From positions 12,509 through 76,508 of the forward strand of contig CAXMRU010000183.1 of the NCBI GenBank assembly GCA_964195715.1: 64,000 bases of DNA. Reading direction: 5' to 3'. The position numbers were made by a program, and so were the translations under genes. The notes beneath the pieces are model-generated. The model made no database searches, was not told the DNA's origin, and saw only the letters and a list, made by a program, of their open reading frames with translations. Every line of letters starts with the position of its first letter. Positions within the stretch are counted from its first letter, which is position 1. The stretch comes from Akkermansiaceae bacterium. Lineage in GTDB: Bacteria; Gemmatimonadota; Gemmatimonadetes; Palauibacterales; Palauibacteraceae. Positions 1 to 64,000 of the stretch are shown piece by piece.

Positions 1-985
1 CGTAGTACAGATCCGCGGCCATCGCTCTCCAGTATCGTGCATCCTCGGCCGAACGGGCCGACCCCGCGAGTGACCCGGCTCCCCACGCTGCGCCAGCCAG
101 ATCTCCAGACTCCCGAGCCCGCGTAACGTAGTCCCTGAGAACCTCGGCTCTGCTCAGCTCCGGAAGATCAGCCATCACGGCCTCCACGAGATCCCGAGCC
201 CACGCCCGCTCGCCGAGCAGCAACGCGAGATGCAACGCTCCTCTGCGCTCAAGAATTGTGATGTCCGCCGTCCCCAGCTCCTCTTTGAGCGCGTCCACAG
301 CATCGTCCCGCCGGGTCGCTGGATCGCCGATACGCCTCTCCACCGCTTCGACTCCCACCTCACCCCATGTCAGCATCGCTCGCCACTCGACAGCCGCTGA
401 CCCGTAGGATCTCAAGCCGGCCTTCAGCTCCGCGAGCTCCTGGATGAACAGTCGATTTGATCCGATCGCGGACCGTCCTCCCTCCAGGACTTGAATCGCG
501 ACCGCGCGCTCTCCAGCTCTAGCCCACAGACCCGACAGCTCTACGTAGGCCGCCTGCTCCATCGGCTCCTCGCGCACCCAGCGTCCCGCGACACTCAACG
601 CGCTGTCCTGCAAACCGGCGCCTGAGAGGGCACGTATCCACACGTGGCGCACGGCGGGAAGACCTGAGTCATCGAGACGCACAGCTTCCTCCGCCCACGG
701 AAGCACCCGCTCCGGCTCGCCCGCCCTCTCAGACATCTGCGCGAGCATGAGGAGGGCTGAAACTGACACGGGCTGATCCTGCAACAGGTTCTCCAGTGCT
801 CTCTGCGCCTCTTCCCCACGACCCGCCCGCTCGAGTCTCTCGGCCTGCTCCAGCACGCGGTTCTCGCGGACCGCGCCAGACCCGGAGTCCTGACCTGAAG
901 CAGAACCGACCTGACACCCCAGTAAGGCCAGACATGCCAGGACCGGCCGGGTGAACCGCCGACCTCGTGCCCTCGCCCCGCTCAC
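1..985 (-). CDS. TPR-repeat putative lipoprotein (partial; C-terminus beyond window start)
   Basis: Manual translation of the minus frame from a GTG at ~983-985 runs open to position 1 with no stop. It is missing from the ORF track because it never terminates inside the window. The N-terminus RRFTRPVLACLALLGCQVGS looks like a lipoprotein signal with lipobox LLGC. The rest is helical, A/L/E/R-rich and TPR-like. The GTG lies 1 nt after the stop of the upstream 1120-aa gene. Confidence 0.45.
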   Translation of the reverse strand, partial: MSGARARGRRFTRPVLACLALLGCQVGSASGQDSGSGAVRENRVLEQAERLERAGRGEEAQRALENLLQDQPVSVSALLMLAQMSERAGEPERVLPWAEEAVRLDDSGLPAVRHVWIRALSGAGLQDSALSVAGRWVREEPMEQAAYVELSGLWARAGERAVAIQVLEGGRSAIGSNRLFIQELAELKAGLRSYGSAAVEWRAMLTWGEVGVEAVERRIGDPATRRDDAVDALKEELGTADITILERRGALHLALLLGERAWARDLVEAVMADLPELSRAEVLRDYVTRARESGDLAGAAWGAGSLAGSARSAEDARYWRAMAADLYY

Positions 986-3900
986 TGAGTCCCGCCTGCC
1001 TGGACTGCGTTAAGGCGGTCGAAGTACTCGTACACGAGACGCCGCTGCGCAGATGTCAGCTCATGCATCCGGCTCTCATCCGGATACGGGAACCGCGGGC
1101 CGGCCTCGACACCGGTGGCATCCTCCGGAACGAGGATGATCCCCGCCCGTGCCGTGGTCGATTCCCTTCTTCTCGGATCCTCATCATTCTGTTCCAGAGA
1201 CCGCCCCGCATCGAGCAGCCGTCGGAACAGCCGTTCCTGGCGTGCCAGGGTCTCCCGGTCCAGCGCTCCGTCCGCCAACCGGCGGGCGATCTGTTCGGCC
1301 TCGGCGGCCAGGTCGCCTGGCCGCCCCCCCAACTCGCCGGCGGCGCGCTCCACGGCCAGTTCCGCCAGGCCCCTGGCAATCTCCTCCTGCCGGCCCGCCA
1401 GCTCGCCGAGGCGATCATCGAGCTCCTGTCCTCCACGACTGAGCAGGAAGAGCTCTCCAGCATCAGCATTGATGCCGGCCTGGCGCTGTCCCATGCGCGC
1501 CAGCCTCTCGAGAGCCTCCTCCATGCCGGTCGCCGAGTTGGCTTCAGCCATCGCCTGCCGACTCGCCACGAGGGAGCCCGCAAGATCGGCCAACGCCTGG
1601 ACGACTGCTTCCCCCTCACGAACCGCCTCCGCCCGGCGCACCGCCCCTCCCGCCAGGCTCTGCCCGAGGGCAACCATCTCCTCACCGGCCTCGGCCACGG
1701 CTGTGCCGGAGCGTCGATCGAGCAGGGCTGTCTTCCTACCTGCCTCCGCGAGAGCCTGGGACAGATTGTCGAGGCCCTCCCTGAGCGCGGCCTGACTGCC
1801 GGAAAGGCCTTCCGGCGGAGTCCCGGCGCGTAGCTGTTCGACGATCCGCTGCTGCTCCTTCGCCAGCTCAAGCGCCTCGGTCGCGGCTAGGTCGACCGCC
1901 TCCAGCGCCTCCTCTCGCCAATCGTTCGACAGCGCCTCCGATGCTGCCGTGAGCTCTTTCTCTGCCCGCTTCAGCTGCTCGGCGGCAGCAGCAGCCCAAG
2001 CTGATCTGCGCCGTGAAACGGCCTCACGTCCAGGATCTCTTTCGAACTCCTGAACGGCGGACCGTATGTCGTTTCCCGCGGATCGCATGTCCGACGCCGC
2101 CCTACGACTCTTCTCGGCTGACTCTCCGGCTTGCTGCGTCTCGAGCCGATCTGAAAGGCTTTCCACTTCGCGAGCCAGGTCGTCCACGACGCTCGCCAGG
2201 TCACGCTCCACGGACGCCCATTCGTCGTCAGACCCCATGCTCCGGGCCGCACGCTCCTGGCGTTCCGCCAGCGCACGGGCCTTCTCTACGGCTCCCCTCA
2301 AGGACTGCTCAAGCGCCACTCGCTCCATCAGCCCCAGGGCCCGGTAGAGCCGCTCCTCCAGCGTAGCAGAATCTCCCGCGAGGTCCGACAGCGCACTTCG
2401 CATCTGCTCACGGTCGAGGCCCCGCATGGCATCCTCCAGCGCTTCTATCCGGTCGCCCAGGTCCGACTCAAGGATCTCCCGATACAGCTCCTCGAGTTGT
2501 TCAAGGCCGGCACGCAGATCCGGGGCGGTGAGCGGCGCGGACGCCACGCCTCTGCGCATGTCGGCCAGCTCTTCTCGCATGCGTTCGAGCGCTGACTCGA
2601 CATCGCGAGCCTCGCTCAATAAATCGCGAGCCTCTTCTGTCCCCGCGAAATCGGCCCGATTCGGGCGGATGTCCCGCCCATCAGGTTCCTCACTTCCGCT
2701 CGCAGCTCTTCGCGACGCGTCTCTTGCGTCATCCGCCAGCTGCCCGGCCATCTCATCCAGGGATCGCGCCGCCTCCGCGAGGGTCTCCAGCCTCCGGGCC
2801 GCCTCCCTACGCATGTCCTCGAGACTGGAGAGTCGGACTCTGAAGGTGTCCGACGCTACCGGACGTGTAGAAGGATTCGCGTCGGTCGCGGTGGCGTAGT
2901 AGACCACCTCGTCACCGGGGAAGAACCCCTGGCCGTCAAGATCGATAGTCGGACGCAGAACGAGCCGCCGAGCGGCATCACCTTCCGCGAGGGCAATGCG
3001 AGACTCCGGGTCTCGCAGACCCATTGCCGACTCGCGCCACCACACGAGATTCACACGCGTGATTCCGTTGTCGTCCCGCGCCTCGATGACCAGTGCCAGG
3101 GACCGGTCGATCCCTAGCATACGATCCTCGCCGGGATAGACGATCGCGATCGACGGAGCCGCGTCCTGAATAACAGACAGGTCTATGGCCGGCGGTAACT
3201 TGACGCCCGGAACCTCTCCCGCGGGCTGCAACCACCAGGCGAGCCGCGCGTCGCCGCTTGCCCTGATCACGCCCCGGGCCACGTCACCTGTCACATCCAG
3301 CACGACCGTATCCATTCCCATCGCCGTGAATCGCTGCAAACCCACTCCTCCAACCGGGTGGTTCATGCGCGCGCGAATATCCATGACGGTACCCACGGTG
3401 ACGGTGAGCGCCCTGATCGGGCCACCGATCGTTTCGGCGGGGCGGCGTAGATACGACGGGTAGGTCAGGCCAACCTGCAGGTCCGTGATCGTGAGAGGAT
3501 CCACCGGAACCACGAGAAACGTGTCCGTCGCTGCTCCTCGATCGTCGTCGGCCCAGTAACGAGTGGGATCGTCCACCGGTCCTATCACGCCGACGGCCAC
3601 TTCCCTCGCGACAGCTAGCTCTTCCCGCACCGCAGGAGCCCCGGAACCAGCCTGGCCGAGAGTAATCCGACGCCTACCCGAAGCCATCACGCGAACCGGA
3701 AAATTCTCGCCCCTGAGTACGTGCCCCCCGGCTGGCTCGAGGCGCAGAGGTGGTGGCGGTGGCGGGAAGGAAACCATCCACGGACGCATCAGGACCGTGG
3801 CTGTATCCGTCCCGGCGGACGGCCCCGCGGCAGAGCCCAAGGTCAGCGCGCCAACCGCGGCGGCCAGACCCGGAAGAACGACGCTTCGTACACGGCGAAG

Positions 3901-4344
3901 AGCCTCGAACGATTCGGGCATGAGCACCCGCGGGCCCTTCCCGCTTAGAGCGTCTGCCACGCGGCGCCTGTGGAGACGCGCCAGGTCCGGAGAATCGAGG
4001 TTTGCCTCAGCACCCAGTTCCAGTGCCCCGACGAGCTCGCCTCGTGCAAGCCCCGTGGCCCTCTCCGCCTGCTCCGCCATTGCGTGCAGACGATGCATGC
4101 TGACGGATCTGCCCGCGATGAAACCTGCCAGACCTGCGGCCGCCATCGACGCCGCGGCGAACAGCATGGGAAGTGGAGAACCGGCCTCCTGGAGCCAGGC
4201 ATAGGGCAACCACGCGGCTACGGCGAGCAGCGCCACCAGGGCGAGGCCTCCGATGGCCCCTCTCCACAGCACGATGTGCCGGCCCGTGGTCCGGACGATG
4301 GCCTCGATCCGAGCAAGCTCGAGGCTTGCCTCTCTCGGCGTCAC
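982..4344 (-). CDS. Large membrane-anchored coiled-coil protein (DUF4175-like, hypothetical)
   Basis: 1120-aa ORF with an N-terminal hydrophobic segment (LALVALLAVAAWLPYAWL...AAASMAAAGLAGFIAG) and a PPPPPP stretch. It has a roughly 600-aa A/E/R/L-rich predicted coiled-coil region and a conserved-looking C-terminus (LTSAQRRLVYEYFDRLN). The GTG start overlaps the rsmI stop (GTGA at 4341-4344). Confidence 0.6.
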   Translation of the reverse strand: MTPREASLELARIEAIVRTTGRHIVLWRGAIGGLALVALLAVAAWLPYAWLQEAGSPLPMLFAAASMAAAGLAGFIAGRSVSMHRLHAMAEQAERATGLARGELVGALELGAEANLDSPDLARLHRRRVADALSGKGPRVLMPESFEALRRVRSVVLPGLAAAVGALTLGSAAGPSAGTDTATVLMRPWMVSFPPPPPPLRLEPAGGHVLRGENFPVRVMASGRRRITLGQAGSGAPAVREELAVAREVAVGVIGPVDDPTRYWADDDRGAATDTFLVVPVDPLTITDLQVGLTYPSYLRRPAETIGGPIRALTVTVGTVMDIRARMNHPVGGVGLQRFTAMGMDTVVLDVTGDVARGVIRASGDARLAWWLQPAGEVPGVKLPPAIDLSVIQDAAPSIAIVYPGEDRMLGIDRSLALVIEARDDNGITRVNLVWWRESAMGLRDPESRIALAEGDAARRLVLRPTIDLDGQGFFPGDEVVYYATATDANPSTRPVASDTFRVRLSSLEDMRREAARRLETLAEAARSLDEMAGQLADDARDASRRAASGSEEPDGRDIRPNRADFAGTEEARDLLSEARDVESALERMREELADMRRGVASAPLTAPDLRAGLEQLEELYREILESDLGDRIEALEDAMRGLDREQMRSALSDLAGDSATLEERLYRALGLMERVALEQSLRGAVEKARALAERQERAARSMGSDDEWASVERDLASVVDDLAREVESLSDRLETQQAGESAEKSRRAASDMRSAGNDIRSAVQEFERDPGREAVSRRRSAWAAAAAEQLKRAEKELTAASEALSNDWREEALEAVDLAATEALELAKEQQRIVEQLRAGTPPEGLSGSQAALREGLDNLSQALAEAGRKTALLDRRSGTAVAEAGEEMVALGQSLAGGAVRRAEAVREGEAVVQALADLAGSLVASRQAMAEANSATGMEEALERLARMGQRQAGINADAGELFLLSRGGQELDDRLGELAGRQEEIARGLAELAVERAAGELGGRPGDLAAEAEQIARRLADGALDRETLARQERLFRRLLDAGRSLEQNDEDPRRRESTTARAGIILVPEDATGVEAGPRFPYPDESRMHELTSAQRRLVYEYFDRLNAVQAGGTQ

Positions 4345-5189
4345 TTCCGTGCCGCCGCCCTGAGAGCCAGCTCGTAGGCCCGGTTTCGCGTCATCCCGAA
4401 CTCTCCCCTCAAACGACGCGCGATCTCTTGCGTCGTTCGTCCCTCTCCCGCCAGCTGCTCCGCAATGATCGCCGCCTGTTCTTCGTCCACGCTCTCCCGA
4501 GCCGGATTGCCGGTCTTACCCTCGAGAACGACCGTCACTTCTCCTCGAACGCTCTCACCCGAGTAGTATTCCACGTGGCCCGCCACCGTTCCGTGGCGAA
4601 CCTCCTCGTGCAGCTTGGTCAACTCGCGGCATACGACACAGCGACGGTCGCTCGATCCGCGCTCGGACCACTCCCGGAGGAGGTCCACCAAACGCCCGGG
4701 AGCCTCGAATAGGACCACGGTGTCCGGTGAGTCCAACACCTGGGACATCCACTCGTCCCTCGCCCGCCCCTTTCGCGGCGCGAAACCGAGAAACAGGAAC
4801 CGGCCGGCCTGCATGCCGGAGGCTGCGAGCGCCGCCGTCACTGCGGAAGGTCCGGGAATGGGCTCAATGCGGAACCCTGCCTCTGCCACTGCCGCGACCA
4901 CCCGCGCCCCGGGGTCCGACACCGTTGGCGTTCCCGCATCGGTTATTAGGGCGCAGTCTTCGCCAGCCGCCAGCCGACCGAGGACCTCCTTCACTCGGCT
5001 CGCTTCGTTGTGCTCGTGCAGGGAACGCAGCGGTGTTCTGAATCCGAAATGGCGAAGCAGAGTCCCGCTGTGCCGAGTGTCCTCCGCATACAGCACCGAC
5101 ACGCCCTCCAGAGTACTCAGGGCGCGTGCGGACAGATCGGACAGATTGCCGATCGGAGTACTGACCAGATAGAGAGTTCCTTGCGTCAT
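4341..5189 (-). CDS. rsmI: 16S rRNA (cytidine1402-2'-O)-methyltransferase RsmI
   Basis: N-terminal TLYLVSTPIGNLSDLS motif and overall tetrapyrrole-methylase-like fold signature typical of RsmI; 282 aa. Confidence 0.85.
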   Translation of the reverse strand: MTQGTLYLVSTPIGNLSDLSARALSTLEGVSVLYAEDTRHSGTLLRHFGFRTPLRSLHEHNEASRVKEVLGRLAAGEDCALITDAGTPTVSDPGARVVAAVAEAGFRIEPIPGPSAVTAALAASGMQAGRFLFLGFAPRKGRARDEWMSQVLDSPDTVVLFEAPGRLVDLLREWSERGSSDRRCVVCRELTKLHEEVRHGTVAGHVEYYSGESVRGEVTVVLEGKTGNPARESVDEEQAAIIAEQLAGEGRTTQEIARRLRGEFGMTRNRAYELALRAAARK

Positions 5190-5199
5190 CCTGAACGAG

Positions 5200-5232
5200 C
5201 GCCCTCCGCCCGTATGACGGGGGAGGGCGCCT
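5200..5232 (-). terminator. GC-rich hairpin between trxA and rsmI (putative terminator/attenuator; no clear U-tract)
   Basis: Perfect 9-bp inverted repeat gcgccctcc...ggagggcgc enclosing a second cccg...cggg stem, directly downstream of the trxA stop. Confidence 0.3.
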
Positions 5233-5261
5233 CTCCTACAGTGGCTGCGAGCGAGTATTGA

Positions 5262-5591
5262 TCAGACGTACTGCTGGATCTTCTGTTCCAGGTGTGACTT
5301 CGGCACCGCTCCAACGACCACGTCCACGAGCTCGCCGTCCTTGAAGTACAGGATGCTGGGGATCGAGCGAATCCCATAGCGCTGAGAAATGACGCGGTTG
5401 GAGTCGACGTCGAGCTTTCCGACCTTAACCTGCCCCACGTACTCGTTCGCCAGCTCGGCGACGACCGGGCCCACGAGACGGCACGGCCCGCACCACTCGG
5501 CCCAGAAGTCCACGATCGCGAGCCCCTCGCTCGACTCGATTTCCTCTCCGAAATTGTCGTCAGTCAGGGTGATGAGTTCTACAGTTGACAC
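5262..5591 (-). CDS. trxA: Thioredoxin
   Basis: WCGPC active site and full-length similarity to TrxA. The real start is probably the GTG at ~5591 (110 aa), preceded by GAGGAAG; the track ORF extends to 5711. Confidence 0.85.
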   Translation of the reverse strand: MSTVELITLTDDNFGEEIESSEGLAIVDFWAEWCGPCRLVGPVVAELANEYVGQVKVGKLDVDSNRVISQRYGIRSIPSILYFKDGELVDVVVGAVPKSHLEQKIQQYV

Positions 5592-5703
5592 GATGCTTCC
5601 TCGTTCCAGGTGGTAAAGCACTTGCTTCGAGTCTAGTTTCCGGTCCCGACGCCCTGTCAGACACGCCCGCAGGGCATCAATAAAACGCCATACGGGAACC
5701 GGA

Positions 5704-6105
5704 ATGGTCAAGATCGATCACGTCGGAATCGCCGTCAATGCCCTGGCTTCCTCCGTTCCGGCCTTCGAGGCCGTGTTGGGTGAAAACCCGGCAGGCCGAG
5801 AAACGGTTCCATCTGAAGACGTGACGGTCGTCTTCTTCGGGCGCGGAATCGGCCGCATCGAACTCCTCGAGCCGCTGAGCGCCGAGTCGCCAATCGCCCG
5901 GTTCATCGAGCGCCGGGGCCCTGGCCTCCATCATATCTGCTTCAGAGTCCCCGACATCGGCGAAGCACTCCGTCGCCTGGAGGAATCCGGGGTTGTTCCG
6001 ATCCCACCCGGGATTCGCGACGGGGCCGAAGGTCGCCGTGTGGCGTTTCTCCACCCGAGAGACTGCGGCGGAGTGCTCGTGGAGCTTGCCGAAGGCTCCG
6101 ACTGA
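5704..6105 (+). CDS. Methylmalonyl-CoA epimerase / VOC (glyoxalase) family protein
   Basis: MVKIDHVGIAV N-terminus and HHICFRV plus LHPRDCGGVLVEL motifs typical of methylmalonyl-CoA epimerase; 133 aa. Confidence 0.7.
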   Translation: MVKIDHVGIAVNALASSVPAFEAVLGENPAGRETVPSEDVTVVFFGRGIGRIELLEPLSAESPIARFIERRGPGLHHICFRVPDIGEALRRLEESGVVPIPPGIRDGAEGRRVAFLHPRDCGGVLVELAEGSD

Positions 6106-6141
6106 GCCTGGCTCGACTTCGGGGCCCGGGCCACGGCAGGC

Positions 6142-6630
6142 CTACGGAACCATCGAAGCCGTGAGCGCATCCAGGTTCAGTATCTCGACGTACCACCGAC
6201 CCGCGCGATCCGGTACTGTGACCATCGGAACGACGACGGAGCCCTTTCTCGTTCCCGTCATGCGGACCTCCCAGCGGATCCTGTTCGGCCCGAGTTGCGC
6301 CAGGTTCGCCTGCTGCAAATCGTAACTCTCGTGCTTCAGGAAGCCTGCCAGGAAGATCATCCGCTGCTCGATGTCCGTGACGCCGAACTGGTCCACGGCG
6401 GGTCCCTTGTCTGTCCCGAATAGGTCTGACATCTGCTGGTAGTTGTCCGCGTTGGCGCCGTCCAGGAATCCGCGCACCGCCATCTCCGATGTCGACGCAC
6501 CGTGGTCGGCTCCTCCCTGCGTCGATGTCCGGGTCGAGCAACCCGATACTGTCGCCGCCACCATCGCCGCCACCATCGCGGCCACCAGAATGGCCATCCC
6601 GTACCGTCTCTCCACTATCTGTGTGCGCAT
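6142..6630 (-). CDS. Hypothetical lipoprotein
   Basis: Probable start MRTQIVERRYGMAILVAAMVAAMVAATVSGC, with signal peptide and lipobox VSGC. Contains a tandem AAMVAAMVAA repeat. The track ORF extends upstream into the clpB 3' end, which is unlikely to be real. Confidence 0.5.
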   Translation of the reverse strand: MRTQIVERRYGMAILVAAMVAAMVAATVSGCSTRTSTQGGADHGASTSEMAVRGFLDGANADNYQQMSDLFGTDKGPAVDQFGVTDIEQRMIFLAGFLKHESYDLQQANLAQLGPNRIRWEVRMTGTRKGSVVVPMVTVPDRAGRWYVEILNLDALTASMVP

Positions 6631-6730
6631 CAACCCGGATCTCCCTCTCCGTTGGACATACACTCGCTGGTCGTAATCTGAACTCCGTGGGGAGGGCGTC
6701 AAGATACCAACCTCCTGTTGAAACGCACGG

Positions 6731-9334
6731 TCAGCTGCGCCCCGCCGAATCCAGGCGCTGGAAGCTGAGCACTTCCCCCTCGCCAGCATCGACCTCGATC
6801 TCGTCTCCATCCTGAAACCGACCGTCCAGAAAGGCCATCGCCAGAGGATCCGCAACCAGGCGCTGAATCGCCCGCTTGATGGGACGCGCGCCGAACGCAG
6901 GATCGTAACCGGCCTCCGCGATCTGCCGTCGAGCAGCCGGGGTGATCCGGAGATTCACATCACGCTCTTGCGTCAGAACAGCCAGACGATCGAGCTGCAT
7001 GCCCACCACACGCTGGAGCTCCTCGCGCCCAAGAGGCTTGAACACCAGAGTCTCGTCGACCCGGTTGAGGAACTCGGGCCGGAACTCCTGCCTCAGAGCC
7101 TCCTTGACTTTCGGCTCGACCTCTGCCCAGTCATCACCGGAGTGCTCGAGGATCCAGGGGCTGCCTATGTTGCTCGTCATGATCAGCACGGCGTTCCGGA
7201 AATTCACGGTACGCCCCTGTCCATCCGTGAGCCGGCCGTCGTCGAGGATCTGCAGCAGGACATTGAACACGTCCCCGTGCGCCTTCTCGATCTCATCGAA
7301 CAGCACCACGCTGTAGGGTCTGCGCCGAACAGCCTCCGTGAGCTGCCCACCCTCTTCGTAACCAACGTAGCCCGGCGGCGCCCCGATCAGTCTCGAAACC
7401 GCGTGCCGCTCCATGTACTCCGACATGTCCAGGCGGATCATGGCGTGCTCGTCGTCGAACAGGAACTCTGCCAGCGCACGGGCGGCCTCCGTCTTCCCTA
7501 CGCCCGTGGGTCCAAGAAAGATGAAGCTTCCGACGGGACGATCCGGGTCCTGCAAGCCCGCCCGACTCCGGCGCACGGCGTTGGCGACCGCCGTAATCGC
7601 CTCGCTCTGGTTGACCACGCGCTCATGCAGATGATCCTCCAGATGTGTGAGGCGATCCTGCTCGGCCTCCAGCATCCGCGAGACGGGTATCCCGGTCCAC
7701 GACGCGACCACTTCCGCGATGTCCTCCGGCCCCACGACCTCCTTGAGAAAGCTGCCCTCCTCCTGCATCGTGGTGAGTTCCGCATCGGCCGTAGCCAGTT
7801 CCCCCTTCAGACGAGGAACATCGCCGTAGGAGATCTCGGCCGCGCGCTGCAGGTCGCCGGCACGCGTGGCTTGCTCGGCCGACACGGAGGCTTCTTCCAG
7901 TTGCTTCTTGATATCCCGTACCTTCTCAATAGCCTCCTTTTCGAGGATCCACCGCGCCTTGACGCCGGCCAACTTCTCACGGATCTCGGCCAGTTCAATC
8001 TCCAGGTCCTGCAGGCGTTCCACACTGCGCGTATCCTGTTCCTCGCGCAGAGCCTCCCGCTCGATCTCGAGCTGCGTGGCCCGCCGCTCCAGTACGTCGA
8101 TTTCCTCGGGCATCGAGTCGATCTCGATGCGCAGTCGAGACGCGGCTTCGTCCATCAGGTCGATCGCCTTGTCCGGGAGGAACCGTTCCCCGATGTAGCG
8201 ATCCGACAGCCTCGCGGCAGCAACCAGAGCGGGATCGTTGATCCGAACTCCGTGGTGCACCTCGTACTTTTCCTTCAGCCCCCGAAGGATTCCAATCGTC
8301 TCGGCAAGGGCCGGCTCCTCCACGAGAACCGGCTGGAACCGGCGCTCCAGGGCCGCGTCCTTCTCGATGTGCTTCCGGTATTCGTCAAGTGTCGTCGCTC
8401 CAATCATTCGCAGCTCACCACGCGCCAGCGGGGGTTTCAGCATATTCCCCGCATCCACGGCTCCCTCCGCGGCCCCTGCGCCCACGATCGTGTGGAGCTC
8501 GTCGAGGAAGAGGATGTACCTCCCTTTCGCCTCAGTGATCTCCTTCAAAACGGATTTCAGACGCTCTTCGAATTCGCCACGGTACTTGGCCCCGGCTAGC
8601 ATGGCGGCGACGTCCAATTCGATCAGCCGCTTGTCTCGCAGACTCTCAGGCACATCCCCCGCAACGATCCGCTGCGCCAACCCTTCGGCGATAGCCGTCT
8701 TTCCAACGCCTGGCTCTCCGATCAGCACGGGATTGTTCTTCTTCCTGCGCGACAGAACCTGCATGACCCTGCGGATCTCCGTGTCGCGGCCGATCACGGG
8801 ATCCAATTCCCCGGCCCGAGCACGATCCGTGAGATCCACGCCGAAGCGTTCGAGCGCCTGGTACTTGCCCTCCGCCTCCTGGTCTGTAACCCGGTGCGGT
8901 CCGCGAATCGTTGACAGCGCTTCGCGCAGTGCTGCCTGCGTCGCCCCTGCCTCTCCCAGGATCTCCCATGTGCTGCTGGCCCGCTTGCCTGCCAGCGCGA
9001 TCAGGAGGTGTTCGGTTGAGACATACAGATCGTCCATCCCACGAGCCTCGGCGTCCGCTTCGTCAAGAACGCGGCTGAGCTCTCGGCTCGCCGCCGGAGC
9101 CGCATCCGTCTGCCGAGGCAAACGCTCGAGGCGATCGGTTACGGCGGTGTAGATACGGGCCGGCTCCACCCCGACTTTGCGGAGGACGGGATCGACGATG
9201 CCATCTTCCTCATCGAGCAGGGCCGAGAGAAGGTGAAGGTCCTCCACGGCAGGGTTTCCGTCTCGCCGTGCCCGCTCGGCCGCTCCCTGCAAGGCACTCC
9301 CCGCTCGTACCGTCAGTCTATCCGCTGGTATCAT
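6731..9334 (-). CDS. clpB: ATP-dependent chaperone ClpB
   Basis: 867 aa with two AAA+ modules: Walker A GEPGVGKT and GPTGVGKT. Clp N-domain and middle coiled-coil region characteristic of ClpB/Hsp104. Confidence 0.95.
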
Positions 9335-9407
9335 TTATGTCCGCTCCATGCCCGGTTGTCGTGTCGTCCGTCCGGACGCACCTCCGGACAACGGCTGCGC
9401 CGGTCCG

Positions 9408-9914
9408 TCAATCTGAGTCCGTTTCGACTTCGATGGTACGTCCCTCGGCGTCCACCCGTCGCGGAAGGATGATTCGGAGCACCCCCGCAACGAGACGCGC
9501 CCGAATCCCTTCCCCGTTCACATCCGCCGGGAGTCTCACGATCCGGCGGAAGCTGCCGTACGAGCGCTCGCTCCGCCTGACTCGGGCCCCCTCCGGATAC
9601 TCGGGTCGGCGGCGATGGCCGCTGACGGTCAACTCGTCACCGAGCGCCGACACCTGGAGGTCGTCACTGTCGACCCCGGGGAGATCCATCCACACGATGT
9701 AGCTGTCGTCTGTAGCCGCCATTTCCATGCGCGGGTAGCGGACGTAAGCCGTGGGCGAGAGCCCCCTGAAGCCATCTACCAGGTCCTCGACCAACTCCTG
9801 CAGGTCACCGAACGGAGAAGACCAGCCCTGAGACGTCTCCTCTCCGTCGTCCACATCGGCCTCCTGCACGCTCTCCTCCTCGACTCTCGGCTCATCATTG
9901 GCGTCCATGATCAA
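9408..9914 (-). CDS. Hsp20/alpha-crystallin family small heat-shock protein
   Basis: 168 aa alpha-crystallin domain (YIVWMDLPGV...LTVSG...FRRIVRLP). Lies immediately upstream of and co-directional with clpB. Confidence 0.85.
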   Translation of the reverse strand: MIMDANDEPRVEEESVQEADVDDGEETSQGWSSPFGDLQELVEDLVDGFRGLSPTAYVRYPRMEMAATDDSYIVWMDLPGVDSDDLQVSALGDELTVSGHRRRPEYPEGARVRRSERSYGSFRRIVRLPADVNGEGIRARLVAGVLRIILPRRVDAEGRTIEVETDSD

Positions 9915-10061
9915 AACCCTCCCCGGATGCGGTTTCCTTACACTCTAGCAAGCATGGGTGGCAAGACACGTGCCCCAGGAAAGCCCGTTTTCGGGGAACG
10001 CAACCGCCACGGCGGCGCTAACATCCGCCGCTCCGGCGCGCCCCTGCCTATCCGGCAGATG

Positions 10062-12629
10062 TCAACGCAGGCGCGGACCATATAGAAGAGCGTTCGTGAA
10101 CATCACGAAGTTCGCAGGCCACATGAGACGAAACAGTGGATCATCAGCAAAGAGAATGACTTTGCCACTTCCGACTCTCGCGAGGCTCAGCCATGTGGAG
10201 GAACCGATCTCCGCCAGCTTCGCGTCGCTCACGAAGCCACTCACTGCCTCAAGAGGTTCAGCGAAAGAAGCGATCGTTACATGCTCCGCGGCGGGCTCGA
10301 ACACCAGGTCATTCAAGTGCAGCGCGAATACCTCCCCGGCCTCGTTTCCGAGCCCTGCGCCCCACGCCAGGGGATGGGCCCGATCGAGAGTGAGGGGCAG
10401 GATGATCCCGGTGACCGCATCGTCCCACGCGTCCGAACGGCGCTCCTGGATCGTGCGCAGTCCCAGGCGTCTCGTCTCTTCGTCCGAGACCTCGGCATCC
10501 TCCCCGGACCGCGGCTCGATCTCGGTGAGGTTTTTCGATGCCCAACGAGCGGAGGAGCCCAGCGCTATCAGCGTCCCTCCCCCGCGCAACCATTCCTTCA
10601 GACCCTCTTCCTCCGACGACAGTGCATCGGCCGCGTTTCCAGCTGGCAACACGAGCACGTCGTACTGGTTCAAGCCGGGGCGGCTAATCGATCCCGCCTC
10701 CAGGGCATCGAACGGAATGCCGGAGATCACCTCGAGCAGATACCACACGGCGCCCACGCTGGTCGGCGACAGACCCGACCCCGACAGGACTCCGACTCGC
10801 GGTGCCACCAGAGTGATGGAGGACCCCGTTCCAAGGTCATGACCCGAGGCTGTGGTTCCAGTCGAGACAGCATGTGTGAGGCCGGCGAGTCCCGCGACGC
10901 GCAGGGCCTGCCCTGCTCCCTCGTCGCCCGGCACGAAAAGCGTTCCGGCGGGCCAGGATCTTCCGTCCTGTTCGAACGCTTCGCGGAGAGCGAACGCGCG
11001 ACCCCCTTCCACCAGGTAACGGACCAGGGGCCCCGATGCCTCGAATGACGGCAGCACCAGCCACCCGTAGGCCTCGCGGGAGGAGTCGACTGCCTCAGGC
11101 TCCCTGAGCACGGGCACATCGAAGAACACCCCATCAGCCGTCGAATTCGTCGAGTGGGCCTCGACCCCGTACGCGTACGGGAGTGACCAGGCCGTGATGT
11201 CGTACGTACCGTCGACCCCATCGCCGAGGAAGATCTCGGGTTGAAGAAGCGTGGCCGCAAGTCGCCCGCGCGCCTGACGGGACGGGACCCGGAATGTCCC
11301 CACGGGAAACTCGACTCGATCGGCATGGCCCGGGTGAGGCTGCGCCGCGGACCTGAACGGACGCGTGGCCCGTTCGACGCGGACACCCTGCACTTGAAGG
11401 AACGCAACCAGCGATCGAACTACTGACGGGTCGGGACCGGGGATGAGAAGGACGTCCGGTTGATCAGTTCCCTGGCTTCGGTGGAATCCGGCGAATTCGG
11501 TGACCAACTGCGTCTTCCGGGCCGCAGTCGCCCGAAGTGTGGCCAGGCCCGCCACACGGTGGTGTGTCGCCCGATCCCGCAACGTGAGCTCCCTTCCGTC
11601 CGGACGACGCACGGCAAGGCCCGCCCCGCGGCTTCCAGCCTGCTCGTACGTCATCCCGATCGCCCCGACCAGACTGGGCCAGCTGTCGCCAAACCCGGGA
11701 TAGAACATGTCGAATGTCTCGCCGGTGTAGTACAACCACCGTCTCCGGTCGAACTCGGCGGCGTTGGCTCGGCCGAAGTACTCCGCCCAACGCAGCGTGT
11801 AGTCGGGATAGATCGGGTTCAGGGGCTCTGCCGCCGGGAAGAAAAAGTAGCTGCTGCCGTAGCCCATTTCGTGGAAGTCCACGTGCACCTGTGGGTTCCA
11901 CCGCTGCCACTGAAGAAGGCGAGCGCGCGTCTCACCTTGAGTCGCCCAGGTCCAGTCTCGGTTCAGATCAAACAGGTAGTGATTGTAGCGCCCCCCCGGC
12001 CACGGTGGATGGTGCTCGAGGCTGGCGGGCTCCGGGTTCGGTTCGGCGCCCCGAGATCCCCGATACCACTGCACGTAGCGATCCCTGCCGTCCGGGTTCG
12101 CCATAGGATCGATGATCACGACGACGGAATCCAGGATGCCGCCAGTTCCCTCACCGTCACTTGCCAGATCCCAGGCCGTCCACAGAGCGGCCTCCGTTGA
12201 TGCGCTCTCGTCACCGTGCACTCCGTACGTGAACCAGGCGACGGCCGGATTCTCACCAGCTATCCTGGAGGCCTCCGCAGCGGGGAGATCCGGATTCACC
12301 AGTCTGGCGTTGGCGGCGAGTATCCTGTCCATCTGGCCCTGGCTGCGCACGGACGCGACCACCAGCAGCAACAGGGGTCGCCCTTCGGCCGTCGTACCGT
12401 AACGGATCAGTCTCACGCGGTCCGAGGCCGCGTCCAGGGCCTCAGCATATCGCACGACCTGGGCCGCATCGGTGAACCTCTCCCCGAGGGCATGCCCCAA
12501 CACGTCCTCGGGAGAGGGGGCGGTCTGGGCTCCAGCTCTGGCGGCGGTAACGAGCAGCAGAACCAGCGAGAGTCGAAGGCCAGGGTGCATCGGAATAGAT
12601 CCTCTCTTCGTGGCGATCGGGGCCCGCAA
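10062..12629 (-). CDS. Secreted M14-family zinc carboxypeptidase-like protein with large C-terminal extension
   Basis: Signal peptide (LRLSLVLLLVTAARAGA). M14 motifs HGDE (VHGDESAS) and NRDW. About 500 additional C-terminal residues of unknown function. Confidence 0.7.
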   Translation of the reverse strand: MRAPIATKRGSIPMHPGLRLSLVLLLVTAARAGAQTAPSPEDVLGHALGERFTDAAQVVRYAEALDAASDRVRLIRYGTTAEGRPLLLLVVASVRSQGQMDRILAANARLVNPDLPAAEASRIAGENPAVAWFTYGVHGDESASTEAALWTAWDLASDGEGTGGILDSVVVIIDPMANPDGRDRYVQWYRGSRGAEPNPEPASLEHHPPWPGGRYNHYLFDLNRDWTWATQGETRARLLQWQRWNPQVHVDFHEMGYGSSYFFFPAAEPLNPIYPDYTLRWAEYFGRANAAEFDRRRWLYYTGETFDMFYPGFGDSWPSLVGAIGMTYEQAGSRGAGLAVRRPDGRELTLRDRATHHRVAGLATLRATAARKTQLVTEFAGFHRSQGTDQPDVLLIPGPDPSVVRSLVAFLQVQGVRVERATRPFRSAAQPHPGHADRVEFPVGTFRVPSRQARGRLAATLLQPEIFLGDGVDGTYDITAWSLPYAYGVEAHSTNSTADGVFFDVPVLREPEAVDSSREAYGWLVLPSFEASGPLVRYLVEGGRAFALREAFEQDGRSWPAGTLFVPGDEGAGQALRVAGLAGLTHAVSTGTTASGHDLGTGSSITLVAPRVGVLSGSGLSPTSVGAVWYLLEVISGIPFDALEAGSISRPGLNQYDVLVLPAGNAADALSSEEEGLKEWLRGGGTLIALGSSARWASKNLTEIEPRSGEDAEVSDEETRRLGLRTIQERRSDAWDDAVTGIILPLTLDRAHPLAWGAGLGNEAGEVFALHLNDLVFEPAAEHVTIASFAEPLEAVSGFVSDAKLAEIGSSTWLSLARVGSGKVILFADDPLFRLMWPANFVMFTNALLYGPRLR

Positions 12630-12754
12630 GCACGCGGGTTCGGACCGGGGTCCGGCTCGCGGGCCGAACCTTCGCCGAACCTAGCGATGGTCTCGGGAGG
12701 TATCAATCGACAAAGAGCCGTGTATCCGTAGATCTGGCCTCAGGAGGACAGACG

Positions 12755-13363
12755 TTGGAGATTGAAAGTATGATGACCGTCAATCGAACGAAGACCCTGG
12801 GTGGCGTGTTGCTCTTGATGACACTGGCGTCTGGATGCGTGGAGCGCGCGCCGGAGGAGGTCGCCGGCCCCGTCACCGATGACGTCTACGTCGACGTGAT
12901 GACCCAATTGCTACTCGTCGACGTGAATCCGCCGAAGGGCGCCTCGGCAGAGGAGCGTGAGGCCAGGGAGGACTCGGTCAGGGCGAAGATCCTTGCCGAC
13001 CATGGGGTTACCTCGGGGGACGTACTGCGTTACGCGGATGCGCTCGGCAGTGAAGCCGGGCGAATGGAAACGCTGTGGCAGAGGATCACGCAGCAGTTCG
13101 ACTCGACTCGCATCGCGAACCTCGAGCGAGAGACGGAAGCCCTGTCAGAGCCCGAGGGCAAGCTCGGTGAAGACGCCAGAGTGGCACAACAGGAATCGAC
13201 GGACGCCGATTCTGACCCGGTAGTCACAAGCGCCGTTGCCGACGAGAGGGGTGCACGCGCGGTGACGGATTCAGGCGCGGCGACCCCGCGCACCCGGCGG
13301 CCGGCGAAGCGGACGTCCCCCGGACGACGGATCGTCGCGGACTCGACAGAGCAGAGGCGCTGA
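12755..13363 (+). CDS. Hypothetical lipoprotein
   Basis: AGGAGG RBS 7 nt before the TTG at 12755. Signal peptide with lipobox LASGC. Acidic, low-complexity remainder. Confidence 0.5.
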   Translation: MEIESMMTVNRTKTLGGVLLLMTLASGCVERAPEEVAGPVTDDVYVDVMTQLLLVDVNPPKGASAEEREAREDSVRAKILADHGVTSGDVLRYADALGSEAGRMETLWQRITQQFDSTRIANLERETEALSEPEGKLGEDARVAQQESTDADSDPVVTSAVADERGARAVTDSGAATPRTRRPAKRTSPGRRIVADSTEQRR

Positions 13364-13542
13364 AGGGCCGACCGAAACATGCCTCAGCGCCAACATTGGC
13401 AGGCATTCCCCGGTCTTGGTTGAGGTGCCGGTCCGTGGTAGCTTGGCCCGGTAGCAGACCAACCAGTCACACGTTCAGAGAGCCAACCGTACACCCCCGT
13501 TGGGCGGCATGCCCGACGATCGCTTGAAAGGCAGCGCGACCC

Positions 13543-14376
13543 TTGACCCGGGAGTCGAGCCTGGCAGAAGGTCACGAACGATCGACCGGAAACCGAATCC
13601 CGGTGACGTGGATCCGCAGCATCGGTCGAGTGGGGCTGACGGTCACCCGTCACCTCGGGCGCGCGGGCGTGCTGTGGGGCGCGACCATGCTGGCACTGCT
13701 CCACCCGCGCGACCACATCCGGGAGACGTTCCGGCAGGCGAAGGAGATCGGAGTAGACAGTCTGCCTCTCGTGCTCTTCGTCGCATCGCTGAGCGGTTCC
13801 ATCCTGGCTCAGCAGGCTGGATATCAGCTCACGGAACTCCCGATGTGGATCGTTGGAAACACGGTGGCGGCGGGTATGCTCACCGAGCTCGGCCCCCTGC
13901 TCTCCGCGATCATCATGGCGGGCAGCGTGGGGGCCGGCATCGGAGCCGAGCTCGGAACGATGAAGGTGACGGATCAGTTGGACGCCATGCGTACCCTGGG
14001 TCGCGATCCGGTCGAGGAGCTCGTTGCTCCCAGGGTGGTCGCAGGGGCGATCATGATGCTCCCGATCGTGATCCTCGCCAATATCGTGGGCATATGGAGC
14101 GGGTGGATCACGGCGCTCGCGATGCTCGACATGACGACACACGAATACGTGTATGGCGTTCAGTCCTATTACCACTCCGCCGCCCTGATTTTCTCCCTCC
14201 TCAAGGGCGTGATCTTTGGAATCACGATCACGTTCGTAGGCTGCTACGTGGGCATGCAGGCCGAGGGCGGCGCTGCCGGTGTCGGCCGCACGGTCCGGAA
14301 CACGGTGGTCGCCATCATCGTGGCGGTGATGGTGCTCGATGTTGTTCTCGCACCGCTCTACAAGGCTGTCGGATGA
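13543..14376 (+). CDS. mlaE: Phospholipid ABC transporter permease MlaE
   Basis: 277-aa multi-TM protein with MlaE/YrbE-family similarity. Its stop overlaps the mlaF start (ATGA). Confidence 0.85.
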   Translation: MTRESSLAEGHERSTGNRIPVTWIRSIGRVGLTVTRHLGRAGVLWGATMLALLHPRDHIRETFRQAKEIGVDSLPLVLFVASLSGSILAQQAGYQLTELPMWIVGNTVAAGMLTELGPLLSAIIMAGSVGAGIGAELGTMKVTDQLDAMRTLGRDPVEELVAPRVVAGAIMMLPIVILANIVGIWSGWITALAMLDMTTHEYVYGVQSYYHSAALIFSLLKGVIFGITITFVGCYVGMQAEGGAAGVGRTVRNTVVAIIVAVMVLDVVLAPLYKAVG

Positions 14377-15110
14377 TCGAGATTCAAGGCCTGAGGAAGA
14401 ACCTCAACGGTAAGTGGGTGTTGAACGGAGTAGACCTGGATATCCACGAGGGAATGAGCCTCGTGATCATGGGTCCCTCCGGTACCGGCAAGAGCGTCCT
14501 GCTGAAGCACATTGTGGGGTTATTCGACCCGGACGAGGGGGAGGTGCTCGTCGAAGGGATGTCCGTGCCGAGAGCGAACGGCAAGCAGATCCGGGAGATT
14601 CGCTCCCGGATCAGCTACGTGTTCCAGAACTCGGCTCTGTTCGATTCCCTTACGGCCGGGCAGAACATCCAGCTCGGGCTCCCACCCGAAGCCTGCCGCG
14701 GCCAGGACGCACACCGTTGCCCGCGCGTGCGCGAGGCCGTCGAGCACGTGAATCTGGAAGCGGACGTGCTCACGCTGCTGCCCTCCGAGCTGTCCGGCGG
14801 GATGCAGAAGCGGGTCGCTATTGCACGGGCAATCGTCGGCCGCCAGAAGTACATTCTGTATGACGAGCCCACGACGGGACTTGACCCGGTCAACGCGAAC
14901 GTGATCAACCGGCTGATCGCCAGGCTTCAGGGCGAGATCGGCGCCACGAGCGTCATCGTGACTCACGACGTAGAGTCGGCCTTCTACCTGGGGGACAGCA
15001 TCGTTCTCCTGGCAGACGGGAAGGTCCAGGTGCAGGGTACCCCGACCGAGCTCCGCGAATCGTCGGACCCCGTCGTGCAGGACTTCCTCCACCCGAAACT
15101 CAGATCATAG
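14373..15110 (+). CDS. mlaF: Phospholipid ABC transporter ATP-binding protein MlaF
   Basis: Starts MIEIQGL. Walker A GPSGTGKS, ABC signature LSGGMQKR, Walker B ILYDEPT. The track merged it into the longer 13500..15110 ORF. Confidence 0.85.
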   Translation: MIEIQGLRKNLNGKWVLNGVDLDIHEGMSLVIMGPSGTGKSVLLKHIVGLFDPDEGEVLVEGMSVPRANGKQIREIRSRISYVFQNSALFDSLTAGQNIQLGLPPEACRGQDAHRCPRVREAVEHVNLEADVLTLLPSELSGGMQKRVAIARAIVGRQKYILYDEPTTGLDPVNANVINRLIARLQGEIGATSVIVTHDVESAFYLGDSIVLLADGKVQVQGTPTELRESSDPVVQDFLHPKLRS

Positions 15111-15120
15111 GTAACGTTCG

Positions 15121-16047
15121 ATGCGTGACCCAGGCTTGAGAGACCAATACAGGACGGAGCTTCAAGTCGGACTGCTCCTCATCATCAGTTTCTTCGCGTT
15201 GATCATGGGTATCGCGTGGATCTCGGGCAGTCAGCCGGGGGGAGAACGGCTCTCGATAACCGCGATCGCTCCGGAGGCGGCATCCGTAACGGAAGGCACC
15301 CGCATCACCCTGCTCGGAGTCGACGTGGGAGAGGTCAGGCGGGTCGTCCTCCGGCAGGACCACGTCGCGATGGAGCTCGTCGTCTCGTTCGAGGGCCGGC
15401 TGCCCAACGACACACGCGGCGAGGTGAAAGCGTCGGGTTTCCTTGGCGCCAACGTTGTCGCGCTCCTGCCCGGCACCTCGAGCGAGCTTCTCTCATCGGG
15501 TGACACGATCGCGGCAGCACCCGCCCCCGGTCTGAACGAACTGGCGGGACAGCTTGGAGATCGGGCAGGGCTGGTTCTCGAGCAGGCCCGGAAGCTCCTC
15601 TCAGACAGCATGATCGGCGATATGCACTCGGCAGTCGGCTCGCTCGCATCTGGTTTGGAAGACATTGAGATTCTGCTCGAACGCGAAGCCGCCGCGCTGG
15701 AAGAGATGATCGGTGCTCTGAGCGAGACAGCGAAGGAGCTGGCCGAGGCCGCCTCAGGACCGGAGATCGATCGTACGCTGGCCAACATCGACACTCTGAC
15801 CACGCGCCTGGCAGCTGCCAGCGTCGACCTGGGCTCGAGCGGCGAATCTCTGGCATCGATCCTCTCCAAGATCGACGAAGGAGAGGGCACGCTGGCGAGG
15901 ATGGTCAACGACGGCGAGCTCTACGAAAGGCTGACAGGAGCGACCGAGAACATCCAGGCAGCCTCCGAAGAGATTGCGCTCCTGACGCGCGATGTCAGGG
16001 AACAGCCCGACAAGTATCTTGGGAACCTGAAATTCTCGGTCTTCTGA
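15121..16047 (+). CDS. mlaD: MCE-family protein MlaD
   Basis: N-terminal TM followed by an MCE domain (ITLLGVDVGEVRRV...), with a C-terminal helical extension. Confidence 0.8.
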   Translation: MRDPGLRDQYRTELQVGLLLIISFFALIMGIAWISGSQPGGERLSITAIAPEAASVTEGTRITLLGVDVGEVRRVVLRQDHVAMELVVSFEGRLPNDTRGEVKASGFLGANVVALLPGTSSELLSSGDTIAAAPAPGLNELAGQLGDRAGLVLEQARKLLSDSMIGDMHSAVGSLASGLEDIEILLEREAAALEEMIGALSETAKELAEAASGPEIDRTLANIDTLTTRLAAASVDLGSSGESLASILSKIDEGEGTLARMVNDGELYERLTGATENIQAASEEIALLTRDVREQPDKYLGNLKFSVF

Positions 16048-16086
16048 TGGGGCGAAGTCCCGCGGCGAGCGGCCCGTGGAATCCGG

Positions 16087-17376
16087 TCAGAACACGGCCC
16101 GGAAGAGCTGGATCGCGCCGTACCCCGCCAGAATCACCACGACGGCAATCATGGTGCGACGGCTGAGCAGCGGCCAGCGTCTCGCGGACGTCTCCGTCAC
16201 CTGGTAACTGCCGGTCTGCTGCACTCCGTCCCGGCTGATCTCGAACAGCCAGGCCAGGATCAGAGCGATCGGAAAGCCGACGGCGAGACCCAGCAGGATC
16301 CACCCCTCCCACGTGATGTACTCACCAGCCACGTCGACGATTCCGATGAGCGCCAGCGAGACCGCCATGTATACGGCGCCAACGTTGTACACCTTCCGCC
16401 GCTTGAGCTCCTCCCAGAACGACAGTCCGCCCCCCAACCCACGCGCTTGAGTGATGGCACCGGTCGTGGTGTGCGTGCCCATCACGGGCGATGGCATGAG
16501 GCCGGGGGTGCTGACCGTGGTGTAACCGCTGGTAAGCATGCCCGCCCCTGCTTGTACCGCTTCGGCGTAGTGGCTCGCCTCGGTGTACCGATCGGCGGGA
16601 AGCCGGGCTAGCGCCTTGAGCACTGCCAGGTCCAGCGTCTCCGGAACGGTCTCCCGCAGGAGACTCAGCGATGTCGGCGATTCCGATTGCCGACGCGCCA
16701 TGGTGATCTGGGGGGATCGCCCCGCAAGCGGCGCCTCCCCGGCCAGCATCTCGTACGTGACACACGCGAGTGAGTAGATATCGCTCCTGCCATCCAGCTC
16801 CGCCTCGCCACGCGCCTGCTCCGGGCTCATGTACGCTGGTGTACCAACGGCCATGCCGGTTTCTGTGAGCCGCTCGCCTCCGCCCAGCGTAATGGCACGT
16901 GCAATCCCGAAATCTGTGATCAGGGCATGTCTGCTGGTAAGCAACACGTTCTCGGGCTTGATGTCTCGGTGGATGACTCCCAGCGCGTGCGCGAAGTCGA
17001 GGGCATCGGCGACTTCCGCCGTGATCCGAACCGCTTCCTCCACCGGCAGATACTTCTCGCGCTTCAAGCGATCTCGAAGGGTCTCGCCAGTGATGCACGG
17101 TGTAACGTGGTACAGGAGCCCCTCCGCGTCGCCCGAGTCGTAGAGCGGGAGGATGTGAGGGTGCACGAGACCCGCCGCGATCTCGATCTCCCGCAAGAAC
17201 CGCTGGGCGCCGACGGAAGCGGCGAGCTCCGGCAGCAGTACCTTCACGGCAACCGTACGGTCATGCTTGATGTCCCGCGCCTTGAACACCATCGACATGC
17301 CGCCACGACCCAGCGCCTCCTGGATCTCGTAACGACCCTCGACAGCACGAGAAAGTCGGTCAGCCAGCTTCGGCAT
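16087..17376 (-). CDS. Hanks-type serine/threonine protein kinase with C-terminal transmembrane region
   Basis: Kinase domain starting MPKLADRL...GRYEIQEALGRGGMSMVFKA (ATG ~17376), with VAVK, HRDIKPENVLL, DFGIA and SPEQ motifs. C-terminal hydrophobic segments. The track ORF is spuriously extended to 17754. Confidence 0.85.
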   Translation of the reverse strand: MPKLADRLSRAVEGRYEIQEALGRGGMSMVFKARDIKHDRTVAVKVLLPELAASVGAQRFLREIEIAAGLVHPHILPLYDSGDAEGLLYHVTPCITGETLRDRLKREKYLPVEEAVRITAEVADALDFAHALGVIHRDIKPENVLLTSRHALITDFGIARAITLGGGERLTETGMAVGTPAYMSPEQARGEAELDGRSDIYSLACVTYEMLAGEAPLAGRSPQITMARRQSESPTSLSLLRETVPETLDLAVLKALARLPADRYTEASHYAEAVQAGAGMLTSGYTTVSTPGLMPSPVMGTHTTTGAITQARGLGGGLSFWEELKRRKVYNVGAVYMAVSLALIGIVDVAGEYITWEGWILLGLAVGFPIALILAWLFEISRDGVQQTGSYQVTETSARRWPLLSRRTMIAVVVILAGYGAIQLFRAVF

Positions 17377-17378
17377 GC

Positions 17379-18137
17379 TCACATCCCGGTGGGGTGGTCG
17401 ACGAACCGGCAATCCACTCCGTAGCGATCCGACAGAAGCTCCCCCAGCGCCCGCACACCCGCCGTCTCCGTAGCGTAGTGACCAGCATAGATCACGTTGA
17501 CACCGAGCTCGGTCGCATCGTGGAACGAGTGGTGACTCCCCTCTCCCGTCACGAAGGTATCGAGTCCCTCTGCATGCGCCTGTTCGATCAACGACGCGGC
17601 GGACCCCGTGGCGATCCCTACCCGCCGGACGTGTGCCGGCCCCCCGGCAACCACCCTCGGAGTGTCGCCACAGACCTCCTCCACCTTCCCCACGAATTCC
17701 CGCAGCGACACATCCGTCACCGCCCACACGCCAGCGCCGACGAGATCTCTCCACACTCCGAAGGTCCCCTCGACCGTGAGATCGAGCTGCCCGGCAAGGA
17801 GGACGTTGTTACCTACCTCAGGATGGATGTCAAGAGGAATGTGGGCACTGTACAGGGCCATGTCCCCTTCGAGCAGGGCCTTCAAGCGCCTGTACGAGCG
17901 GCCGGTGACCGGAAGTGGATCACCCCAGAAGAGGCCGTGATGGACGATCAGCAGCTGGGCTCCGTCCCGTACCGCCTCGTCGATCGTGGCCTGGCATGCG
18001 TCGGTGGCGACGCGCACCGACTCGATTGGCGACCGGCAGTAGACCTGGAGGCCGTTCCACGCACCCTGGTAATCCGGCGTACCGCGCACATCGAGGTAGT
18101 CGTCGAGAAACTCCACCAACTCCTGCAGGTCCGCCAC
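17379..18137 (-). CDS. Nif3-family dinuclear metal-centre protein (YqfO/GTP cyclohydrolase 1 type 2-like)
   Basis: 252 aa with Nif3/DUF34 similarity (LLIVHHG...HIPLD...GHYATE). Its stop abuts the kinase start (2-nt spacer). Confidence 0.8.
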   Translation of the reverse strand: MADLQELVEFLDDYLDVRGTPDYQGAWNGLQVYCRSPIESVRVATDACQATIDEAVRDGAQLLIVHHGLFWGDPLPVTGRSYRRLKALLEGDMALYSAHIPLDIHPEVGNNVLLAGQLDLTVEGTFGVWRDLVGAGVWAVTDVSLREFVGKVEEVCGDTPRVVAGGPAHVRRVGIATGSAASLIEQAHAEGLDTFVTGEGSHHSFHDATELGVNVIYAGHYATETAGVRALGELLSDRYGVDCRFVDHPTGM

Positions 18138-18224
18138 GTGTCACTCCTTCCCACCGGGTCTCTGACCGATTGGTAAAGGACCCTGGCTGGCCGGCTGCCC
18201 GGGGTTCTTCAGTAACCTGCCATG

Positions 18225-19697
18225 TCAGTACGCCCGCGCCCTGACGACCTCGTACACCGATGGCTCTCCGCACAAGCACCGCACCGGGGCATTCGGCGAC
18301 CGGAATTCCTCGTCCGGAATGACCCGGATCGTGGACCTGGTGTCGTCCTTGACTTGCTGCTCGCACTCGCCATCCCCGCACCAGCCCGTGAACGCGAAGC
18401 CGCCATCCGTCTCCATAAGCCTCTGGAACTCGGAATAGTCCTCGAGCCCCCTCACTGTGGCAGACTCACGACGCGCCAGGGCTGCCGCAAGCGTCTCTTC
18501 CTGGATCGCATCGAGCATGTCCCGCAGCACCCGGCCCACACCCTCCATCGGAAGAGGAAGCTTGCGGTCAGCTCCCTCGGGCGTGACACGACGGACCGCC
18601 ATCACGCTTTCCGCCTGCACGTCGCGCGGCCCGACCTCGAGGCGCAGCGGGACGCCCCGTCGCTCCCAATCGTAGTACTTCACTCCTGGATTCATGCCCT
18701 CCCGCGCATCGACGTGGACACGCACGCCTGCTTTCTCGAGCTCGATCCGAACGCGCTCACCGGCCTCGAAGACCTGCTCTCGCTGTTCGTCATCTCTCCA
18801 GATCGGCACCACAACGACCTCGTATGGCGCGAGCTTCGGAGGCAGGATCAGGCCAGCGTCATCACCGTGCGCCATGATGAGCGCGCCGATCAGCCTCGTC
18901 GACACACCCCACGAAGTGCTCCACACGAACTCGTGCTCGCCGTCCTCTGTCTGATACCGGACGTCAAACGCGCGCGCGAAGTTCTGACCCAGGTTATGGC
19001 TCGTTCCCGCCTGCAGACCCTTGTTGTCCTTCATCAGGGCCTCGCAAGCGTAGGTGCGCAGGGCACCGGCGAACCGCTCGGAGTCGGTCTTCAGTCCCGT
19101 GATCACCGGCATGGCCATCCAATCTTCCATGAAGGTGCGATAGACTCCAAGCATCCTACGGGTTTCTTCCTCGGCCTCCTCCTCACTGGCGTGTGCCGTG
19201 TGCCCCTCTTGCCACAGGAACTCGGTGGTACGCAGGAACGGGCGCGTCCGCATTTCCCACCGGACCACGTTTGCCCACTGGTTGAGCAGTACCGGTAGAT
19301 CCCGATACGATTGAATCCAGTCGCTCAGGATGGGCCAGATGATGGCTTCCGAGGTCGGCCGCACTACGAGCGGCTCCTCGAGCTCGACCCCTCCCGCATG
19401 AGTTACAATCGCCGTTTCCGGCGCAAACCCCTCGAAGTGCTGTGCTTCCCGGTCCAGCGCGGACTTGGGCAGGAACAGCGGGAAGTACGCGTTCTGATGG
19501 CCGGTGGCTTTGAACATCCCGTCCAGCGCACCCTGCATAAGCTCCCATATCCGATAACCGTAGGGGCGGATGACCATGCAGCCCCGCACCGGCGACTGGC
19601 TGGCCAACTCGGCCTGCTGCACGATTTCGTTGTACCAGGCGGAAAAGTCCTGGCTCTGCGGCGTCAGCTCCCTACCCTTCGCCATGCTCTGTGTCAT
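18225..19697 (-). CDS. proS: Proline--tRNA ligase (archaeal/eukaryotic-type class II)
   Basis: 490 aa with class II aaRS motifs and the ProRS C-terminal zinc-binding domain (CGEPSVYEV...Y at the C-terminus). Confidence 0.9.
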   Translation of the reverse strand: MTQSMAKGRELTPQSQDFSAWYNEIVQQAELASQSPVRGCMVIRPYGYRIWELMQGALDGMFKATGHQNAYFPLFLPKSALDREAQHFEGFAPETAIVTHAGGVELEEPLVVRPTSEAIIWPILSDWIQSYRDLPVLLNQWANVVRWEMRTRPFLRTTEFLWQEGHTAHASEEEAEEETRRMLGVYRTFMEDWMAMPVITGLKTDSERFAGALRTYACEALMKDNKGLQAGTSHNLGQNFARAFDVRYQTEDGEHEFVWSTSWGVSTRLIGALIMAHGDDAGLILPPKLAPYEVVVVPIWRDDEQREQVFEAGERVRIELEKAGVRVHVDAREGMNPGVKYYDWERRGVPLRLEVGPRDVQAESVMAVRRVTPEGADRKLPLPMEGVGRVLRDMLDAIQEETLAAALARRESATVRGLEDYSEFQRLMETDGGFAFTGWCGDGECEQQVKDDTRSTIRVIPDEEFRSPNAPVRCLCGEPSVYEVVRARAY

Positions 19698-19745
19698 CCT
19701 CCGCCAGGGCCTTAACCCGGGCAGCTTCAGTTCTTCAATCGAGCG

Positions 19746-21026
19746 TCAGGACAGATCGGCCAGCAACTCGTCCAGGCCGACACTCCGCTCCTCTCCCGTC
19801 TCCATCGTTCGAACCAGGCACTCGCCTCGCTCTACCTCATCGGGGCCCACCACGATCACCCTGGCCGCACCGGCCTGGTGCGCCACCTTGAACTGTCGGG
19901 CCACTCCACGGCTTCGGTAGTCAAAGGCAACCCGGCGACCGCGCCTCCGAAGGGCATGGACGATCCGCAGCGCTTCGGGTAACTGCTCCTCGGAAACGTG
20001 GACCACGAAATCGTCCAGCGCCACGGCAAGATCCGGAATGAGATCTCTGTCGCGCAGAAGCTCGGCGAGCACCACGTCTCCCATACCGAATCCCAATGCC
20101 GGCAACGCAGGCCCTCCGACCGCCTCGAGGAGGTCATCGTATCGGCCACCACCGCAAATCGCCCGGAATCGCCCGCGGCGATCCCATAGCTCGAACACAA
20201 GCCCCGTATAGTAGGCCAGGCCACGCACCAGGCGCACGTCGAATCTAGCAAAACCGCCGAGCCCCGTTGCCTCCAGCTGGGTCTGAAAGCGGCGCAGCCG
20301 TTCCAGGCTCTCAACGACCTCACTCGATCCGCCGAACCGTTGCGCCAACTCCTCCAGATCCACGTCCGCCAGCGCGAGCACCTCGGTCGCCACATCTCGC
20401 GCCACACCCGACTCGGCCAGGCGATCAAGCACCCACTCGCTCGACTCTCGATCGACCTTATCGAGAGCCGCGAACGCTCCGGGAAGCCCGGTCTCCGGAA
20501 CGCCGAGTTCCACGAGAATCCCCGATATCAGGCGCCGATCCGAATAGCGCACCTCGAAGTCCTCTTCGCCCAGTCCGAACTCCCGCAGGACATCGATCGC
20601 TGCGGCGACTACCTCCACATCCGAAGCCACCGACGTCTCGCCGACGATATCGAGATTCAACTGAAAATGCTCGCGAAGCCGTCCCTTTTGAGGCCGCTCA
20701 TGGCGGAACAACTGTGGCACTGAGAACCACTTGATCGGCTTCGCCAACCCCGCTGCCCGGGCTGCCACCATGCGGGCGAACGTGGGCGTCATTTCCGGCC
20801 GCATCGCGACTTCGCGCCCACCCTGGTCAGTGAACGCGTACAGCTGGCCCACGATCTCCTCGCCCGACTTGCGGGTGTAGAGCTCGAGGGATTCGAGAGG
20901 GGGGCCGTCGTACTCGACGAATCCGTAGCGTCTCGCTACTTCCCGCCACGTGCGGATAATGTGCGACCGCAGGGCCATATCGGCCGGATAGAAGTCCCGG
21001 AACCCGGGCAGACTGGACATGTTCAT
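19746..21026 (-). CDS. hisS: Histidine--tRNA ligase
   Basis: HisRS motifs (FRDFYP, RYGFVEYDGPPLE, RHERPQKGR). Likely start MNMSSLPGFRDF. The track ORF extends about 33 codons further upstream. Confidence 0.9.
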   Translation of the reverse strand: MNMSSLPGFRDFYPADMALRSHIIRTWREVARRYGFVEYDGPPLESLELYTRKSGEEIVGQLYAFTDQGGREVAMRPEMTPTFARMVAARAAGLAKPIKWFSVPQLFRHERPQKGRLREHFQLNLDIVGETSVASDVEVVAAAIDVLREFGLGEEDFEVRYSDRRLISGILVELGVPETGLPGAFAALDKVDRESSEWVLDRLAESGVARDVATEVLALADVDLEELAQRFGGSSEVVESLERLRRFQTQLEATGLGGFARFDVRLVRGLAYYTGLVFELWDRRGRFRAICGGGRYDDLLEAVGGPALPALGFGMGDVVLAELLRDRDLIPDLAVALDDFVVHVSEEQLPEALRIVHALRRRGRRVAFDYRSRGVARQFKVAHQAGAARVIVVGPDEVERGECLVRTMETGEERSVGLDELLADLS

Positions 21027-21125
21027 AAGAGGCCAATGTATGCGGCGCCTCAGGAGGGTGGCAACAGAAAGCGCCGGCCTTATGACCGGCGCTCTCTCAC
21101 TTGTATGGGTCCGTCCAGGGATCAC

Positions 21126-21551
21126 TCAGTGGGGCGCGCAGAACCGGTCGTAGGCGCTCTTCAGCTCGTCGGCGATCTCGAAGGCATCCCGGCCCTCGAT
21201 CTGATGCCGCTCCAACATGAACACGTGCTCGCCGTTGCTGAACAGGGCGATCGACGGACTCGACGGGCGGAAGCCTCGAACGTGCTCACGGGCCCGCTCG
21301 GTTGCGTCCACGTCCTGACCCGCAAATACCGTGACGATACGGTCCGGTTGAACCGAGTGCCCGGTAGCAATGGCCACAGCAGGCCGGGCGTTTGCCGCTG
21401 CACAGCCACAAATCGAGTTGATGACGAGCAGCGTCGTGCCCTCGCTGTCGGCGAGAGCGCGATCCACTTCGTCCGGCGTGCTCAACTCCTCCGCACCAAT
21501 ACGAACGAGTTCCTCCCGCATCGGCCGCACGGTCTCCGGATCATACTGCAT
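21126..21551 (-). CDS. Bacilliredoxin-family (YphP/YqiW, DUF1094) thiol-disulfide oxidoreductase
   Basis: About 140 aa with conserved INSICGCAAANARPA (CGC redox motif) and overall BrxA/BrxB similarity. Confidence 0.65.
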   Translation of the reverse strand: MQYDPETVRPMREELVRIGAEELSTPDEVDRALADSEGTTLLVINSICGCAAANARPAVAIATGHSVQPDRIVTVFAGQDVDATERAREHVRGFRPSSPSIALFSNGEHVFMLERHQIEGRDAFEIADELKSAYDRFCAPH

Positions 21552-21555
21552 ATGC

Positions 21556-22887
21556 TCACTCCTCTTCGGTCGAACCCAGGATAAGTGCTCTGGCATCGCC
21601 CACGGTGTGGGCGGACCCGGTGACGACTACCGTTCCGGCACCAGCGAGTTCCCTCGCCCGCTCGAGAGCCCGCGCGAACTCGGGCTCGATCTCCACGTTC
21701 CGCCCCCCAGTTGCCTCGAGAGCCTCTTCGGGCCTCCAGCGTCTTTCCGGCGGCGACGACGGTGCGACCGTGAACACGCTGGTCCGGGCCGACGAGAGAA
21801 GGGGTCCGAGCATCTCCGGCCACGGTTTGTCCCCGAGGATCGCGACGAGCAGTATCAGCGGTTCAGGGAGGGCCGCAGTTGCGAGAAGCTCCGCCAGGTT
21901 CGTGGCAGCCGCCACGTTATGCGCGATGTCGAGCACCCAGGTGCCCCCGTCGGCCGACAAGATTTCGAACCGTCCGGGCCAGCGGACCGCCGCCAGCCCC
22001 TGTGCAACGTGCTCATGGGTTACCCCGGGGTCGAACCACTCGAGCGCCCGGATGGCGAGCGAGGCGTTCCTCGCCTGGTGGCCGCCCACGAGCGGGGTCT
22101 GGCTCCTGAGCCCGCTGATGCCGCCAGTCGATCGATATGTGAAGGTTGTGCCTGTCCGGTCGACGACCACATCCTCGACCGAGAAGTCATCCCCCAGCGT
22201 ATCGACGGGCGCCCCGAGGTGCTCGGCCCTCGCCGCCACGATCTGTTTCGGCCCTTCGGAGAGGGGGCCCGACACCAGTGGCACTCCGTGCTTCAGGATG
22301 CCCGCCTTCTCGGCTGCGATTTCCTCCAGTGTGTCCCCGAGATACTCGGAGTGATCGAGGTCCACCGACGTGATCACCGTCACCCGGGGGGTCACCACAT
22401 TCGTGGCGTCGAGCCGACCACCGAGCCCCACCTCCACGACGACGGTCCGGCACCCGGCCCGCCGAAAAGCCTCGAATGCAAGCACGGTAGTCGACTCGAA
22501 GAACGTCGCCTCCTCCCTCTCGGCCAGAGGAAGTACGTCCCTCGCGCAATCCTCCAGCAGCTCCAGATCGGCCAGTGCACCACCGATACGGATTCTCTCG
22601 GCGAACACTCTTAGATGCGGGGAAGTATACAGGCCGGTGAACCGTCCGCTTGCGCGGAGTATCGAGTCGGCGTGCGCGGCCGTCGACCCCTTGCCGTTCG
22701 TACCGCCGATGTGGATAAAATCCAGATCCCGGTGCGGATCGCCGAGCGAATGAAGCATCGACCGTGTCCTGTCGAGACCCCAGAGGATACGGTGCGCCGG
22801 CCGGCGCTCTAGCAGGCGTGTCAGGGCAGAGGACAATGGACTTGCCGCGGCAGGGCGCTCCTCCGATGGGAGAGCCGGCAGCGTCAA
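21556..22887 (-). CDS. folC: Dihydrofolate synthase / folylpolyglutamate synthase
   Basis: Mur ligase family with P-loop IHIGGTNGKGST and FolC-type organisation; 443 aa. The start overlaps the accD stop. Confidence 0.85.
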   Translation of the reverse strand: MTLPALPSEERPAAASPLSSALTRLLERRPAHRILWGLDRTRSMLHSLGDPHRDLDFIHIGGTNGKGSTAAHADSILRASGRFTGLYTSPHLRVFAERIRIGGALADLELLEDCARDVLPLAEREEATFFESTTVLAFEAFRRAGCRTVVVEVGLGGRLDATNVVTPRVTVITSVDLDHSEYLGDTLEEIAAEKAGILKHGVPLVSGPLSEGPKQIVAARAEHLGAPVDTLGDDFSVEDVVVDRTGTTFTYRSTGGISGLRSQTPLVGGHQARNASLAIRALEWFDPGVTHEHVAQGLAAVRWPGRFEILSADGGTWVLDIAHNVAAATNLAELLATAALPEPLILLVAILGDKPWPEMLGPLLSSARTSVFTVAPSSPPERRWRPEEALEATGGRNVEIEPEFARALERARELAGAGTVVVTGSAHTVGDARALILGSTEEE

Positions 22888-23717
22888 CTCATGTGATGCA
22901 GGAGGAGCGCGACGGTCCCACGCATCTCTCCGCGAGGCACGATCCGATCCACCATGCCATGCTCCTCAAGGAATTCGGATCGCTGAAATCCATCCGGGAG
23001 AACCTGGCGGATGGTCTCCTTGATCACCCGGGGTCCGGCGAACCCGATCAGGGCACCCGGCTCCGCCAGGTTCACATCGCCGAGCATCGCGAAACTGGCC
23101 GTCACTCCGCCCGTGGTGGGATGCGTCAGTATGCTGATGTACGGAAGGCCCGCCCGGGCGAGGCGATGCAGGGCCGCGGACGTCTTGGCCAGCTGCATCA
23201 GCGAGAAGATTCCCTCCTGCATGCGGGCACCACCCGAGGCAGACACGATCAGCACGGGACAGGCACGGTCTACACCTTGCTCGACCATGCGGGCAATCTT
23301 CTCGCCAACCACCGAGCCCATCGAACCGCCGATGAAACCGAAGTCCATCACTCCCGCGCACACCTCGCGTCCTTCGATCCGGCCGACTCCGGTAAGCACG
23401 GCGTCGTACCCTCCGACCTTTCTCTCCGCCTGAGTGACGCGGACGGGATAAGGCTTGGAATCCACAAATCCCAGCGGATCCGCCGATCGCATAGTCGGAT
23501 CGAATTCCTCGACCAGGCCTTCATCGAACAGCAGATCCACGTACTCGGGGGCCGAAACCCGGAAGTGGTGGCCACACTCCGGGCAGACCCCCCGATTCTC
23601 AGCAAGACGCCTCGTGTACAGAATCTCCCCGCAGCCGTCGCATTTCTCCCATACGTCGGCGGCGAGCTCTCGCTTCTGAGCAACGAGCTTCTGCTTCTCT
23701 TTGCGGAACCAGGCCAT
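22884..23717 (-). CDS. accD: Acetyl-CoA carboxylase carboxyltransferase subunit beta
   Basis: N-terminal zinc ribbon CDGCGE...CPECGHH followed by a carboxyltransferase domain. Confidence 0.9.
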   Translation of the reverse strand: MAWFRKEKQKLVAQKRELAADVWEKCDGCGEILYTRRLAENRGVCPECGHHFRVSAPEYVDLLFDEGLVEEFDPTMRSADPLGFVDSKPYPVRVTQAERKVGGYDAVLTGVGRIEGREVCAGVMDFGFIGGSMGSVVGEKIARMVEQGVDRACPVLIVSASGGARMQEGIFSLMQLAKTSAALHRLARAGLPYISILTHPTTGGVTASFAMLGDVNLAEPGALIGFAGPRVIKETIRQVLPDGFQRSEFLEEHGMVDRIVPRGEMRGTVALLLHHMS

Positions 23718-23810
23718 TCTTCCTCGCTCTGACGATGAGTTGCGCGAGCCGGAATATAACGGGATATGCGCGTACCGCGAACCCCTGCGGGAAGCGGTGC
23801 GGGAGGATGC

Positions 23811-25037
23811 TCAGTTCTCGTAGGCGACCCGGCACACGAGGCCTACGCCGACGAAAGTGGTGAGGAGGAACGAACCACCATAGCTGATGAAGGGTAGCGG
23901 CAGACCGGTTACCGGCATCAGGCCCACCGTCATCCCGATGTTGATGAAGAGATGACCGAACCAGACTGCGAAGAAACAGAACGCGATCATACTCCCGAAG
24001 CCCTGGGAGGACTCGGCCGCTGCCACCCTTAGCACACGCCGCAGGAACCACGCGAGCAGGGCGAGGAACGCCAGGACCCCAATCAGCCCCAGCTCTTCAC
24101 CCACGACCGAGAATATGAAGTCCGTATGCTGTTCGGGAAGGAAGGCCAGCCTCTTCTGCGGCCCGTTCCCGAAGCCCTGTCCAGTCACTCCGCCCGACCC
24201 GATGGCCACCTTCGATTGGATCAGATGCCAGCCCGCCCCCCGCGGATCGATGTCCGGATCAAGGAACACGAGCAGTCTTCGCTGCTGGTAGGGGGCCAAC
24301 CGGTTCCATAGCGGTGTCGCGAGCGCACCGGTGGCGAGGTTCGCGAGAGCCACCGCAACCGCCTCTGCCATGAACGGGCGGCGCAGGTACAGGGCCACGA
24401 TTACCACTACGAACCACACCCCCCACACGGCGGCCGAGAAGCCGAGGATCAGGCTGACACCCGGGCTGACCAGCAGGAAGATCGTGAACAGGGGAATCCC
24501 GGCCCAGAACAGCGCGCTGACCAGGATGATGACGAAAACCAGTGCACTCCCCAGGTCGGGCTGCGCCATCACAAGGAGGAACGGAGCGACGACAACCAGA
24601 ACCGGTTGCCAGAGATCGAACAGCCGCGTTTGGGGTTCCTTTCTCGAGCCGAGCAGGCGTGCCAACAGCAGGATCGTCGCCAGCTTCGCGAGCTCGGCCG
24701 GCTGGAACGAGAATCCGGCGAGCCGCAGCCAGCTCCGTGTGTTGGGGCCGGTGCCGACCACGAGCACAGCGATCAGGAGTACGATCGAAACAGCGTATAT
24801 CCACGGAGTCGCCCATTCGAGCCAACGCATGGGAATCCGCGTCACAACAGCGAACGCGACGATCGAAAGGCACAGCCACACCAGCTGGCGACGCCAGGCC
24901 CCCGTGACCGCGGAGGGAAGATCGACTTGGCCAGCGGACCAGATCATTCCGACTCCAAGACACGCGAGAAGCAAGGCTACTCCCAGGAGAACGGGATCGC
25001 CCAGCCCGCCAAGCAGCGCCGCGCGGTCTCTCTTCAC
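23811..25037 (-). CDS. rodA: SEDS-family peptidoglycan glycosyltransferase RodA
   Basis: 408-aa polytopic membrane protein of the FtsW/RodA/SpoVE family. Its position 3' of mrdA marks it as RodA. Confidence 0.85.
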   Translation of the reverse strand: MKRDRAALLGGLGDPVLLGVALLLACLGVGMIWSAGQVDLPSAVTGAWRRQLVWLCLSIVAFAVVTRIPMRWLEWATPWIYAVSIVLLIAVLVVGTGPNTRSWLRLAGFSFQPAELAKLATILLLARLLGSRKEPQTRLFDLWQPVLVVVAPFLLVMAQPDLGSALVFVIILVSALFWAGIPLFTIFLLVSPGVSLILGFSAAVWGVWFVVVIVALYLRRPFMAEAVAVALANLATGALATPLWNRLAPYQQRRLLVFLDPDIDPRGAGWHLIQSKVAIGSGGVTGQGFGNGPQKRLAFLPEQHTDFIFSVVGEELGLIGVLAFLALLAWFLRRVLRVAAAESSQGFGSMIAFCFFAVWFGHLFINIGMTVGLMPVTGLPLPFISYGGSFLLTTFVGVGLVCRVAYEN

Positions 25038-26890
25038 TGCCCGATGCCTCCGTTCCCGGGAGGAGCACCCTCCAGCGAGACGTGCGGAACGGCTTCGACC
25101 TGACGATCGGGCGGGACGCCTTCATTCCTCAAATATCGTGAAACCACCTGTGAGGCGAACGGAACAGCGCGAGATGTCTGATTGTCGGGGTGCCCGCTCT
25201 CCACGATCGCAACGATCACGATCCGCGGGTCATGAGCCGGAGCGAATCCGACGAACCAGGAGTGCGGTTCCCCATGCGGGTTCTGGGAGGTACCGGTCTT
25301 CCCCGCCAGGGTCCACTCGGGCAGCCGGTGCCAGTATGCGGTCCCGCCGGGCTCGTTGACGACTCTCGTCATGGCAGACACCAGCTCCATTCTCCGAGGC
25401 TCGGGAAGACCCGTCGACCACTCCTCTCGCACACCCTCCAGGACCTCGGACTGCAGCAAGTGGGGAACCACTGGTGAGCGGCCTGTCGCCAGGGCCGAAT
25501 AGAACTGGGCCAAACGAATCAGAGACTGTTCGGTCTCTCCCTGTCCGATCGACAGATTCAGCACTACGGATTCCGTCCACCCCCGTCGTCCGAACGTCCG
25601 ATCGTACCAGGCCCGAGAGGGAGGAAACCGGCTCGAGATCTCGCCGGGTAGATCGATGCCCGTCGCCCGGTTGAATCCGAGCCCGTCCACACCGGCCAGG
25701 AACGCGTCCAGCCCCAGGCGCAGACCCAGCTGATAGAAGAAGACGTTACAGCTCTGCTTGATCGCACCTGACAGGTCTAGCGGGCCGTGCCCCTCAGGCT
25801 TCCAGCAACGGAATGCTCTCCGCCCGAACTGGAGCGCTCCCCTGCAGGAGCTCGGCATGTAGGAGTCGATCCCGACGGTGCCCTCCCGCAGCGAGAGCGT
25901 GGCCAGAACCAGCTTCCACGTCGAGCCTGGCGGGTACAGCGCCGAGACCACTCTGTTCAGGATGGGCTGCGCCGGATCGTCTCTGATTCCGGCCCAGTCC
26001 GATGCGGATATCCCTCCAATGAACAGGTTGGGATCAAAACTCGGATGGCTGTACAGCAGCAACACCTCTCCCGTACGCGGATCCAGGGCCACAGCTCCCC
26101 CCCGATACCCCTCCGGAAAGATGGAATCGGCGAATTGCTGGAGGTCCAGGTCCAGGGTGAGAGTGATGTCACTTCCCGCCTGCGCTGATCGAGCCCGGTC
26201 GGACTGAAACTCGCGCACGATTGAACCCCGGGCATTGACCTCCACATATCGCGTACCGGCGGAACCCGCCAGCACGTGCTCGTAACGGCGCTCGATTCCC
26301 TGCTTCCCGACGATCCGACCAGCTTCATACTCCACGAACTCGTCACTGTCGAGCTCGGGCCGGCTGATCTCTCCCAGATACCCGATCACATGGGCGGTAA
26401 CGGATCCTGCCGGGTATCGACGCCTCGGATGCGTCTCGATAACCACCAGCCGGAATTCGGGCCGCCGCTCCTCGACCGCGGCCACCCGCTCGAACGTAAG
26501 ATCGTCCCTCACCAGCACCGGCAACTGGGGCTGTCGGCGCCGGCGCTCGAGAATGGCCTCGATTTCTTCGGGCTTCAGACCGAGATAGGGCGCCAGTCGG
26601 TCAAGCGTCGCCCGCGCAGAATCGGGAGGCGCCGGCAAGAGCGACAGCGAGTAGCCGGGAATGCTCTCTGCCAGCAGCTCGCCATGCCGATCGTAGATGG
26701 CTCCGCGAGCTGCAGGGATGGGAATCGGCCGGAGCCGATTGTTGCGCGACTGGAGCTCATAGGCACCGCCGCCCTGGACCTGAAGACGGAAGAACGCGCC
26801 GGCTAGCACGACCATCACGACGATGAGAAGAACGCCCGCCGCGCGGGCGCGACGAACCCGACTGAGCCGGGTGGCCTCCCCGTCCGTCAT
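25034..26890 (-). CDS. mrdA: Penicillin-binding protein 2 (peptidoglycan D,D-transpeptidase)
   Basis: N-terminal TM, PBP dimerisation domain, and a transpeptidase domain with STWK, SSC and KTGT motifs. Confidence 0.9.
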   Translation of the reverse strand: MTDGEATRLSRVRRARAAGVLLIVVMVVLAGAFFRLQVQGGGAYELQSRNNRLRPIPIPAARGAIYDRHGELLAESIPGYSLSLLPAPPDSARATLDRLAPYLGLKPEEIEAILERRRRQPQLPVLVRDDLTFERVAAVEERRPEFRLVVIETHPRRRYPAGSVTAHVIGYLGEISRPELDSDEFVEYEAGRIVGKQGIERRYEHVLAGSAGTRYVEVNARGSIVREFQSDRARSAQAGSDITLTLDLDLQQFADSIFPEGYRGGAVALDPRTGEVLLLYSHPSFDPNLFIGGISASDWAGIRDDPAQPILNRVVSALYPPGSTWKLVLATLSLREGTVGIDSYMPSSCRGALQFGRRAFRCWKPEGHGPLDLSGAIKQSCNVFFYQLGLRLGLDAFLAGVDGLGFNRATGIDLPGEISSRFPPSRAWYDRTFGRRGWTESVVLNLSIGQGETEQSLIRLAQFYSALATGRSPVVPHLLQSEVLEGVREEWSTGLPEPRRMELVSAMTRVVNEPGGTAYWHRLPEWTLAGKTGTSQNPHGEPHSWFVGFAPAHDPRIVIVAIVESGHPDNQTSRAVPFASQVVSRYLRNEGVPPDRQVEAVPHVSLEGAPPGNGGIGQ

Positions 26891-26897
26891 GCGGCCA

Positions 26898-27377
26898 TCA
26901 CAGGCGTCGGACAGCCGCTACGAGGGACTCCGCCGTACCGCATACCAGAGCCGTACCCGCGGCGCTGATCGGAGCCGCGACGAGAGCAGCCAGCAGGCCA
27001 GGACCGCCCGGCATGGCGAGCATGAGAATCAGCTCTGCGATCCACGTTCCGGCGAACACGGAAATGGGTACGAAGTAGCGTGCGTCGGCAAATAGAAGGT
27101 CTCTGGATCGTGCAGCCAGATACCCCACGATCGTGAGCACGAGTGAGATCGTCCCCAAACCCTCGAGACCCATCGCGGCCTCTAGCACGCCGAGGGTGAA
27201 TCCCAGAAACGCCGCGTAGCCGGCGCGGATGCGGAGCGCCGCCAGCAGAAGACCTCCGATCAGGAGATTCGGCATCGCCGGCCAGCGAACGAAGAATCCG
27301 TACAGCGTAAAGTGGAGCAGGATGAGCACGACCACCAGAATCGTGTCCGGGCTCACTCCGCGCCTAACGCCCTCCAC
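26898..27377 (-). CDS. mreD: Rod shape-determining protein MreD
   Basis: Small polytopic membrane protein between mreC and mrdA. Start uncertain: GTG at ~27377 or ~27356. The track ORF to 27512 is over-extended. Confidence 0.55.
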   Translation of the reverse strand: MEGVRRGVSPDTILVVVLILLHFTLYGFFVRWPAMPNLLIGGLLLAALRIRAGYAAFLGFTLGVLEAAMGLEGLGTISLVLTIVGYLAARSRDLLFADARYFVPISVFAGTWIAELILMLAMPGGPGLLAALVAAPISAAGTALVCGTAESLVAAVRRL

Positions 27378-28266
27378 CGGAGCCCTCCTTCTGCGCTCCC
27401 TCGGCTGACACGGCCGAGTCGGTTGTATCCGCAGGAATGTCAGATTCCTCGGTCGCCGAACGTTGCCACGCGGTCGCCGCCCGCACGGCGCCCGGTCGGA
27501 CTGCGGGCTCAACGAGGTAGCTGTGGGACCAGCCGGACCGGGATGCAGACTCCTCGATCACAGTGCCGACACGGATGCCGGCTGGAAAGACGCCGCCGAG
27601 GCCGGCCGTCTCCACCAAGGCCCCCTCGGCCATTCTCGCCTGATAGGGAACCCCTTCCACGAGCATGAGAGACTCGCCATCCGGACCCATGAACGACCGG
27701 ATGATCCCCGTCGCATCCCCCACCGCGGACCGCACGCTCGCACGAAAGTCCGGGTGGGTCCAGAATTCTCCGAGCCCGGTGCCTCCCGAGGTCGACCGAA
27801 GCACGCCGACCAGACCGGAGGGGATGCTCACTCCCGTCGGGGTCTCGATCTCCCTGAGTAAGGGACTGCGGAGCAGGAAGGTGTGGGAATCGCCTACTGA
27901 TGGCCGGCCGGGAATGAGCTCCGCGACGACGAAACTGCCGGTCCACCGACCCGAAAGGCCGAGCTGCTGTCGGAGATCACGATTCTCACGCTCGAGGTCC
28001 GTCGCTATCTGCAACCTCACGTAGAGTGAGTCGCGCTCGGCCTCCAGCAGGGTCGTCCGGCGGGCCAGGCCGGCGCGCCTCTCGTACTCGGCATCCGCGG
28101 CCAGAAACGGTGCCAGAACGGTAGCGCGAAGGGGTCGGGTGAGACCAAGGATCTGCGAAGAATCCAAGCCCGTGAGGGACCAGGAGGAGATCAGAAGAAC
28201 CGTGACGATGACGAGGTCACGTCGCTGGTTCTCGGGCCGGCCGACGTCGAAATGCCGCAACGCCAC
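27364..28266 (-). CDS. mreC: Rod shape-determining protein MreC
   Basis: N-terminal TM plus a coiled-coil (LEAERDSLYVRLQIATDLERENRDLRQQL) and beta-rich MreC domain. Likely GTG start ~28266, 2 nt after the mreB stop. Confidence 0.8.
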   Translation of the reverse strand: MALRHFDVGRPENQRRDLVIVTVLLISSWSLTGLDSSQILGLTRPLRATVLAPFLAADAEYERRAGLARRTTLLEAERDSLYVRLQIATDLERENRDLRQQLGLSGRWTGSFVVAELIPGRPSVGDSHTFLLRSPLLREIETPTGVSIPSGLVGVLRSTSGGTGLGEFWTHPDFRASVRSAVGDATGIIRSFMGPDGESLMLVEGVPYQARMAEGALVETAGLGGVFPAGIRVGTVIEESASRSGWSHSYLVEPAVRPGAVRAATAWQRSATEESDIPADTTDSAVSAEGAQKEGSGGGR

Positions 28267-28267
28267 C

Positions 28268-29302
28268 TCAGGTGGTAAGCACGCTCCGATAGCGCGGGAT
28301 GTCGTCCAGTATGCGGCCGGTTCCCCTGACCACACACGTCAAAGGTTCCTCGTCCACGTGGATGGGCAGCCCCGTTTCCTCCCTCAGGAGCATGTCCAGC
28401 CCTCGGATGAGTGATCCACCGCCCGTCATCACGATACCTCGATCGACGATGTCGGCGGCGAGTTCCGGCGGTGTGATCTCGAGAGCCCTGCGGACTGCCC
28501 CGACGATCTGCTGGATCGGCTCCAGTATGCACTCTCGGACCTCGGCAGAGTTAACCCTCACCGTCTTCGGAATACCCGAGACGAGGTCCCTTCCCTTCAC
28601 ACCCATGTCCCGCTCTTCCTCGGTCGGGTAGGCGGAGCCGATCTGGATCTTGATCGCCTCGGCCGTCGGCTCCCCGATGAGGAGGTTGTAGTTCTTGCGC
28701 AGGAACGACACGATTGCTTCGTCCAGCTCGTCTCCGCCTACCCTGATGGACGTCTCGGCTACGAGACCCGAAAGCGCGATCACCGCGATCTCCGTGGTTC
28801 CGCCTCCCACGTCGATTACCATGTTTCCGGTCGGGGTTTCTACAGGCAGGCCAACACCGATCGCGGCCGCCATGGGCTCCGAAACCATGTACACTTCCTT
28901 GGCGCCTGCTGCGTGAGCGCTCGACCGCACCGCCCGGCGCTCCAGCTCAGTAATCCCGGAAGGAACACCGACTACGACCCTCGGACGCACCTTGAACACC
29001 CGGTCGGCGCTTACGGTCTTGAGAAAGTAGCGGAGCATGATCTCGGTGACGTCCACATCCGCGATCACTCCGTCCTTCAACGGGCGAACCGCCTCGACTC
29101 CCTGCGGAGTGCGACCCAGCATGCGCTTGGCCTCGAGCCCGATGCCCATGATCCGACCCGTGCTTTTCTCTACGGCCACGACGGAAGGCTCATTCAGCAC
29201 GATCCCTTCGCCCGCGACGTACACCAGCGTATTCGCAGTACCGAGATCTACCCCCACGTCGTTGATCGGGAGGAAGCTACCCCTGATAAGACGTTTCCAC
29301 AT
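28268..29302 (-). CDS. mreB: Rod shape-determining actin homologue MreB
   Basis: 344-aa actin-fold ATPase with near-full-length MreB similarity (DLGTANTLVYV, DVGGGTTE). Confidence 0.95.
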   Translation of the reverse strand: MWKRLIRGSFLPINDVGVDLGTANTLVYVAGEGIVLNEPSVVAVEKSTGRIMGIGLEAKRMLGRTPQGVEAVRPLKDGVIADVDVTEIMLRYFLKTVSADRVFKVRPRVVVGVPSGITELERRAVRSSAHAAGAKEVYMVSEPMAAAIGVGLPVETPTGNMVIDVGGGTTEIAVIALSGLVAETSIRVGGDELDEAIVSFLRKNYNLLIGEPTAEAIKIQIGSAYPTEEERDMGVKGRDLVSGIPKTVRVNSAEVRECILEPIQQIVGAVRRALEITPPELAADIVDRGIVMTGGGSLIRGLDMLLREETGLPIHVDEEPLTCVVRGTGRILDDIPRYRSVLTT

Positions 29303-29412
29303 CGCCTGTTCCGTTCAGGATCAACTGGAGAATCGGACCCGTACGAGCACATTTCAGCAGCCTGACCTGCAAGGGTCGGGCCACGGGTTGGGGAATGTAG
29401 ACTCCGTGTTTA

Positions 29413-29438
29413 CGCGACGAAAGGCGGGGCCCCGCCCG
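29413..29438 (-). terminator. Putative intrinsic terminator downstream of ald
   Basis: On the minus strand: GGCGGGG-C-CCCCGCC hairpin followed by TTTCGTCGCG, a few nt after the ald stop. Confidence 0.3.
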
Positions 29439-29442
29439 AGGG

Positions 29443-30555
29443 CTACAGCACCTCCGACACATCGACGCTGTCGATGCCAAAGGCCTCTCCGACCGCAGCG
29501 TACGTCAGCTTCCCGTCGACCGCGTTCAAACCGAGGGCCAGGTCTGGATCGTCCTGGCAGGAGCCAACCCAGCCCTTGCTTGCCAAGGCCAGCATGTATG
29601 GCGACGTCGCGTTGGTGAGTGCCAGCGTCGACGTGCGCGGTACGGCCCCGGGCATGTTGGCGACGCAGTAGTGGATCACTCCCTCCACCACGAAGATCGG
29701 ATCGTCGTGCGTCGTCGGACGCACGGTCTCGACGCAACCACCCTGGTCGACCGCCACGTCGACGATGACTGAACCGTCCTTCATGAGCTTGAGGTCGTCG
29801 CGAAGAACCAGGCTCGGAGCCTTGGCGCCCGGAAGGAGGACGGCGCCCACCAGAAGGTCCGCCTTCGAGAGTTGATCCAGGATATTGCGCCGGTTCGAGA
29901 ACAGAGTGTCGACGTTGGCCGGCATGACATCCGACAGGTAACGCAGTCGATCGAGATCCAGGTCGAGAATCGTGACGTGCGCCCCGAAGCCGGCCGCGAT
30001 CCATGCCGCGTTCGTCCCCACGACCCCACCGCCCAGGATCACGACTTCCGCGGGGAGCACGCCCGGCACGCCTCCGAGCAACACGCCGCAGCCACCCTGG
30101 TTCTTCTCCAGGTATTTTGCGCCTTCCTGGACGGCCATGCGCCCGGCCACCTCTGACATCGGGGTAAGAAGTGGCAGCTCGCCCGTGGGCAGCTGAACGG
30201 TTTCGTAAGCAATCGCCACGCACTTCTTTTCGAGAATGGTCCGAGTCAGCTTCTCATCGGCAGCGAAATGAAAATATGTGAACAAGACCTGGTCCTGTCG
30301 GATGCGGTCGAACTCCGAAGCGATCGGCTCCTTGACCTTCACGATCATGTCGGCCCGGGACCATAGATCGTCCACGTCAGCAACGATCTCCGCTCCCACC
30401 GCCTCGTACGCCGCGTCGTCGAAACCGCTGCCGACGCCACCATCCTTCTCTACGAGCACCTGGTGCCCCTGCGCAGTCAGCGCTTCGACTCCACCGGGAA
30501 CCACCGCGATGCGGTTCTCGTTCGACTTGATCTCCTTCGGAACCCCCACAATCAT
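29443..30555 (-). CDS. ald: Alanine dehydrogenase
   Basis: Starts MIVGVPKEIKSNENRIAVVP. Rossmann motif VVILGGGVVG and full-length Ald similarity. Confidence 0.9.
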   Translation of the reverse strand: MIVGVPKEIKSNENRIAVVPGGVEALTAQGHQVLVEKDGGVGSGFDDAAYEAVGAEIVADVDDLWSRADMIVKVKEPIASEFDRIRQDQVLFTYFHFAADEKLTRTILEKKCVAIAYETVQLPTGELPLLTPMSEVAGRMAVQEGAKYLEKNQGGCGVLLGGVPGVLPAEVVILGGGVVGTNAAWIAAGFGAHVTILDLDLDRLRYLSDVMPANVDTLFSNRRNILDQLSKADLLVGAVLLPGAKAPSLVLRDDLKLMKDGSVIVDVAVDQGGCVETVRPTTHDDPIFVVEGVIHYCVANMPGAVPRTSTLALTNATSPYMLALASKGWVGSCQDDPDLALGLNAVDGKLTYAAVGEAFGIDSVDVSEVL

Positions 30556-30667
30556 GGTGCAGCTCCTTGTTCGGTTCTCTCGAAGACGCACCGGGAAACG
30601 TCGTCCGGAACGCCGGAACGGCGCCGCTCGAGGCGCCGGAAAGAGCGGTTCGACCCTTCAGAGAGGA

Positions 30668-31984
30668 TTATGCGGGCCACAGTTCCAACACCGCTACCCC
30701 TTCCGGATCATACAGCATCGCGGCCTCCGCCACCTGCGCCGACCCGATGCCGTCAATCAGGGCCGCGAGGGCATCCAGGTTCCGGTACGGCTCTCCGTAC
30801 AAAGCGGTCGACGCAAGCCGGTGCATGCGGGCGGCGGGCGACTCGAGTGACAGGAGAATCTGGCCCTTGATTTGCTCCCGAACCTCCTCCAGTTCGCCAG
30901 CACTCAGACCCTCCTCACTGAGGCGCTTCATCTCCGCCAGCAATGCGTCCCGCGCTTCACCTGCGGTCTCCGGACGGGTGCCCAGATACGCTCCCACGTG
31001 CCCGCCGCAAGCATAGAACGACTGGAACGAAAACACGGAGTAGGCCAGCCCCATTTCTTCACGGATCCTCTGGAACAACCGGGAGCTCATTCCGCCGCCC
31101 AGGGCTTGGCCGACCACTACGGCCGCGTGGCGCAGCGGATCAGAGTGATCGAGGCCCTGGCAGCCGGCAACCAGGTGCACCTGCCTGCCACCCGGGCGGC
31201 GTACCACGCGCGAACCCGAGGCGATGCCAGCGAGCGGTGGCACATTCGCCACATCCTGCCCGTTCCTTGCGCCAGGCCACAGGCGCCGGATCTGATCCAG
31301 AAGGACCTCATGTTCCACCTGTCCGGCCACGGCGACCACCATGTTGCCAGGTCGATACGCCTCGTCGTGCAATCGGCGCAGTGTCCGGGCGTCGATCGAC
31401 TCGACCGTGTCCGTCGTTCCCAGGATGGGCGCGCCGTACGGGTGGCCATCGTACATGAACTCGGAGTGTAGCTCAAACGCGAGCTCGTCCGGAGTCTCCT
31501 CCACGCGTGCGATCTCTTCCAGCACTACTTCCCGCTCCAGCTCGAGGTCATCCTCTCGAAGCGCCGGATAGAACGCGAGGTCGGAGAGAACGTCGAGGCC
31601 AGTCGACAGGTGATCGCCAGGGACCCGAACCTGAAACGCCGTGTGCTCGTGCGTCGTATACGCGTCCAGCGATCCACCTGTACATTCCACCGCCGCCGCG
31701 ATCTCGCGCGCCGACCTGCGCTCCGTGCCCTTGAATACCATGTGCTCCAGGAGATGCGCCATCCCGCGGTACTCGGGCCGCTCGTGCGCTGTGCCACGCC
31801 GCACCCAGATCCCCGCCGCCACACTTCGGACGGAGTCCATCTTCTCGGAGAGAACCACGGTCCCACAAGAAAGAACGGAGCGCCGGACCTCGCGGTCCAG
31901 ACGCTCCGTAACCTCTTCCCCCTCGACTCCCGAAACAGCCGCGGGTCGATCCGTCAGCACGCGTCCCGCCTCCGCCTGACTCAC
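30668..31984 (-). CDS. M16-family (pitrilysin-like) zinc peptidase
   Basis: Inverted zinc motif HLLEH (GMAHLLEHMVFKGT) with downstream E residues; 438 aa. Confidence 0.8.
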   Translation of the reverse strand: MSQAEAGRVLTDRPAAVSGVEGEEVTERLDREVRRSVLSCGTVVLSEKMDSVRSVAAGIWVRRGTAHERPEYRGMAHLLEHMVFKGTERRSAREIAAAVECTGGSLDAYTTHEHTAFQVRVPGDHLSTGLDVLSDLAFYPALREDDLELEREVVLEEIARVEETPDELAFELHSEFMYDGHPYGAPILGTTDTVESIDARTLRRLHDEAYRPGNMVVAVAGQVEHEVLLDQIRRLWPGARNGQDVANVPPLAGIASGSRVVRRPGGRQVHLVAGCQGLDHSDPLRHAAVVVGQALGGGMSSRLFQRIREEMGLAYSVFSFQSFYACGGHVGAYLGTRPETAGEARDALLAEMKRLSEEGLSAGELEEVREQIKGQILLSLESPAARMHRLASTALYGEPYRNLDALAALIDGIGSAQVAEAAMLYDPEGVAVLELWPA

Positions 31985-32027
31985 GACGCTGATCGGACGT
32001 CCGGTCGGTCGGTGACGGTGACCAGGA

Positions 32028-34124
32028 TCAGCTCCCGGACATCGCCGCGCGGCGAGAGAGCTTCAGGCGGCCTCGCTCATCGATCGCGAGCAGCTTGACC
32101 TGAACCACGTCACCCGGCTGGACGACGTCTTCGGTGTTATCCGTGCGTCCTTCCTCGAGCTCGGAGATGTGGCATAGCCCTTCTGTGCCCGGGATGATCT
32201 CGACGAAGGCCCCGAAAGTCGTCGTGTTCTTCACCACGCCCTCGTAGATCCGCCCGACTTCGGGCTCCTCGACGATGGCCTCGATCATCTCCCTGGCCCT
32301 CTCTGCGGCTTCGCCGGACACCGAGGAGACGGTGACGACACCTGAATCCTCGATGTTGATCTGGGCGCCGGTCTGCTCCTGGATGCTCCGAATGGTCTTG
32401 CCTTTCGGACCGATCACCTCCCCGATCTTCTCGGGGTTGATCTGAATCGTCATGATCCGCGGAGCGTACTGGGACATCTCCGAGCGCGGAGCACCGAGCG
32501 TCTGTTGCATGACCTCGAGGATATGCAACCGCCCTTTTCGGGCCCGCTCCAGCGCCTCACGCATCGTGTCCACGCTCAACCCGTCCGTCTTGATGTCCAT
32601 CTGGATCGCCGTGATTCCCTTCGACGTCCCCGCGACCTTGAAGTCCATATCGCCGAGAGCGTCTTCGATCCCCAGGATGTCCGTCAGAATGGCGACCGAG
32701 TCGCCTTCCTTGACCAGACCCATGGCCACTCCGGCGCACGGGGTGCGCAGCGGAACACCGGCATCCATCAGCGACAACGACCCGCCACATACGGTGGCCA
32801 TCGAGCTCGAGCCGTTCGACTCCAGGATGTCGGAGACGACGCGGATCGTGTACGGGAAGTCGTCGTACGCAGGAAGCAGCGGCTGCAACGCCCGCTCGGC
32901 CAGCATTCCGTGTCCGATCTCGCGCCTGCCCGGTCCTCGGAACGGACGGACCTCGCCAACGGAGAACGACGGGAAGTTGTAGTGGAGCATGAACGACTTC
33001 GACGTCTCCTCGCGGACGTCGATGGAGTCGATGCGCTGCTCGTCCCGGATGGTGCCGAGCGTCGTCACACAGAGGGCCTGCGTCTGACCCCGGGTAAACA
33101 GGGCGGAGCCGTGGGTCCGCGGAAGGATCCCCACGTCGGACGAGATCGTCCGAATGTCATCCAGCCCGCGACCGTCGATGCGCTCGCCGCGTTCGAGGAT
33201 CTGCCGCCGCATCGTCTCCTTCTCGAGGCTCTTCATGACGGTCGAGACCTCGTCCAGGTGCTCGGCGAAGCTCTCGTCCTCCTGCAGCTCAGCGGTCACC
33301 GACTCGCGCAGGGCTGACAGAGCCTGGTTCCGCTCTTCCTTGTTCGGAAGCGCCAGCGCCTCCTCGACCTTGCTCGCGGCCCGCTGCCGTACGGCGTCCT
33401 CCAGCTCTGCAGCGACACTCTTGGGCGGGTACTCGAACTTCTGCGGCGGCCCACCGATCATCTCCACGAGCTCGTGCTGAATCGCGATCAGCTCCCGCAA
33501 GGACTCGTGCGCCACCTCGAGAGCGGCGATCAGATCATCCTCGCTGATCTCCACCGAGGCTCCCTCGACCATGACGATCGAGCTGTCCGTGCCGGTGACC
33601 ACGATGTCCATGTCGGAATACTCGAGTTGCTCGAACGTGGGATTGATCACCCACTCACCGGAAACACGACCCACTCGGACGCTCGCTACCGGTCCACCCC
33701 ACGGAATCGGGGAGATCGTGAGGGCCGCCGAGGCACCGAGCATGCCCAGTACGTCGGCATCGTTCTCCTGGTCGGCAGAAATGATGAAGCAGGCGACCTG
33801 CGTCTCGTTCTGATAATCGTCGGGGAACAGGGGCCGCAGTGGACGATCGATCTGCCGGGCCGAGACGATCTCCTTGTCGCTCGGCCGCCCCTCGCGCTTG
33901 ATGAATCCGCCCGGGAACTTCCCGGCCGCGTAGGTCTTCGAGCGGTATTCGACGGTCAGGGGGAAAAATGGCAGGCGGGACTGCTTCCGCTCCGCCATCG
34001 CCGTGACCAATACGACAGTGTCTCCGTACTGTACGAGCACCGCACCGTCTGCCTGCCGCGCCATGCGACCCGTCTCCAGAACCAGCTTCCTGCCCGCGAA
34101 TTCCTTCTCAATCCTGTGTGCCAT
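32028..34124 (-). CDS. pnp: Polyribonucleotide nucleotidyltransferase (PNPase)
   Basis: 698 aa with two RNase PH domains, a KH domain (GPKGKTIRSIQE) and an S1 domain at the C-terminus. Confidence 0.95.
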   Translation of the reverse strand: MAHRIEKEFAGRKLVLETGRMARQADGAVLVQYGDTVVLVTAMAERKQSRLPFFPLTVEYRSKTYAAGKFPGGFIKREGRPSDKEIVSARQIDRPLRPLFPDDYQNETQVACFIISADQENDADVLGMLGASAALTISPIPWGGPVASVRVGRVSGEWVINPTFEQLEYSDMDIVVTGTDSSIVMVEGASVEISEDDLIAALEVAHESLRELIAIQHELVEMIGGPPQKFEYPPKSVAAELEDAVRQRAASKVEEALALPNKEERNQALSALRESVTAELQEDESFAEHLDEVSTVMKSLEKETMRRQILERGERIDGRGLDDIRTISSDVGILPRTHGSALFTRGQTQALCVTTLGTIRDEQRIDSIDVREETSKSFMLHYNFPSFSVGEVRPFRGPGRREIGHGMLAERALQPLLPAYDDFPYTIRVVSDILESNGSSSMATVCGGSLSLMDAGVPLRTPCAGVAMGLVKEGDSVAILTDILGIEDALGDMDFKVAGTSKGITAIQMDIKTDGLSVDTMREALERARKGRLHILEVMQQTLGAPRSEMSQYAPRIMTIQINPEKIGEVIGPKGKTIRSIQEQTGAQINIEDSGVVTVSSVSGEAAERAREMIEAIVEEPEVGRIYEGVVKNTTTFGAFVEIIPGTEGLCHISELEEGRTDNTEDVVQPGDVVQVKLLAIDERGRLKLSRRAAMSGS

Positions 34125-34289
34125 CTCTTCCTTCTTCTCTTTCCGCTCTTCTCAAGCTTGCCTTCATTTCGGCATCCCGGCCGCGAATCTCCCGCGTTCT
34201 AGTAGCGGGCGCGGGCGGGACAGCAAAAACGGCAGCTCGCGGGCGCGCTGCGCCGACGAACCGCCGCTTACCGCAGACCTGCATTGCCT

Positions 34290-34559
34290 CTAGCGACGCA
34301 GGCCGAGTTCCTTGATGACCGTCCTGTACTTCTCGTACTCGTTCTTCTTCAGGTAGTTGAGCAGCCGCCGCCGTCGGCCCACCATCCTCAACAAGCCTTG
34401 TCGGCTGTGGTGGTCCTTTCGGTGCTCGCGAAAATGCTCCGTCAGGTGCTCAATCCTCGCCGTCAGCTGTGCGACCTGCACGGCGGGCGAACCCACGTCA
34501 CCCTCGTGTGAGCCGAACTTCTCAGCAATGGCTTTCTTTTCTTCTGTGCCCAGCGTCAT
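34290..34559 (-). CDS. rpsO: 30S ribosomal protein S15
   Basis: 89 aa starting [16 protein letters not shown], with conserved [33 protein letters not shown]. Confidence 0.9.
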
Positions 34560-34659
34560 TGGTGACAGATCCTTCAAGTTCGTGTTTTCAACCAATATCC
34601 AACATGGAAAAATAGCCTGCACTCACCAGAATGTAAAGCTAACCCAGGCACAGCACAGC

Positions 34660-35622
34660 TCAGTCCTCTTCCGACGCCAACTCCGCTGAGCGAGCAAAAT
34701 ACCGGCGCGCCATCTCCCGATCTCTCTTCATCTGCTCGATGAGCTTACCGGCAGTCCCGAAGGGGCGCACGTCCCGGAGTCGCTTGAGGAAGTCGACGCG
34801 CACCCGCTCGCCGTAGATGTCCTGGTCGAAGTCCAGGATGTACAGCTCGATCGACGGTGGCGAACCGGCAAACGTCGGCCTCGGGCCGAGGTGTAGAAGA
34901 CCCGAGCGAATCTCCGTTCGCAGCGAAGCACGAACAGCGTAGATGCCTTGCTTGGGAAGCAACTTTCCCCCTTCCGGCGCCTTGATGTTCGCAGTCGGAA
35001 ATCCGAGATCCCTCCCGCGACCCAGGCCGGTCACGACAGGCCCCCGAAACGAGTACGGCCGGCCCAGCTCCCTCGCGGCCTTTTCCACTTCACCAGCAGC
35101 CACGCTTCGCCTGATCCCCGTAGACGACACGGGCGCCCCGTCTACTCCCACCGCCGCGACGACATCGACCGCGAATCCGAATGTCCGCCCCAGACGCCGG
35201 AGAAGGTCGATGTCTCCTTCCCTCCCGTGCCCGAACCCGTGATCATAGCCTATGACGAGCTCGGCCACGCGGAACCGCCTGCAGAGAACGTGGTCCACGA
35301 ATTCCTCGGGACCGTACTGTGAGAGCGTCCGAGTGAACGGCAGAAAGGCGACATAGTCCAGCCCCGACTGCGATAGGATTTCCTTCTTCTCGTCTGGCGT
35401 CGTGAGCATTCCCGGCGCCTCGTCGGGCCGCACGACGGTCAGCGGGTGCCGATCGAATGTGACGAGTACGGAGTCCAGACCGCGCTTGTCCGCACGCCTG
35501 GTGATCTCCCGAAGCACAGCCATGTGGCCGCGATGGACTCCGTCAAAGCTTCCGACGGTGACCACGGTGCCGTCGACATCCGGAGGGAGCCCACTCTCCA
35601 TGGGTCCCGCTGACTCAGTCAT
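34660..35622 (-). CDS. ribF: Bifunctional riboflavin kinase / FMN adenylyltransferase
   Basis: N-terminal FAD-synthetase motif VTVGSFDGVHRGH and C-terminal riboflavin kinase domain. Start uncertain (35601 or 35622). Confidence 0.85.
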   Translation of the reverse strand: MTESAGPMESGLPPDVDGTVVTVGSFDGVHRGHMAVLREITRRADKRGLDSVLVTFDRHPLTVVRPDEAPGMLTTPDEKKEILSQSGLDYVAFLPFTRTLSQYGPEEFVDHVLCRRFRVAELVIGYDHGFGHGREGDIDLLRRLGRTFGFAVDVVAAVGVDGAPVSSTGIRRSVAAGEVEKAARELGRPYSFRGPVVTGLGRGRDLGFPTANIKAPEGGKLLPKQGIYAVRASLRTEIRSGLLHLGPRPTFAGSPPSIELYILDFDQDIYGERVRVDFLKRLRDVRPFGTAGKLIEQMKRDREMARRYFARSAELASEED

Positions 35623-36505
35623 GGAACACCTTCTCGGGCCTGAGCTCGTCAGCGGTCCGGCGCCCCACAGCAACCAGACGATCCCCGGATACCATGGCCA
35701 CTGGAGACTCCAGGTCGGAGGATCCTCGAGCGTCCGCTATCGCTCGTCCATGCTCCACGGCTTCCACCTCGGAGGGATCCAGGTTCCGGACGGGAAGCCA
35801 GGACAGGGCTCGTACGGCCGACAAGCCGGCTCCAGGAGGCAGTGCCCCACCTTCAACCTCAGCAAGCTGCGCGGCATCGCGCACGGAGAACGGGCCAATG
35901 GATGTCCTCCGAAGCGACCGCAGGTGAGCGTGACAACCAAGCTGGTGCCCGAGATCCCTGGCGAGGGCCCGCACGTACGTTCCCGTGGACACTTCCACCT
36001 CGAACTCAATCTCGGGCAGCTCGATCCCCGTAGCGGTGATGCGGTGGATCCAAACGGTCCGCGGTGCGAGGCTCACGGATTCACCTGCCCTGGCGGAATC
36101 GTACGCCCGACGTCCGCCGACCTTCTTCGCAGAGTACGCCGGCGGCACTTGCGCTTGCTCACCGCTGAGCCGATCGAGCGCCCGCTCTACGTCCTCTCTC
36201 GCGAGCGTCTTCCACCCGTCCGACATCGTCGTCGCCTTCCCTGTCAGATCATCGGTATCCGTGCCGACACCGAGCTCGGCGACAGCGGAATAAGTCTTGG
36301 ACAAGGAGTGAAAGTACTCGACCAGCCGCGTGGCTCGTCCGACGCACAGGATGAGAAGGCCGGTGGCGAACGGATCCAGCGTGCCGGTATGGCCGATCCG
36401 CCGGACTCCCAGAGCCCTGCGAACCGCCTGCACTACATCGTGCGACGTAGGTCCCGCAGGCTTGTCCACGAGGAGGACCGACGGAAGGTCAATTCTCTTC
36501 GTCAT
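35615..36505 (-). CDS. truB: tRNA pseudouridine(55) synthase
   Basis: Starts MTKRIDLPSVLLVDKPAGPTSHDVV with catalytic motif HTGTLDP. Overlaps rbfA by about 17 nt. The track ORF is over-extended to 36715. Confidence 0.85.
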   Translation of the reverse strand: MTKRIDLPSVLLVDKPAGPTSHDVVQAVRRALGVRRIGHTGTLDPFATGLLILCVGRATRLVEYFHSLSKTYSAVAELGVGTDTDDLTGKATTMSDGWKTLAREDVERALDRLSGEQAQVPPAYSAKKVGGRRAYDSARAGESVSLAPRTVWIHRITATGIELPEIEFEVEVSTGTYVRALARDLGHQLGCHAHLRSLRRTSIGPFSVRDAAQLAEVEGGALPPGAGLSAVRALSWLPVRNLDPSEVEAVEHGRAIADARGSSDLESPVAMVSGDRLVAVGRRTADELRPEKVFHD

Positions 36506-36860
36506 CGTGCTCGCGCTGACCCAGGGCCTCCTCGAGCAGATCCTCGATTCGCTGCACGTGCTCGAGCGAGCGGTCAGCGTGAAACCGAAAGTCCGGTATG
36601 CGTCGAATGTGAAGGTCGCGGCCGAGGCGCCTGCGGATGAACCCCTCCGCGCTCTCGAGACCCGCGATCGCATCCTCCAGCGGCACATCGTTCGTGAGCG
36701 TCCGTACATACACATCCGCGTACGACAGATCCTGCGTCACGTCCACGCGCGTTACGGTCACCGCCGCAACCCTCGGATCTTTGATCTCCGTATGCAGCAG
36801 GCGCGCCAACTCCTCTCGGAGAAGCTGGTTCAGACGGACGGTTCTTCGGTTAGGCGACAT
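36489..36860 (-). CDS. rbfA: Ribosome-binding factor A
   Basis: Starts MSPNRRTVRLNQLLREELARLL, with KH-like RbfA family similarity. Confidence 0.85.
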   Translation of the reverse strand: MSPNRRTVRLNQLLREELARLLHTEIKDPRVAAVTVTRVDVTQDLSYADVYVRTLTNDVPLEDAIAGLESAEGFIRRRLGRDLHIRRIPDFRFHADRSLEHVQRIEDLLEEALGQREHDDEEN

Positions 36861-36908
36861 AACAGCTCGCTGATTGGGATCTCTGCCCTTCACCGACTGG
36901 CGCGAGGA

Positions 36909-37196
36909 TTAGAAGATCTCCGACTCGGTCTCGAGGATATACACCCTGGGGTCAGAAGCGATCAGTGCGTCGGCCCGGTCGAGGATGGTCCGAGCGAGGG
37001 TTGCGTCCGATGACACGAACGCAATGCTGACCTCGGCCCTCTGCGGATCCTCCTGGAAACTGGTCTCCGCGGCAGAGACCTTCAACCGCGCTCGGGCACG
37101 GTCCCGCATGCCGTGCACGATTCGGCGCTTGTCCTTGAGCGACCGACAGTCAGGAATCCGGAGAACCCACCGGGCCCGGCCGTACACGGCAGTCAA
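36909..37196 (-). CDS. DUF503 (YlxP-like) protein
   Basis: VLRIPDCRSLKDKRRIV...DPRVYILETESEIF matches the DUF503 family normally encoded between infB and rbfA. Non-ATG start (TTG ~37196 or GTG ~37187). Confidence 0.6.
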   Translation of the reverse strand: MTAVYGRARWVLRIPDCRSLKDKRRIVHGMRDRARARLKVSAAETSFQEDPQRAEVSIAFVSSDATLARTILDRADALIASDPRVYILETESEIF

Positions 37197-37213
37197 CGCG
37201 TAACCCTGCGGCC

Positions 37214-39919
37214 TCAGGAAGCCTGGCCGCTCTCGGCCAGCGTACGCGCGATTTGCTCCACCCGGAAGCACTCGATGACGTCACCCACCTTGATGTCGTT
37301 GAAGCCCTCGATCGCAATTCCGCACTCGTAGCCGTCACGCACTTCCCGGACGTCGTCCTTGAAGCGCCGCAGGCTACCGATGCTTCCTTCGTACACCTGC
37401 ACGTAGTCCCTGAGCAGCCGGACCTGGACGTTTCGTTGAATCGTGCCTGAGGTGACGTAGCAACCCGCCACGGTTCCCGCCTTCGGGACCTTGAACGTCT
37501 CCCTCACCTCAGCGCTGCCCACCAGGACCTCCCGCTCCTCCGGCCGCAGCAACCCTTCGAGAGCCAGCTTGACGTCTTCAACCGCCTCGTAGATCACCCT
37601 GTACAGCCTGATCTCCACGCCCTCACGCTCCGCGACGTCCCGCGCCTTCGCATCGGGGCGGACGTGGAAGCCGATGACCGTTGCCTGGGTCGTGGAGGCG
37701 AGCAGGATGTCCGACTCGTTGATCGCGCCGACCCCCCGGTGCAGGACATCTACGGCCACTTCGGAGGTATCGAGGCGCTCCAGCGAGTCCGCCAATGCCT
37801 GCAGCGATCCGTCCGTATCACCCTTGATGACTATGTTGAGGGTGCCCTGACCCTGCTCCTGAACGGCGGCGAAGACATCCTCCAGGCGAGTCCCCTTCTG
37901 CCTCCGCCGAATGTCCTTCTCGCGCTCGAGCTGCTGCCGGCGTCCGACGATCTCGCGAACCCGGGACGCTTCCATTTCGACGAGGCGGTCTCCCGCCTGG
38001 GGAACTCCCTCGAGACCCAGGATTCGAACCGGTATCGATGGCCCGGCCTTGTCGACCGTGTTGCCGCGCTCGTCGAGTAACGCGCGAACACGACCGCCCT
38101 GCAGACCGCAGATGAAGTTGTCTCCAACGTTGAGCTCGCCGCTCTGCACCAGGACCGTGGCCACCGGCCCCATCCCCTTGTCCAACTCCGCCTCGATGAC
38201 CGTCCCGCGCGCCATGCCGGTCGGCACTGCATTCAGATCGAGCATTTCGGCCAGGAGAAGGACCTTCTCGAGCAGGTCATCGACTCCGTGTCCGGTCTTG
38301 GCCGAAACCTCCGCGGAAAGGATGTCTCCCCCGAACTCCTCGAGGATGACTTCCTGTGACAGCAGGTCCTGCTTGACCTTGGCCACGTTGGCCGTCGGCA
38401 GGTCCACCTTGTTGATCGCGACGATGATCGGCACGCCCGCGTTCCGCGCATGGCTGATCGCCTCGACCGTCTGGGGCATCACGGCATCGTCCGCGGCCAC
38501 CACGAGGATCACGAGATCGGTGACCTCGGCCCCGCGAGCCCGCATGGCGGTGAAGGCCTCGTGGCCCGGCGTATCCAGGAAAGTCATCGCGTAATCGTCC
38601 TGGACCACGAGGTGATACGCGCCGATGTGCTGCGTGATGCCGCCAGCCTCCCCCGCAATGACGTTAGTCTCCCGGATGTGGTCCAGCAGGGACGTCTTGC
38701 CGTGGTCGACATGGCCCATGACCGTCACTACCGGCGCACGCGGCGCCAGCTCACCCTCATCCTCGGCTTCCTGCTGGAGCTCCACGAGATCCGACTCGTA
38801 AGCCTCTTCCCGTGCGGCTTCGAAACCGAACTCCTCGCAGATGAGCTCGATCTGATCGAAATCCAGCCGCTGGTTGATGGTAACCATCAGACCGAGGTTC
38901 TTGAATGCCGAGGTAATGATCTCCTGCGGCGTCACTTCAATGAGGTCGGCCAGCTCGGCGATCGTGAGGAACTCGTTGACCCGCACAAGGGTCTTCTCGG
39001 CTTCCGCCTCCGCTTCGCGAGCCTCCTGCTCCACTTCCTGCTGCGTCGGCGCGGTGTCACGTCGCCTGCTCCGCTGAGTACCACCGCCCATCGCGGCGAG
39101 CGTTTTCTTGACGCTTTCCTGCACGGCGTCCTGGTCCACCCGACGGCGCCGCTTCCGATCCCGTTTGCCACGCTTCCGACCGTCGGCCGTGTAGCCCTCG
39201 GCCTTGATCTGTACGCTGCCACCCGGGCCCGCCGATGCGGCAGGAGCAGCGGGGGCGGCTGAAGGTTCTGGTTTCGCGGACGACTTCTGTGTGGTTACGA
39301 GGCCTTTGCGGACCGGTTTGGGCTTGACGGTACGCTTGCGGGCGGCCGACGCGGGCTCCTCGTCCTGCGGGACGTCAACCGCCGCCGCGCCCTCCACCGC
39401 ATCCACTTCCTCGACAGCGCTCTCATCGGCCTCAGCGACCAATTCGGTTTCAACCTCACCCACCACCTCGACGGCCTGCGGCTCCCCGACTCCATCGAGA
39501 TCTTCCATCACCATGCCCGCCGGCTCGCCGTCCTCCTCCGAGAGGGATTCAGCCACGGACTCCGTCACTTCCGAGTCCGACTCAGCCAACGCCGTGACGA
39601 AGTCTGCGACCTCTACCTCGAGGGACTCCTCGTCAGATTCGACCTGGTCCGTCACTTCCGGCGCTTCGACCTCGGCCGCCACCGGCTCGGTCTGCCGCCG
39701 ACGGCGACGCCGCCGCGTCCCCATCTCGCTGTCGGGCGCCGCATGCGCACCCGTCCGCCGCTCTCGCTCGAGCCGGGCGTGAAGCCTCGCGATCTGATCC
39801 TCTGTCACGGTGGACATGTGACTGCGCACGCGCACGTCCATCTCGTGCAGCATGTGAATCAGCTGCTTGCTGTCTACTCCCAGGTCTCCGGCTACTTCAT
39901 AGACGCGGAATGTCGGCAA
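37214..39919 (-). CDS. infB: Translation initiation factor IF-2
   Basis: 901 aa. Low-complexity acidic/Ala-rich N-terminal region, then a GTPase domain ([21 protein letters not shown]) and C-terminal beta-barrel domains. Confidence 0.95.
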
Positions 39920-39976
39920 CGCCCGTCCTCCTTCGTGTACCTTCCGTCACTCTCTATCCGTCTTCCCGTCGCCGGA

Positions 39977-40330
39977 CTACGCCGGCTCCGAGGATGCGTT
40001 CACCGTCCCACTGCCCTGCTGCACCACCGCGATCTTGAGCCCGAGGCCCCGGTCACGGATTCCGACAACAACCGTCTCACTCCTTCCTACTGCCCGTCCG
40101 AGAACGGCCCTCGTACCGCACGTAACCGTGCTCACGTTCGGGTCGCTCAGGAGTCCGGAGAGCCGCTTCCTGGCATTCTCCGTCGCATCGCCCGCCACCA
40201 CGACGGCGCTCAACTCCCCCCGACGACCCGCCACTCGCACTGCGTCGGTGCCGACCACGGCGTGACCTGCCCGCCGCGCCAATCCGATGAGCTGCAACAC
40301 TCTCCGGTCCGCACTCCCGCCGGCTCCCAT
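39977..40330 (-). CDS. L7Ae-family RNA-binding protein (YlxQ-like)
   Basis: About 117 aa with LIGLARRAGHAVVGTDAVRVAGRRGELSAVVVAGDATE, resembling YlxQ. Sits in the canonical nusA-ylxQ-infB position. Start uncertain. Confidence 0.55.
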   Translation of the reverse strand: MGAGGSADRRVLQLIGLARRAGHAVVGTDAVRVAGRRGELSAVVVAGDATENARKRLSGLLSDPNVSTVTCGTRAVLGRAVGRSETVVVGIRDRGLGLKIAVVQQGSGTVNASSEPA

Positions 40331-40352
40331 CTGTCCCGGTTCGGGCACCGTC

Positions 40353-41918
40353 TCACTCCTTCGACTCGTCCGTCTCCTCTGTTGGCTCGACACCCGATTC
40401 CTGATCGGCTACCGCGGCACCGACCGGCTCGCCGTCCTCTGCGGTTGTATCGCTCACCGGCTCATCCTCGGCGTCCTCCACAGCTGTATCGCTCACTGCC
40501 TCATCGGCGGCGTCCGCCACGCCGTCCTCCGTAGATGCGGAGTCCTCAGACTCGGCGTCCTCATCCTGCGACTGCTGCGGCGCCGCGGAGGCGGCCTTGG
40601 CTGCCCCGGCGGGAGGTGCGTCCTCCAATGCCTCGTCCTCCACCGTCAGCTCATCGATTAACGCGAGAAGCAGAGCCGCGTCCTCGTCCCCGATACCGGG
40701 AACCTTGACGAAGTCCTCCCGATCCATATCCAGCACGTCGAAGAACGTGTTGATGCCTGCGGCCTGGAGAGCCGCCAGGACCGTCGGCTGGATGTCCTCG
40801 AGCTCCGACAGAGGAAAGTCGGAGACCTCATACTCATCATCGCCACCGAACAGGCTCGACTCCGCATTGCGGGACAGCCAGTCCCGACTCGAATACAGGT
40901 CGATCTGCCACCCGATCAGCTGTGCGGCCAGGCGCACATTCTGCCCGTTTCTCCCGATCGCCAGAGACAACTGCTCCTCATCGACGATGGCCGTCATGAC
41001 GTGGCGCTCGGAATCCGAAATCACCTTGGAGACCTTGGCCGGGGCCAGTGCTCTTCTCGCGAAAATTTCGGGATCCGGGTGCCACGGCACGATGTCGATA
41101 CGCTCGCCGGAGAGCTCCGACACCACGGCCTGAACGCGGGACCCCTTGAGGCCGACGCATGCGCCTACAGGGTCCACCGAGTCGTCCCGGGAAGACACCG
41201 CCACCTTCGTACGACCACCCGCCTCCCGGACGATTTCCTTGATCTCGACGATCCCCTGATAGACCTCGGGGATCTCGATCGCGAACAGTGCCTTCACGAA
41301 CAGCGGATCGGCGCGAGAGAGAATCAGGCGCGGCCCGCGTGGTGTCTCTTCAAGCTTGGAGAGGACCGCCCGGATCGTCTCTCCCTGCCGGAAGCGCTCC
41401 CTGGGGTTTTGCTCTCGCCATGGGATCACGGCTTCCGCTTCACGAACACGATTCAGCATGACCACGATCTTGCCTCGCTCGATCGCCTGCACTTCGCCGG
41501 ACACGAGGTCCCCGACCATGCCGCTGAACTCCTCGCGAATGCGGTCCCGCTCTCCCTCGCGAACGCGCTGAATGATCCTCTGCTTGGCTGCCATGACTGC
41601 GTTGCGGCCGAATTCGGAGAACTCCACCGGAATCTCCAGCAGATCTCCCACCTGGAATTCCGAATCATCCCAGCGGGCCTCCTCGACGGAGATCTCGCGC
41701 GCCGGATCTTCGACCTTCTCCACGACCTCCTTCAGGACGACGATCTTGATATCCCCCTCGGGGAGAATCTCGATCTCCGCCTCCACGGGCCCTCCGAATC
41801 GACGCGCCAGGGCGGCATGAATGCCGTCCCTGATCAGGTCATGCAACTCTGCATCTGACAGCGACTTATTAGCTGCCATCACACGAAAGGCTTCAACGAC
41901 CGGAATCTGATCGCTCAT
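40353..41918 (-). CDS. nusA: Transcription termination/antitermination factor NusA (with long acidic C-terminal tail)
   Basis: Starts MSDQIPVVEAF. NusA N-domain, an S1 domain and two KH domains (GACVGLKGSRVQAV; AIGRNGQNVRLAAQL). About 90-aa D/E/A-rich repetitive tail. Confidence 0.9.
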   Translation of the reverse strand: MSDQIPVVEAFRVMAANKSLSDAELHDLIRDGIHAALARRFGGPVEAEIEILPEGDIKIVVLKEVVEKVEDPAREISVEEARWDDSEFQVGDLLEIPVEFSEFGRNAVMAAKQRIIQRVREGERDRIREEFSGMVGDLVSGEVQAIERGKIVVMLNRVREAEAVIPWREQNPRERFRQGETIRAVLSKLEETPRGPRLILSRADPLFVKALFAIEIPEVYQGIVEIKEIVREAGGRTKVAVSSRDDSVDPVGACVGLKGSRVQAVVSELSGERIDIVPWHPDPEIFARRALAPAKVSKVISDSERHVMTAIVDEEQLSLAIGRNGQNVRLAAQLIGWQIDLYSSRDWLSRNAESSLFGGDDEYEVSDFPLSELEDIQPTVLAALQAAGINTFFDVLDMDREDFVKVPGIGDEDAALLLALIDELTVEDEALEDAPPAGAAKAASAAPQQSQDEDAESEDSASTEDGVADAADEAVSDTAVEDAEDEPVSDTTAEDGEPVGAAVADQESGVEPTEETDESKE

Positions 41919-41943
41919 GTGCGGTCTCAATCCTCCTGCGCCC

Positions 41944-42438
41944 TCAGGACTCATCCCCGAACTCGAAAACCAGCGTCGCCTTCGCGACCTCCGACAGAGC
42001 CACCTTAAGTCGCTCGCCGGCCACATCCAGCACCACCTCTTCAGCCCCAGGCTGCACTGCCTCCAGTCCTATGAGCCGCCCTACCACTTGCCGGCTCCCA
42101 CCGGCGATGGCTCCGAATCCTCTGATCCGGACCTTCTCTCCCGCGAACCGCGCATAGTCTCGCGGTTTCGTCAGCGGCCGCTCGACGCCCGGCGACGACA
42201 CCTCCAGGCCCCAGTCCTGTTCGCCCGAACCCCTCTGCTCGAGGAACTCGCGCACCGCACGACTGATCGCCTGGCAGTCGTCGACCGTCACGCTGGATCG
42301 ACCGGGCCGACTGTCCGGTCGATCCACCCTCAGACGAAGCAGGGGGCGTCGTCGCCCCCCACCGCGCTCCACCGTGACCAGCTCAAAGCCGATGCCGGCC
42401 AGGAGCTCGTCCAAGCCTTGCTCAAGGCTCTGCTCCAT
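41944..42438 (-). CDS. rimP: Ribosome maturation factor RimP
   Basis: 164 aa with RimP family similarity (LEVSSPGVERPL). First gene of the nusA-infB operon. Confidence 0.85.
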   Translation of the reverse strand: MEQSLEQGLDELLAGIGFELVTVERGGGRRRPLLRLRVDRPDSRPGRSSVTVDDCQAISRAVREFLEQRGSGEQDWGLEVSSPGVERPLTKPRDYARFAGEKVRIRGFGAIAGGSRQVVGRLIGLEAVQPGAEEVVLDVAGERLKVALSEVAKATLVFEFGDES

Positions 42439-42484
42439 ATGGACAAGCCACCTTCCACCTGCACACGGGTTCGCGAGCGACCCG

Positions 42485-42520
42485 CAACAAAAAAGTGGGG
42501 CCGATAAGGGTTCCCCACTT
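42485..42520 (-). terminator. Rho-independent terminator between pgeF and rimP
   Basis: On the minus strand: perfect 8-bp stem AAGTGGGG / CCCCACTT with a 12-nt loop, followed by TTTTTTGTTG. Confidence 0.5.
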
Positions 42521-42597
42521 CAAGAATCTAACTGAGTCGCCCGGTCGGCCAGCGCCGGACGACTATCTACGGCCGCAAACATAGCAACGCGACGCCG

Positions 42598-43344
42598 TTA
42601 TCGCAAATCCCGGGAACCGTCCGCGGGCACAGGTGCCGACCCGGAGTCGCCGACTCGCCCGATGAATGCAGCCATGCGGCCCGCCCTCCCTCCCTGGCCC
42701 CGGTGCGAGTGCAATCGTACAGGCCCGCATCGGGTACACCAGGCGGAGCGTGACACGCTCGCGGCAGGCACGCCAGCGTGCGTGGCTCGGCTCGCTAACT
42801 CGGCCCGCAGGTCGAGAGTGCTCCGGTCTCCTCCATCGTATCCGAAGACGCCGAGAACAGCCGCACCGACCTCGTAACAGTCCCCGCAGATCGACGGGCC
42901 CAGGTGTACGAGCAGGTCGCCGGCCCCAACGCCGTACGCGGTGACGGTTCTCTCGATTGCGCGTTCGAGAATCCCCGCTGCCGCTCCGCGCCAGCCGGCG
43001 TGGAGGATGGCGATCCCATCCCCCCCGCGTCGTGCGACATACACCGGCACACAATCTGCCGTGGTAACGACCAGGAGAATGCCAGGCGCTACCGTCAGGA
43101 GACCGTCGGCCTCCCCACCAACGCGCACGCCCCCTGCCGACGACAGCCCCACCTCCAAGATCCGACTTCCGTGCACTTGTCTCGCCACCGCGATCGACTC
43201 CATGCCGAGCAAGCGAGCCAGTGCCACGTAGCGTCGGGTTACGTTTCCCGTCGTACCCCCTGTCACGAGCCCTAAGTCGAAGTTCGACTCAGCCCCGTCC
43301 CCATCGGCAACGCCCGTGATCCCCGCGACGATCCCCGAACCCAA
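42598..43344 (-). CDS. pgeF: Peptidoglycan editing factor PgeF (YfiH/DUF152 laccase-domain protein)
   Basis: 248 aa with signature ILHAGWRG and Cys/His residues of the DUF152 family. Confidence 0.8.
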   Translation of the reverse strand: MGSGIVAGITGVADGDGAESNFDLGLVTGGTTGNVTRRYVALARLLGMESIAVARQVHGSRILEVGLSSAGGVRVGGEADGLLTVAPGILLVVTTADCVPVYVARRGGDGIAILHAGWRGAAAGILERAIERTVTAYGVGAGDLLVHLGPSICGDCYEVGAAVLGVFGYDGGDRSTLDLRAELASRATHAGVPAASVSRSAWCTRCGPVRLHSHRGQGGRAGRMAAFIGRVGDSGSAPVPADGSRDLR

Positions 43345-43406
43345 GCGTTCCCATTCGTTGAACCGATGAACCGGGAATCCATCCGGCGACGAGCCGCGCC
43401 TGCCGT

Positions 43407-44690
43407 TCAGCGGTCCTCCTCCACCCGATCGATCCTGCCACCGAGTGCACGCAGTCGCTCGTCGATACGCTCGTAGCCTCGTTCGATCTGCCCGATGTTG
43501 TAAATTCGGCTGACTCCGTCCGCTGCGAGCGCCGCGATCAAGAGCGCCATCCCGGCCCTGATATCGGGGCTTTCAACGGTGGTTCCACGCAGCCTCGAGG
43601 GCCCCACGACAACGGCCCTGTGCGGATCGCACAGGACGATCCTCCCGCCCATGGCGATCACCTTGTCGGCAAAGTACATCCGGGACTCGAACATCTTCTC
43701 GTGGATCAGGATCGTCCCCCGACACCGGGTTGCCACCACCAAAGCGATCGACATCAGGTCGGCCGGAAACGCCGGCCAGGGACCATCGCCGAGCGATGGA
43801 ACCTGGTCGCCTATGTCCGGCTGTACCTCCAACGACTGGTCCGATGGGACGTGCAGATGGCCGTCCCTGAGGTCGCAGTGTATTCCAAGGCGCTCGAAGC
43901 CGATCCGCAGGGGATCCATGTGGGCAGAGTCAACGTCCTCGATCACGACTTCCGAACCGGTGATCGCAGCCAGGCCGACGATGCTTCCGATCTCGATGTG
44001 GTCCGCTCCGATCCTGTGCCGGGTTCCCCCCAGCCGCTCGACCCCATGGATGGTCAGGTCATGTGTCCCGACGCCATGGATCACGGCACCCATCGAGACC
44101 AGGAACGCGCACAGATCCTGCACGTGAGGCTCCGCCGCCGCGTTCCTGAGCCGGGTCGTACCCTCCGCCGTCACGGCGGCGAGGATGGCGTTCTCAGTAC
44201 CCGTGACGGACGGCTCGTCCAGGAAGATGTCGGCGCCCCGAAGACGGCGGGCCCTCAGCTCGTACCGGTCCCCGACCTCCACCTCGGCACCCAGCTTCCC
44301 GAGCGCCAGGAAGTGAGTGTCGAGTCTGCGGCGCCCGATCACATCCCCACCCGGGGGAGGCAGGACCAGCGAGCCGAACCGTGCGAGCAGCGGACCGGCG
44401 AGGAGAATCGACGCCCGGATGCGCCGTGACAAGTCGGGATCCAGATCCCCACCGTGCACACCTCGCGGGTCCACAACCACACGTCCGCCCCCCTGCCAGT
44501 CGACGGCAGCTCCCAGGCTCGTCAAGAGGTCGATCATCGTATGAACGTCCCTGATGTCAGGCACGTTCTCCAGAGTGACCAGCTCGTCCGCGAGGAGGGA
44601 TCCGGCCAGAATCGGCAACGCCGCATTCTTGTTCCCGGCGGGCTTGAACCGGCCGCTGAGCTTGGCCGGCCCCTCGATCCGATAGTGCAT
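43407..44690 (-). CDS. murA: UDP-N-acetylglucosamine 1-carboxyvinyltransferase
   Basis: 427-aa EPT-fold enzyme with full-length MurA similarity (KLSGRFKPAGNKNAALPILA). Confidence 0.95.
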   Translation of the reverse strand: MHYRIEGPAKLSGRFKPAGNKNAALPILAGSLLADELVTLENVPDIRDVHTMIDLLTSLGAAVDWQGGGRVVVDPRGVHGGDLDPDLSRRIRASILLAGPLLARFGSLVLPPPGGDVIGRRRLDTHFLALGKLGAEVEVGDRYELRARRLRGADIFLDEPSVTGTENAILAAVTAEGTTRLRNAAAEPHVQDLCAFLVSMGAVIHGVGTHDLTIHGVERLGGTRHRIGADHIEIGSIVGLAAITGSEVVIEDVDSAHMDPLRIGFERLGIHCDLRDGHLHVPSDQSLEVQPDIGDQVPSLGDGPWPAFPADLMSIALVVATRCRGTILIHEKMFESRMYFADKVIAMGGRIVLCDPHRAVVVGPSRLRGTTVESPDIRAGMALLIAALAADGVSRIYNIGQIERGYERIDERLRALGGRIDRVEEDR

Positions 44691-44788
44691 TCGTCGCTCC
44701 TGCTATCCTTACCACATCAGGGCCCGATCGGCCTCGGCGCGCCAAGTTAGACCTCCGCCGTGCACCGCGGCAACGCAGGCTCGGGCCT

Positions 44789-44819
44789 TCTTGACAGGTT
44801 TTTGGACGGGCCTCTATGC
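44789..44819 (+). promoter_or_regulatory. Putative sigma70-like promoter upstream of ptsN
   Basis: TTGACA (44789-44794) and TATGCT (44814-44819), separated by a rather long 19-nt spacer, about 65 nt upstream of the ptsN start. Confidence 0.25.
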
Positions 44820-44882
44820 TTTAGATGATCAGCTGGTGTGCCGGACCCGGCGACACAGCACATTCCGTGGGGAGCCGAGCAG

Positions 44883-45347
44883 ATGACGCTCACCGAATAC
44901 CTATCGGATGACCGGGTCGTAACGGACGTTCGCAACGACGATGTCCGGGGCATCCTGCAGCAACTCATCGACCCTCTCATCCGAAGTGGATCGCTCGACA
45001 ATCCCCAGGTCGTGATCGCAGCGCTTCTGGCCAGGGAGAAGGTCCTCAGCACTGGGATCGGCCACGGCATCGCGGTTCCACACGCGATCAGTGCGGCGAT
45101 CCCCGAACCGCAGGTCCTCCTGGGGATCAGCCCGGACGGTGCCGACTACGGATCGATGGACGGTGAGCCGGTACGCGTGTTCTTCGTTCTCCTTTCGCCT
45201 CCTGATCGGGCGAGTCACCATACTCGGTTGCTGGCGCGGATCGCCCGGCTGTGCAGAGATTCCGCCTTCGTGGACGGGCTGGTCGCGTGCACGGAAGCGG
45301 GCGCAGCGGTGGAATACATCAACGAATATGAGAGAACCCACGCCTGA
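44883..45347 (+). CDS. ptsN: PTS EIIA-Ntr-like nitrogen regulatory protein (PTS IIA type-2 domain)
   Basis: Likely start MTLTEYL. PTS_EIIA_2 domain with the phospho-acceptor region GIGHGIAVPHA. Confidence 0.7.
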   Translation: MTLTEYLSDDRVVTDVRNDDVRGILQQLIDPLIRSGSLDNPQVVIAALLAREKVLSTGIGHGIAVPHAISAAIPEPQVLLGISPDGADYGSMDGEPVRVFFVLLSPPDRASHHTRLLARIARLCRDSAFVDGLVACTEAGAAVEYINEYERTHA

Positions 45348-45359
45348 GATGCCAAGCGC

Positions 45360-45713
45360 ATGGAAATGTTGATCGCTGTGATTGACGAACCGGACCACAC
45401 CGAGGAAATCCTCGCGGGTTTCCTGGAGCTCGGGATAACGGGCGCCACTCTGATTGGATCCGAGGGCATGGGCCGAGTGCTCAGCCAGGACGGCCCCGTA
45501 TTCGCGGGCCTTCAGAGCCTGATCTCCCACTCCAGGCCACGGAACCAGACGCTGTTCAGCGTGATCGAGGATCCTGCCAAAGTCGACCAGGCCATCGAGC
45601 TGATCGAGAGCGTGTGTGGCCGCTTCACCTCCCCATCAACCGGAATCGTCTTTACCGTGCCCGTGAACCGCGTGGTGGGCCTCGCGACGCGATGGGGGGG
45701 GGCTGGAGACTGA
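45360..45713 (+). CDS. PII-like (GlnB-superfamily) small signalling protein, hypothetical
   Basis: 117 aa. MLIAVIDEPDHTEEILAGFLELGITGATLIGSEGMGR parallels the GlnB/GlnK beta-alpha-beta core and T-loop region. Begins 12 nt after ptsN. Confidence 0.5.
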   Translation: MEMLIAVIDEPDHTEEILAGFLELGITGATLIGSEGMGRVLSQDGPVFAGLQSLISHSRPRNQTLFSVIEDPAKVDQAIELIESVCGRFTSPSTGIVFTVPVNRVVGLATRWGGAGD

Positions 45714-45835
45714 TCGATCCCTGACGAGACCGGCATGGCCCGCATCCTGCGGCTACTCCGTTCGGACAAGTTGTCCGGAAAGGAGTTTAGACCCATCTTT
45801 CTCGGAGTGTCTCCCTCATGGAAACGGGAGGATAG

Positions 45836-46288
45836 TTGAGCTTCTACGAGATTCTGGTCTTCATATCGTTGATCCTGTGGATCGCGCTGAGCCTCGTCGC
45901 GATCGTGAGCATGCTCGTCCTGCTGCCGCGAAGTCTGGCCGCATTGCGTCAGTTCCAGGAATCGCACGAGGAGTTCCTGAAGAAAGCGTTCCCTATTCTG
46001 GATCAGTCGAGACAGCTGCTCGATCAGGTGGGAACCGTGGCAACCTCTCTGGCCGATGACGTGGAGCGGATCGACCGCACTGTCATTCGCGCTACGAGCT
46101 CGGTGGAGGGAATGGTAGAACTGGCCGAAGAGCGCGTATCCGAGATCAACGCACTGCTCGAGGTGGCCGTCGAGGAAGCGGAGGAAACGTTCTTCTCGAC
46201 CGCCGCCATCATGCGAGCCCTGCGTCTCGGCGCGCGGTCCAGGAAGCGCCGCAAACTATCCCGAGGGGAGCGCAGGCGTACGGGTTGA
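45836..46288 (+). CDS. Hypothetical membrane protein (N-terminal TM helix, C-terminal helical region and basic tail)
   Basis: TTG start preceded by GGGAGGA. Hydrophobic N-terminus ILVFISLILWIALSLVAIVSMLVLL. Overlaps the next gene by 4 nt. Confidence 0.45.
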   Translation: MSFYEILVFISLILWIALSLVAIVSMLVLLPRSLAALRQFQESHEEFLKKAFPILDQSRQLLDQVGTVATSLADDVERIDRTVIRATSSVEGMVELAEERVSEINALLEVAVEEAEETFFSTAAIMRALRLGARSRKRRKLSRGERRRTG

Positions 46289-47283
46289 GCGGTCGAGCAC
46301 TTATCGGAAGCGTCGTTCTAGCCGGAGCGCTGCTGCTCCTCGTCCCTGACTCCGCCTTCGCGTGGGGGCCAGCCACGCACACCCAGATCGGACTCGAGGT
46401 ACTGCAATCCCTCAATCTCTTCCCTCCCTCGATCGCGGCGGTGCTGGCCCGGCATCCGATCGAGTTTCTATATGGCAGCCTGGCCGCGGACATCTCGATG
46501 GCGAAGAAGTACGCACCGGTCGGACGTCATTGCCATCACTGGCACGTCGCGCGGGAGATCTACCGGACGGCCGGGGATGACGGCCCGCTCAAATCGGCCA
46601 TGACCGGCTACCTGTGCCACCTGGCCGCGGACGTGCTGGCTCACAACACGTTCGTTCCCCGGATGCTGACGTTAACTTCCTCGACACGTGCGCTCGGGCA
46701 TTCCTATTGGGAACATCGCATGGACGTGGATGTCGGTGCCGAGTACGCCCAGCTCGCCCGCTGGATCGTCACACGCTTCGATCACTCCCGCACGGACGAG
46801 CTCTTCCACAGGGTGCTTTCGAGCACTCTCTTCAGCTTCTCGACCAATCGACGGATATTCCGAGGGATGATCCGTATCTCCGGAAATGAGAGTTGGCATT
46901 CGATTTTCGATACAGTCATCGACAACTCGCGCTGGGACCTGGATCCCACACAGGTCGTGCACTATCAGCGCTACGGCTTCGAGATGGTGGCCGATTTTCT
47001 GCTCCGCGACGAGTTGTCGCGTGCCTCAGCGGAAGACCCTATCGGCGACGCGAGCCTTGCGGAAGCAAAGAAGATCAGGCGGAGGGCTCTCCTGGCCGGA
47101 GGGTGGCAAAGCCGCGACGCGATCCGGTCCACGGCCGATCACCACTTCCCCCTGCCGACAGGGGTCACCCGGCTGTGGGAGGAACGGGGCGCTACGGCTG
47201 GCACAGCGCTCGAATCGGTCGAGCGTGCGGTTCGCGACACCGGAGCCACTCCACCCTCCGAGCTGGACACGATCTTCGGCTGA
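46285..47283 (+). CDS. Zinc-dependent phospholipase C / P1-nuclease-like family protein (secreted)
   Basis: Signal peptide ending AFA, with the mature protein starting WGPATH. N-terminal Trp plus His are hallmark zinc ligands of this family. His-rich (HCHHWH...HLAADVLAHN). Confidence 0.5.
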   Translation: MSGRALIGSVVLAGALLLLVPDSAFAWGPATHTQIGLEVLQSLNLFPPSIAAVLARHPIEFLYGSLAADISMAKKYAPVGRHCHHWHVAREIYRTAGDDGPLKSAMTGYLCHLAADVLAHNTFVPRMLTLTSSTRALGHSYWEHRMDVDVGAEYAQLARWIVTRFDHSRTDELFHRVLSSTLFSFSTNRRIFRGMIRISGNESWHSIFDTVIDNSRWDLDPTQVVHYQRYGFEMVADFLLRDELSRASAEDPIGDASLAEAKKIRRRALLAGGWQSRDAIRSTADHHFPLPTGVTRLWEERGATAGTALESVERAVRDTGATPPSELDTIFG

Positions 47284-47344
47284 GGCTCACGACCGGAGCA
47301 CCTTGAGCGTTTCATTCACTGCCCCTCCTCGAAGTCGTCGTGGA

Positions 47345-49669
47345 TCAGCAGGGTCGCAGACCGGCGTGTGCGACCATCACTTTCCTGCGCACGCCGTCGT
47401 CGAACTCGATCTCGGCCCGCGTCAGCCTCCCCTCCCCCGAGACGGACAGGATCAGGCCATCGCCGAACCGCGGGTGCACCACCTTCGCACCGACCTCCAG
47501 TCTCAGATCCTCCTGGGAATCCGAGTAGTCGTACCGTAGAGTGCCCTTCCCTTCGGCCGGGGCCTGGCGCTTGGCGCCGCGATGCCAGTCGAACGACGTG
47601 GCGCCCGTCTCCGACCAACCCGCTCCACTGGATACCCCACGACTCGGACTTCCAAATCCCCCCTCCACGGCCGGGGTTTTTCTCGAGGTGCCGTGTCTTC
47701 GGCCTCGGACGGTGACGCCCCACCGGCGAGTCCCTCCTCCCGGCGCGCGGTAGTCGACGGGACCCTCGGGCAGCTCGGCCAGGAACGACGATGGTGCCGA
47801 GCGCATTTCGCTGCCGTAGCGCCAGCGCCGATCGGCGTGCGAAATAAACAGCCTGTCTGCTGCCCGCGTCACGCCGACGTAGAACAGCCGCCGCTCCTCC
47901 TCCAGCTCCGCACGACTCTCCATGGCACGGGCGAGTGGAAACAGCCCGTCCTCCAGCCCGACGAGAAACACTATGGGAAACTCGAGCCCCTTGGCGTTGT
48001 GCATGGTCATGAGAGTTACGCCGGGCTCGCCCTCGTCGTAATCGTCGATATCGGCGTGCAGCGCCGACGATTGCAGGTACAGATCGAGCTCGCTGGACTC
48101 CCCGGTGGCATCGTCGACTTCCGCCGGATCGAACGTGGCCGCGGCCGCCAGCAGTTCCGTGACGTTCGCGATTCGATCCGCCCCATCCTCCTCCGTCTCC
48201 AGTGCCGCGACCATTCCGAAACTCCGGATGCACTCCTGGATCACTTCCTCGGTCGTACCCTCACGAGAGAGCTCCGACAACGCGCTCACTCCAGCAGCGA
48301 AATCCTCCAGTGCCCTGCCGCCCGCGGGCGGCACGCCGGGGAGTCCTGTCCCGAGTTCCGCAGCCGCGAGCAGGCTGATCGACCGGTCGGCCGCAGCCGC
48401 ACGGAGCCGGTCCAGCGTCACGCCGCCCACGCCACGCCGGGGCCAGGACACGGCGCGAGCAAACGCGGCTTCGTCCGCGGGATTCACGGCCAACTGCAAA
48501 TAGGACAGAACGTCCTTGATCTCCCGCCGCTCGTAGAACCGGACGCCACCTACGATTCGATACGGTATGCGTGCACGCCGCAATGCGTCCTCGAACGGCC
48601 TCGACTGAGCGTTGGTCCGGTACAGAACGACGTGATCCTCCGGCCCCGTGCCTGGTCCCGCCCCCTCTATCTCTCCGACCACCCACATCGCCTCGGCGCG
48701 CTCGTCCGCCAGGCGAATGACTTGAACCGGATCTCCAGCCGGACGCGCGGTCCGCAGGGTCTTCTCCTTCCGGTCCCGGTTGTTCGAGATCACCGCGTTG
48801 GCAACCTCCAGGATGGAGAGACTGGACCGGTAGTTCTCCTCGAGCCGGACGACCTCGGCTCCCGGAAAATCACGCTCGAAGTCGAGGATGTTCCTGATGT
48901 CGGCGCCCCGCCACCCGTAAATCGACTGGTCGTCATCACCTACCACGCAGATGTTCCCGTGCTCCTGGGCGAGTCGCTTGACGATGCGGTACTGCGCGTG
49001 GTTCGTGTCCTGGTACTCGTCGACGAGCACGTGCCGGAAACGCGACGCATATCGATCCCCGACCTCGGGTACCCCCTCCAGGAGGCGCGCCACGTTGGCC
49101 AGAAGATCATCGAAATCATAGGCGTTCGATCGGGCGAGGATCCGCTCATATGCCGGGTAGACCCGGGCCGTAGCCTTGGCTGCGAGGTCGAACGCAGAGG
49201 CGGAGTACTCGTCCGGGGATACGAGCGCATTCTTAGCGTCCGAGATGCGCGCGCGCAGCAGGTTCGGCGACCAGCGTTGCGGGTCGACGTCCGCCTCTTC
49301 CATCGCGCGTTTGATCGACCGGAGCGAGTCGTCTTCCGAATAGATCGTGAAGTTCGCTCCACGCTCAAGATGCGAGCCTTCGCGTCGCAGCAGGCGCGCG
49401 GCGATCGAGTGGAACGTCCCGATCCACAACCCCCGCGGCTCCTCACCCATGAGCCCCGCAATGCGCTCACGCATCATCCCTGCCGCCTTGTTCGTGAACG
49501 TGACGGCCAGGATGCGCTCGGGTCGCTCGCCCACCTCGAGGACAAGGCGGGCGACCCTCGCCGTAAGAACCCTCGTCTTGCCCGAGCCGGCCCCGGCCAG
49601 GACGAGAAGGGGACCGTCGCCGTACTCTACGGCGTGCCTCTGCTCCGGGTTGAGAGCCAGACCAGTCAA
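47345..49669 (-). CDS. pcrA: ATP-dependent DNA helicase PcrA/UvrD
   Basis: Helicase motifs LNPEQRHAVE, GAGSGKT and DEYQDTN, with the UvrD C-terminal domain. Probable TTG start ~49669, overlapping the kinase stop; the track ORF extends to 49984. Confidence 0.85.
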   Translation of the reverse strand: MTGLALNPEQRHAVEYGDGPLLVLAGAGSGKTRVLTARVARLVLEVGERPERILAVTFTNKAAGMMRERIAGLMGEEPRGLWIGTFHSIAARLLRREGSHLERGANFTIYSEDDSLRSIKRAMEEADVDPQRWSPNLLRARISDAKNALVSPDEYSASAFDLAAKATARVYPAYERILARSNAYDFDDLLANVARLLEGVPEVGDRYASRFRHVLVDEYQDTNHAQYRIVKRLAQEHGNICVVGDDDQSIYGWRGADIRNILDFERDFPGAEVVRLEENYRSSLSILEVANAVISNNRDRKEKTLRTARPAGDPVQVIRLADERAEAMWVVGEIEGAGPGTGPEDHVVLYRTNAQSRPFEDALRRARIPYRIVGGVRFYERREIKDVLSYLQLAVNPADEAAFARAVSWPRRGVGGVTLDRLRAAAADRSISLLAAAELGTGLPGVPPAGGRALEDFAAGVSALSELSREGTTEEVIQECIRSFGMVAALETEEDGADRIANVTELLAAAATFDPAEVDDATGESSELDLYLQSSALHADIDDYDEGEPGVTLMTMHNAKGLEFPIVFLVGLEDGLFPLARAMESRAELEEERRLFYVGVTRAADRLFISHADRRWRYGSEMRSAPSSFLAELPEGPVDYRAPGGGTRRWGVTVRGRRHGTSRKTPAVEGGFGSPSRGVSSGAGWSETGATSFDWHRGAKRQAPAEGKGTLRYDYSDSQEDLRLEVGAKVVHPRFGDGLILSVSGEGRLTRAEIEFDDGVRRKVMVAHAGLRPC

Positions 49670-50850
49670 GCGTCCGGACCCGCGAGCGGAAGAGAGATGG
49701 CGAAGCTCGTCCCCACGTCGGTGGATTCCAGCGTGATCGAGCCCTTGTGAGCGCTTACGAAGATCCGCCGAACCAGAGAGAGCCCGACGCCCCACCCGCC
49801 CTGCTTCGTCGTGACTCCCACGTCGAACAGGCGCCCACGGAGCGCGGGGTCGACCCCCGGGCCATCGTCGGCGAAGCGCAGCCGAGCCATTCCGTCTTCC
49901 GCGCCTTGCCACGTCACGCTGATCACCCCGTCGCGGCCGGCAAGCGAGTCCAGAGCATTCTTGAACAGATTCTCGAAGGCCCACTCGAGGAGCGTCTCGT
50001 TACCCAGTACCGGCGGCGCGTCCTCCGGAACCTTGGTCACGAGGCTCACGTGCTCGCGCATGGACGGTGTCCGCGCACGGAAATATCTCCCGAGCCGGTC
50101 GACCACCTCGTACAGCGACACGGGGCGGAACGCGGTTTTCCTCCCGATCAGCTCGAAACGCCGCGACACCTTCTCCAGACGCCGGACGTCGTCCTCCATC
50201 TCCTCGAGCACGCCGATTCCGTCGGGTCGCAGGGCCTCTGGCGGGGCCGTGTCCTCGAGCAGCTCGAGCCAGCCGACCAGGGAGCTCAGCGGCGTGCCCA
50301 TCTGGTGCGCGGATTCCCTGGCCATTGCTGTCCAGATCCGTTCCCTCTCGCTCCGGGAGGAAGTGCGAATCATCCAGACGCCGGTGCCCACCACGCCGAG
50401 GAGCAACATGGCCTGCAGCCACGGAATCCAACGCAGCCGCCGCAAGTAGAGAGGCACACCGTAGTGCACTACGAAATTCCGGTCGGTGTCTACCAGCGGA
50501 GGATTCTCCGCATCCAGGCTCTCCACATAGCGGCGCACACGCTCCACGTGATCGGGATCGTCGAGCTTCGCCTCGAAGGGGAGGTTGCGGGTCAGGGTCG
50601 GGGAGCCCTCCATGTCCGTCTGCACGACCGGAATTCCCAGGTCGTACAGCTGAAGTAGGAGCTTGAACTCGGATTCCGCGGTCATGCCTTCCGGAGACGC
50701 GACGGCCTGCACCACCTGGAAGTAGATGTGGCTGAACACAGCTGCGTTGGCCCGCATCTCCTGCGACAGCTGCCAGGTGTAGGCGAGATAGGATATCAGG
50801 ACCGCAGAGAATGCGGCGACGATGCCGATCGGTACCAGTCGCCGGATCAC
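49666..50850 (-). CDS. Sensor histidine kinase (orphan)
   Basis: Two N-terminal TM segments, HisKA H-box ESAHQMGTPLSSL, and an HATPase_c domain (NLFKNALDS, DDGPGV, GGWGVGLSL). Confidence 0.8.
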   Translation of the reverse strand: MIRRLVPIGIVAAFSAVLISYLAYTWQLSQEMRANAAVFSHIYFQVVQAVASPEGMTAESEFKLLLQLYDLGIPVVQTDMEGSPTLTRNLPFEAKLDDPDHVERVRRYVESLDAENPPLVDTDRNFVVHYGVPLYLRRLRWIPWLQAMLLLGVVGTGVWMIRTSSRSERERIWTAMARESAHQMGTPLSSLVGWLELLEDTAPPEALRPDGIGVLEEMEDDVRRLEKVSRRFELIGRKTAFRPVSLYEVVDRLGRYFRARTPSMREHVSLVTKVPEDAPPVLGNETLLEWAFENLFKNALDSLAGRDGVISVTWQGAEDGMARLRFADDGPGVDPALRGRLFDVGVTTKQGGWGVGLSLVRRIFVSAHKGSITLESTDVGTSFAISLPLAGPDA

Positions 50851-52127
50851 GAAACCGTAAGTTTCTCCTGTCGCACTCGGTCGCGCAGCGCCTCGGGGAC
50901 GATCACGCTGCCGTCCTCCTGCTGGTTATTTTCGAGCACGGCCGCCAGGATTCTCGCCAGCGCGACGCCCGACCCGTTGAGCGTATGCACGAACGAGGGC
51001 TTCGCAGTCCCGTCCGCTCGATACCGGATGTCGGCTCGCCTCGCCTGGTAGTCGGTGTAACAAGAGCAACTCGACACTTCCAACCACCGGCCCACGCCCG
51101 CCGACCACACCTCGAGATCGTACGTGATCGCGTTGGCGAATCCGAGGTCGCCGGCCGGAAGGAGAATTCGGCGATACGGAAGCTCCAGCTTCTCGAGCAC
51201 GGTCTCCGCGTGACGCGTGAGCACCTCGAGCTCGTCCCCGGAGGCCTCCGGCTCCGTAAACCGCACGAGCTCCACCTTGTCGAACTGGTGCACCCGCAGG
51301 AGTCCGCGAGTGTCGCGACCCGCCGCCCCTGCCTCCCGACGGAAGCAAGGAGTATACGCGACATAGGCTATCGGAAGCTCACGTCCGTCGAGAATCTCAC
51401 CGCGATGAAGGTTCGTAAGTGGGACCTCGGCAGTCGGTATGAGAAACAGGTCGTCCGGCTCCGTCCGATACTGGTCCTCTTCGAACTTCGGAAGCTGCCC
51501 CGTCCCGACCAGGCAATCGCGATTCGTGAGAAACGGAGGCGCTACCTCCGTGTATCCGTGCTCTCGCGTATGGAGGTCCAGCATGAAATCGATGAGGGCC
51601 CGGTTGAGCCGGGCGCCCGCGCCCATCAGGAGAGGAAACCCGGACCCGGCGATGCGAGCCCCTCGCTCGAGGTCGAGCAGGCCAAGGTCCGACCCCAGGT
51701 CCCAGTGAGTCCGCGCCTCGAAGTCCATGGCACGAGGGGTGCCCCACTCGTGGACGACCTCGAATTCGCCTTCCCCTCCCGCCGGGACCCGCTCATCGGG
51801 AATATTGGGGATGCTAAGGAGCTCGCCACGGAGGGCGTCCTCGATCTCCTGAAGACCACCGTCCAGACCGCGGATATGGTCCGCGACCGTCTGCATATCG
51901 GCGATCAGCTCCGACGCGTCCGCGCCGTCCCGCTTCCGGTCCCCGATCTCGTGGGACACCTCGTTACGACGCGCCTTGAGTACCTCGACTTCGGCGATAA
52001 TGTCCCGTCGCCGAGCGTCGAGCGCCAGGGCCCTATCCAGCGCCTCGAGGACGCTCGGATCACCGCGGCGGGCCAGACGCTCCCGGACTTCGTCCGCCCC
52101 GGCACGGAACGTCCGGAGGTCGAGCAC
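50847..52127 (-). CDS. serS: Serine--tRNA ligase
   Basis: 426 aa with an N-terminal coiled-coil tRNA-binding arm and a class II core (FRREAG, GSGVALARI). Confidence 0.95.
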   Translation of the reverse strand: MLDLRTFRAGADEVRERLARRGDPSVLEALDRALALDARRRDIIAEVEVLKARRNEVSHEIGDRKRDGADASELIADMQTVADHIRGLDGGLQEIEDALRGELLSIPNIPDERVPAGGEGEFEVVHEWGTPRAMDFEARTHWDLGSDLGLLDLERGARIAGSGFPLLMGAGARLNRALIDFMLDLHTREHGYTEVAPPFLTNRDCLVGTGQLPKFEEDQYRTEPDDLFLIPTAEVPLTNLHRGEILDGRELPIAYVAYTPCFRREAGAAGRDTRGLLRVHQFDKVELVRFTEPEASGDELEVLTRHAETVLEKLELPYRRILLPAGDLGFANAITYDLEVWSAGVGRWLEVSSCSCYTDYQARRADIRYRADGTAKPSFVHTLNGSGVALARILAAVLENNQQEDGSVIVPEALRDRVRQEKLTVS

Positions 52128-52688
52128 CTACTCCTCGGCCCCCGGCACCAGCGTTCGCTTCTCGCAGTTCGGATTCACCAGGTGTATGAACGAGATCGTC
52201 CCTTCCATCGGGTCGATCGCCTGGATCTCCACCTTGGCAAACCTCCTGCAGCGAAGGTTGCCGAACGCGGGGTCGCGTCGGCTCTGAACAGCAAATACAT
52301 CGCCCACTGCGACCGGCAGGGAATCCAGGTTCGTGTACCCGTTCTCCGGGGCCTCACGCAGCGCGTCGAACGTCTGCAAGACCTTCTGCAGGCCCGCGTC
52401 CAGGTCCTCACCCGTGATCGCGCCACGCGGCCACAACACGGCGCTGCCATCCTCCTGGATCTGGAACAGGAAATCCCAGCCGGAGAACTGATCGGTCCGT
52501 ACCGACCCGCCCGTGATCACATCGAATGCTGACGGGTCGGCGACCGCACCAGCAGACACGTCCACCAGCGTGGCCTCTCCCGGCTCGTCCGGAATGGGAA
52601 TCAGGGTCGGCTCCAACGAGTTGCTACAGGCGGTCAGCCCGAAAAGGGTCACGGCCATCGCGACCCCCATATATCGATTCAAAGACAA
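52128..52688 (-). CDS. Hypothetical lipoprotein
   Basis: Signal peptide with lipobox LTAC (MGVAMAVTLFGLTAC). Directly abuts serS. Confidence 0.5.
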   Translation of the reverse strand: MSLNRYMGVAMAVTLFGLTACSNSLEPTLIPIPDEPGEATLVDVSAGAVADPSAFDVITGGSVRTDQFSGWDFLFQIQEDGSAVLWPRGAITGEDLDAGLQKVLQTFDALREAPENGYTNLDSLPVAVGDVFAVQSRRDPAFGNLRCRRFAKVEIQAIDPMEGTISFIHLVNPNCEKRTLVPGAEE

Positions 52689-52836
52689 GAGATCTGCTCC
52701 TCCAAGGGTTGCTCCTCCCCGGCAAGATAGCAGAGTTTCTCCCCGGCGCGAGGTCCAGTACCTTGCATCTCATGGCCAGATTACTCGCGTCGGCACTCGC
52801 TGTTCCCGATTCCGCCAGGGCAGCCCGGAGTACCAG

Positions 52837-53874
52837 ATGACACTGACTCATTCGTGCTTTGTCGTCGTGCTGGCAGGCGGCGAGGGGAGCCGCTTCTGGC
52901 CCGCGTCGAGGCCGGAGCGTCCGAAGCAGCTTCTCCCGCTCGGAAGCGACCATCCCCTGATCGAGGACACACTCGTCCGCGCAGATGCTCTCGTGGGTCC
53001 GGAACGTGTCCGGGTGATCGCGAGCGCGCCTCTCGTTGACCCGCTGTGCGCGGCGGCCCCGGGCCTTGACGCGACCAGCTTCCTCGTCGAGCCCACGGCG
53101 CGCAACACGGGCCCGGCGCTCACGTGGGCGGCGTTCGAGATCGAACGCGAGAGTCCGGGATCTCTGATGATCTCCCTGCACGCCGATCACGTCATACATC
53201 CGCTGGACGAATTCCTAGAGACGATCGGGCGAGCGGTGGAGGCAGCCGAGCGGGGATCCCTCGTCTGCATAGGTATCGAGCCCGATCGACCGGAAACGGG
53301 CTACGGATACGTTGAGGTCGGTGAGTCGACAGGTGACCGGACCTCGCGCGCCCTCCGGTTCGTCGAGAAGCCCGATCGGGCGACGGCAGAGGCATACCTG
53401 GCGAAGGGTGGCTTCCTCTGGAATTCAGGGATTTTCGTATGGCGTGCCGCCGCTCTGCTCGCGGCGATCCGAGACCTGGCCCCTGAGATCTCCGGTGCGC
53501 TACCGCTTCTCGAGTCCCACGGCCCGGAGGCCTTCTTCGCGGCCGTCGAGGCAGTGAGCATCGACGTATCCGTAATGGAGCGATCGCCGTCGGTCGAGGT
53601 GGTCCGAGCGAGTTTCTCGTGGGACGATGTGGGCTCGTGGAACGCCCTCGCCCGGACGCGAGAGGCGGACGAGCACGGCAATATCATCGTGGGCCCCGCT
53701 GCAGTGTTCGAAGCCGCGAATAACATCGTGTGGGCCGAAGACGGCGACGTGGTGCTGTTCGGCGTCGACGACCTCGTGGTCGTCCGATCCGGCAACCGGA
53801 CGCTAGTCATGAGGCGTTCGTCGGCGCCCGATCTAAAGAGGCTCGTGGAGCGCCTGCGCGAGGGAGGCGAGTGA
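52837..53874 (+). CDS. Mannose-1-phosphate guanylyltransferase-like nucleotidyltransferase
   Basis: ATG at 52837. NTP-transferase motif LAGGEGSRFWP...PKQLL with ManC/GMP-like similarity and no cupin domain; 345 aa. Confidence 0.7.
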   Translation: MTLTHSCFVVVLAGGEGSRFWPASRPERPKQLLPLGSDHPLIEDTLVRADALVGPERVRVIASAPLVDPLCAAAPGLDATSFLVEPTARNTGPALTWAAFEIERESPGSLMISLHADHVIHPLDEFLETIGRAVEAAERGSLVCIGIEPDRPETGYGYVEVGESTGDRTSRALRFVEKPDRATAEAYLAKGGFLWNSGIFVWRAAALLAAIRDLAPEISGALPLLESHGPEAFFAAVEAVSIDVSVMERSPSVEVVRASFSWDDVGSWNALARTREADEHGNIIVGPAAVFEAANNIVWAEDGDVVLFGVDDLVVVRSGNRTLVMRRSSAPDLKRLVERLREGGE

Positions 53875-53875
53875 C

Positions 53876-55108
53876 GTGAAACTATATCTGTTCGACGACC
53901 GAGTGGCCGACGATTGGCACCCGTATTCGCTCACGCGTCCCGTCTCAGAGCTCCTGTACGGCACACTGCTCTTGCGTGAGCGCCTCGAGCGATTCGCCGG
54001 CCGACCCGTAACGGCTCTACTGAGCCGCGCGTGGCTACAGCAGTTTCAGGAACCCGGAGCGCCCACAGCGTTCGCCCGCGATGAAGAGCTGCCCGAGGAC
54101 GAGCGCCTTCTGCTGTCTTCGCGATTCGTTCCCGGGGCGCATGCACGGTTCGAGGGACGTGGAGACGCCCCCATCCTGCTCGTAACGGAGGATGAAATCG
54201 TCGGCTGCTACCTGCCGCAGGGACATCGCGGACCGGAACCCGGCTGGCTCGAGGCGCCTGGAGGTCCCGCTGGACCCGGAGACTGGGTCGAGAGGCAGGT
54301 CGATGGGGGGTGCGTGAACGCCGTCTGGCGACTCGTGGCCGAGAACCCGGGCCGGCTGGAGGCGGACCTGGCTGCCGAAGCGGCCTCTCGCGGAGGTATC
54401 GAGCAACTACCTCAAGGGACCTGGCGGCAGGGTGACGCGGCGCTGATGCTCGGCGCCGACGTCCGGGTCGAGCCCGGCGTCCTGTTCGACACCCGACACG
54501 GCCCCATTCGGCTGGCAGACGGCGTGGAGGTGCGGGCGGGCTCGCGCCTCGAGGGTCCCCTGCACGTGGGCCGCGACACGATCCTGCTCGGAGGGGCGAT
54601 CGGGACTTCCAGCATCGGTCCCGTGTGCCGGCTGCGGGGAGAGATCGAGGAATCCGTGATCCTCGGGCAGTCGAACAAGGCGCATGACGGATTCCTGGGA
54701 CACTCGTATGTCGGTCGGTGGGTGAACCTGGGGGCGATGACCACCAACAGCGACCTCAAGAACAACTACGGCCCGGTTCGCCTCGGCAGCCCCGCGGGCC
54801 CGGTCGAGACGGGTTTGACCAAGCTGGGGTGCCTGCTCGGCGATCACGTGAAGACGGCGATCGGGACCCGTATCAATACTGGAACCGTGGTCGGTGCCGG
54901 AGCCAACCTGTTCGGCGACTCGATTCCGCCGGCCTGGGTACGCCCATTTGCGTGGGGATCGGACCCGGCGGGACCCCTGTTCGAGCAAGTTCGCTTCCTG
55001 AGTCTCGCGAAGCGCGTTCTCGAGCGCCGTGGCGTGCAGTACGACGAGCAGACGGACGCCTGGTTGGCGGCATGCTGGGATGCTGGCACCGGGGAGGATG
55101 GCGTTTGA
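53876..55108 (+). CDS. GlmU-like putative sugar nucleotidyltransferase with left-handed beta-helix (hexapeptide-repeat) domain
   Basis: GTG start 1 nt after the preceding stop. N-terminus MKLYLFDDRVADDWHPYSLTRPVSEL. C-terminal hexapeptide repeats. Confidence 0.55.
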   Translation: MKLYLFDDRVADDWHPYSLTRPVSELLYGTLLLRERLERFAGRPVTALLSRAWLQQFQEPGAPTAFARDEELPEDERLLLSSRFVPGAHARFEGRGDAPILLVTEDEIVGCYLPQGHRGPEPGWLEAPGGPAGPGDWVERQVDGGCVNAVWRLVAENPGRLEADLAAEAASRGGIEQLPQGTWRQGDAALMLGADVRVEPGVLFDTRHGPIRLADGVEVRAGSRLEGPLHVGRDTILLGGAIGTSSIGPVCRLRGEIEESVILGQSNKAHDGFLGHSYVGRWVNLGAMTTNSDLKNNYGPVRLGSPAGPVETGLTKLGCLLGDHVKTAIGTRINTGTVVGAGANLFGDSIPPAWVRPFAWGSDPAGPLFEQVRFLSLAKRVLERRGVQYDEQTDAWLAACWDAGTGEDGV

Positions 55109-55965
55109 GGGTCGCCACACTGGGTAGCGGGAGCCGGGGCAACTCCGTGTTCATCGAATGCGGAGAGACCCGGTTCCTGGTGGACGCGGGATTCAGCGGA
55201 GCCGAGATCGCCCGGCGCCTGGCGGTGCTCGGAGTGGATCCCGGGTCGATTCAAGGAATCGTCGTCACCCACGAGCATCGCGATCACACGGCAGGAATCG
55301 GCATCGCCGCCCGCCGTTGGAAATGGCCTCTGTACATCACCCCCGCCACACAGCGCGCCTGTGCACCCCTTCTCCGCGGGGCGGAGACGATCCGTCACTA
55401 CCGGGGCGAAGTGCCCTTCGATCTCGGAGAGGTCACGATTCACCCGGCGTCCACGTGCCATGACGCGGCGGATCCTGTCGCCCTGACGGTGACGGACACA
55501 CAGAGCGGACTGAAGGTGGGCGTCGCGACCGACCTCGGGCGGGCGACCACATCGGTTAGAGTCGCGCTCTCCGGATGCCATTTCGTGGTACTGGAGTCGA
55601 ACCACGACGAGATCATGCTTCGCGAGAGTCCGTACCCATGGTCGGTGAAGCAGCGGATCGGTGGAAGCCGCGGCCACCTGTCGAACCGGCTCGCCGCTGA
55701 CCTGTCCGTCGACTTGCTCCACCCGGAGCTCGGAGGCTTCCTGCTGGCGCACCTCAGCGACGAATGCAACGAGCCCGAGGCGGCCAGGAACATGGCCCGC
55801 AAGCAACTGGAGCGGAAAGGTTTCCGGGGCGTAGTGGACGTCGCGCGACAGGAGCAGCCCTCGGCTCTATACGACGTAGCTTCCCTCGTGGATACCGTGC
55901 GAAACGGGGGGGCTCAGCTCGAGTTCTTCGGCCAGGTAGCGCGGCGGCCCGTGGCGCCCCGCTGA
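55105..55965 (+). CDS. MBL-fold metallo-hydrolase (YycJ/WalJ-like)
   Basis: TTG start overlapping the previous stop (TTGA). Metallo-beta-lactamase motif HEHRDH, plus conserved downstream H/D residues. Confidence 0.7.
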   Translation: MRVATLGSGSRGNSVFIECGETRFLVDAGFSGAEIARRLAVLGVDPGSIQGIVVTHEHRDHTAGIGIAARRWKWPLYITPATQRACAPLLRGAETIRHYRGEVPFDLGEVTIHPASTCHDAADPVALTVTDTQSGLKVGVATDLGRATTSVRVALSGCHFVVLESNHDEIMLRESPYPWSVKQRIGGSRGHLSNRLAADLSVDLLHPELGGFLLAHLSDECNEPEAARNMARKQLERKGFRGVVDVARQEQPSALYDVASLVDTVRNGGAQLEFFGQVARRPVAPR

Positions 55966-55975
55966 GTCTCCCCGA

Positions 55976-57070
55976 TCAGATCCCCACCAGGCGCATGATG
56001 TCGTTCGCGAACACGAGCACCATCAGCCCCAACACGAACATCATGCCGACCTGCGTCAGACGCAGACGGCTCTCTACGCTCACGGGTCGCCCCCCACGCA
56101 ACGCTTCAGCGAACAGGAACACGAGGTGCCCACCGTCCAGCACCGGTATAGGCAGCAGGTTGAGGACAGCGAGGTTCACGCTGATGATGGCCATGAAGTT
56201 CAGAAACGCCGAAAGCCCTTGCCGGGCGGCCGCCCCTGAGAGCTGACCGATCACGATCGGTCCACCGAGATCTCTGGCGGATTCACGCCCCGTCACGAGC
56301 CGTTTGAGGAACGTGAAGATCTCGAGTGTCCAGGCGCCGGTGCGGTGCCAGCCGGCAGCGACCGCCTCCGTCATGCTCAGGTCACGTGTGGCCCGGTCCA
56401 GCCAGGGACCCATGCCCACGCGACCGAATTCCACCGAGTCACGAGCAAACTCGACGTACACTACGTCCGGCTGCGGTGTCGCCTCGAGATCGACGCGTTC
56501 GGTCTCCCTCTGGACACGGAACGTAATCGGAACGGAGGGACGCATGCTCACATACTGCACCACTTCATCCCAGTTCTTGATCCGCCGTCCGTCGAGCTCG
56601 AGGATCACGTCGCCCCGCTGAAAACCAGCCTGCTCGGCAGGGCTGTCAGGAATCACATCTCCAACGATCGGGTCGATGATTCCCTCGGAGCCGGCGACGA
56701 ACGTAAACGCGGCGAAGGCGAAGACGAAGTTCATCGTCACACCCGCCACGATGACCAGGAACCGGGCCCACCATGGCTTGGCGTCGAAATCGCGCGGAGA
56801 GGGTTGACGAGCAGGCGCTGCCTGGCCCTCGAGCGCGGCCGTTGCCTCCTCTCCCACCATTCCTTCCATCTTCACGTAGCCGCCCAGCGGAATTGCTGCA
56901 AGCACGTATTCCGTCTCACCGCGCTTGAACCCGGCGATCTTCGGTCCGAAACCGATCGAGAATCGGGACACCTCGATGTCCACTGCTTTGGCCGCCCAGA
57001 AGTGCCCTAACTCGTGGACGAGGATAAGGACGCCCAGGACGACGACAGTCGACAAGATGGTGATCAGCAT
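55976..57070 (-). CDS. rseP: RIP metalloprotease RseP (site-2 protease, M50 family)
   Basis: HELGH zinc motif in the first TM helix, an internal PDZ domain, and a C-terminal LDGG motif. Confidence 0.85.
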   Translation of the reverse strand: MLITILSTVVVLGVLILVHELGHFWAAKAVDIEVSRFSIGFGPKIAGFKRGETEYVLAAIPLGGYVKMEGMVGEEATAALEGQAAPARQPSPRDFDAKPWWARFLVIVAGVTMNFVFAFAAFTFVAGSEGIIDPIVGDVIPDSPAEQAGFQRGDVILELDGRRIKNWDEVVQYVSMRPSVPITFRVQRETERVDLEATPQPDVVYVEFARDSVEFGRVGMGPWLDRATRDLSMTEAVAAGWHRTGAWTLEIFTFLKRLVTGRESARDLGGPIVIGQLSGAAARQGLSAFLNFMAIISVNLAVLNLLPIPVLDGGHLVFLFAEALRGGRPVSVESRLRLTQVGMMFVLGLMVLVFANDIMRLVGI

Positions 57071-57103
57071 TCGCTCAAGCCGCCAGATAAAAGGTGCGTT
57101 CGC

Positions 57104-58282
57104 TCACGGAAGCCTATCACCCCTCGCCAGCGATGGTGTTCCGACTCTCTGCGCCGCGCACACACGTGCCTCCGCGTCAACGTGGATCAGATTCTCCAGG
57201 CTGTCGATCGGAGATGACGGGATCGCTGACAGGGCGTGCTCGACCACGGTGGGGATGCCTGTGAACCCGATGCGATTCTCCAGGAACGCTGCCACAGCCA
57301 CTTCGTTGGCCGCGTTGTAGACGGCTGGTGCCGTGCCACCGACGCGGCCGGCCTCGACACCGAGGTCGAACATTGGGAAGTCCTCGTGACGCAGGCGCTC
57401 GAATTCGAGCGGACCCGACTCCACGGGGTCGAAAGCTCGAAACTGGTTCTCGAGACGCTCGGGACCCGACAGGGCGTACAGGATCGGGACTTCCATCGTC
57501 GGGTGTCCCAGCTGGGCCATCGTGGAACCGTCCCGGAATTCCACCATCGAATGGACGATCGACGCGGGGTGGACGACAACCTCGATCTGATCAAAATCGA
57601 ACCCGAACAGCAGGTGCGCCTCGATGACCTCGAGCGCCTTGTTCGCCAGCGTCGCCGAGTCCACCGTGATCTTCTGCCCCATGCTCCAGGTGGGGTGCGC
57701 GAGCGCGTCTTCCGGCCTGATGGAAGCAAACTCCGCACGGGACAGCCCACGGAACGGGCCGCCGGAAGCCGTGAGTATGACACGATTCACCTCGGACGTG
57801 GGACGCTGGCAGAGACACTGCATGATCGCGCTGTGCTCACTGTCTACCGGCACGATCTCCCCTCCGCCGGTTCGAGCCGTCTCGAGCACGAGGTCCCCAC
57901 CCACGACCAGCGACTCCTTGTTCGCGAGGGCCAGCCGCTTGCCCGCTTCCAGCGAGGCGAGGGTCGACTCCAGCCCTGCAAACCCAACCAGAGCGTTGAC
58001 CACGGTGGATGACTCGGGATCGGCAGCGGCCATGCGCATTGCCTCGTCGCCGTACCGCCATTCGCCGGGCCAGTCCCGCGCCGGGCCCCGGCCACCGGAG
58101 TCGGCCAGCACCACGTAGTCGGGGTTCCATCGATTCGCGAGCCGGTCCAGCTCCGCGGCCCTTCGTCCCGCGGTCAGAGCCACGACCCGGAATCGATCGG
58201 GATGACGCGCCACTACGTTTAGAGTCGACCTGCCGATGCTGCCCGTCGCCCCCAGCACGACGACCCCACGGGGTGCGGTCAC
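57104..58282 (-). CDS. dxr: 1-deoxy-D-xylulose 5-phosphate reductoisomerase
   Basis: NADPH-binding motif LGATGSIG and the Dxr catalytic core. Likely GTG start ~58282 overlapping the cdsA stop (GTGA). The track ORF extends to 58396. Confidence 0.9.
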   Translation of the reverse strand: MTAPRGVVVLGATGSIGRSTLNVVARHPDRFRVVALTAGRRAAELDRLANRWNPDYVVLADSGGRGPARDWPGEWRYGDEAMRMAAADPESSTVVNALVGFAGLESTLASLEAGKRLALANKESLVVGGDLVLETARTGGGEIVPVDSEHSAIMQCLCQRPTSEVNRVILTASGGPFRGLSRAEFASIRPEDALAHPTWSMGQKITVDSATLANKALEVIEAHLLFGFDFDQIEVVVHPASIVHSMVEFRDGSTMAQLGHPTMEVPILYALSGPERLENQFRAFDPVESGPLEFERLRHEDFPMFDLGVEAGRVGGTAPAVYNAANEVAVAAFLENRIGFTGIPTVVEHALSAIPSSPIDSLENLIHVDAEARVCAAQRVGTPSLARGDRLP

Positions 58283-59109
58283 AGGAAGGCCATCAGGAAG
58301 ACGCAGGCGGCGGGAATGGACCACAGGAGCGAGTCCACGCGATCGAACATGCCGCCGTGGCCCGGAAGCAACCGTGACGAGTCCTTGACGCCACACTCGC
58401 GCTTGATGGCGGATTCCACCAGGTCGCCCATCGTAGCAGCAAGGGCTATGACCAATCCCAGCACCATGAGACCGCCAAACCCCAGGCCGTCACCCAGCTC
58501 CGGTAGCAGCAGGTAACCATATGCGAGTGCCCCCAACGGTCCTGCCAGAATCGCGGCCGCCGCCCCCTCGACCGTCTTGTTAGGGCTGATGACCGGCGCG
58601 AGCTTCCGTTTCCCGAACGTCCGACCCCCGAAGTAGGCTGCCGTATCAGCCAGCCAGGTCACGCCGACGGGCAGGAAGAAATACAACGTTCCCTCCACGG
58701 CTCCGGAGGAAAACAGCTCTCGCAGCGGAACGCCGAAGCTGATCAGTCCCCCCACGTACAGAGCAGCAGCGAGGGTCAGCGCGGCGGTCTGGAACGGCCG
58801 CTCCTCCGGAGCGATCCGCAGCGTGGCCACTCCGGCGACCGTGACGACCGCAGCCATGGTGATTCCCCACATGCCCCAGCCACTCAGTCGCAGCGCTGCC
58901 AGCGGGAGCAGAGCCGCGAACGCTATCGCCGGCACGTAGAGAAATAGATCTCCCCGCACTTCGAGCATGCGCCCGATCTCCCACACAGCCACGGTGGCCA
59001 GCAGTGCCAGGCCGGCCGCAAACAGCCACCCGCCGGCGAGCGTAACCGCCACCGTAAGGGGAATGCCGATTGCCGCGACGGTCAATCGCCGGCCGAGATC
59101 AGATGCCAT
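58279..59109 (-). CDS. cdsA: Phosphatidate cytidylyltransferase
   Basis: Polytopic membrane protein with the CTP_transf_1 signature (GHGGMFDRVDS). Confidence 0.85.
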   Translation of the reverse strand: MASDLGRRLTVAAIGIPLTVAVTLAGGWLFAAGLALLATVAVWEIGRMLEVRGDLFLYVPAIAFAALLPLAALRLSGWGMWGITMAAVVTVAGVATLRIAPEERPFQTAALTLAAALYVGGLISFGVPLRELFSSGAVEGTLYFFLPVGVTWLADTAAYFGGRTFGKRKLAPVISPNKTVEGAAAAILAGPLGALAYGYLLLPELGDGLGFGGLMVLGLVIALAATMGDLVESAIKRECGVKDSSRLLPGHGGMFDRVDSLLWSIPAACVFLMAFL

Positions 59110-59115
59110 GCACGC

Positions 59116-59925
59116 TCACAGGGTCACACGGCCGAAGCGTCGCTCCCGCCGCTGGTAGTCGAGCACCGCCTCGTACAGATCGCTCTCGCCGAAGTCGGGC
59201 CACAGTACGGGGGTAACATGAATCTCGGAGTATGCGATCTGCCACAGAAGGAAGTTGGAGACTCGCATCTCGCCGGAAGTACGGACGAGCAGATCCGGAT
59301 CCGGAGAGCCCGAGGTGTACAACGCAGAAGCGAACCGATCCTCCGTTATGTCCGCGGGAGAGATTTCGCCCGCGATGCATGCCATTGCGAGGCTTCGCGC
59401 CGCCTGCAGAATCTCGTCCCTGGAACCGTAACTGATGGCCAGGTTGAGCATCAGCTCCTCTCCCCCCTCCGTCGCGCCCTGAATCGATTCGATAGCCCTC
59501 AGAGCCTGCTTCGACAACCGGGAAAGGTCCCCAATCACCCTCACCTGCACTCCCTTGTCCGCCAGCGCCTGTCGCTCGCGCTCGACGTATTCGGACAGCA
59601 ATCGCATCAGCGCCGACACCTCCTCCAGCGGACGCGACCAGTTCTCCTTCGAAAACGCGTACAGGGTCACGTATCTGACTCCGAGATCGAGTGCGCCGGT
59701 CACGCACCGACGAACCGATTTCATTCCCTCCCGGTGGCCCATCCACCGTGGCAGGCCACGCTCCGAGGCCCACCGGCCATTGCCGTCCATGATGATCGCG
59801 ACATGAGCAGGCACATCGCCCCCGGACTGAACCTGCTCCAGCAAGGCATCCAGTCCTTGCTCGCGATCACTCAACTTCACCCCCGCTTGTCTGACCAGAC
59901 CCGACGTGCTCCAGTTCCTGGCCAT
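59116..59925 (-). CDS. uppS: Undecaprenyl diphosphate synthase (ditrans,polycis)
   Basis: HVAIIMDGNGRWA and downstream cis-prenyltransferase motifs. The annotated start overlaps the thiI 3' end by about 59 nt, so the true start may be internal. Confidence 0.85.
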   Translation of the reverse strand: MARNWSTSGLVRQAGVKLSDREQGLDALLEQVQSGGDVPAHVAIIMDGNGRWASERGLPRWMGHREGMKSVRRCVTGALDLGVRYVTLYAFSKENWSRPLEEVSALMRLLSEYVERERQALADKGVQVRVIGDLSRLSKQALRAIESIQGATEGGEELMLNLAISYGSRDEILQAARSLAMACIAGEISPADITEDRFASALYTSGSPDPDLLVRTSGEMRVSNFLLWQIAYSEIHVTPVLWPDFGESDLYEAVLDYQRRERRFGRVTL

Positions 59926-61408
59926 TCCTCGAGAGCCTACGAAGGGCCTTTACACCGCCCAGGAAACTGTAGGCTTCGTAGCCCGCCCTCTGCATCAGAT
60001 CCGCCACGCGGGCGCTCTTGAGACCGAACTCACAGTACAGAATATACGTCCGGTCCTTACTCAGCCGACTGAATTCCGTGAGCAAGCCCGGGTATTCGCG
60101 GTTCTCAGCGCCCTGCCAGTGCCAGTTCCTGTACGACTCCCTGGACCGCGTGTCGAGAACGATCGCTCCGTTCGGTATCGCTCCGGCGAACACGCTCTCG
60201 CCAGCGATGCGAGACAGGTCCAGCGTACGGAGGTCGTACAGACGAGCTCCCGCCAGGCCCGCTTCGAGAACACGGGGATTCAGCCCGGCCTCGTCCCGGA
60301 GAACCGCTTCCGGCGAGGCCGCCGTCGCCGGCCGTCCAGTGCTGATCGAGCAATACTCACGGACCCGCGATGACAGCTCGTACGTACCTATGTGGCGAGA
60401 CCGGGAGATGATCTCCTCCTTGTCCATACCGACCAGCGGGCGCAGGACCGGCAAATCGCTCGCGTCGTCGATCGCCCGGAGGTTCGCCAGGGTCTGCGAC
60501 GACACCTGCCCCACGGCCTCACCCGTGATGATCGCGTCGCCCCCCAGGCGGCGCGCCACGTCCGCCGCCGCCCGGTACATTTCCCGTTTCAGGGCGACCT
60601 GCTGAAAAGCCGGCCGGAAGGCTCGCCGCAGCTCGGCCACGACCGGATCGAAGTCGAGAGACAGGAGGGTCGGCCGGGTTCCGTAGCTCCAGCGGTCCGC
60701 CAGCACGCTGGCCACCTCGAGAACCATCCGCTGGTAAGCATCCCCGCCGAGGTTACAGAACACGTAGTCCAGCGCCACCCCACGACGCAGCATCATCCAG
60801 GCCGCCACTGCCGAATCGAATCCGCCGGACAGGAGACAGACGGCCCTTCCCTCTACCCCGAGCGGAAGCCCTCCCGATCCGGTCGGCCGGCCCGAATAGA
60901 AGAGTGCCCGGTCGTCCCGAACCTCCACGCATACCTCGACCTCGGGATCGGTCAGGTCAACGCTCGCACCCTCGAGCAAGGCGGAGCCCAACTCGCGCTT
61001 CACGTCCTGCGAGTTGAACGAATGCCGACCAGCGCGACGTGCCCGGACCGCGAAACGCTTCCCCCTGACTCGATCAGTAAAGGTCTCGAAACCGACCTTC
61101 ACGATTTCATCCAGCTCCGCCCGACATTCGGCCTCCACCACCGAGAACGAGCTGATCCCGAAGACGCGACTCAGCGGATCTTCCACAGGAGCGTCTGCCC
61201 GCACGTACAACCGGCTCCAATCGGACCGGATGCGGCACGATGCCCCTGAGCTCTCAAGGGAATCACGGACGTTGTCGGCAAGCCGCTTCTGAAAGCGGGA
61301 GCGTGTGCGCCTGCCTTTCGTCGTGATCTCGCCCGTGAGGCGGAGCATGAAGTCGCCCGGGGCCGGAAGTCGGCCAGTTAGAGACTGGTCGGACGGTTGC
61401 TCGATCAT
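59867..61408 (-). CDS. thiI: tRNA 4-thiouridine synthase ThiI (THUMP + PP-loop + rhodanese)
   Basis: THUMP region, PP-loop SGGFDS, and a C-terminal rhodanese-like domain with the active-site Cys (YCEFG). Confidence 0.85.
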   Translation of the reverse strand: MIEQPSDQSLTGRLPAPGDFMLRLTGEITTKGRRTRSRFQKRLADNVRDSLESSGASCRIRSDWSRLYVRADAPVEDPLSRVFGISSFSVVEAECRAELDEIVKVGFETFTDRVRGKRFAVRARRAGRHSFNSQDVKRELGSALLEGASVDLTDPEVEVCVEVRDDRALFYSGRPTGSGGLPLGVEGRAVCLLSGGFDSAVAAWMMLRRGVALDYVFCNLGGDAYQRMVLEVASVLADRWSYGTRPTLLSLDFDPVVAELRRAFRPAFQQVALKREMYRAAADVARRLGGDAIITGEAVGQVSSQTLANLRAIDDASDLPVLRPLVGMDKEEIISRSRHIGTYELSSRVREYCSISTGRPATAASPEAVLRDEAGLNPRVLEAGLAGARLYDLRTLDLSRIAGESVFAGAIPNGAIVLDTRSRESYRNWHWQGAENREYPGLLTEFSRLSKDRTYILYCEFGLKSARVADLMQRAGYEAYSFLGGVKALRRLSRNGQELEHVGSGQTSGGEVE

Positions 61409-61901
61409 GCCATACGTGACCTGTTGCGCCGCCTATCCGGCTCAGGAATCCGGGCGACGACCAGGAATCCTCGAAACCACCAGGGCCACGACGATCCCCA
61501 GTACCGGGATGGCCAGCACTATTGTGATCAAAATGAAGCTGTCTGCGATGAACTCCAACGCGATCTATCCCTTTTTCAGTGAACTCGACATCCTCGGACG
61601 CCATCCAGCAGTCTCCAAAGAACCGCGGTCGGACGCGGCATACTACCGGGCGCATCGGCGCTCAGGCAAGCACCGTTTCTCACACCCATGACTGTTCGGA
61701 TTCGGTACACCCCTTGCCATAGCCGGACGCCCGATATCTGATAATTTACATGACACAAATATATCTTAGCTATGTCTGTGTATACGGTTAAATGGCGTAC
61801 TTAGTTGTGGCATACCTGTTGCTCCTGTTACGGCCAGGGAAAGGCACGCGCCAGAGTGGCGCGGTAACCCTGCGGGGAAAGAATGATTGACGAGGACAGC
61901 C

Positions 61902-62375
61902 ATGTACTACCATGCGGAGAGAAAGATGGAAGGGCTGAAGGCGCTGTTGTCCTTGGCGGCGATCGCCGCCGGGCTGGTACTCTCGAACATGGCTGCCTCC
62001 CCCGCCCTCCATATAGGCTCGGGGACTGTCGACGTGGTCGGCATCTGGCGCTGGGTGCAGCCGGGTGCGGACGCGCGGACCCTTGAAGCCGCGAGCCCCA
62101 CGCTGGAGATCCGCCGGGCGCCCGACGGCGAGCTCGAGGCTACGATTCTCGTTCGCTCGGGGAACCACTTGCGTGAAGCCGACGTCTCCTATGATGCCGG
62201 TCACTTGTGCATGGTGACGAGTGGAGGCGCTTCGTTCAAAGGCCAGCTCAGCGAGGACGGATCCACGATCGAGGGTGTAATACATTACGATGGAGCCCGT
62301 TCCGCTGCCCAGCTGCAACGGGTCGAGCGCCGAAAAATGCGCCGGGCGGCGGAGCGTAGACCGTACGCGACCTGA
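61902..62375 (+). CDS. Hypothetical secreted protein
   Basis: Track ORF starts at the TTG at 61887; ATG candidates lie at 61902 and 61926. Signal-peptide-like MEGLKALLSLAAIAAGLVLSNMAA. No recognisable domain. Weak call. Confidence 0.4.
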   Translation: MYYHAERKMEGLKALLSLAAIAAGLVLSNMAASPALHIGSGTVDVVGIWRWVQPGADARTLEAASPTLEIRRAPDGELEATILVRSGNHLREADVSYDAGHLCMVTSGGASFKGQLSEDGSTIEGVIHYDGARSAAQLQRVERRKMRRAAERRPYAT

Positions 62376-62400
62376 CCCGCCGCCCGAGCATGCAGAGTCA

Positions 62401-63090
62401 CTAGAGAGGCGCCTCCCGCCGAGGTGCCTCTCTCGCTTTGATCTCGATCCGAGACCGCGCCCTGCCCCGCGCTGCCGCGATCGGTAACCGACGTTTCCAG
62501 GGCGCCCACGCCCGGATCGCGAGAAGCACCGCGATGATCGAGAGGAACACCAACGGCTCCCGTGTGTCAGCCTTGACCTTCCACAGGAAGTGTATTCCGG
62601 CCGCGATCGCCGCCACGTAGACGAGCCTGTGCAGGCGTTGCCAATTCTTCCTGAGCCGCCGGATCCAACCCGAAGTCGAGGTGGAGGCCAGGGCGAGCAG
62701 GATCAGCCAGGCCAGGAAGCCGATGGTGATGAAGGGACGCTCGACGATGTCCTCCACGATGTAGCTCCATCCGAAGAACTGGTCCAGAACCAGATACGTG
62801 AGCAGGTGAAGCGTGGCATAGAAGAACGCAAACAGGCCCAACAATCGCCGATATCGGATCCAGCCCGGCCGTCGCGCCAGCCGCCGAAGGGGTGTAACCG
62901 CCAGAGTCACGGTCAGGAGGGACAGGGCCCACCAGCCTGTCCGATGGGTGATCGTCTCGATCGGATTCGAGCCCAGACCGCCTGAGAGCGCCCCGAGACC
63001 GAGCGACACGACGGGTGCAAGACACGCGGCCCAGATCACGACTTTCGCCAGGATCCTCTTTCGGCGCGCCGTTCCCATGGTCAAAAGCAA
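62401..63090 (-). CDS. msrQ: Protein-methionine-sulfoxide reductase heme-binding subunit MsrQ (YedZ)
   Basis: Six-TM ferric-reductase-like protein with conserved His in TM helices (HRTGWW, HLLTYL, HFLWK). Sits immediately 3' of msrP. Confidence 0.75.
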   Translation of the reverse strand: MLLTMGTARRKRILAKVVIWAACLAPVVSLGLGALSGGLGSNPIETITHRTGWWALSLLTVTLAVTPLRRLARRPGWIRYRRLLGLFAFFYATLHLLTYLVLDQFFGWSYIVEDIVERPFITIGFLAWLILLALASTSTSGWIRRLRKNWQRLHRLVYVAAIAAGIHFLWKVKADTREPLVFLSIIAVLLAIRAWAPWKRRLPIAAARGRARSRIEIKAREAPRREAPL

Positions 63091-63121
63091 ACACCGTTCG
63101 GCGCGCCCGACTCGACGGACG

Positions 63122-64000
63122 TCAGTACCACCGGGTCAGATCGAGGTCCGAGTACATATGCGCTACCTGATCGGCGTAGCCGTTGAACATCGCAGTCGGG
63201 CGCCGGCGAAAGTCGCCGATCCGGCGCTCCCTCGCCTGGCTCCACCTGGGGTGATCTACTCCCGGGTTGACGTTTGCGTAGAACCCGTACTCCCGCGGCG
63301 CCGAGAGTGCCCAGCTTGTCGCAGGCATCTCCTCGACGAAGCGCATCCGGACGATGGACTTGATGCTCTTGAACCCATACTTCCACGGCACGACGAGGCG
63401 CAGGGGAGCCCCGTTCTGGTTCGGGAGATCGCGCCCGTATACTCCCGTCGCGAGAAGAGTAAGTGGGTTCATGGCCTCGTCGATACGCAGCCCCTCCACG
63501 TACGGCCAATTCAACACACGACGCTTCTGCCCGGGCATCTGCTCCGGATCGAGGAGCGTGGTAAACTCTACGTACTTCGCCCTGCTCGTCGGCTCAAGTC
63601 GTCGGATCACGTCGCCCAGTGCGACGCCGCTCCATGGAATCACCATGGACCAGGCCTCGACGCAACGCAGGCGGTAAACCCGATCCTCGACCCCGTGCGG
63701 CGCGAGAAGATCGTCCAGGTCGTACACAGCGGGGCGCGCCACCTCGCCCTCGACGGCGACACTCCACGGCCGCGCGACGAGCGCATGGGCTTTGCGAGCG
63801 GGATCTTCTTTTCCTGTCCCAAACTCATAGAAGTTATTGTACCCCGTGACGTCGGCGTACGGCGTCAGGGACTCGTCCAGCTCCGACCGAACGGAGCTCC
63901 AGTCGACCTCTTGGGGACCCATGCCGGGTGTGACAGATCCGTCCCCTGTCGGTCTCGGGGCCGTGCGTGCTTCCATCCGCGGCGGGTCTTCGCAGGCGCT
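63122..64000 (-). CDS. msrP: Protein-methionine-sulfoxide reductase catalytic subunit MsrP (YedY), 5' end beyond window
   Basis: Molybdopterin oxidoreductase fold with [14 protein letters not shown] and PWKYGFKS motifs. The reading frame stays open to position 64000, so the N-terminus and TAT signal are outside the window. Confidence 0.85.

Follow-up and report, generated by a model that had tools for sequence, protein, structure and literature searches.

DUF4175 proteins (PF13779/TIGR02302) form a widespread, uncharacterised family of membrane proteins, known best from Alphaproteobacteria, in which two to three N-terminal transmembrane helices lead into a long extracytoplasmic region. The canonical DUF4175/TIGR02302 family has an association with the cell envelope, as seen from RSP_0730 of R. 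sphaeroides (TIGR02302), which belongs to the direct CenKR cell-envelope regulon (PMC9275681, Table 1). An N-terminal DUF4175 match is also present in AdvA, an essential division protein of A. baumannii, where the DUF4175 region is described as preceding residues 203-238 and as accompanied by two TM helices (PMC7481262). Extracytoplasmic membrane-anchored proteins encoded together with TPR proteins are found in the Bat (MoxR–DUF58–BatA) operons, as in Bacteroides batA-E and the homologues of Leptospira and Borrelia (PMC3557215, PMC5700661), and a long helical domain that reaches into the periplasm from an inner-membrane anchor is known from trans-envelope proteins of the TolA/CpoB(YbgF) type.

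Here we analysed a locus at the start of a 64,000-nucleotide stretch of DNA (the window), where the minus strand carries the gene string of rsmI, a 1,120-aa ORF and a TPR ORF, as read from the window sequence:

5262..5591, minus strand: thioredoxin gene (Pfam Thioredoxin recorded for the identical gene in contig L006)
5199..5230, minus strand: GC-rich hairpin between the thioredoxin stop and the rsmI ATG (RNA fold)
4341..5189, minus strand: rsmI, 16S rRNA (cytidine1402-2'-O)-methyltransferase, 282 aa (TIGR00096 225.5 bits against a cutoff of 167.9; TP_methylase E 1.6e-32)
4341..4344, minus strand: GTGA junction, the rsmI TGA (4343..4341) overlapping the GTG (4344..4342) of the DUF4175-like gene
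982..4344, minus strand: divergent DUF4175-family gene, GTG start, 1120 aa plus stop (ORF and translation)
982..985, minus strand: GTGA junction, the TPR GTG (985..983) overlapping the TGA (984..982) of the DUF4175-like gene
1..985, minus strand: 5' part of the TPR gene, 328 of 606 codons, leaving the window at position 1 (translation)

Two GTGA start/stop overlaps thus chain rsmI, the first gene of this tightly packed string, to the 1,120-aa ORF and the latter to the TPR ORF. The initial annotation had correctly placed the GTG of the 1,120-aa protein over the rsmI stop, but erred in starting the TPR gene 1 nt past the end of the large ORF, since the two overlap. The thioredoxin gene upstream of rsmI is kept at the same position in L001-L004 and L090. 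The 80-nt stretch 5186-5265 containing the hairpin folds at -39.1 kcal/mol (z = -3.8), with 0 of 200 shuffles folding equally well; the hairpin was not called by a consensus terminator scan because no U-tract follows it, and it may be a terminator or a processing/stability element that delimits the rsmI-cassette transcript on its 5' side. Contig L006, which is 99.88% identical to window 1..7235 and reaches 9 kb past position 1, continues with the TPR gene (606 aa), the gene of a 420-aa protein (P420) and then a housekeeping stretch, namely an aminotransferase gene, a 295-aa ORF and the genes of ValRS, a Big_5 protein and SelA. The DUF4175-like gene was thereby shown to be the second in a string rsmI – DUF4175-like – TPR – P420.

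The region is 65-70% GC with many long antisense ORFs, such as one of 288 aa at 967..1833 (plus strand), as would fit an open frame that arose by chance in GC-rich sequence, and a fusion or assembly artefact may likewise be considered. Such an origin is extremely improbable and was ruled out by the homologue set, in which full-length homologues of 1070-1170 aa occur on many independent contigs at identities from 93% down to 20%, with length and N-terminus conserved in 33 close homologues. Furthermore, the GC content at codon positions 1/2/3 of the ORF (0.76/0.52/0.73) is normal for genes here, being similar to that of rsmI and ClpB, and AF2 returned a confident model of the protein (mean pLDDT 80.9). 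The 1,120-aa ORF is a genuine gene.

The product had been described as DUF4175/BatD-like. The 1,120-aa protein itself has no DUF4175 or BatD match at E<=1 and fails every curated HMM (Pfam, NCBIfam), scoring below the reporting thresholds of PF13779 and TIGR02302. In contrast, nine of 24 homologues match PF13779, with P0024 above the cutoff, and syntenic orthologues in other phyla reach 32-147.5 bits against the Pfam cutoff of 27.3. The A1 profile, with matches to 18,490 representative clusters of the family at E<=1e-3, aligned by hhalign to the DUF4175-positive orthologues with a probability of 100% and an E of 5e-104 over 1073 columns, so that the profile homology between the window family and proteins passing the PF13779 cutoff covers the full length, including an Ig-like core that in homologues matches DUF4175 profile positions 190-397. 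Because the window protein itself fails the curated HMMs, its assignment depends on transitive and profile evidence, by which it was shown to be a divergent member of the DUF4175 (PF13779/TIGR02302-type) family; the DUF4175 half of the description stands through the homologue profiles, while the BatD half does not. The window protein shares with the family the N-terminal helices and the predicted long extracytoplasmic region, but exceeds the 825 positions of the Pfam model by about 300 aa and, unlike canonical DUF4175 proteins, has a hexaproline linker and belongs to a cassette with DUF4159, TPR and P420 genes. DUF4175-like genes are also found alone (P0033).

The layout had further been likened to the distal part of a Bat-type operon, with which the cassette has in common the pairing of membrane-anchored extracytoplasmic and TPR proteins, and MoxR, DUF58 and vWA genes had been expected beyond position 1. 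If so, the rsmI-linked trio would be the distal end of a MoxR–DUF58–vWA–BatD–TPR aerotolerance-like operon lying just outside the window. DUF4175-like paralogues do end such operons: plasmid 1 of Gemmatirosa kalamazoonensis, a megaplasmid, carries genes of a DUF4159-containing protein, MoxR (2r44, E 3e-78), DUF58 (E 5e-41) and BatA_N+VWA, then a 1268-aa DUF4175-like protein, and Planctomyces plasmid pPL62-3 is annotated as DUF58 – hypothetical protein – BatA – VWA, followed by a match to the DUF4175 Ig-like region. Moreover, DUF4159 and amidotransferase-like (GATase1-like) domains recur in the cassette and in these MoxR–DUF58–BatA operons alike. However, none of the MoxR, DUF58 or vWA genes is present over the 9 kb past position 1 on the near-identical L006, where TPR and P420 are followed by the aminotransferase, ValRS and SelA genes; tblastn with MoxR, DUF58, BatA and DUF4159 queries found nothing in the 64-kb window; and none of about 12 cassette loci inspected gene by gene is flanked by MoxR, DUF58 or vWA genes. 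There is also no BatD (PF13584) match, and the MoxR-linked proteins are paralogues that align well only over the N-terminal 500 aa. Physical linkage to a MoxR/Bat operon was thus refuted by L006, the tblastn searches and the inspected loci, and the reading as a whole is unlikely. The window locus does not belong to a MoxR/Bat operon, and the claimed distal position of DUF4175-like and TPR genes is true of the Gemmatirosa and Planctomyces paralogues and not of this locus. No MoxR AAA+ ATPase, DUF58, BatA_N or vWA protein and no BatD domain is encoded at or near the locus, and the cassette has the appearance of an assembly without MoxR that comprises extracytoplasmic parts only.

The 1,120-aa protein could be divided into five parts, all encoded on the minus strand:

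3820..4344, minus strand: N-terminal membrane region, aa 1-175 (hydropathy; AF2 helices)
3748..3765, minus strand: hexaproline linker, aa 194-199, just past the third transmembrane helix (translation)
2830..3744, minus strand: three tandem Ig-like beta-sandwich domains, aa 201-505 (AF2; Foldseek)
1189..2823, minus strand: A/E/L/R-rich all-helical region of about 545 aa, aa 508-1052 (composition; AF2 model)
985..1188, minus strand: C-terminal tail, aa 1053-1120 (AF2; alignment)

The membrane anchor and the poly-Pro stretch of the initial annotation were both recovered, the former as hydrophobic segments at aa 23-52, 57-78 and 152-174 that AF2 models as helices, and the latter as a hexaproline that is kept in the Gemmatimonadota consensus FPPPPPPL and absent from that of other phyla. 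The Arg-rich loop at aa 79-151 holds a conserved G-x-L-x-G-A-L-E-L motif in the alignment consensus. Most conserved is aa 201-505, with invariant D394, P397, D424, D425, G477, D478 and D488; the strands of this Ig-like region have pLDDT values of mostly 85-94, and Foldseek matched it to tandem Ig/FN3/MG-domain proteins at E of about 1e-5. These three Ig-like domains had been missed earlier. What had been described as about 600 aa of A/E/R-rich coiled coil is indeed A/E/L/R-rich and helical (A 19%, E 14%, L 13%, R 13%), but spans some 545 aa; its helices, at least 13 of 20-65 residues, are modelled as a succession of antiparallel 4-helix bundles rather than as a single long coiled coil, and a fold search with the region gave 4-helix-bundle matches. 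It ends in a conserved motif, RQERLFRRLLDAGRS (aa 1035-1049), beyond which aa 1049-1082 (pLDDT <50) are probably disordered according to the model. The tail closes with a conserved terminal helix, PYPD...AQRRLV.EYFDRLN, with invariant P1088, R1101, Y1107 and F1108, modelled by AF2 at aa 1098-1113.

The distribution of K+R residues (5 in the N-terminus, 0 in loop 50-57 and 12 in loop 79-151) fits an N-in, C-out arrangement, a topology based on hydropathy and the positive-inside rule only. Accordingly arranged, the N-terminus and the Arg-rich loop would face the cytoplasm, three helices would anchor the protein in the inner membrane, and the remaining ~945 residues, comprising the proline linker, the three Ig-like domains, the ~545-aa helix-bundle rod, the flexible tail and the terminal helix, would be periplasmic. 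For a periplasmic segment, an A/E/R-rich helical rod of 545 aa is unusual, which counts against the scaffold model proposed below. Conversely, the C-terminal 945 residues might be cytoplasmic, so that the protein would be a coiled-coil factor of the cytoskeleton or of cell division, tethered to the membrane by analogy with AdvA, the essential division protein annotated with DUF4175; cytoplasmic coiled coils typically have such an A/E/R-rich helical composition, and the sole PDB sequence matches of the protein are designed coiled coils. We find this improbable, as by the positive-inside rule the Arg-rich loop would lie on the cytoplasmic side and the C-terminal part beyond the membrane, TM3 leads straight into three Ig-like domains, and every conserved operon partner carries a signal peptide. 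Given the place of the DUF4175 region in AdvA, the likeness may concern the membrane anchor alone. By analogy only, the periplasmic arrangement resembles the TolA/CpoB type, and the C-terminus of the partner TPR protein is, below threshold, YbgF/CpoB-like. However, no sequence or fold relation was found between the DUF4175-like protein and TolA, the three Ig-like domains and a helical part folding back into bundles set it apart, and no TolQR-like motor genes are adjacent to the cassette.

The partner proteins (TPR, P420, DUF4159) all carry signal peptides. The frame of the TPR gene is intact, being open throughout the 328 aa in the window and over the full-length 606 aa on L006. Its TPR nature, under the Pfam cutoff in the window fragment (best HMM TPR_16, 29.1 bits against 32.7), is supported by orthologues in other phyla, which match TPR_6/TPR_16 at about 90 bits; the 606-aa protein has further sub-threshold BamD-like and YbgF/CpoB-like matches, the latter to TIGR02795 (E 6e-11, 43 bits against a cutoff of 90). 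The signal peptide of the window ORF contains LALLGC (LALLGC|Q), so a lipoprotein is possible in the window's species, to which this part of the initial annotation has to be restricted, because the signal peptide of most orthologues is a plain one that lacks the Cys, and the lipobox is not conserved.

The gene following TPR on L006 encodes P420, a secreted protein with a class-I glutamine-amidotransferase-like fold (comparison set of ThuA-like/class-I glutamine-amidotransferase-like proteins: 4JQS, 3RHT, 1T0B). All 85 sequences compared across phyla share C227, H376, D377, P378, D380 and H383, and 83 of them also retain E379. With C227 at the strand-Cys-helix position and a Cys/His/Glu-type constellation retained, P420 is, judged from these residues, probably the catalytic component of the cassette. 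The usual first cassette gene encodes a secreted DUF4159 (PF13709) protein (E 1e-61 to 1e-67) matching the solved structure 4I66 (Hoch_4089; E 8e-21). P420 is twice as long as DUF4159 and unrelated to it at the sequence level (hhalign probability 1.3%); its invariant Cys occupies the nucleophile-elbow position, whereas the cassette DUF4159 proteins lack a Cys where their GGFLHADD aligns with it. ThuA-like proteins are generally not known to carry a Cys at this position. DUF4159 was found neither in the 64-kb window (tblastn) nor in the window's clade, which would have lost the gene from the cassette position.

Gene contexts of P0017, P0019, P0027, P0032, P0001 and P0029, together with 80 fetched genome loci with P420, showed that the arrangement [DUF4159]–DUF4175–TPR–P420 forms a cassette shared by Gemmatimonadota, Eisenbacteria and further lineages of the FCB group. 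With the DUF4175-like gene labelled BIG, the order rsmI-DUF4159-BIG-TPR-P420 was seen in about 45 Gemmatimonadota loci and DUF4159-BIG-TPR-P420 without rsmI in seven complete loci outside this phylum, while two end-truncated loci (L070 and L073) keep BIG and P420. Most junctions in these loci offer a start codon at -4 (BIG to TPR 27/44), in a count biased by choosing the start nearest -4. A TPR–P420 pair without DUF4175 or DUF4159 occurs in Calditrichia and in loci of uncertain phylum (e.g., L080, L061), and DUF4175 is therefore not an obligatory partner.

Among the fetched loci, rsmI is attached to the cassette only in Gemmatimonadota, where it lies immediately upstream in all 45 loci with enough upstream sequence; the coupling to rsmI proposed initially thus corresponds to a tight arrangement seen here and conserved across the phylum. 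A functional coupling, tying the module to ribosome maturation or growth-rate control, could be read from this constancy, from the overlap having re-formed directly with rsmI after DUF4159 loss in the window's clade, and from the availability of a start at -4 at 29 of 45 junctions with rsmI (rsmI to BIG 3/4, rsmI to DUF4159 26/41), a statistic with the same bias. Such a role is nonetheless unlikely, since the seven complete loci outside Gemmatimonadota have other upstream neighbours, such as an M23 peptidase gene on the opposite strand (L078) or a TPR protein gene (L082), and rsmI encodes a cytoplasmic rRNA methyltransferase whereas the cassette products are all membrane or secreted proteins. 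The attachment of rsmI would rather be a Gemmatimonadota-specific operon arrangement for co-expression, and not a functional part of the module.

Taken as a whole, an explanation in which a DUF4175 member serves as a periplasmic scaffold within a MoxR-less cassette, with rsmI merely co-expressed, is given a probability of roughly 55%. The DUF4175-like protein is probably a periplasmic envelope scaffold, which as a long inner-membrane-anchored scaffold or spacer would organise its co-translated secreted partners, a TPR adaptor together with one or two proteins of amidotransferase fold, at the cell envelope.

On the minus strand at the beginning of the window, rsmI, the big DUF4175-like gene (BIG, used here also for its product) and a TPR gene follow one another as listed here:

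4341..5189, minus strand: rsmI, 282 aa, RsmI equivalog TIGR00096 at 225.5 bits (above the cutoff of 167.9)
4344..982, minus strand: BIG ORF, from GTG 4344..4342 to TGA 984..982, 1,120 codons
4344..4341, minus strand: rsmI/BIG junction, a GTGA overlap with the rsmI TGA 4343..4341 inside the BIG GTG 4344..4342
985..982, minus strand: BIG/TPR junction, a GTGA overlap of the BIG TGA 984..982 by the TPR GTG 985..983

The TPR frame opens at GTG 985..983 and leaves the window at position 1, and since this start codon overlaps the BIG stop, both the rsmI/BIG and the BIG/TPR junctions are GTGA overlaps. The initial annotation had correctly recognised the overlap with the rsmI stop and the tight coupling of BIG to rsmI (4341..4344), but had placed the end of BIG 1 nt before the TPR GTG, where there is instead a 4-nt overlap. 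That the BIG ORF is an artefact is disfavoured by its gene-like GC content at codon positions 1/2/3 (0.76/0.52/0.73, the same pattern as in rsmI and ClpB) and by 33 close homologues on independent metagenomic contigs, which are 1070-1170 aa long, share 20-93% identity and have a conserved N-terminus; together these rule out a high-GC artefact, and BIG is a real gene. ORFs of 200-290 aa overlap it in other frames (967-1833, plus strand; 1056-1871, minus strand; 3563-4204, plus strand), and these are the usual shadow ORFs of high-GC DNA with no gene support.

In proteins of the DUF4175/TIGR02302 type, two to three TM helices at the N-terminus precede a long extracytoplasmic region of biased composition, and BIG fits this layout with three hydrophobic segments and a biased region of 545 aa, which only the charge distribution would place outside. 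BIG itself gave no match to PF13779 (DUF4175; Pfam gathering cutoff 27.3 bits) at E<=1, neither BIG nor its homologue P0024 matched NCBIfam, including TIGR02302, at E<=1, and direct Pfam and NCBIfam scans of BIG returned chance-level matches only (Big_7 and LUC7, E 0.08). On the other hand, PF13779 matched 9/24 BIG homologues, with P0024 above the cutoff at 35.6 bits, and syntenic orthologues scored 147.5 (L082), 70.4 (L078), 60.8 (L063), 39.4 (L084), 34.0 (L070) and 32.1 bits (L064). Among proteins in the same position in other phyla, the best match spans PF13779 profile positions 5-753 of 825, and hhalign of the profile of the window's family against that of the DUF4175-positive syntenic orthologues gave a probability of 100% (E 5e-104, 1073 aligned columns). 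From the PF13779-positive homologues, the syntenic orthologues and the profile alignment, BIG is thus a member of the DUF4175 superfamily over its full length, though a divergent one. Hence, the DUF4175 part of the original DUF4175/BatD-like assignment is upheld through homologues and profile comparison and not by a direct match, and would have fallen by the refuting condition set in the initial annotation (lack of a DUF4175/BatD HMM hit), whereas BatD ('oxygen tolerance', PF13584) was not matched at E<=1 in BIG or in any of 24 homologues. BIG is new and divergent, while the DUF4175 family is already known, though uncharacterised; a profile search of 1.84 billion representatives returned 18,490 clusters at E<=1e-3, of which 4,892 reach E<=1e-30, the family size of about 18,500 being counted in clusters at 50% identity.

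Hydropathy placed the three TM-like segments of BIG at aa 23-52, 57-78 and 152-174. The N-terminus carries five K+R residues, the short loop 50-57 none and the loop 79-151, which contains a conserved GxLxGALEL motif, twelve. By the positive-inside rule, this charge distribution alone would put the N-terminus and loop 79-151 in the cytoplasm and everything after residue 175 outside, and a cytoplasmic coiled-coil or division protein is therefore a disfavoured alternative. A hexaproline (aa 194-199) comes after the third TM segment. In an AlphaFold2 model computed from a 24-sequence alignment (mean pLDDT 80.9, pTM 0.53), aa 201-505 form three successive beta-sandwich domains (pLDDT mostly 85-94) that resemble tandem Ig/FN3/MG-domain proteins (Foldseek, E about 1e-5), aa 508-1052 form at least 13 helices of 20-65 residues each, aa 1049-1082 are of low confidence and a terminal helix lies at aa 1098-1113. 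The biased region is A/E/L/R-rich; in place of the coiled coil proposed earlier, the model shows antiparallel helix bundles one after another. A PDB sequence profile search with BIG found designed antiparallel coiled coils alone, which reflects the A/E/L/R-rich composition, and segment-versus-segment hhalign for internal repeats within the helical region reached at most 66% probability. The best-conserved positions are the acidic residues D394, D424, D425, D478 and D488 in the third Ig-like domain, the stretch RQERLFRRLLDAGRS (aa 1035-1049), which is a conserved motif, and the C-terminal helix with Y1107/F1108.

The initial annotation had suggested that a Bat-type operon may extend beyond position 1 with MoxR, DUF58 and vWA genes. 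The near-identical contig L006 (99.88% identity to window 1..7235) reaches 9 kb beyond this position and carries the intact TPR gene (606 aa), followed with another 4-nt overlap by a gene for a secreted partner (P420):

L006:8068-9330, about 1.8 kb beyond window position 1, minus strand in the window's genome: P420, 420 aa, secreted

An aminotransferase, a 295-aa ORF, ValRS, a Big_5 protein and SelA come next, and no MoxR, DUF58 or vWA gene was found within these 9 kb. Likewise, tblastn of DUF4159, MoxR, DUF58 and BatA against the 64-kb window gave nothing, and a MoxR-family AAA+ ATPase is also absent from the related loci examined. A hidden Bat operon is thus disfavoured: the locus shares with Bat/MoxR operons the adjacent TPR protein, but lacks the MoxR AAA+ ATPase, DUF58, BatA_N/vWA and BatD (PF13584). 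Overall, the initial observation was confirmed with minor corrections, and its interpretation is supported in part, for the DUF4175-like protein, the TPR gene and the rsmI coupling but not for the Bat operon at this locus.

The link of DUF4175-like proteins with MoxR/Bat operons does hold for paralogues in Gemmatirosa and on a Planctomyces plasmid; DUF58 and BatA_N/vWA genes adjoin paralogues only, in loci L087 and L088. The latter is part of plasmid 1 of Gemmatirosa kalamazoonensis (NZ_CP007129.1 728765-747697), a megaplasmid of 1.1 Mb, and its complete operon encodes a 958-aa protein with a C-terminal DUF4159, MoxR (2r44, E 3e-78), DUF58, a BatA_N+VWA protein with a weak GATase1_like match and a 1268-aa DUF4175-like protein whose N-terminal 500 aa match the window family (E 2.5e-56); a MacB-like permease follows. 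Hence, there are two different DUF4175 contexts within one phylum. The annotation of a Planctomyces plasmid reads DUF58 – hypothetical protein – BatA – VWA, and the next protein matches the Ig region. Scaffolds of the DUF4175 type are thus repeatedly accompanied by amidotransferase-fold domains and TPR proteins. In the window, the cassette consists of the extracytoplasmic parts only, without AAA+/vWA genes. P0033 (L089:349-3756), the most distant homologue found (20% identity, DUF4175 E 5e-5), stands alone, with an anti-sigma-factor-like HATPase_c_2 protein, YbeY and GidA downstream, which adds a further, third type of family context.

A search with P420 retrieved 80 genome loci, whose ORFs were HMM-scored. 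The string rsmI–DUF4159–BIG–TPR–P420 was present in about 45 Gemmatimonadota loci, and the order shared by more distant homologues is ClpB – x – glyoxalase(-) – trx – rsmI – [DUF4159] – BIG – TPR – P420. In the window's clade (four loci: L001, L002, L006 and L010) DUF4159 is absent and rsmI is joined directly to BIG; compared with L003, L004, L008 and others, about 41 Gemmatimonadota loci in which DUF4159 stands between rsmI and the DUF4175 gene, this clade has cleanly lost DUF4159 and re-formed the 4-nt overlap directly with rsmI. A start codon at the -4 overlap is possible in 26/41, 36/46, 27/44 and 41/49 of the successive cassette junctions, which are upper estimates since the start codon closest to -4 was selected at each junction. 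The cassette is both conserved and tightly packed. Outside Gemmatimonadota, seven complete loci (Eisenbacteria, one 'FCB group' MAG and unclassified MAGs) carry DUF4159–BIG–TPR–P420 without rsmI and with varying flanks (M23 peptidase, MazG, trypsin-like protease); a functional link to rsmI is therefore disfavoured despite the tight coupling, and we infer that rsmI is a phylum-specific, co-expressed passenger. Two loci truncated at the end, L070 (Bacteroidota MAG) and L073, retain just BIG and P420. In Calditrichia (L080:8146-11260) and in other loci of uncertain phylum such as L061:8100-11263, P420 lies just 3' of a roughly 600-aa secreted protein, and neither a DUF4175 nor a DUF4159 gene is nearby. 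P420 also occurs without a DUF4175/DUF4159 hit and with other upstream genes in L068, L072 and L079 (Fibrobacteria, Kapabacteria and Cloacimonadota MAGs). The cassette may have an older core in a TPR–P420 pair, with the secreted protein ahead of P420 in L080 and L061 as a putative TPR protein.

Synteny upstream of rsmI (window 5262-9334) is conserved across Gemmatimonadota and comprises:

6731..9334, minus strand: ClpB, upstream syntenic block
within 6142..6855, minus strand: lipoprotein-like ORF of roughly 160 aa, no Pfam hits
5704..6105, plus strand: glyoxalase, upstream syntenic block
5262..5591, minus strand: thioredoxin, upstream syntenic block

A strong GC-rich hairpin (5199-5230, minus strand) separates the stop of the thioredoxin gene from the ATG of rsmI; it lacks a U-tract, and its end lies about 9 nt ahead of the ATG. 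The 80-nt stretch containing it folds at -39.1 kcal/mol (z = -3.8), and the hairpin may be a terminator, an attenuator or a stability element. Scanning 1..6200 for sigma-70 promoters and intrinsic terminators gave nothing beyond shuffled expectation, and Rfam and tRNA scans of the whole 64-kb window found nothing. Positions 9400-64000 carry ordinary housekeeping genes of the chromosome (M14 carboxypeptidase, Ser/Thr kinase, PBP2-type transpeptidase, PNPase, IF-2, NusA, UvrD-like helicase, ThiI). The locus is a conserved chromosomal operon and neither a mobile nor an exotic element.

The DUF4159 partner (E about 1e-66), which is secreted and about 230 aa long, has one relative of solved structure, the uncharacterised 4I66. 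The TPR identity of the neighbour is borne out by its orthologues: the window fragment stays below the TPR_16 cutoff (29.1 against 32.7 bits), orthologues in L001, L002, L082, L063 and L078 are above TPR cutoffs, and there are strong matches in other phyla, along with sub-threshold YbgF/CpoB-like and BamD-like matches. Its description as a lipoprotein may apply to the window's species, where the signal peptide ends in a lipobox (LALLGC|Q, in the window and L006), but conserved lipoprotein status is ruled out, since most orthologues have an ordinary signal peptide ending A-x-A|Q without Cys.

P420 is 50-65% identical between phyla, compared to about 18-30% for BIG, and gave no match in Pfam, NCBIfam or PDB sequences. 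NCBI records call it 'asparagine synthetase B', a name that is not supported by its fold, which is predicted to be class-I glutamine-amidotransferase/ThuA-like. C227 lies between strand 222-226 and helix 228-238, the nucleophile-elbow position, and each position of C227 and the H376-D-P-E-D motif is found in 85/85 sequences, except E379 (83/85); the motif GGH-D-P-E-D is near-invariant. C227 and H376-D-P-E-D suggest a putative Cys/His/Glu-type active site, and P420 is probably the enzyme of the set, with catalysis predicted from these residues. That P420 is a long relative of DUF4159 was rejected at the sequence level (hhalign probability 1.3%), and it merits a family model of its own.

In the literature searched, DUF4175, DUF4159 and the model accessions turned up as incidental mentions only, and no paper there describes DUF4159, P420 or the cassette. 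RSP_0730 of R. sphaeroides (TIGR02302) belongs to the direct regulon of CenKR, a two-component system of the cell envelope (PMC9275681, Table 1), and deletion of the Azorhizobium TIGR02302 gene is reported, in a title cited in PMC6842974, to cause overproduction of exopolysaccharide, which lends limited support to an envelope role of the canonical DUF4175 family. We propose that BIG would be an inner-membrane-anchored, periplasm-exposed scaffold of proline linker, Ig stalk and helix-bundle rod; at the envelope, it would arrange its partners, the TPR adaptor and the amidotransferase-fold protein(s). More tentatively, with a probability of about 0.35, the cassette may be a MoxR-independent periplasmic machine conserved across the FCB superphylum, equivalent to a Bat-like envelope module without the AAA+/vWA part, in which the Ig-plus-helix-bundle scaffold would position P420, as a catalytically active Cys/His/Glu amidotransferase-fold enzyme, on an envelope substrate, with peptidoglycan or a lipid-linked amide as candidates, and which would be hard-wired to rsmI in Gemmatimonadota for growth-coupled expression.

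DUF4175 is a very large family with no known function, and the Bat/MoxR systems sometimes linked to it are also unexplained. The most interesting by-product here is an undescribed cassette with a highly conserved P420 component. The locus shows a whole DUF4175 branch that escapes the Pfam model and is encoded in a compact cassette of translationally packed genes, next to a TPR protein and the strongly conserved P420, and it shows this cassette working without MoxR, DUF58 and vWA genes, thus providing a cleaner genetic handle on the role of DUF4175 at the diderm envelope.

Follow-up and report, generated by a model that had tools for sequence, protein, structure and literature searches.

We suggest that the first two of the four co-directional genes described here, which encode a PTS EIIA protein and a PII-like protein, are fairly probably the regulatory half of a three-part ion-transport module that acts on cation/proton antiporters, and that in this genome they are orphaned next to an unrelated unit of two further genes. 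The physical interaction of the partners is proposed on the basis of gene neighbourhood, gene fusion and analogy to known systems. The features of the locus within the window (the whole analysed stretch of 64,000 nucleotides) are as follows:

43407..44690, minus strand: murA-like gene (EPSP_synthase family; Pfam EPSP_synthase, 1.4e-64), divergent, the upstream boundary
44791..44820, plus strand: sigma70-type promoter-like element TTGACA-18-TATGCT, 5′ of the EIIA gene (10/12 in a consensus scan)
44883..45347, plus strand: EIIA gene, ATG start, 154 aa (the ORF listing also offers a start at 44838)
45360..45713, plus strand: PII-like gene, 117 aa
45714..45835, plus strand: spacer of 122 nt between the PII-like and DUF948-like genes
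45736-45750: clade-conserved 15-mer TGGCCCGCATCCTGC in the 122-nt spacer, with −24/−12-like spacing
45763-45777: palindrome CGGACAAGTTGTCCG in the 122-nt spacer
45836..46288, plus strand: DUF948-like small membrane protein gene, TTG start, 150 aa
46285..47283, plus strand: PLC-like gene, TTG start, 332 aa
47345..49984, minus strand: uvrD/pcrA helicase gene (Pfam UvrD-helicase, 7.7e-89), convergent, the downstream boundary

The co-direction and the junctions of the four genes, as described in an earlier note made from the sequence alone, agree with the ORF listing and the sequence. The EIIA gene is separated from the PII-like gene by 12 nt, in the same frame, and the PII-like gene from the DUF948-like gene by 122 nt, while the DUF948-like and PLC-like genes overlap by 4 nt (−4). 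An Rfam scan of positions 44500–47500 gave no match. The dN/dS values (0.06–0.24 overall) indicate that all four genes are under purifying selection.

The sigma70-like promoter, which had also been proposed earlier, was supported by comparison with relatives. The motif cTTGACA-N17/18-(C)TATGCT/CATGCT is kept about 95–105 nt 5′ of the EIIA start in L005–L009, L011, L013, L016, L018 and L022, i.e., at a constant distance in divergent relatives in which the rest of the murA/EIIA spacer is diverged or unalignable. The true start of the EIIA gene is almost certainly ATG 44883, giving a protein of 154 aa. GTG 44838 was rejected, since ATG 44883 yields the modal ortholog length, aligns with the starts of the orthologs and has a GGAG-type RBS.

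The EIIA protein matches Pfam PTS_EIIA_2 (PF00359) over the full-length domain (1.2e-29, 103.5 bits, profile positions 2–143 of 144). Its phospho-acceptor His is residue 67, in the motif G.G.A.PH; this position is at least 90% conserved among 64 Gemmatimonadota orthologs, and in other lineages all of the 49 EIIAs with a PII-like partner carry the phospho-His. The domain and the conserved His place the protein in the mannitol/fructose/Ntr class of PTS EIIA (PF00359), and the dN/dS of its gene is 0.06–0.22. The name ptsN (EIIA-Ntr), given in the earlier note, was right as to a PTS_EIIA_2 protein with a phosphorylatable His, but the protein is below the PtsN equivalog cutoff of NCBIfam (TIGR01419 / NF008145, 63.5 vs. 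138.7 bits and 47.1 vs. 221), so that ptsN denotes likeness and not membership. The NCBIfam score for fruA-IIA (82 bits) was above the PtsN score yet below the fruA-IIA cutoff. No PTS permease gene adjoins in any locus examined, which fits a regulatory EIIA. A motif search of the 64-kb window for HPr and EI gave nothing credible.

For the 117-aa protein, a GlnB fold had been proposed, and both the HMM search and the structure prediction bear this out. The protein exceeds the gathering threshold of Pfam P-II (PF00543; 30.3 bits, cutoff 25), and many of its relatives give only weak matches to this family. Its AF2 model (pLDDT 75.7) has the order beta-alpha-beta-beta-alpha-beta (E-H-E-(loop 36–60)-E-H-E, with low confidence at residues 38–60), that is, a ferredoxin-like core in which a long T-loop links strands 2 and 3. 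In the Foldseek search with this model, the top 50 matches were all PII proteins with a probability of 1.0, canonical PII proteins leading the list (E ~1e-6). The profile of the subfamily aligns end to end with the PII structure 2gw8, with a T-loop of equal length. By sequence, canonical PII (E 7e-7) matches the protein better than PstA does (E 0.15–0.5), and SbtB was not among its PDB sequence-search matches. Judging from the predicted structure, it has a true, if divergent, PII fold. It keeps G27-x-T29 and G35-x-G37-R38, and its T-loop (SEGMGR..S.D.P.FAGLQ.L..RSRP.NQT) is conserved in all groups, with or without an adjoining antiporter or EIIA gene. The dN/dS is 0.10–0.17, and the subfamily comprises about 1000 representatives at 50% identity.

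The supposition that EIIA and the PII-like protein are a real co-occurring pair was supported by loci in which they adjoin across phyla and are fused in some. Outside Gemmatimonadota, the metagenome scan revealed EIIA directly upstream of the PII-like gene in 41 of 43 assessable loci and an adjoining Na_H_Exchanger (NaH) gene in 22 of 34; these loci were found via peptide patterns taken from a single part of the family; the sample is therefore biased and includes many close relatives. After dereplication at 70% identity into 21 clusters, EIIA was adjoining or fused in 15 of 20 assessable clusters, and an antiporter (CPA or Mrp) adjoined in 10 of the 14 that were determinable. The commonest direct neighbour of the pair is a CPA-type (Na_H_Exchanger) protein of about 400–470 aa with no Pfam-detectable cytoplasmic regulatory domain; the flanking genes are unrelated between lineages. 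The contexts include EIIA-PII-NaH-NaH (L085), EIIA-NaH-PII (L095), PII-NaH-like-NaH (L089), PII-NaH (L092, L094) and, once, a PII-Mrp operon (L090). In Planctomycetota-type contigs, EIIA and the PII-like protein form a single polypeptide. Four distinct fusion proteins are 63–64% identical to the query fusion P0357, and one fusion gene is followed by two antiporter-type genes.

The earlier note had offered a nitrogen/carbon or ion-transport signalling module. The pair itself stands, and the ion-transport version is favoured, the third gene at these loci being most often a Na_H_Exchanger or Mrp antiporter, but the transporter is absent from the whole window. No description of the EIIA-PII-like/antiporter pairing was found in the searchable literature, of which the coverage was partial, so that this is weak evidence of absence.

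It is conceivable, though unlikely, that the pair is instead a general signalling hub of two proteins whose outputs differ by lineage (an antiporter, a Ser/Thr kinase, a GlpA-like dehydrogenase, or another target here), and that antiporter gating is one use only. The EIIA-PII adjacency is indeed steadier than that of the antiporter, by loci as well as by clusters, and other neighbours may stand in place of the transporter. EIIA-PII is followed by a Pkinase+PEGA Ser/Thr kinase gene in 10 loci and, in two lineages, by a GlpA-like dehydrogenase trio (DAO/Fer2_BFD, FAD and DUF1667 genes). Furthermore, PII+PilZ and PrmC+PII fusions exist, and the pair is under purifying selection in the window, where no antiporter adjoins it. 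However, the kinase association is a single cluster at 70% identity, and antiporters are by far the commonest partner over independent backbones, from two superfamilies (CPA and Mrp) and including the fusion locus. Control of antiporters remains our preferred reading of the pair.

Within Gemmatimonadota, the order between murA (minus strand) and uvrD (minus strand) is EIIA, PII, NaH, CN_hydrolase/NadE-like, DUF948, YtxH and PLC, where all genes other than PII and PLC are optional. The murA-like gene was present at 54 of 54 loci and uvrD at 52 of 54. Among the 73 loci with enough flank, EIIA and NaH were found together in 48, EIIA only in 11 (the window included), NaH only in 5 and neither in 9; an antiporter gene adjoins in 53. 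Between genes 2 and 3, most Gemmatimonadota carry a Na_H_Exchanger (CPA) gene of divergent sequence, often accompanied by a NadE-like gene. This putative antiporter is a very divergent CPA protein (Pfam 37.7 bits for one copy, nothing for another, and no NCBIfam match). Clades without EIIA and antiporter at the locus still keep the PII-like gene and its conserved T-loop, and therefore the adjoining antiporter cannot be the sole target.

The third gene encodes a protein with an N-terminal TM helix, a coiled-coil-like middle and a basic tail. Its score for Pfam DUF948 (PF06103) was 21.2 bits vs. a cutoff of 37.2, and the positional orthologs reached 32.5 and 42.3–42.9 bits. A DUF948-like gene occupies this position in 44 of 54 Gemmatimonadota loci (dN/dS 0.06–0.24). 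The product of the fourth gene passes the gathering threshold of Pfam Zn_dep_PLPC (PF00882; 8.2e-14) and belongs to the PLC/P1-nuclease fold. Its signal peptide ends AFA before W27-GPATH, and the protein is predicted to be secreted or periplasmic. W27 is nearly invariant in a set of 30 homologs, and the position is W or F phylum-wide. Nine Zn ligands are expected in this family, the N-terminal Trp of the mature protein among them. The candidate Zn ligands H32, D69, H82/H84, H112, D116, H120, H139 and E143, mapped by motif inspection, are invariant in the 30 homologs. An hhalign comparison with B. cereus PLC yielded no alignment that could be used, searches against solved structures gave no match at the sequence level, and Foldseek found nothing. 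The protein was compared with B. cereus PC-PLC, the N-domain of C. perfringens alpha-toxin, L. monocytogenes PlcB and the S1/P1 nucleases. Unlike the listed Zn metallophospholipases C, it has a helical C-terminal extension of about 180 aa, its orthologs often carry Phe for Trp at +1, and its gene belongs to the syntenic core of a phylum that is not pathogenic. The H-x3-D-x3-H spacing is presumably shorter than in PLC. The enzyme may equally be a phospholipase, a nuclease or another phosphoesterase.

Of 54 Gemmatimonadota species loci, 52 have the PLC-like gene at this place, with murA and uvrD as the boundaries. This constant position contradicts the earlier view of the gene as unusual in a housekeeping context and indicates a core syntenic gene of Gemmatimonadota, not an acquired oddity. 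By the same comparison of gene order, genes 3 and 4 form a unit separate from the EIIA-PII pair, ordinary and conserved in Gemmatimonadota; this DUF948-PLC unit may have its own promoter.

It is very unlikely that the four genes are a single operon or functional unit, in which EIIA and the PII-like protein would control the DUF948-like and PLC-like proteins, e.g., in membrane-lipid or envelope remodelling by nutrient status. The genes are co-directional and tightly packed, and the terminator scan found no terminator-like site between them. DUF948/YtxH and PLC always lie 3′ of the PII-like gene in Gemmatimonadota, directly so in the soil clade without EIIA and antiporter. However, murA and uvrD are equally constant, which points to backbone synteny, and in most species PII and PLC are kept apart by 1–3 unrelated genes (antiporter, NadE-like, YtxH). 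Outside the phylum, a DUF948 or PLC gene adjoins the PII-like gene in 0 of about 60 loci, and the 122-nt spacer carries a clade-conserved motif and an RBS (GGGAGGA) of its own.

Still less probable is that the two proteins are ordinary nitrogen regulators, i.e., a GlnB/GlnK-type PII protein and PtsN acting on nitrogen assimilation. The homologs do carry the source label 'nitrogen regulatory protein P-II', the Pfam P-II score is above the cutoff, and the closest structures are those of canonical PII proteins. However, in the HMM alignment to PII structures, the canonical Q39, K58, K90, R101 and R103 are replaced by V40, R/Q61, I96, G107 and A109, and the modification-site Tyr51 aligns with S/T53 of the subfamily. 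The PII-like protein lacks the canonical ATP/ADP/2-oxoglutarate ligands as well as the T-loop modification site (Tyr51 or Ser49). Among more than 170 loci (84 genome loci and 94 other loci), none has amtB, glnA or nif next to the PII-like gene, and the EIIA, far below the PtsN equivalog cutoff, shows no linkage to rpoN, hpf or npr in the 64-kb window.

The 122-nt spacer is the site at which relatives carry the Na_H_Exchanger gene and sometimes the NadE-like gene too. In the window, no antiporter gene adjoins the pair, a tblastn search of the window for antiporter and NadE-like homologs found none, and a search of the spacer for a relic of an antiporter pseudogene gave nothing significant. A relic of the antiporter 3′ end was found in the 449-nt spacer of the relative L008 (E 4e-6), and no other relic was found. 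Sequence comparison indicates that the window's clade lost the antiporter gene by deletion. The four genes stand side by side only because the clade deleted this gene, along with the NadE-like gene present in some relatives, from between genes 2 and 3. The 15-mer TGGCCCGCATCCTGC is conserved only in the window and in L005–L008. It was considered as a sigma54 promoter and dropped, since bare TGGC-N8-TGC occurs 21 times in the window and no RpoN, RpoN-box or activator motif was found in these 64 kb.

Least probable of all is a decaying remnant, functionless after the antiporter loss and kept by chance: the transporter gene is gone and some T-loop positions of the clade are off the phylum consensus (SQDGPVF vs. 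SHDIPIF), but both ORFs are intact, dN/dS is 0.06–0.22 at dS of ~0.2 to ~1.9 within the antiporter-less clade, and conservation extends to the promoter, the phospho-His and the core T-loop motif.

For the antiporter module, we suggest the following mechanism. Through its conserved T-loop, a presumed trimer of the PII-like protein would dock on the cytoplasmic face of the antiporter, in the manner of GlnK on AmtB or SbtB on SbtA. As the canonical contacts to triphosphate and 2-oxoglutarate (Q39, K58, K90, R101 and R103) are lost, it probably senses a different ligand. In this way, cation/proton exchange could be linked to the carbon, nitrogen or energy state of the cell. The target of the pair in this organism, whether an antiporter or something else, is presumably encoded elsewhere. 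The membrane-anchored DUF948-like protein and an exported, putatively tri-zinc phosphoesterase would make up a phylum-wide envelope unit.

Several known systems resemble the proposed module in part. Among the small soluble proteins that are encoded together with cation transport systems or signal to them are KefF/KefG, which serve the CPA2 antiporters KefC/KefB, and the c-di-AMP-binding PstA/DarA. KefF/G are flavodoxin-like quinone reductases and not PII proteins, and PstA, a weak profile match, has another loop architecture than the PII-like protein. In GlnK-AmtB and SbtB-SbtA, a transporter is plugged by the T-loops of a PII or PII-like protein whose gene lies with its own (10.1101/2023.08.10.552651). 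The likeness lies in a small PII-fold protein encoded beside a secondary transporter and in a long, conserved T-loop of canonical length. Unlike in those systems, which transport ammonium or bicarbonate, the partner is a CPA or Mrp antiporter, the canonical ATP/2-oxoglutarate contacts are missing, and EIIA is a near-constant second partner, sometimes fused.

E. coli PtsN (EIIA-Ntr) regulates K+ transport through YcgO (CPA1), TrkA and KdpD, and in its unphosphorylated form it binds and inhibits the CPA1 antiporter YcgO (PMC11808508). Like it, the EIIA described here is a stand-alone EIIA-2 with a phosphorylatable His and no EIIB/EIIC partner, tied (here genomically) to an antiporter of the Na_H_Exchanger family. 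Unlike it, this EIIA is no PtsN equivalog by NCBIfam and, as far as the 64-kb window shows, lies outside any rpoN cluster. Furthermore, YcgO is bound via its own RCK/CorC tail, whereas the antiporters considered here have no such tail according to Pfam and have the PII-like protein instead. In Azospirillum brasilense, TrkA and a putative EIIA-Ntr were recovered with the PII protein GlnZ, and a GlnZ(PII)-TrkA-EIIA-Ntr ternary complex was proposed, in which direct PII-EIIA contact is unconfirmed (PMC7646526). There, as proposed here, PII and EIIA-Ntr converge on cation transport (a cation-transport regulator in that case), but the PII is canonical and the genes are unlinked, whereas here they adjoin or are fused.

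Taken more broadly, and tentatively, the pair may be an undescribed phylum-spanning device in which an Ntr-type EIIA and a dedicated PII-like subfamily form an obligate pair, sometimes one polypeptide. Such a device would join the PTS phosphorelay to PII-type ligand sensing, gate CPA/Mrp antiporters that have no regulatory domains of their own, and be re-wired to Ser/Thr kinases or dehydrogenases elsewhere.

Bacteria have two major sensor systems for metabolic status, PII proteins and the nitrogen-PTS. On their crosstalk and its link to ion homeostasis, the sole published hint that we found is the unconfirmed PII-TrkA-EIIA-Ntr complex. A pair that adjoins in many phyla, is fused in some and usually lies by an antiporter gene offers a concrete, testable system of defined proteins, and it suggests a route of regulation for CPA antiporters without RCK/KTN domains. 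As to annotation, the label 'nitrogen regulatory protein P-II' now stands on several hundred proteins that probably do not act as regulators of nitrogen. For this genome, the meaning is more modest: an orphaned regulator pair, together with a PLC-like gene that appears to be a core envelope gene of Gemmatimonadota.

Four co-directional ORFs on the plus strand lie between a divergent and a convergent neighbour, and their junctions (12 nt, 122 nt and a 4-nt overlap) are exactly as reported in the earlier note, with the ORF listing and the sequence in agreement. The features of the locus, with Pfam scores, are as follows.

43407..44690, minus strand, murA-like gene, divergent, upstream boundary of the four ORFs
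44791-44820, promoter-like element TTGACA-18-TATGCT upstream of EIIA
44883..45347, plus strand, gene 1, EIIA (PTS_EIIA_2, 103.5 bits)
45360..45713, plus strand, gene 2, PII-like (P-II, 30.3 bits, cutoff 25)
45836..46288, plus strand, gene 3, DUF948-like (DUF948, 21.2 bits, under the cutoff)
46285..47283, plus strand, gene 4, PLC-like (Zn_dep_PLPC, 52.3 bits)
47345..49984, minus strand, uvrD, convergent, downstream boundary of the four ORFs

The EIIA gene almost certainly starts at ATG 44883, which is preceded by a GGAG-type RBS and gives a protein of 154 aa, the modal ortholog length. The TTGACA-18-TATGCT element is probably a real promoter, because it keeps its distance in relatives whose remaining spacer sequence does not align. 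The murA-EIIA spacer also contains, at 44737-44777, another motif pair, AAgtTAGA ... GGCAACG, that is kept across divergent relatives; read on the minus strand (cgTTGCC-N~18-TCTAACtt), it is probably the promoter of the divergent murA.

The window has a G+C content of 64%, and every close homolog of its proteins is from a Gemmatimonadota MAG. Genes around the locus, among which nothing points to a mobile element or island, include rimP, nusA and a Cu-oxidase_4 (YfiH-like) gene on the upstream side and housekeeping genes at 49666-61408 (HATPase_c histidine kinase, serS, two nucleotidyl transferases, rseP-type M50 protease, dxr, cdsA and thiI). Long antisense ORFs (47582-49750 (+), 44901-45530 (-), 41917-42507 (+) and similar), for example 722 aa opposite uvrD and 209 aa opposite EIIA/PII, were rejected as the usual high-GC artefacts opposite real genes. 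The true uvrD start is probably further downstream, since the 879-aa ORF opens with ~110 codons that lie ahead of the helicase domain and run over the 3′ end of the adjacent histidine-kinase gene.

The assignment of the 117-aa product of gene 2 to the PII fold, proposed earlier from the sequence alone, is upheld by three concordant analyses. The AF2 model (pLDDT 75.7) has the canonical order of strands and helices with a low-confidence loop at residues 38-60, each of the best 50 Foldseek matches from the PDB is a PII protein (probability 1.0), and the family profile matches PII structures over its whole length, with T-loops equally long in both. No solved structure for this subfamily was found among PDB sequences. 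The G-x-T and G-x-G-R motifs are kept, the residues with which GlnB/GlnK bind the phosphates of ATP and 2-oxoglutarate (Q39, K58, K90, R101, R103) are replaced, and Tyr51 aligns with Ser/Thr. By analogy with GlnB/GlnK, canonical binding of ATP together with 2-oxoglutarate is unlikely. The T-loop (SEGMGR..S.D.P.FAGLQ.L..RSRP.NQT) is conserved more strongly than any other part, as would be expected of a protein-docking loop.

The EIIA contains the motif G.G.A.PH, whose His shows at least 90% conservation among 64 orthologs and does not vary in 49/49 EIIAs paired with the PII-like family elsewhere. Because the protein falls under the NCBI cutoffs for both PtsN and fructose-IIA, its sequence is better described as that of an EIIA-Ntr-like stand-alone regulator than as a verified ptsN, the label it had received.

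Species-representative genomes were scanned with the PII-like alignment, and neighbours were mapped by tblastn. The 80 loci obtained all belong to Gemmatimonadota, and the mapping shows a phylum-wide backbone, rimP ... murA(-), then [EIIA] PII [Na_H_Exchanger] [CN_hydrolase/NadE-like] [DUF948] [YtxH] PLC, then uvrD(-), with gene families confirmed by Pfam tables at three loci. In the 73 loci with sufficient flanking sequence, EIIA and the exchanger occur together in 48, EIIA without the exchanger in 11 (including the window), the exchanger without EIIA in five, and neither in nine. The most frequent architecture (18/54) differs from the layout of the window by an extra exchanger gene, placed between PII and DUF948. 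The 64-kb window itself has no homolog of the exchanger or of the NadE-like gene anywhere, a state shared by its nearest relatives (loci L005-L008). In one of them, the 449-nt PII-DUF948 spacer (L008:10355-10803) contains tblastn-detectable fragments of the C-terminal part of the antiporter (E 4e-6) and is thus a snapshot of its deletion. Since relatives carry the exchanger in between and L008 keeps a remnant, the adjacency of the four genes is the product of a deletion in the clade of the window, and the earlier framing as a four-gene module is not supported. In L010 (265 aa) and L004/L019 (185 + 242 aa), the antiporter gene also looks broken, as a pseudogene or through MAG errors. Within the antiporter-less clade, all four genes are under purifying selection, as dN/dS is 0.06-0.24.

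The downstream genes fit the same backbone. The gene 3 product has a single TM helix at its N-terminus, then a coiled-coil-like segment and a basic tail, and its positional orthologs reach the DUF948 threshold. The gene 4 product (AF2 pLDDT 83) carries a Sec-type signal peptide whose last residues are AFA, with predicted cleavage before W27-GPATH, and invariant His/Asp/Glu residues within PLC-like motifs, which are putative ligands. PLC, DUF948/YtxH, murA and uvrD are all backbone genes, and therefore the PLC-like gene, previously regarded as unusual here, is in its normal context.

The 122-nt spacer (45714..45835) contains a 15-mer, TGGCCCGC[A/T]TCCTGC (45736-45750), with sigma54-like -24/-12 spacing, followed by a 7-1-7 palindrome, CGGACAAGTTGTCCG (45763-45777). 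Conservation of the 15-mer, 101-113 nt ahead of the DUF948 start, is limited to the window and L005-L008, the clade in which the antiporter was lost; 73 other loci do not have it. The bare sigma54-like pattern is frequent in the GC-rich window, with 21 matches over its 64 kb, and no RpoN motif was found there.

Searching 1.84 billion representatives with the profile gave 1026 PII-like relatives at E ≤ 1e-3, of which 455 reach E ≤ 1e-10. Their common signature is GAT..S.GMG ... PIFAG ... NKTIF ... PGTGI.FT.PV, and source names include Spirochaetia, Bacillota, candidate division CSSED10-310 and Planctomycetota. The genes flanking distant members are unrelated between loci; the following arrangements were found next to the PII-like gene.

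L085, EIIA-PII-NaH-NaH
L089, PII-NaH-like-NaH
L090, PII, then a complete Mrp antiporter operon
L092 and L094, PII-NaH
L095, EIIA-NaH-PII
L087 and L097, EIIA-PII, then a GlpA-like dehydrogenase trio
L104, L111, L114, L119, L126, L128, L134, L135, L152 and L155, EIIA-PII-like, then a PEGA-domain Ser/Thr kinase, without a transporter (low-GC lineage, 0.32-0.47)

At L090:1320-5695, the PII-like gene is directly upstream of the Mrp/Mnh multisubunit Na+/H+ operon (MnhE, F, G, MbhD, MbhE, MnhB, C, D), with an FGGY sugar kinase upstream and no EIIA at the locus. Two tandem antiporter-type genes, which may form a heteromeric transporter, were observed in three unrelated lineages (L085:5330-7863, L089:538-3047, L178:5861-8652); one is a recognisable Na_H_Exchanger, and the other is recognisable in L085 but has diverged beyond recognition by Pfam in L089 and L178.

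Metagenome loci were classified by HMMs built from the sequences already collected. The 80 further loci comprise 27 with the Gemmatimonadota backbone, mostly murA followed by PII-DUF948-PLC without EIIA or exchanger, and 53 from other lineages (G+C 0.32 to 0.71). In the latter, EIIA is immediately upstream of PII in 41/43 assessable loci, and the third partner, determinable in 34, is the exchanger (22), a Pkinase+PEGA Ser/Thr kinase (10) or other (2). After dereplication of the PII-like proteins at 70% identity into 21 clusters, EIIA is adjacent or fused in 15/20 assessable clusters and an antiporter is adjacent in 10/14 determinable ones. As a separate observation, Gemmatimonadota PII-like members have Ser/Thr at the canonical modification site Tyr51.

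The two proteins also occur as a single chain. P0357 comprises EIIA (residues 12-152) and PII-like (175-280) parts, and three homologs (P0418, P0419, P0420) from different sources, 63-64% identical to it, are all fused, which rules out a one-off lost stop codon. These fusions are 289-314 aa long, and one member of the cluster is named Planctomycetota. At L178:4901-5800, the fusion gene is followed by genes for a 456-aa membrane protein without a Pfam match and a 474-aa Na_H_Exchanger. Other PII-like fusions were seen with PilZ, a c-di-GMP receptor domain (P0356, 405 aa), and with PrmC methyltransferase (P0276/P0391, 422 aa, Bacillota MAG).

EIIA and the PII-like protein are thus a conserved pair, with both the EIIA phospho-His and the PII T-loop conserved, and its dominant genomic partners are cation/proton antiporters; the signalling module suggested earlier finds support in its ion-transport form. 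The partners are CPA-type antiporters of ~400-470 aa without a Pfam-detectable cytoplasmic domain and, once, the Mrp complex. We propose that a PII-like trimer would dock onto the transporter through its T-loop, on the model of GlnK-AmtB and SbtB-SbtA, and that EIIA would modulate this complex depending on its phosphorylation. Unphosphorylated PtsN modulates the CPA1 antiporter YcgO (PMC11808508), and a PII-TrkA-EIIA-Ntr complex, still unconfirmed, was proposed in Azospirillum (PMC7646526).

Alternatively, the pair could be a hub with several outputs, broader than antiporter regulation. The PII-like gene persists with an unchanged T-loop in Gemmatimonadota clades that have neither EIIA nor the exchanger at the locus, and the Gemmatimonadota exchanger is highly divergent, with one copy lacking any Pfam match. 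In other lineages, kinases and dehydrogenases adjoin the pair: at L087:3463-5826 and L088 (Spirochaetia-labelled), and similarly at L097:4540-8594, EIIA and PII-like genes precede DAO/Fer2_BFD dehydrogenase, second FAD protein and DUF1667 genes, a glycerol-3-phosphate-dehydrogenase-like trio that suggests a non-transport output. No phosphorelay component was seen in the 64-kb window. Therefore, we retain the hub as a less probable reading beside antiporter regulation.

As a regulator of antiporters, the pair would combine a PII-type transporter regulator with an EIIA-Ntr-type ion-transport regulator, each type being already known. We found analogies only, and no description of the PII-like/EIIA/antiporter module, in the incompletely covered literature, which is weak evidence of novelty. 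In the genome of the window, the pair must act on an antiporter encoded at another site or on a different kind of target. The window itself holds only orphaned regulators, yet it leads to a widespread and readily testable module that is apparently unstudied.
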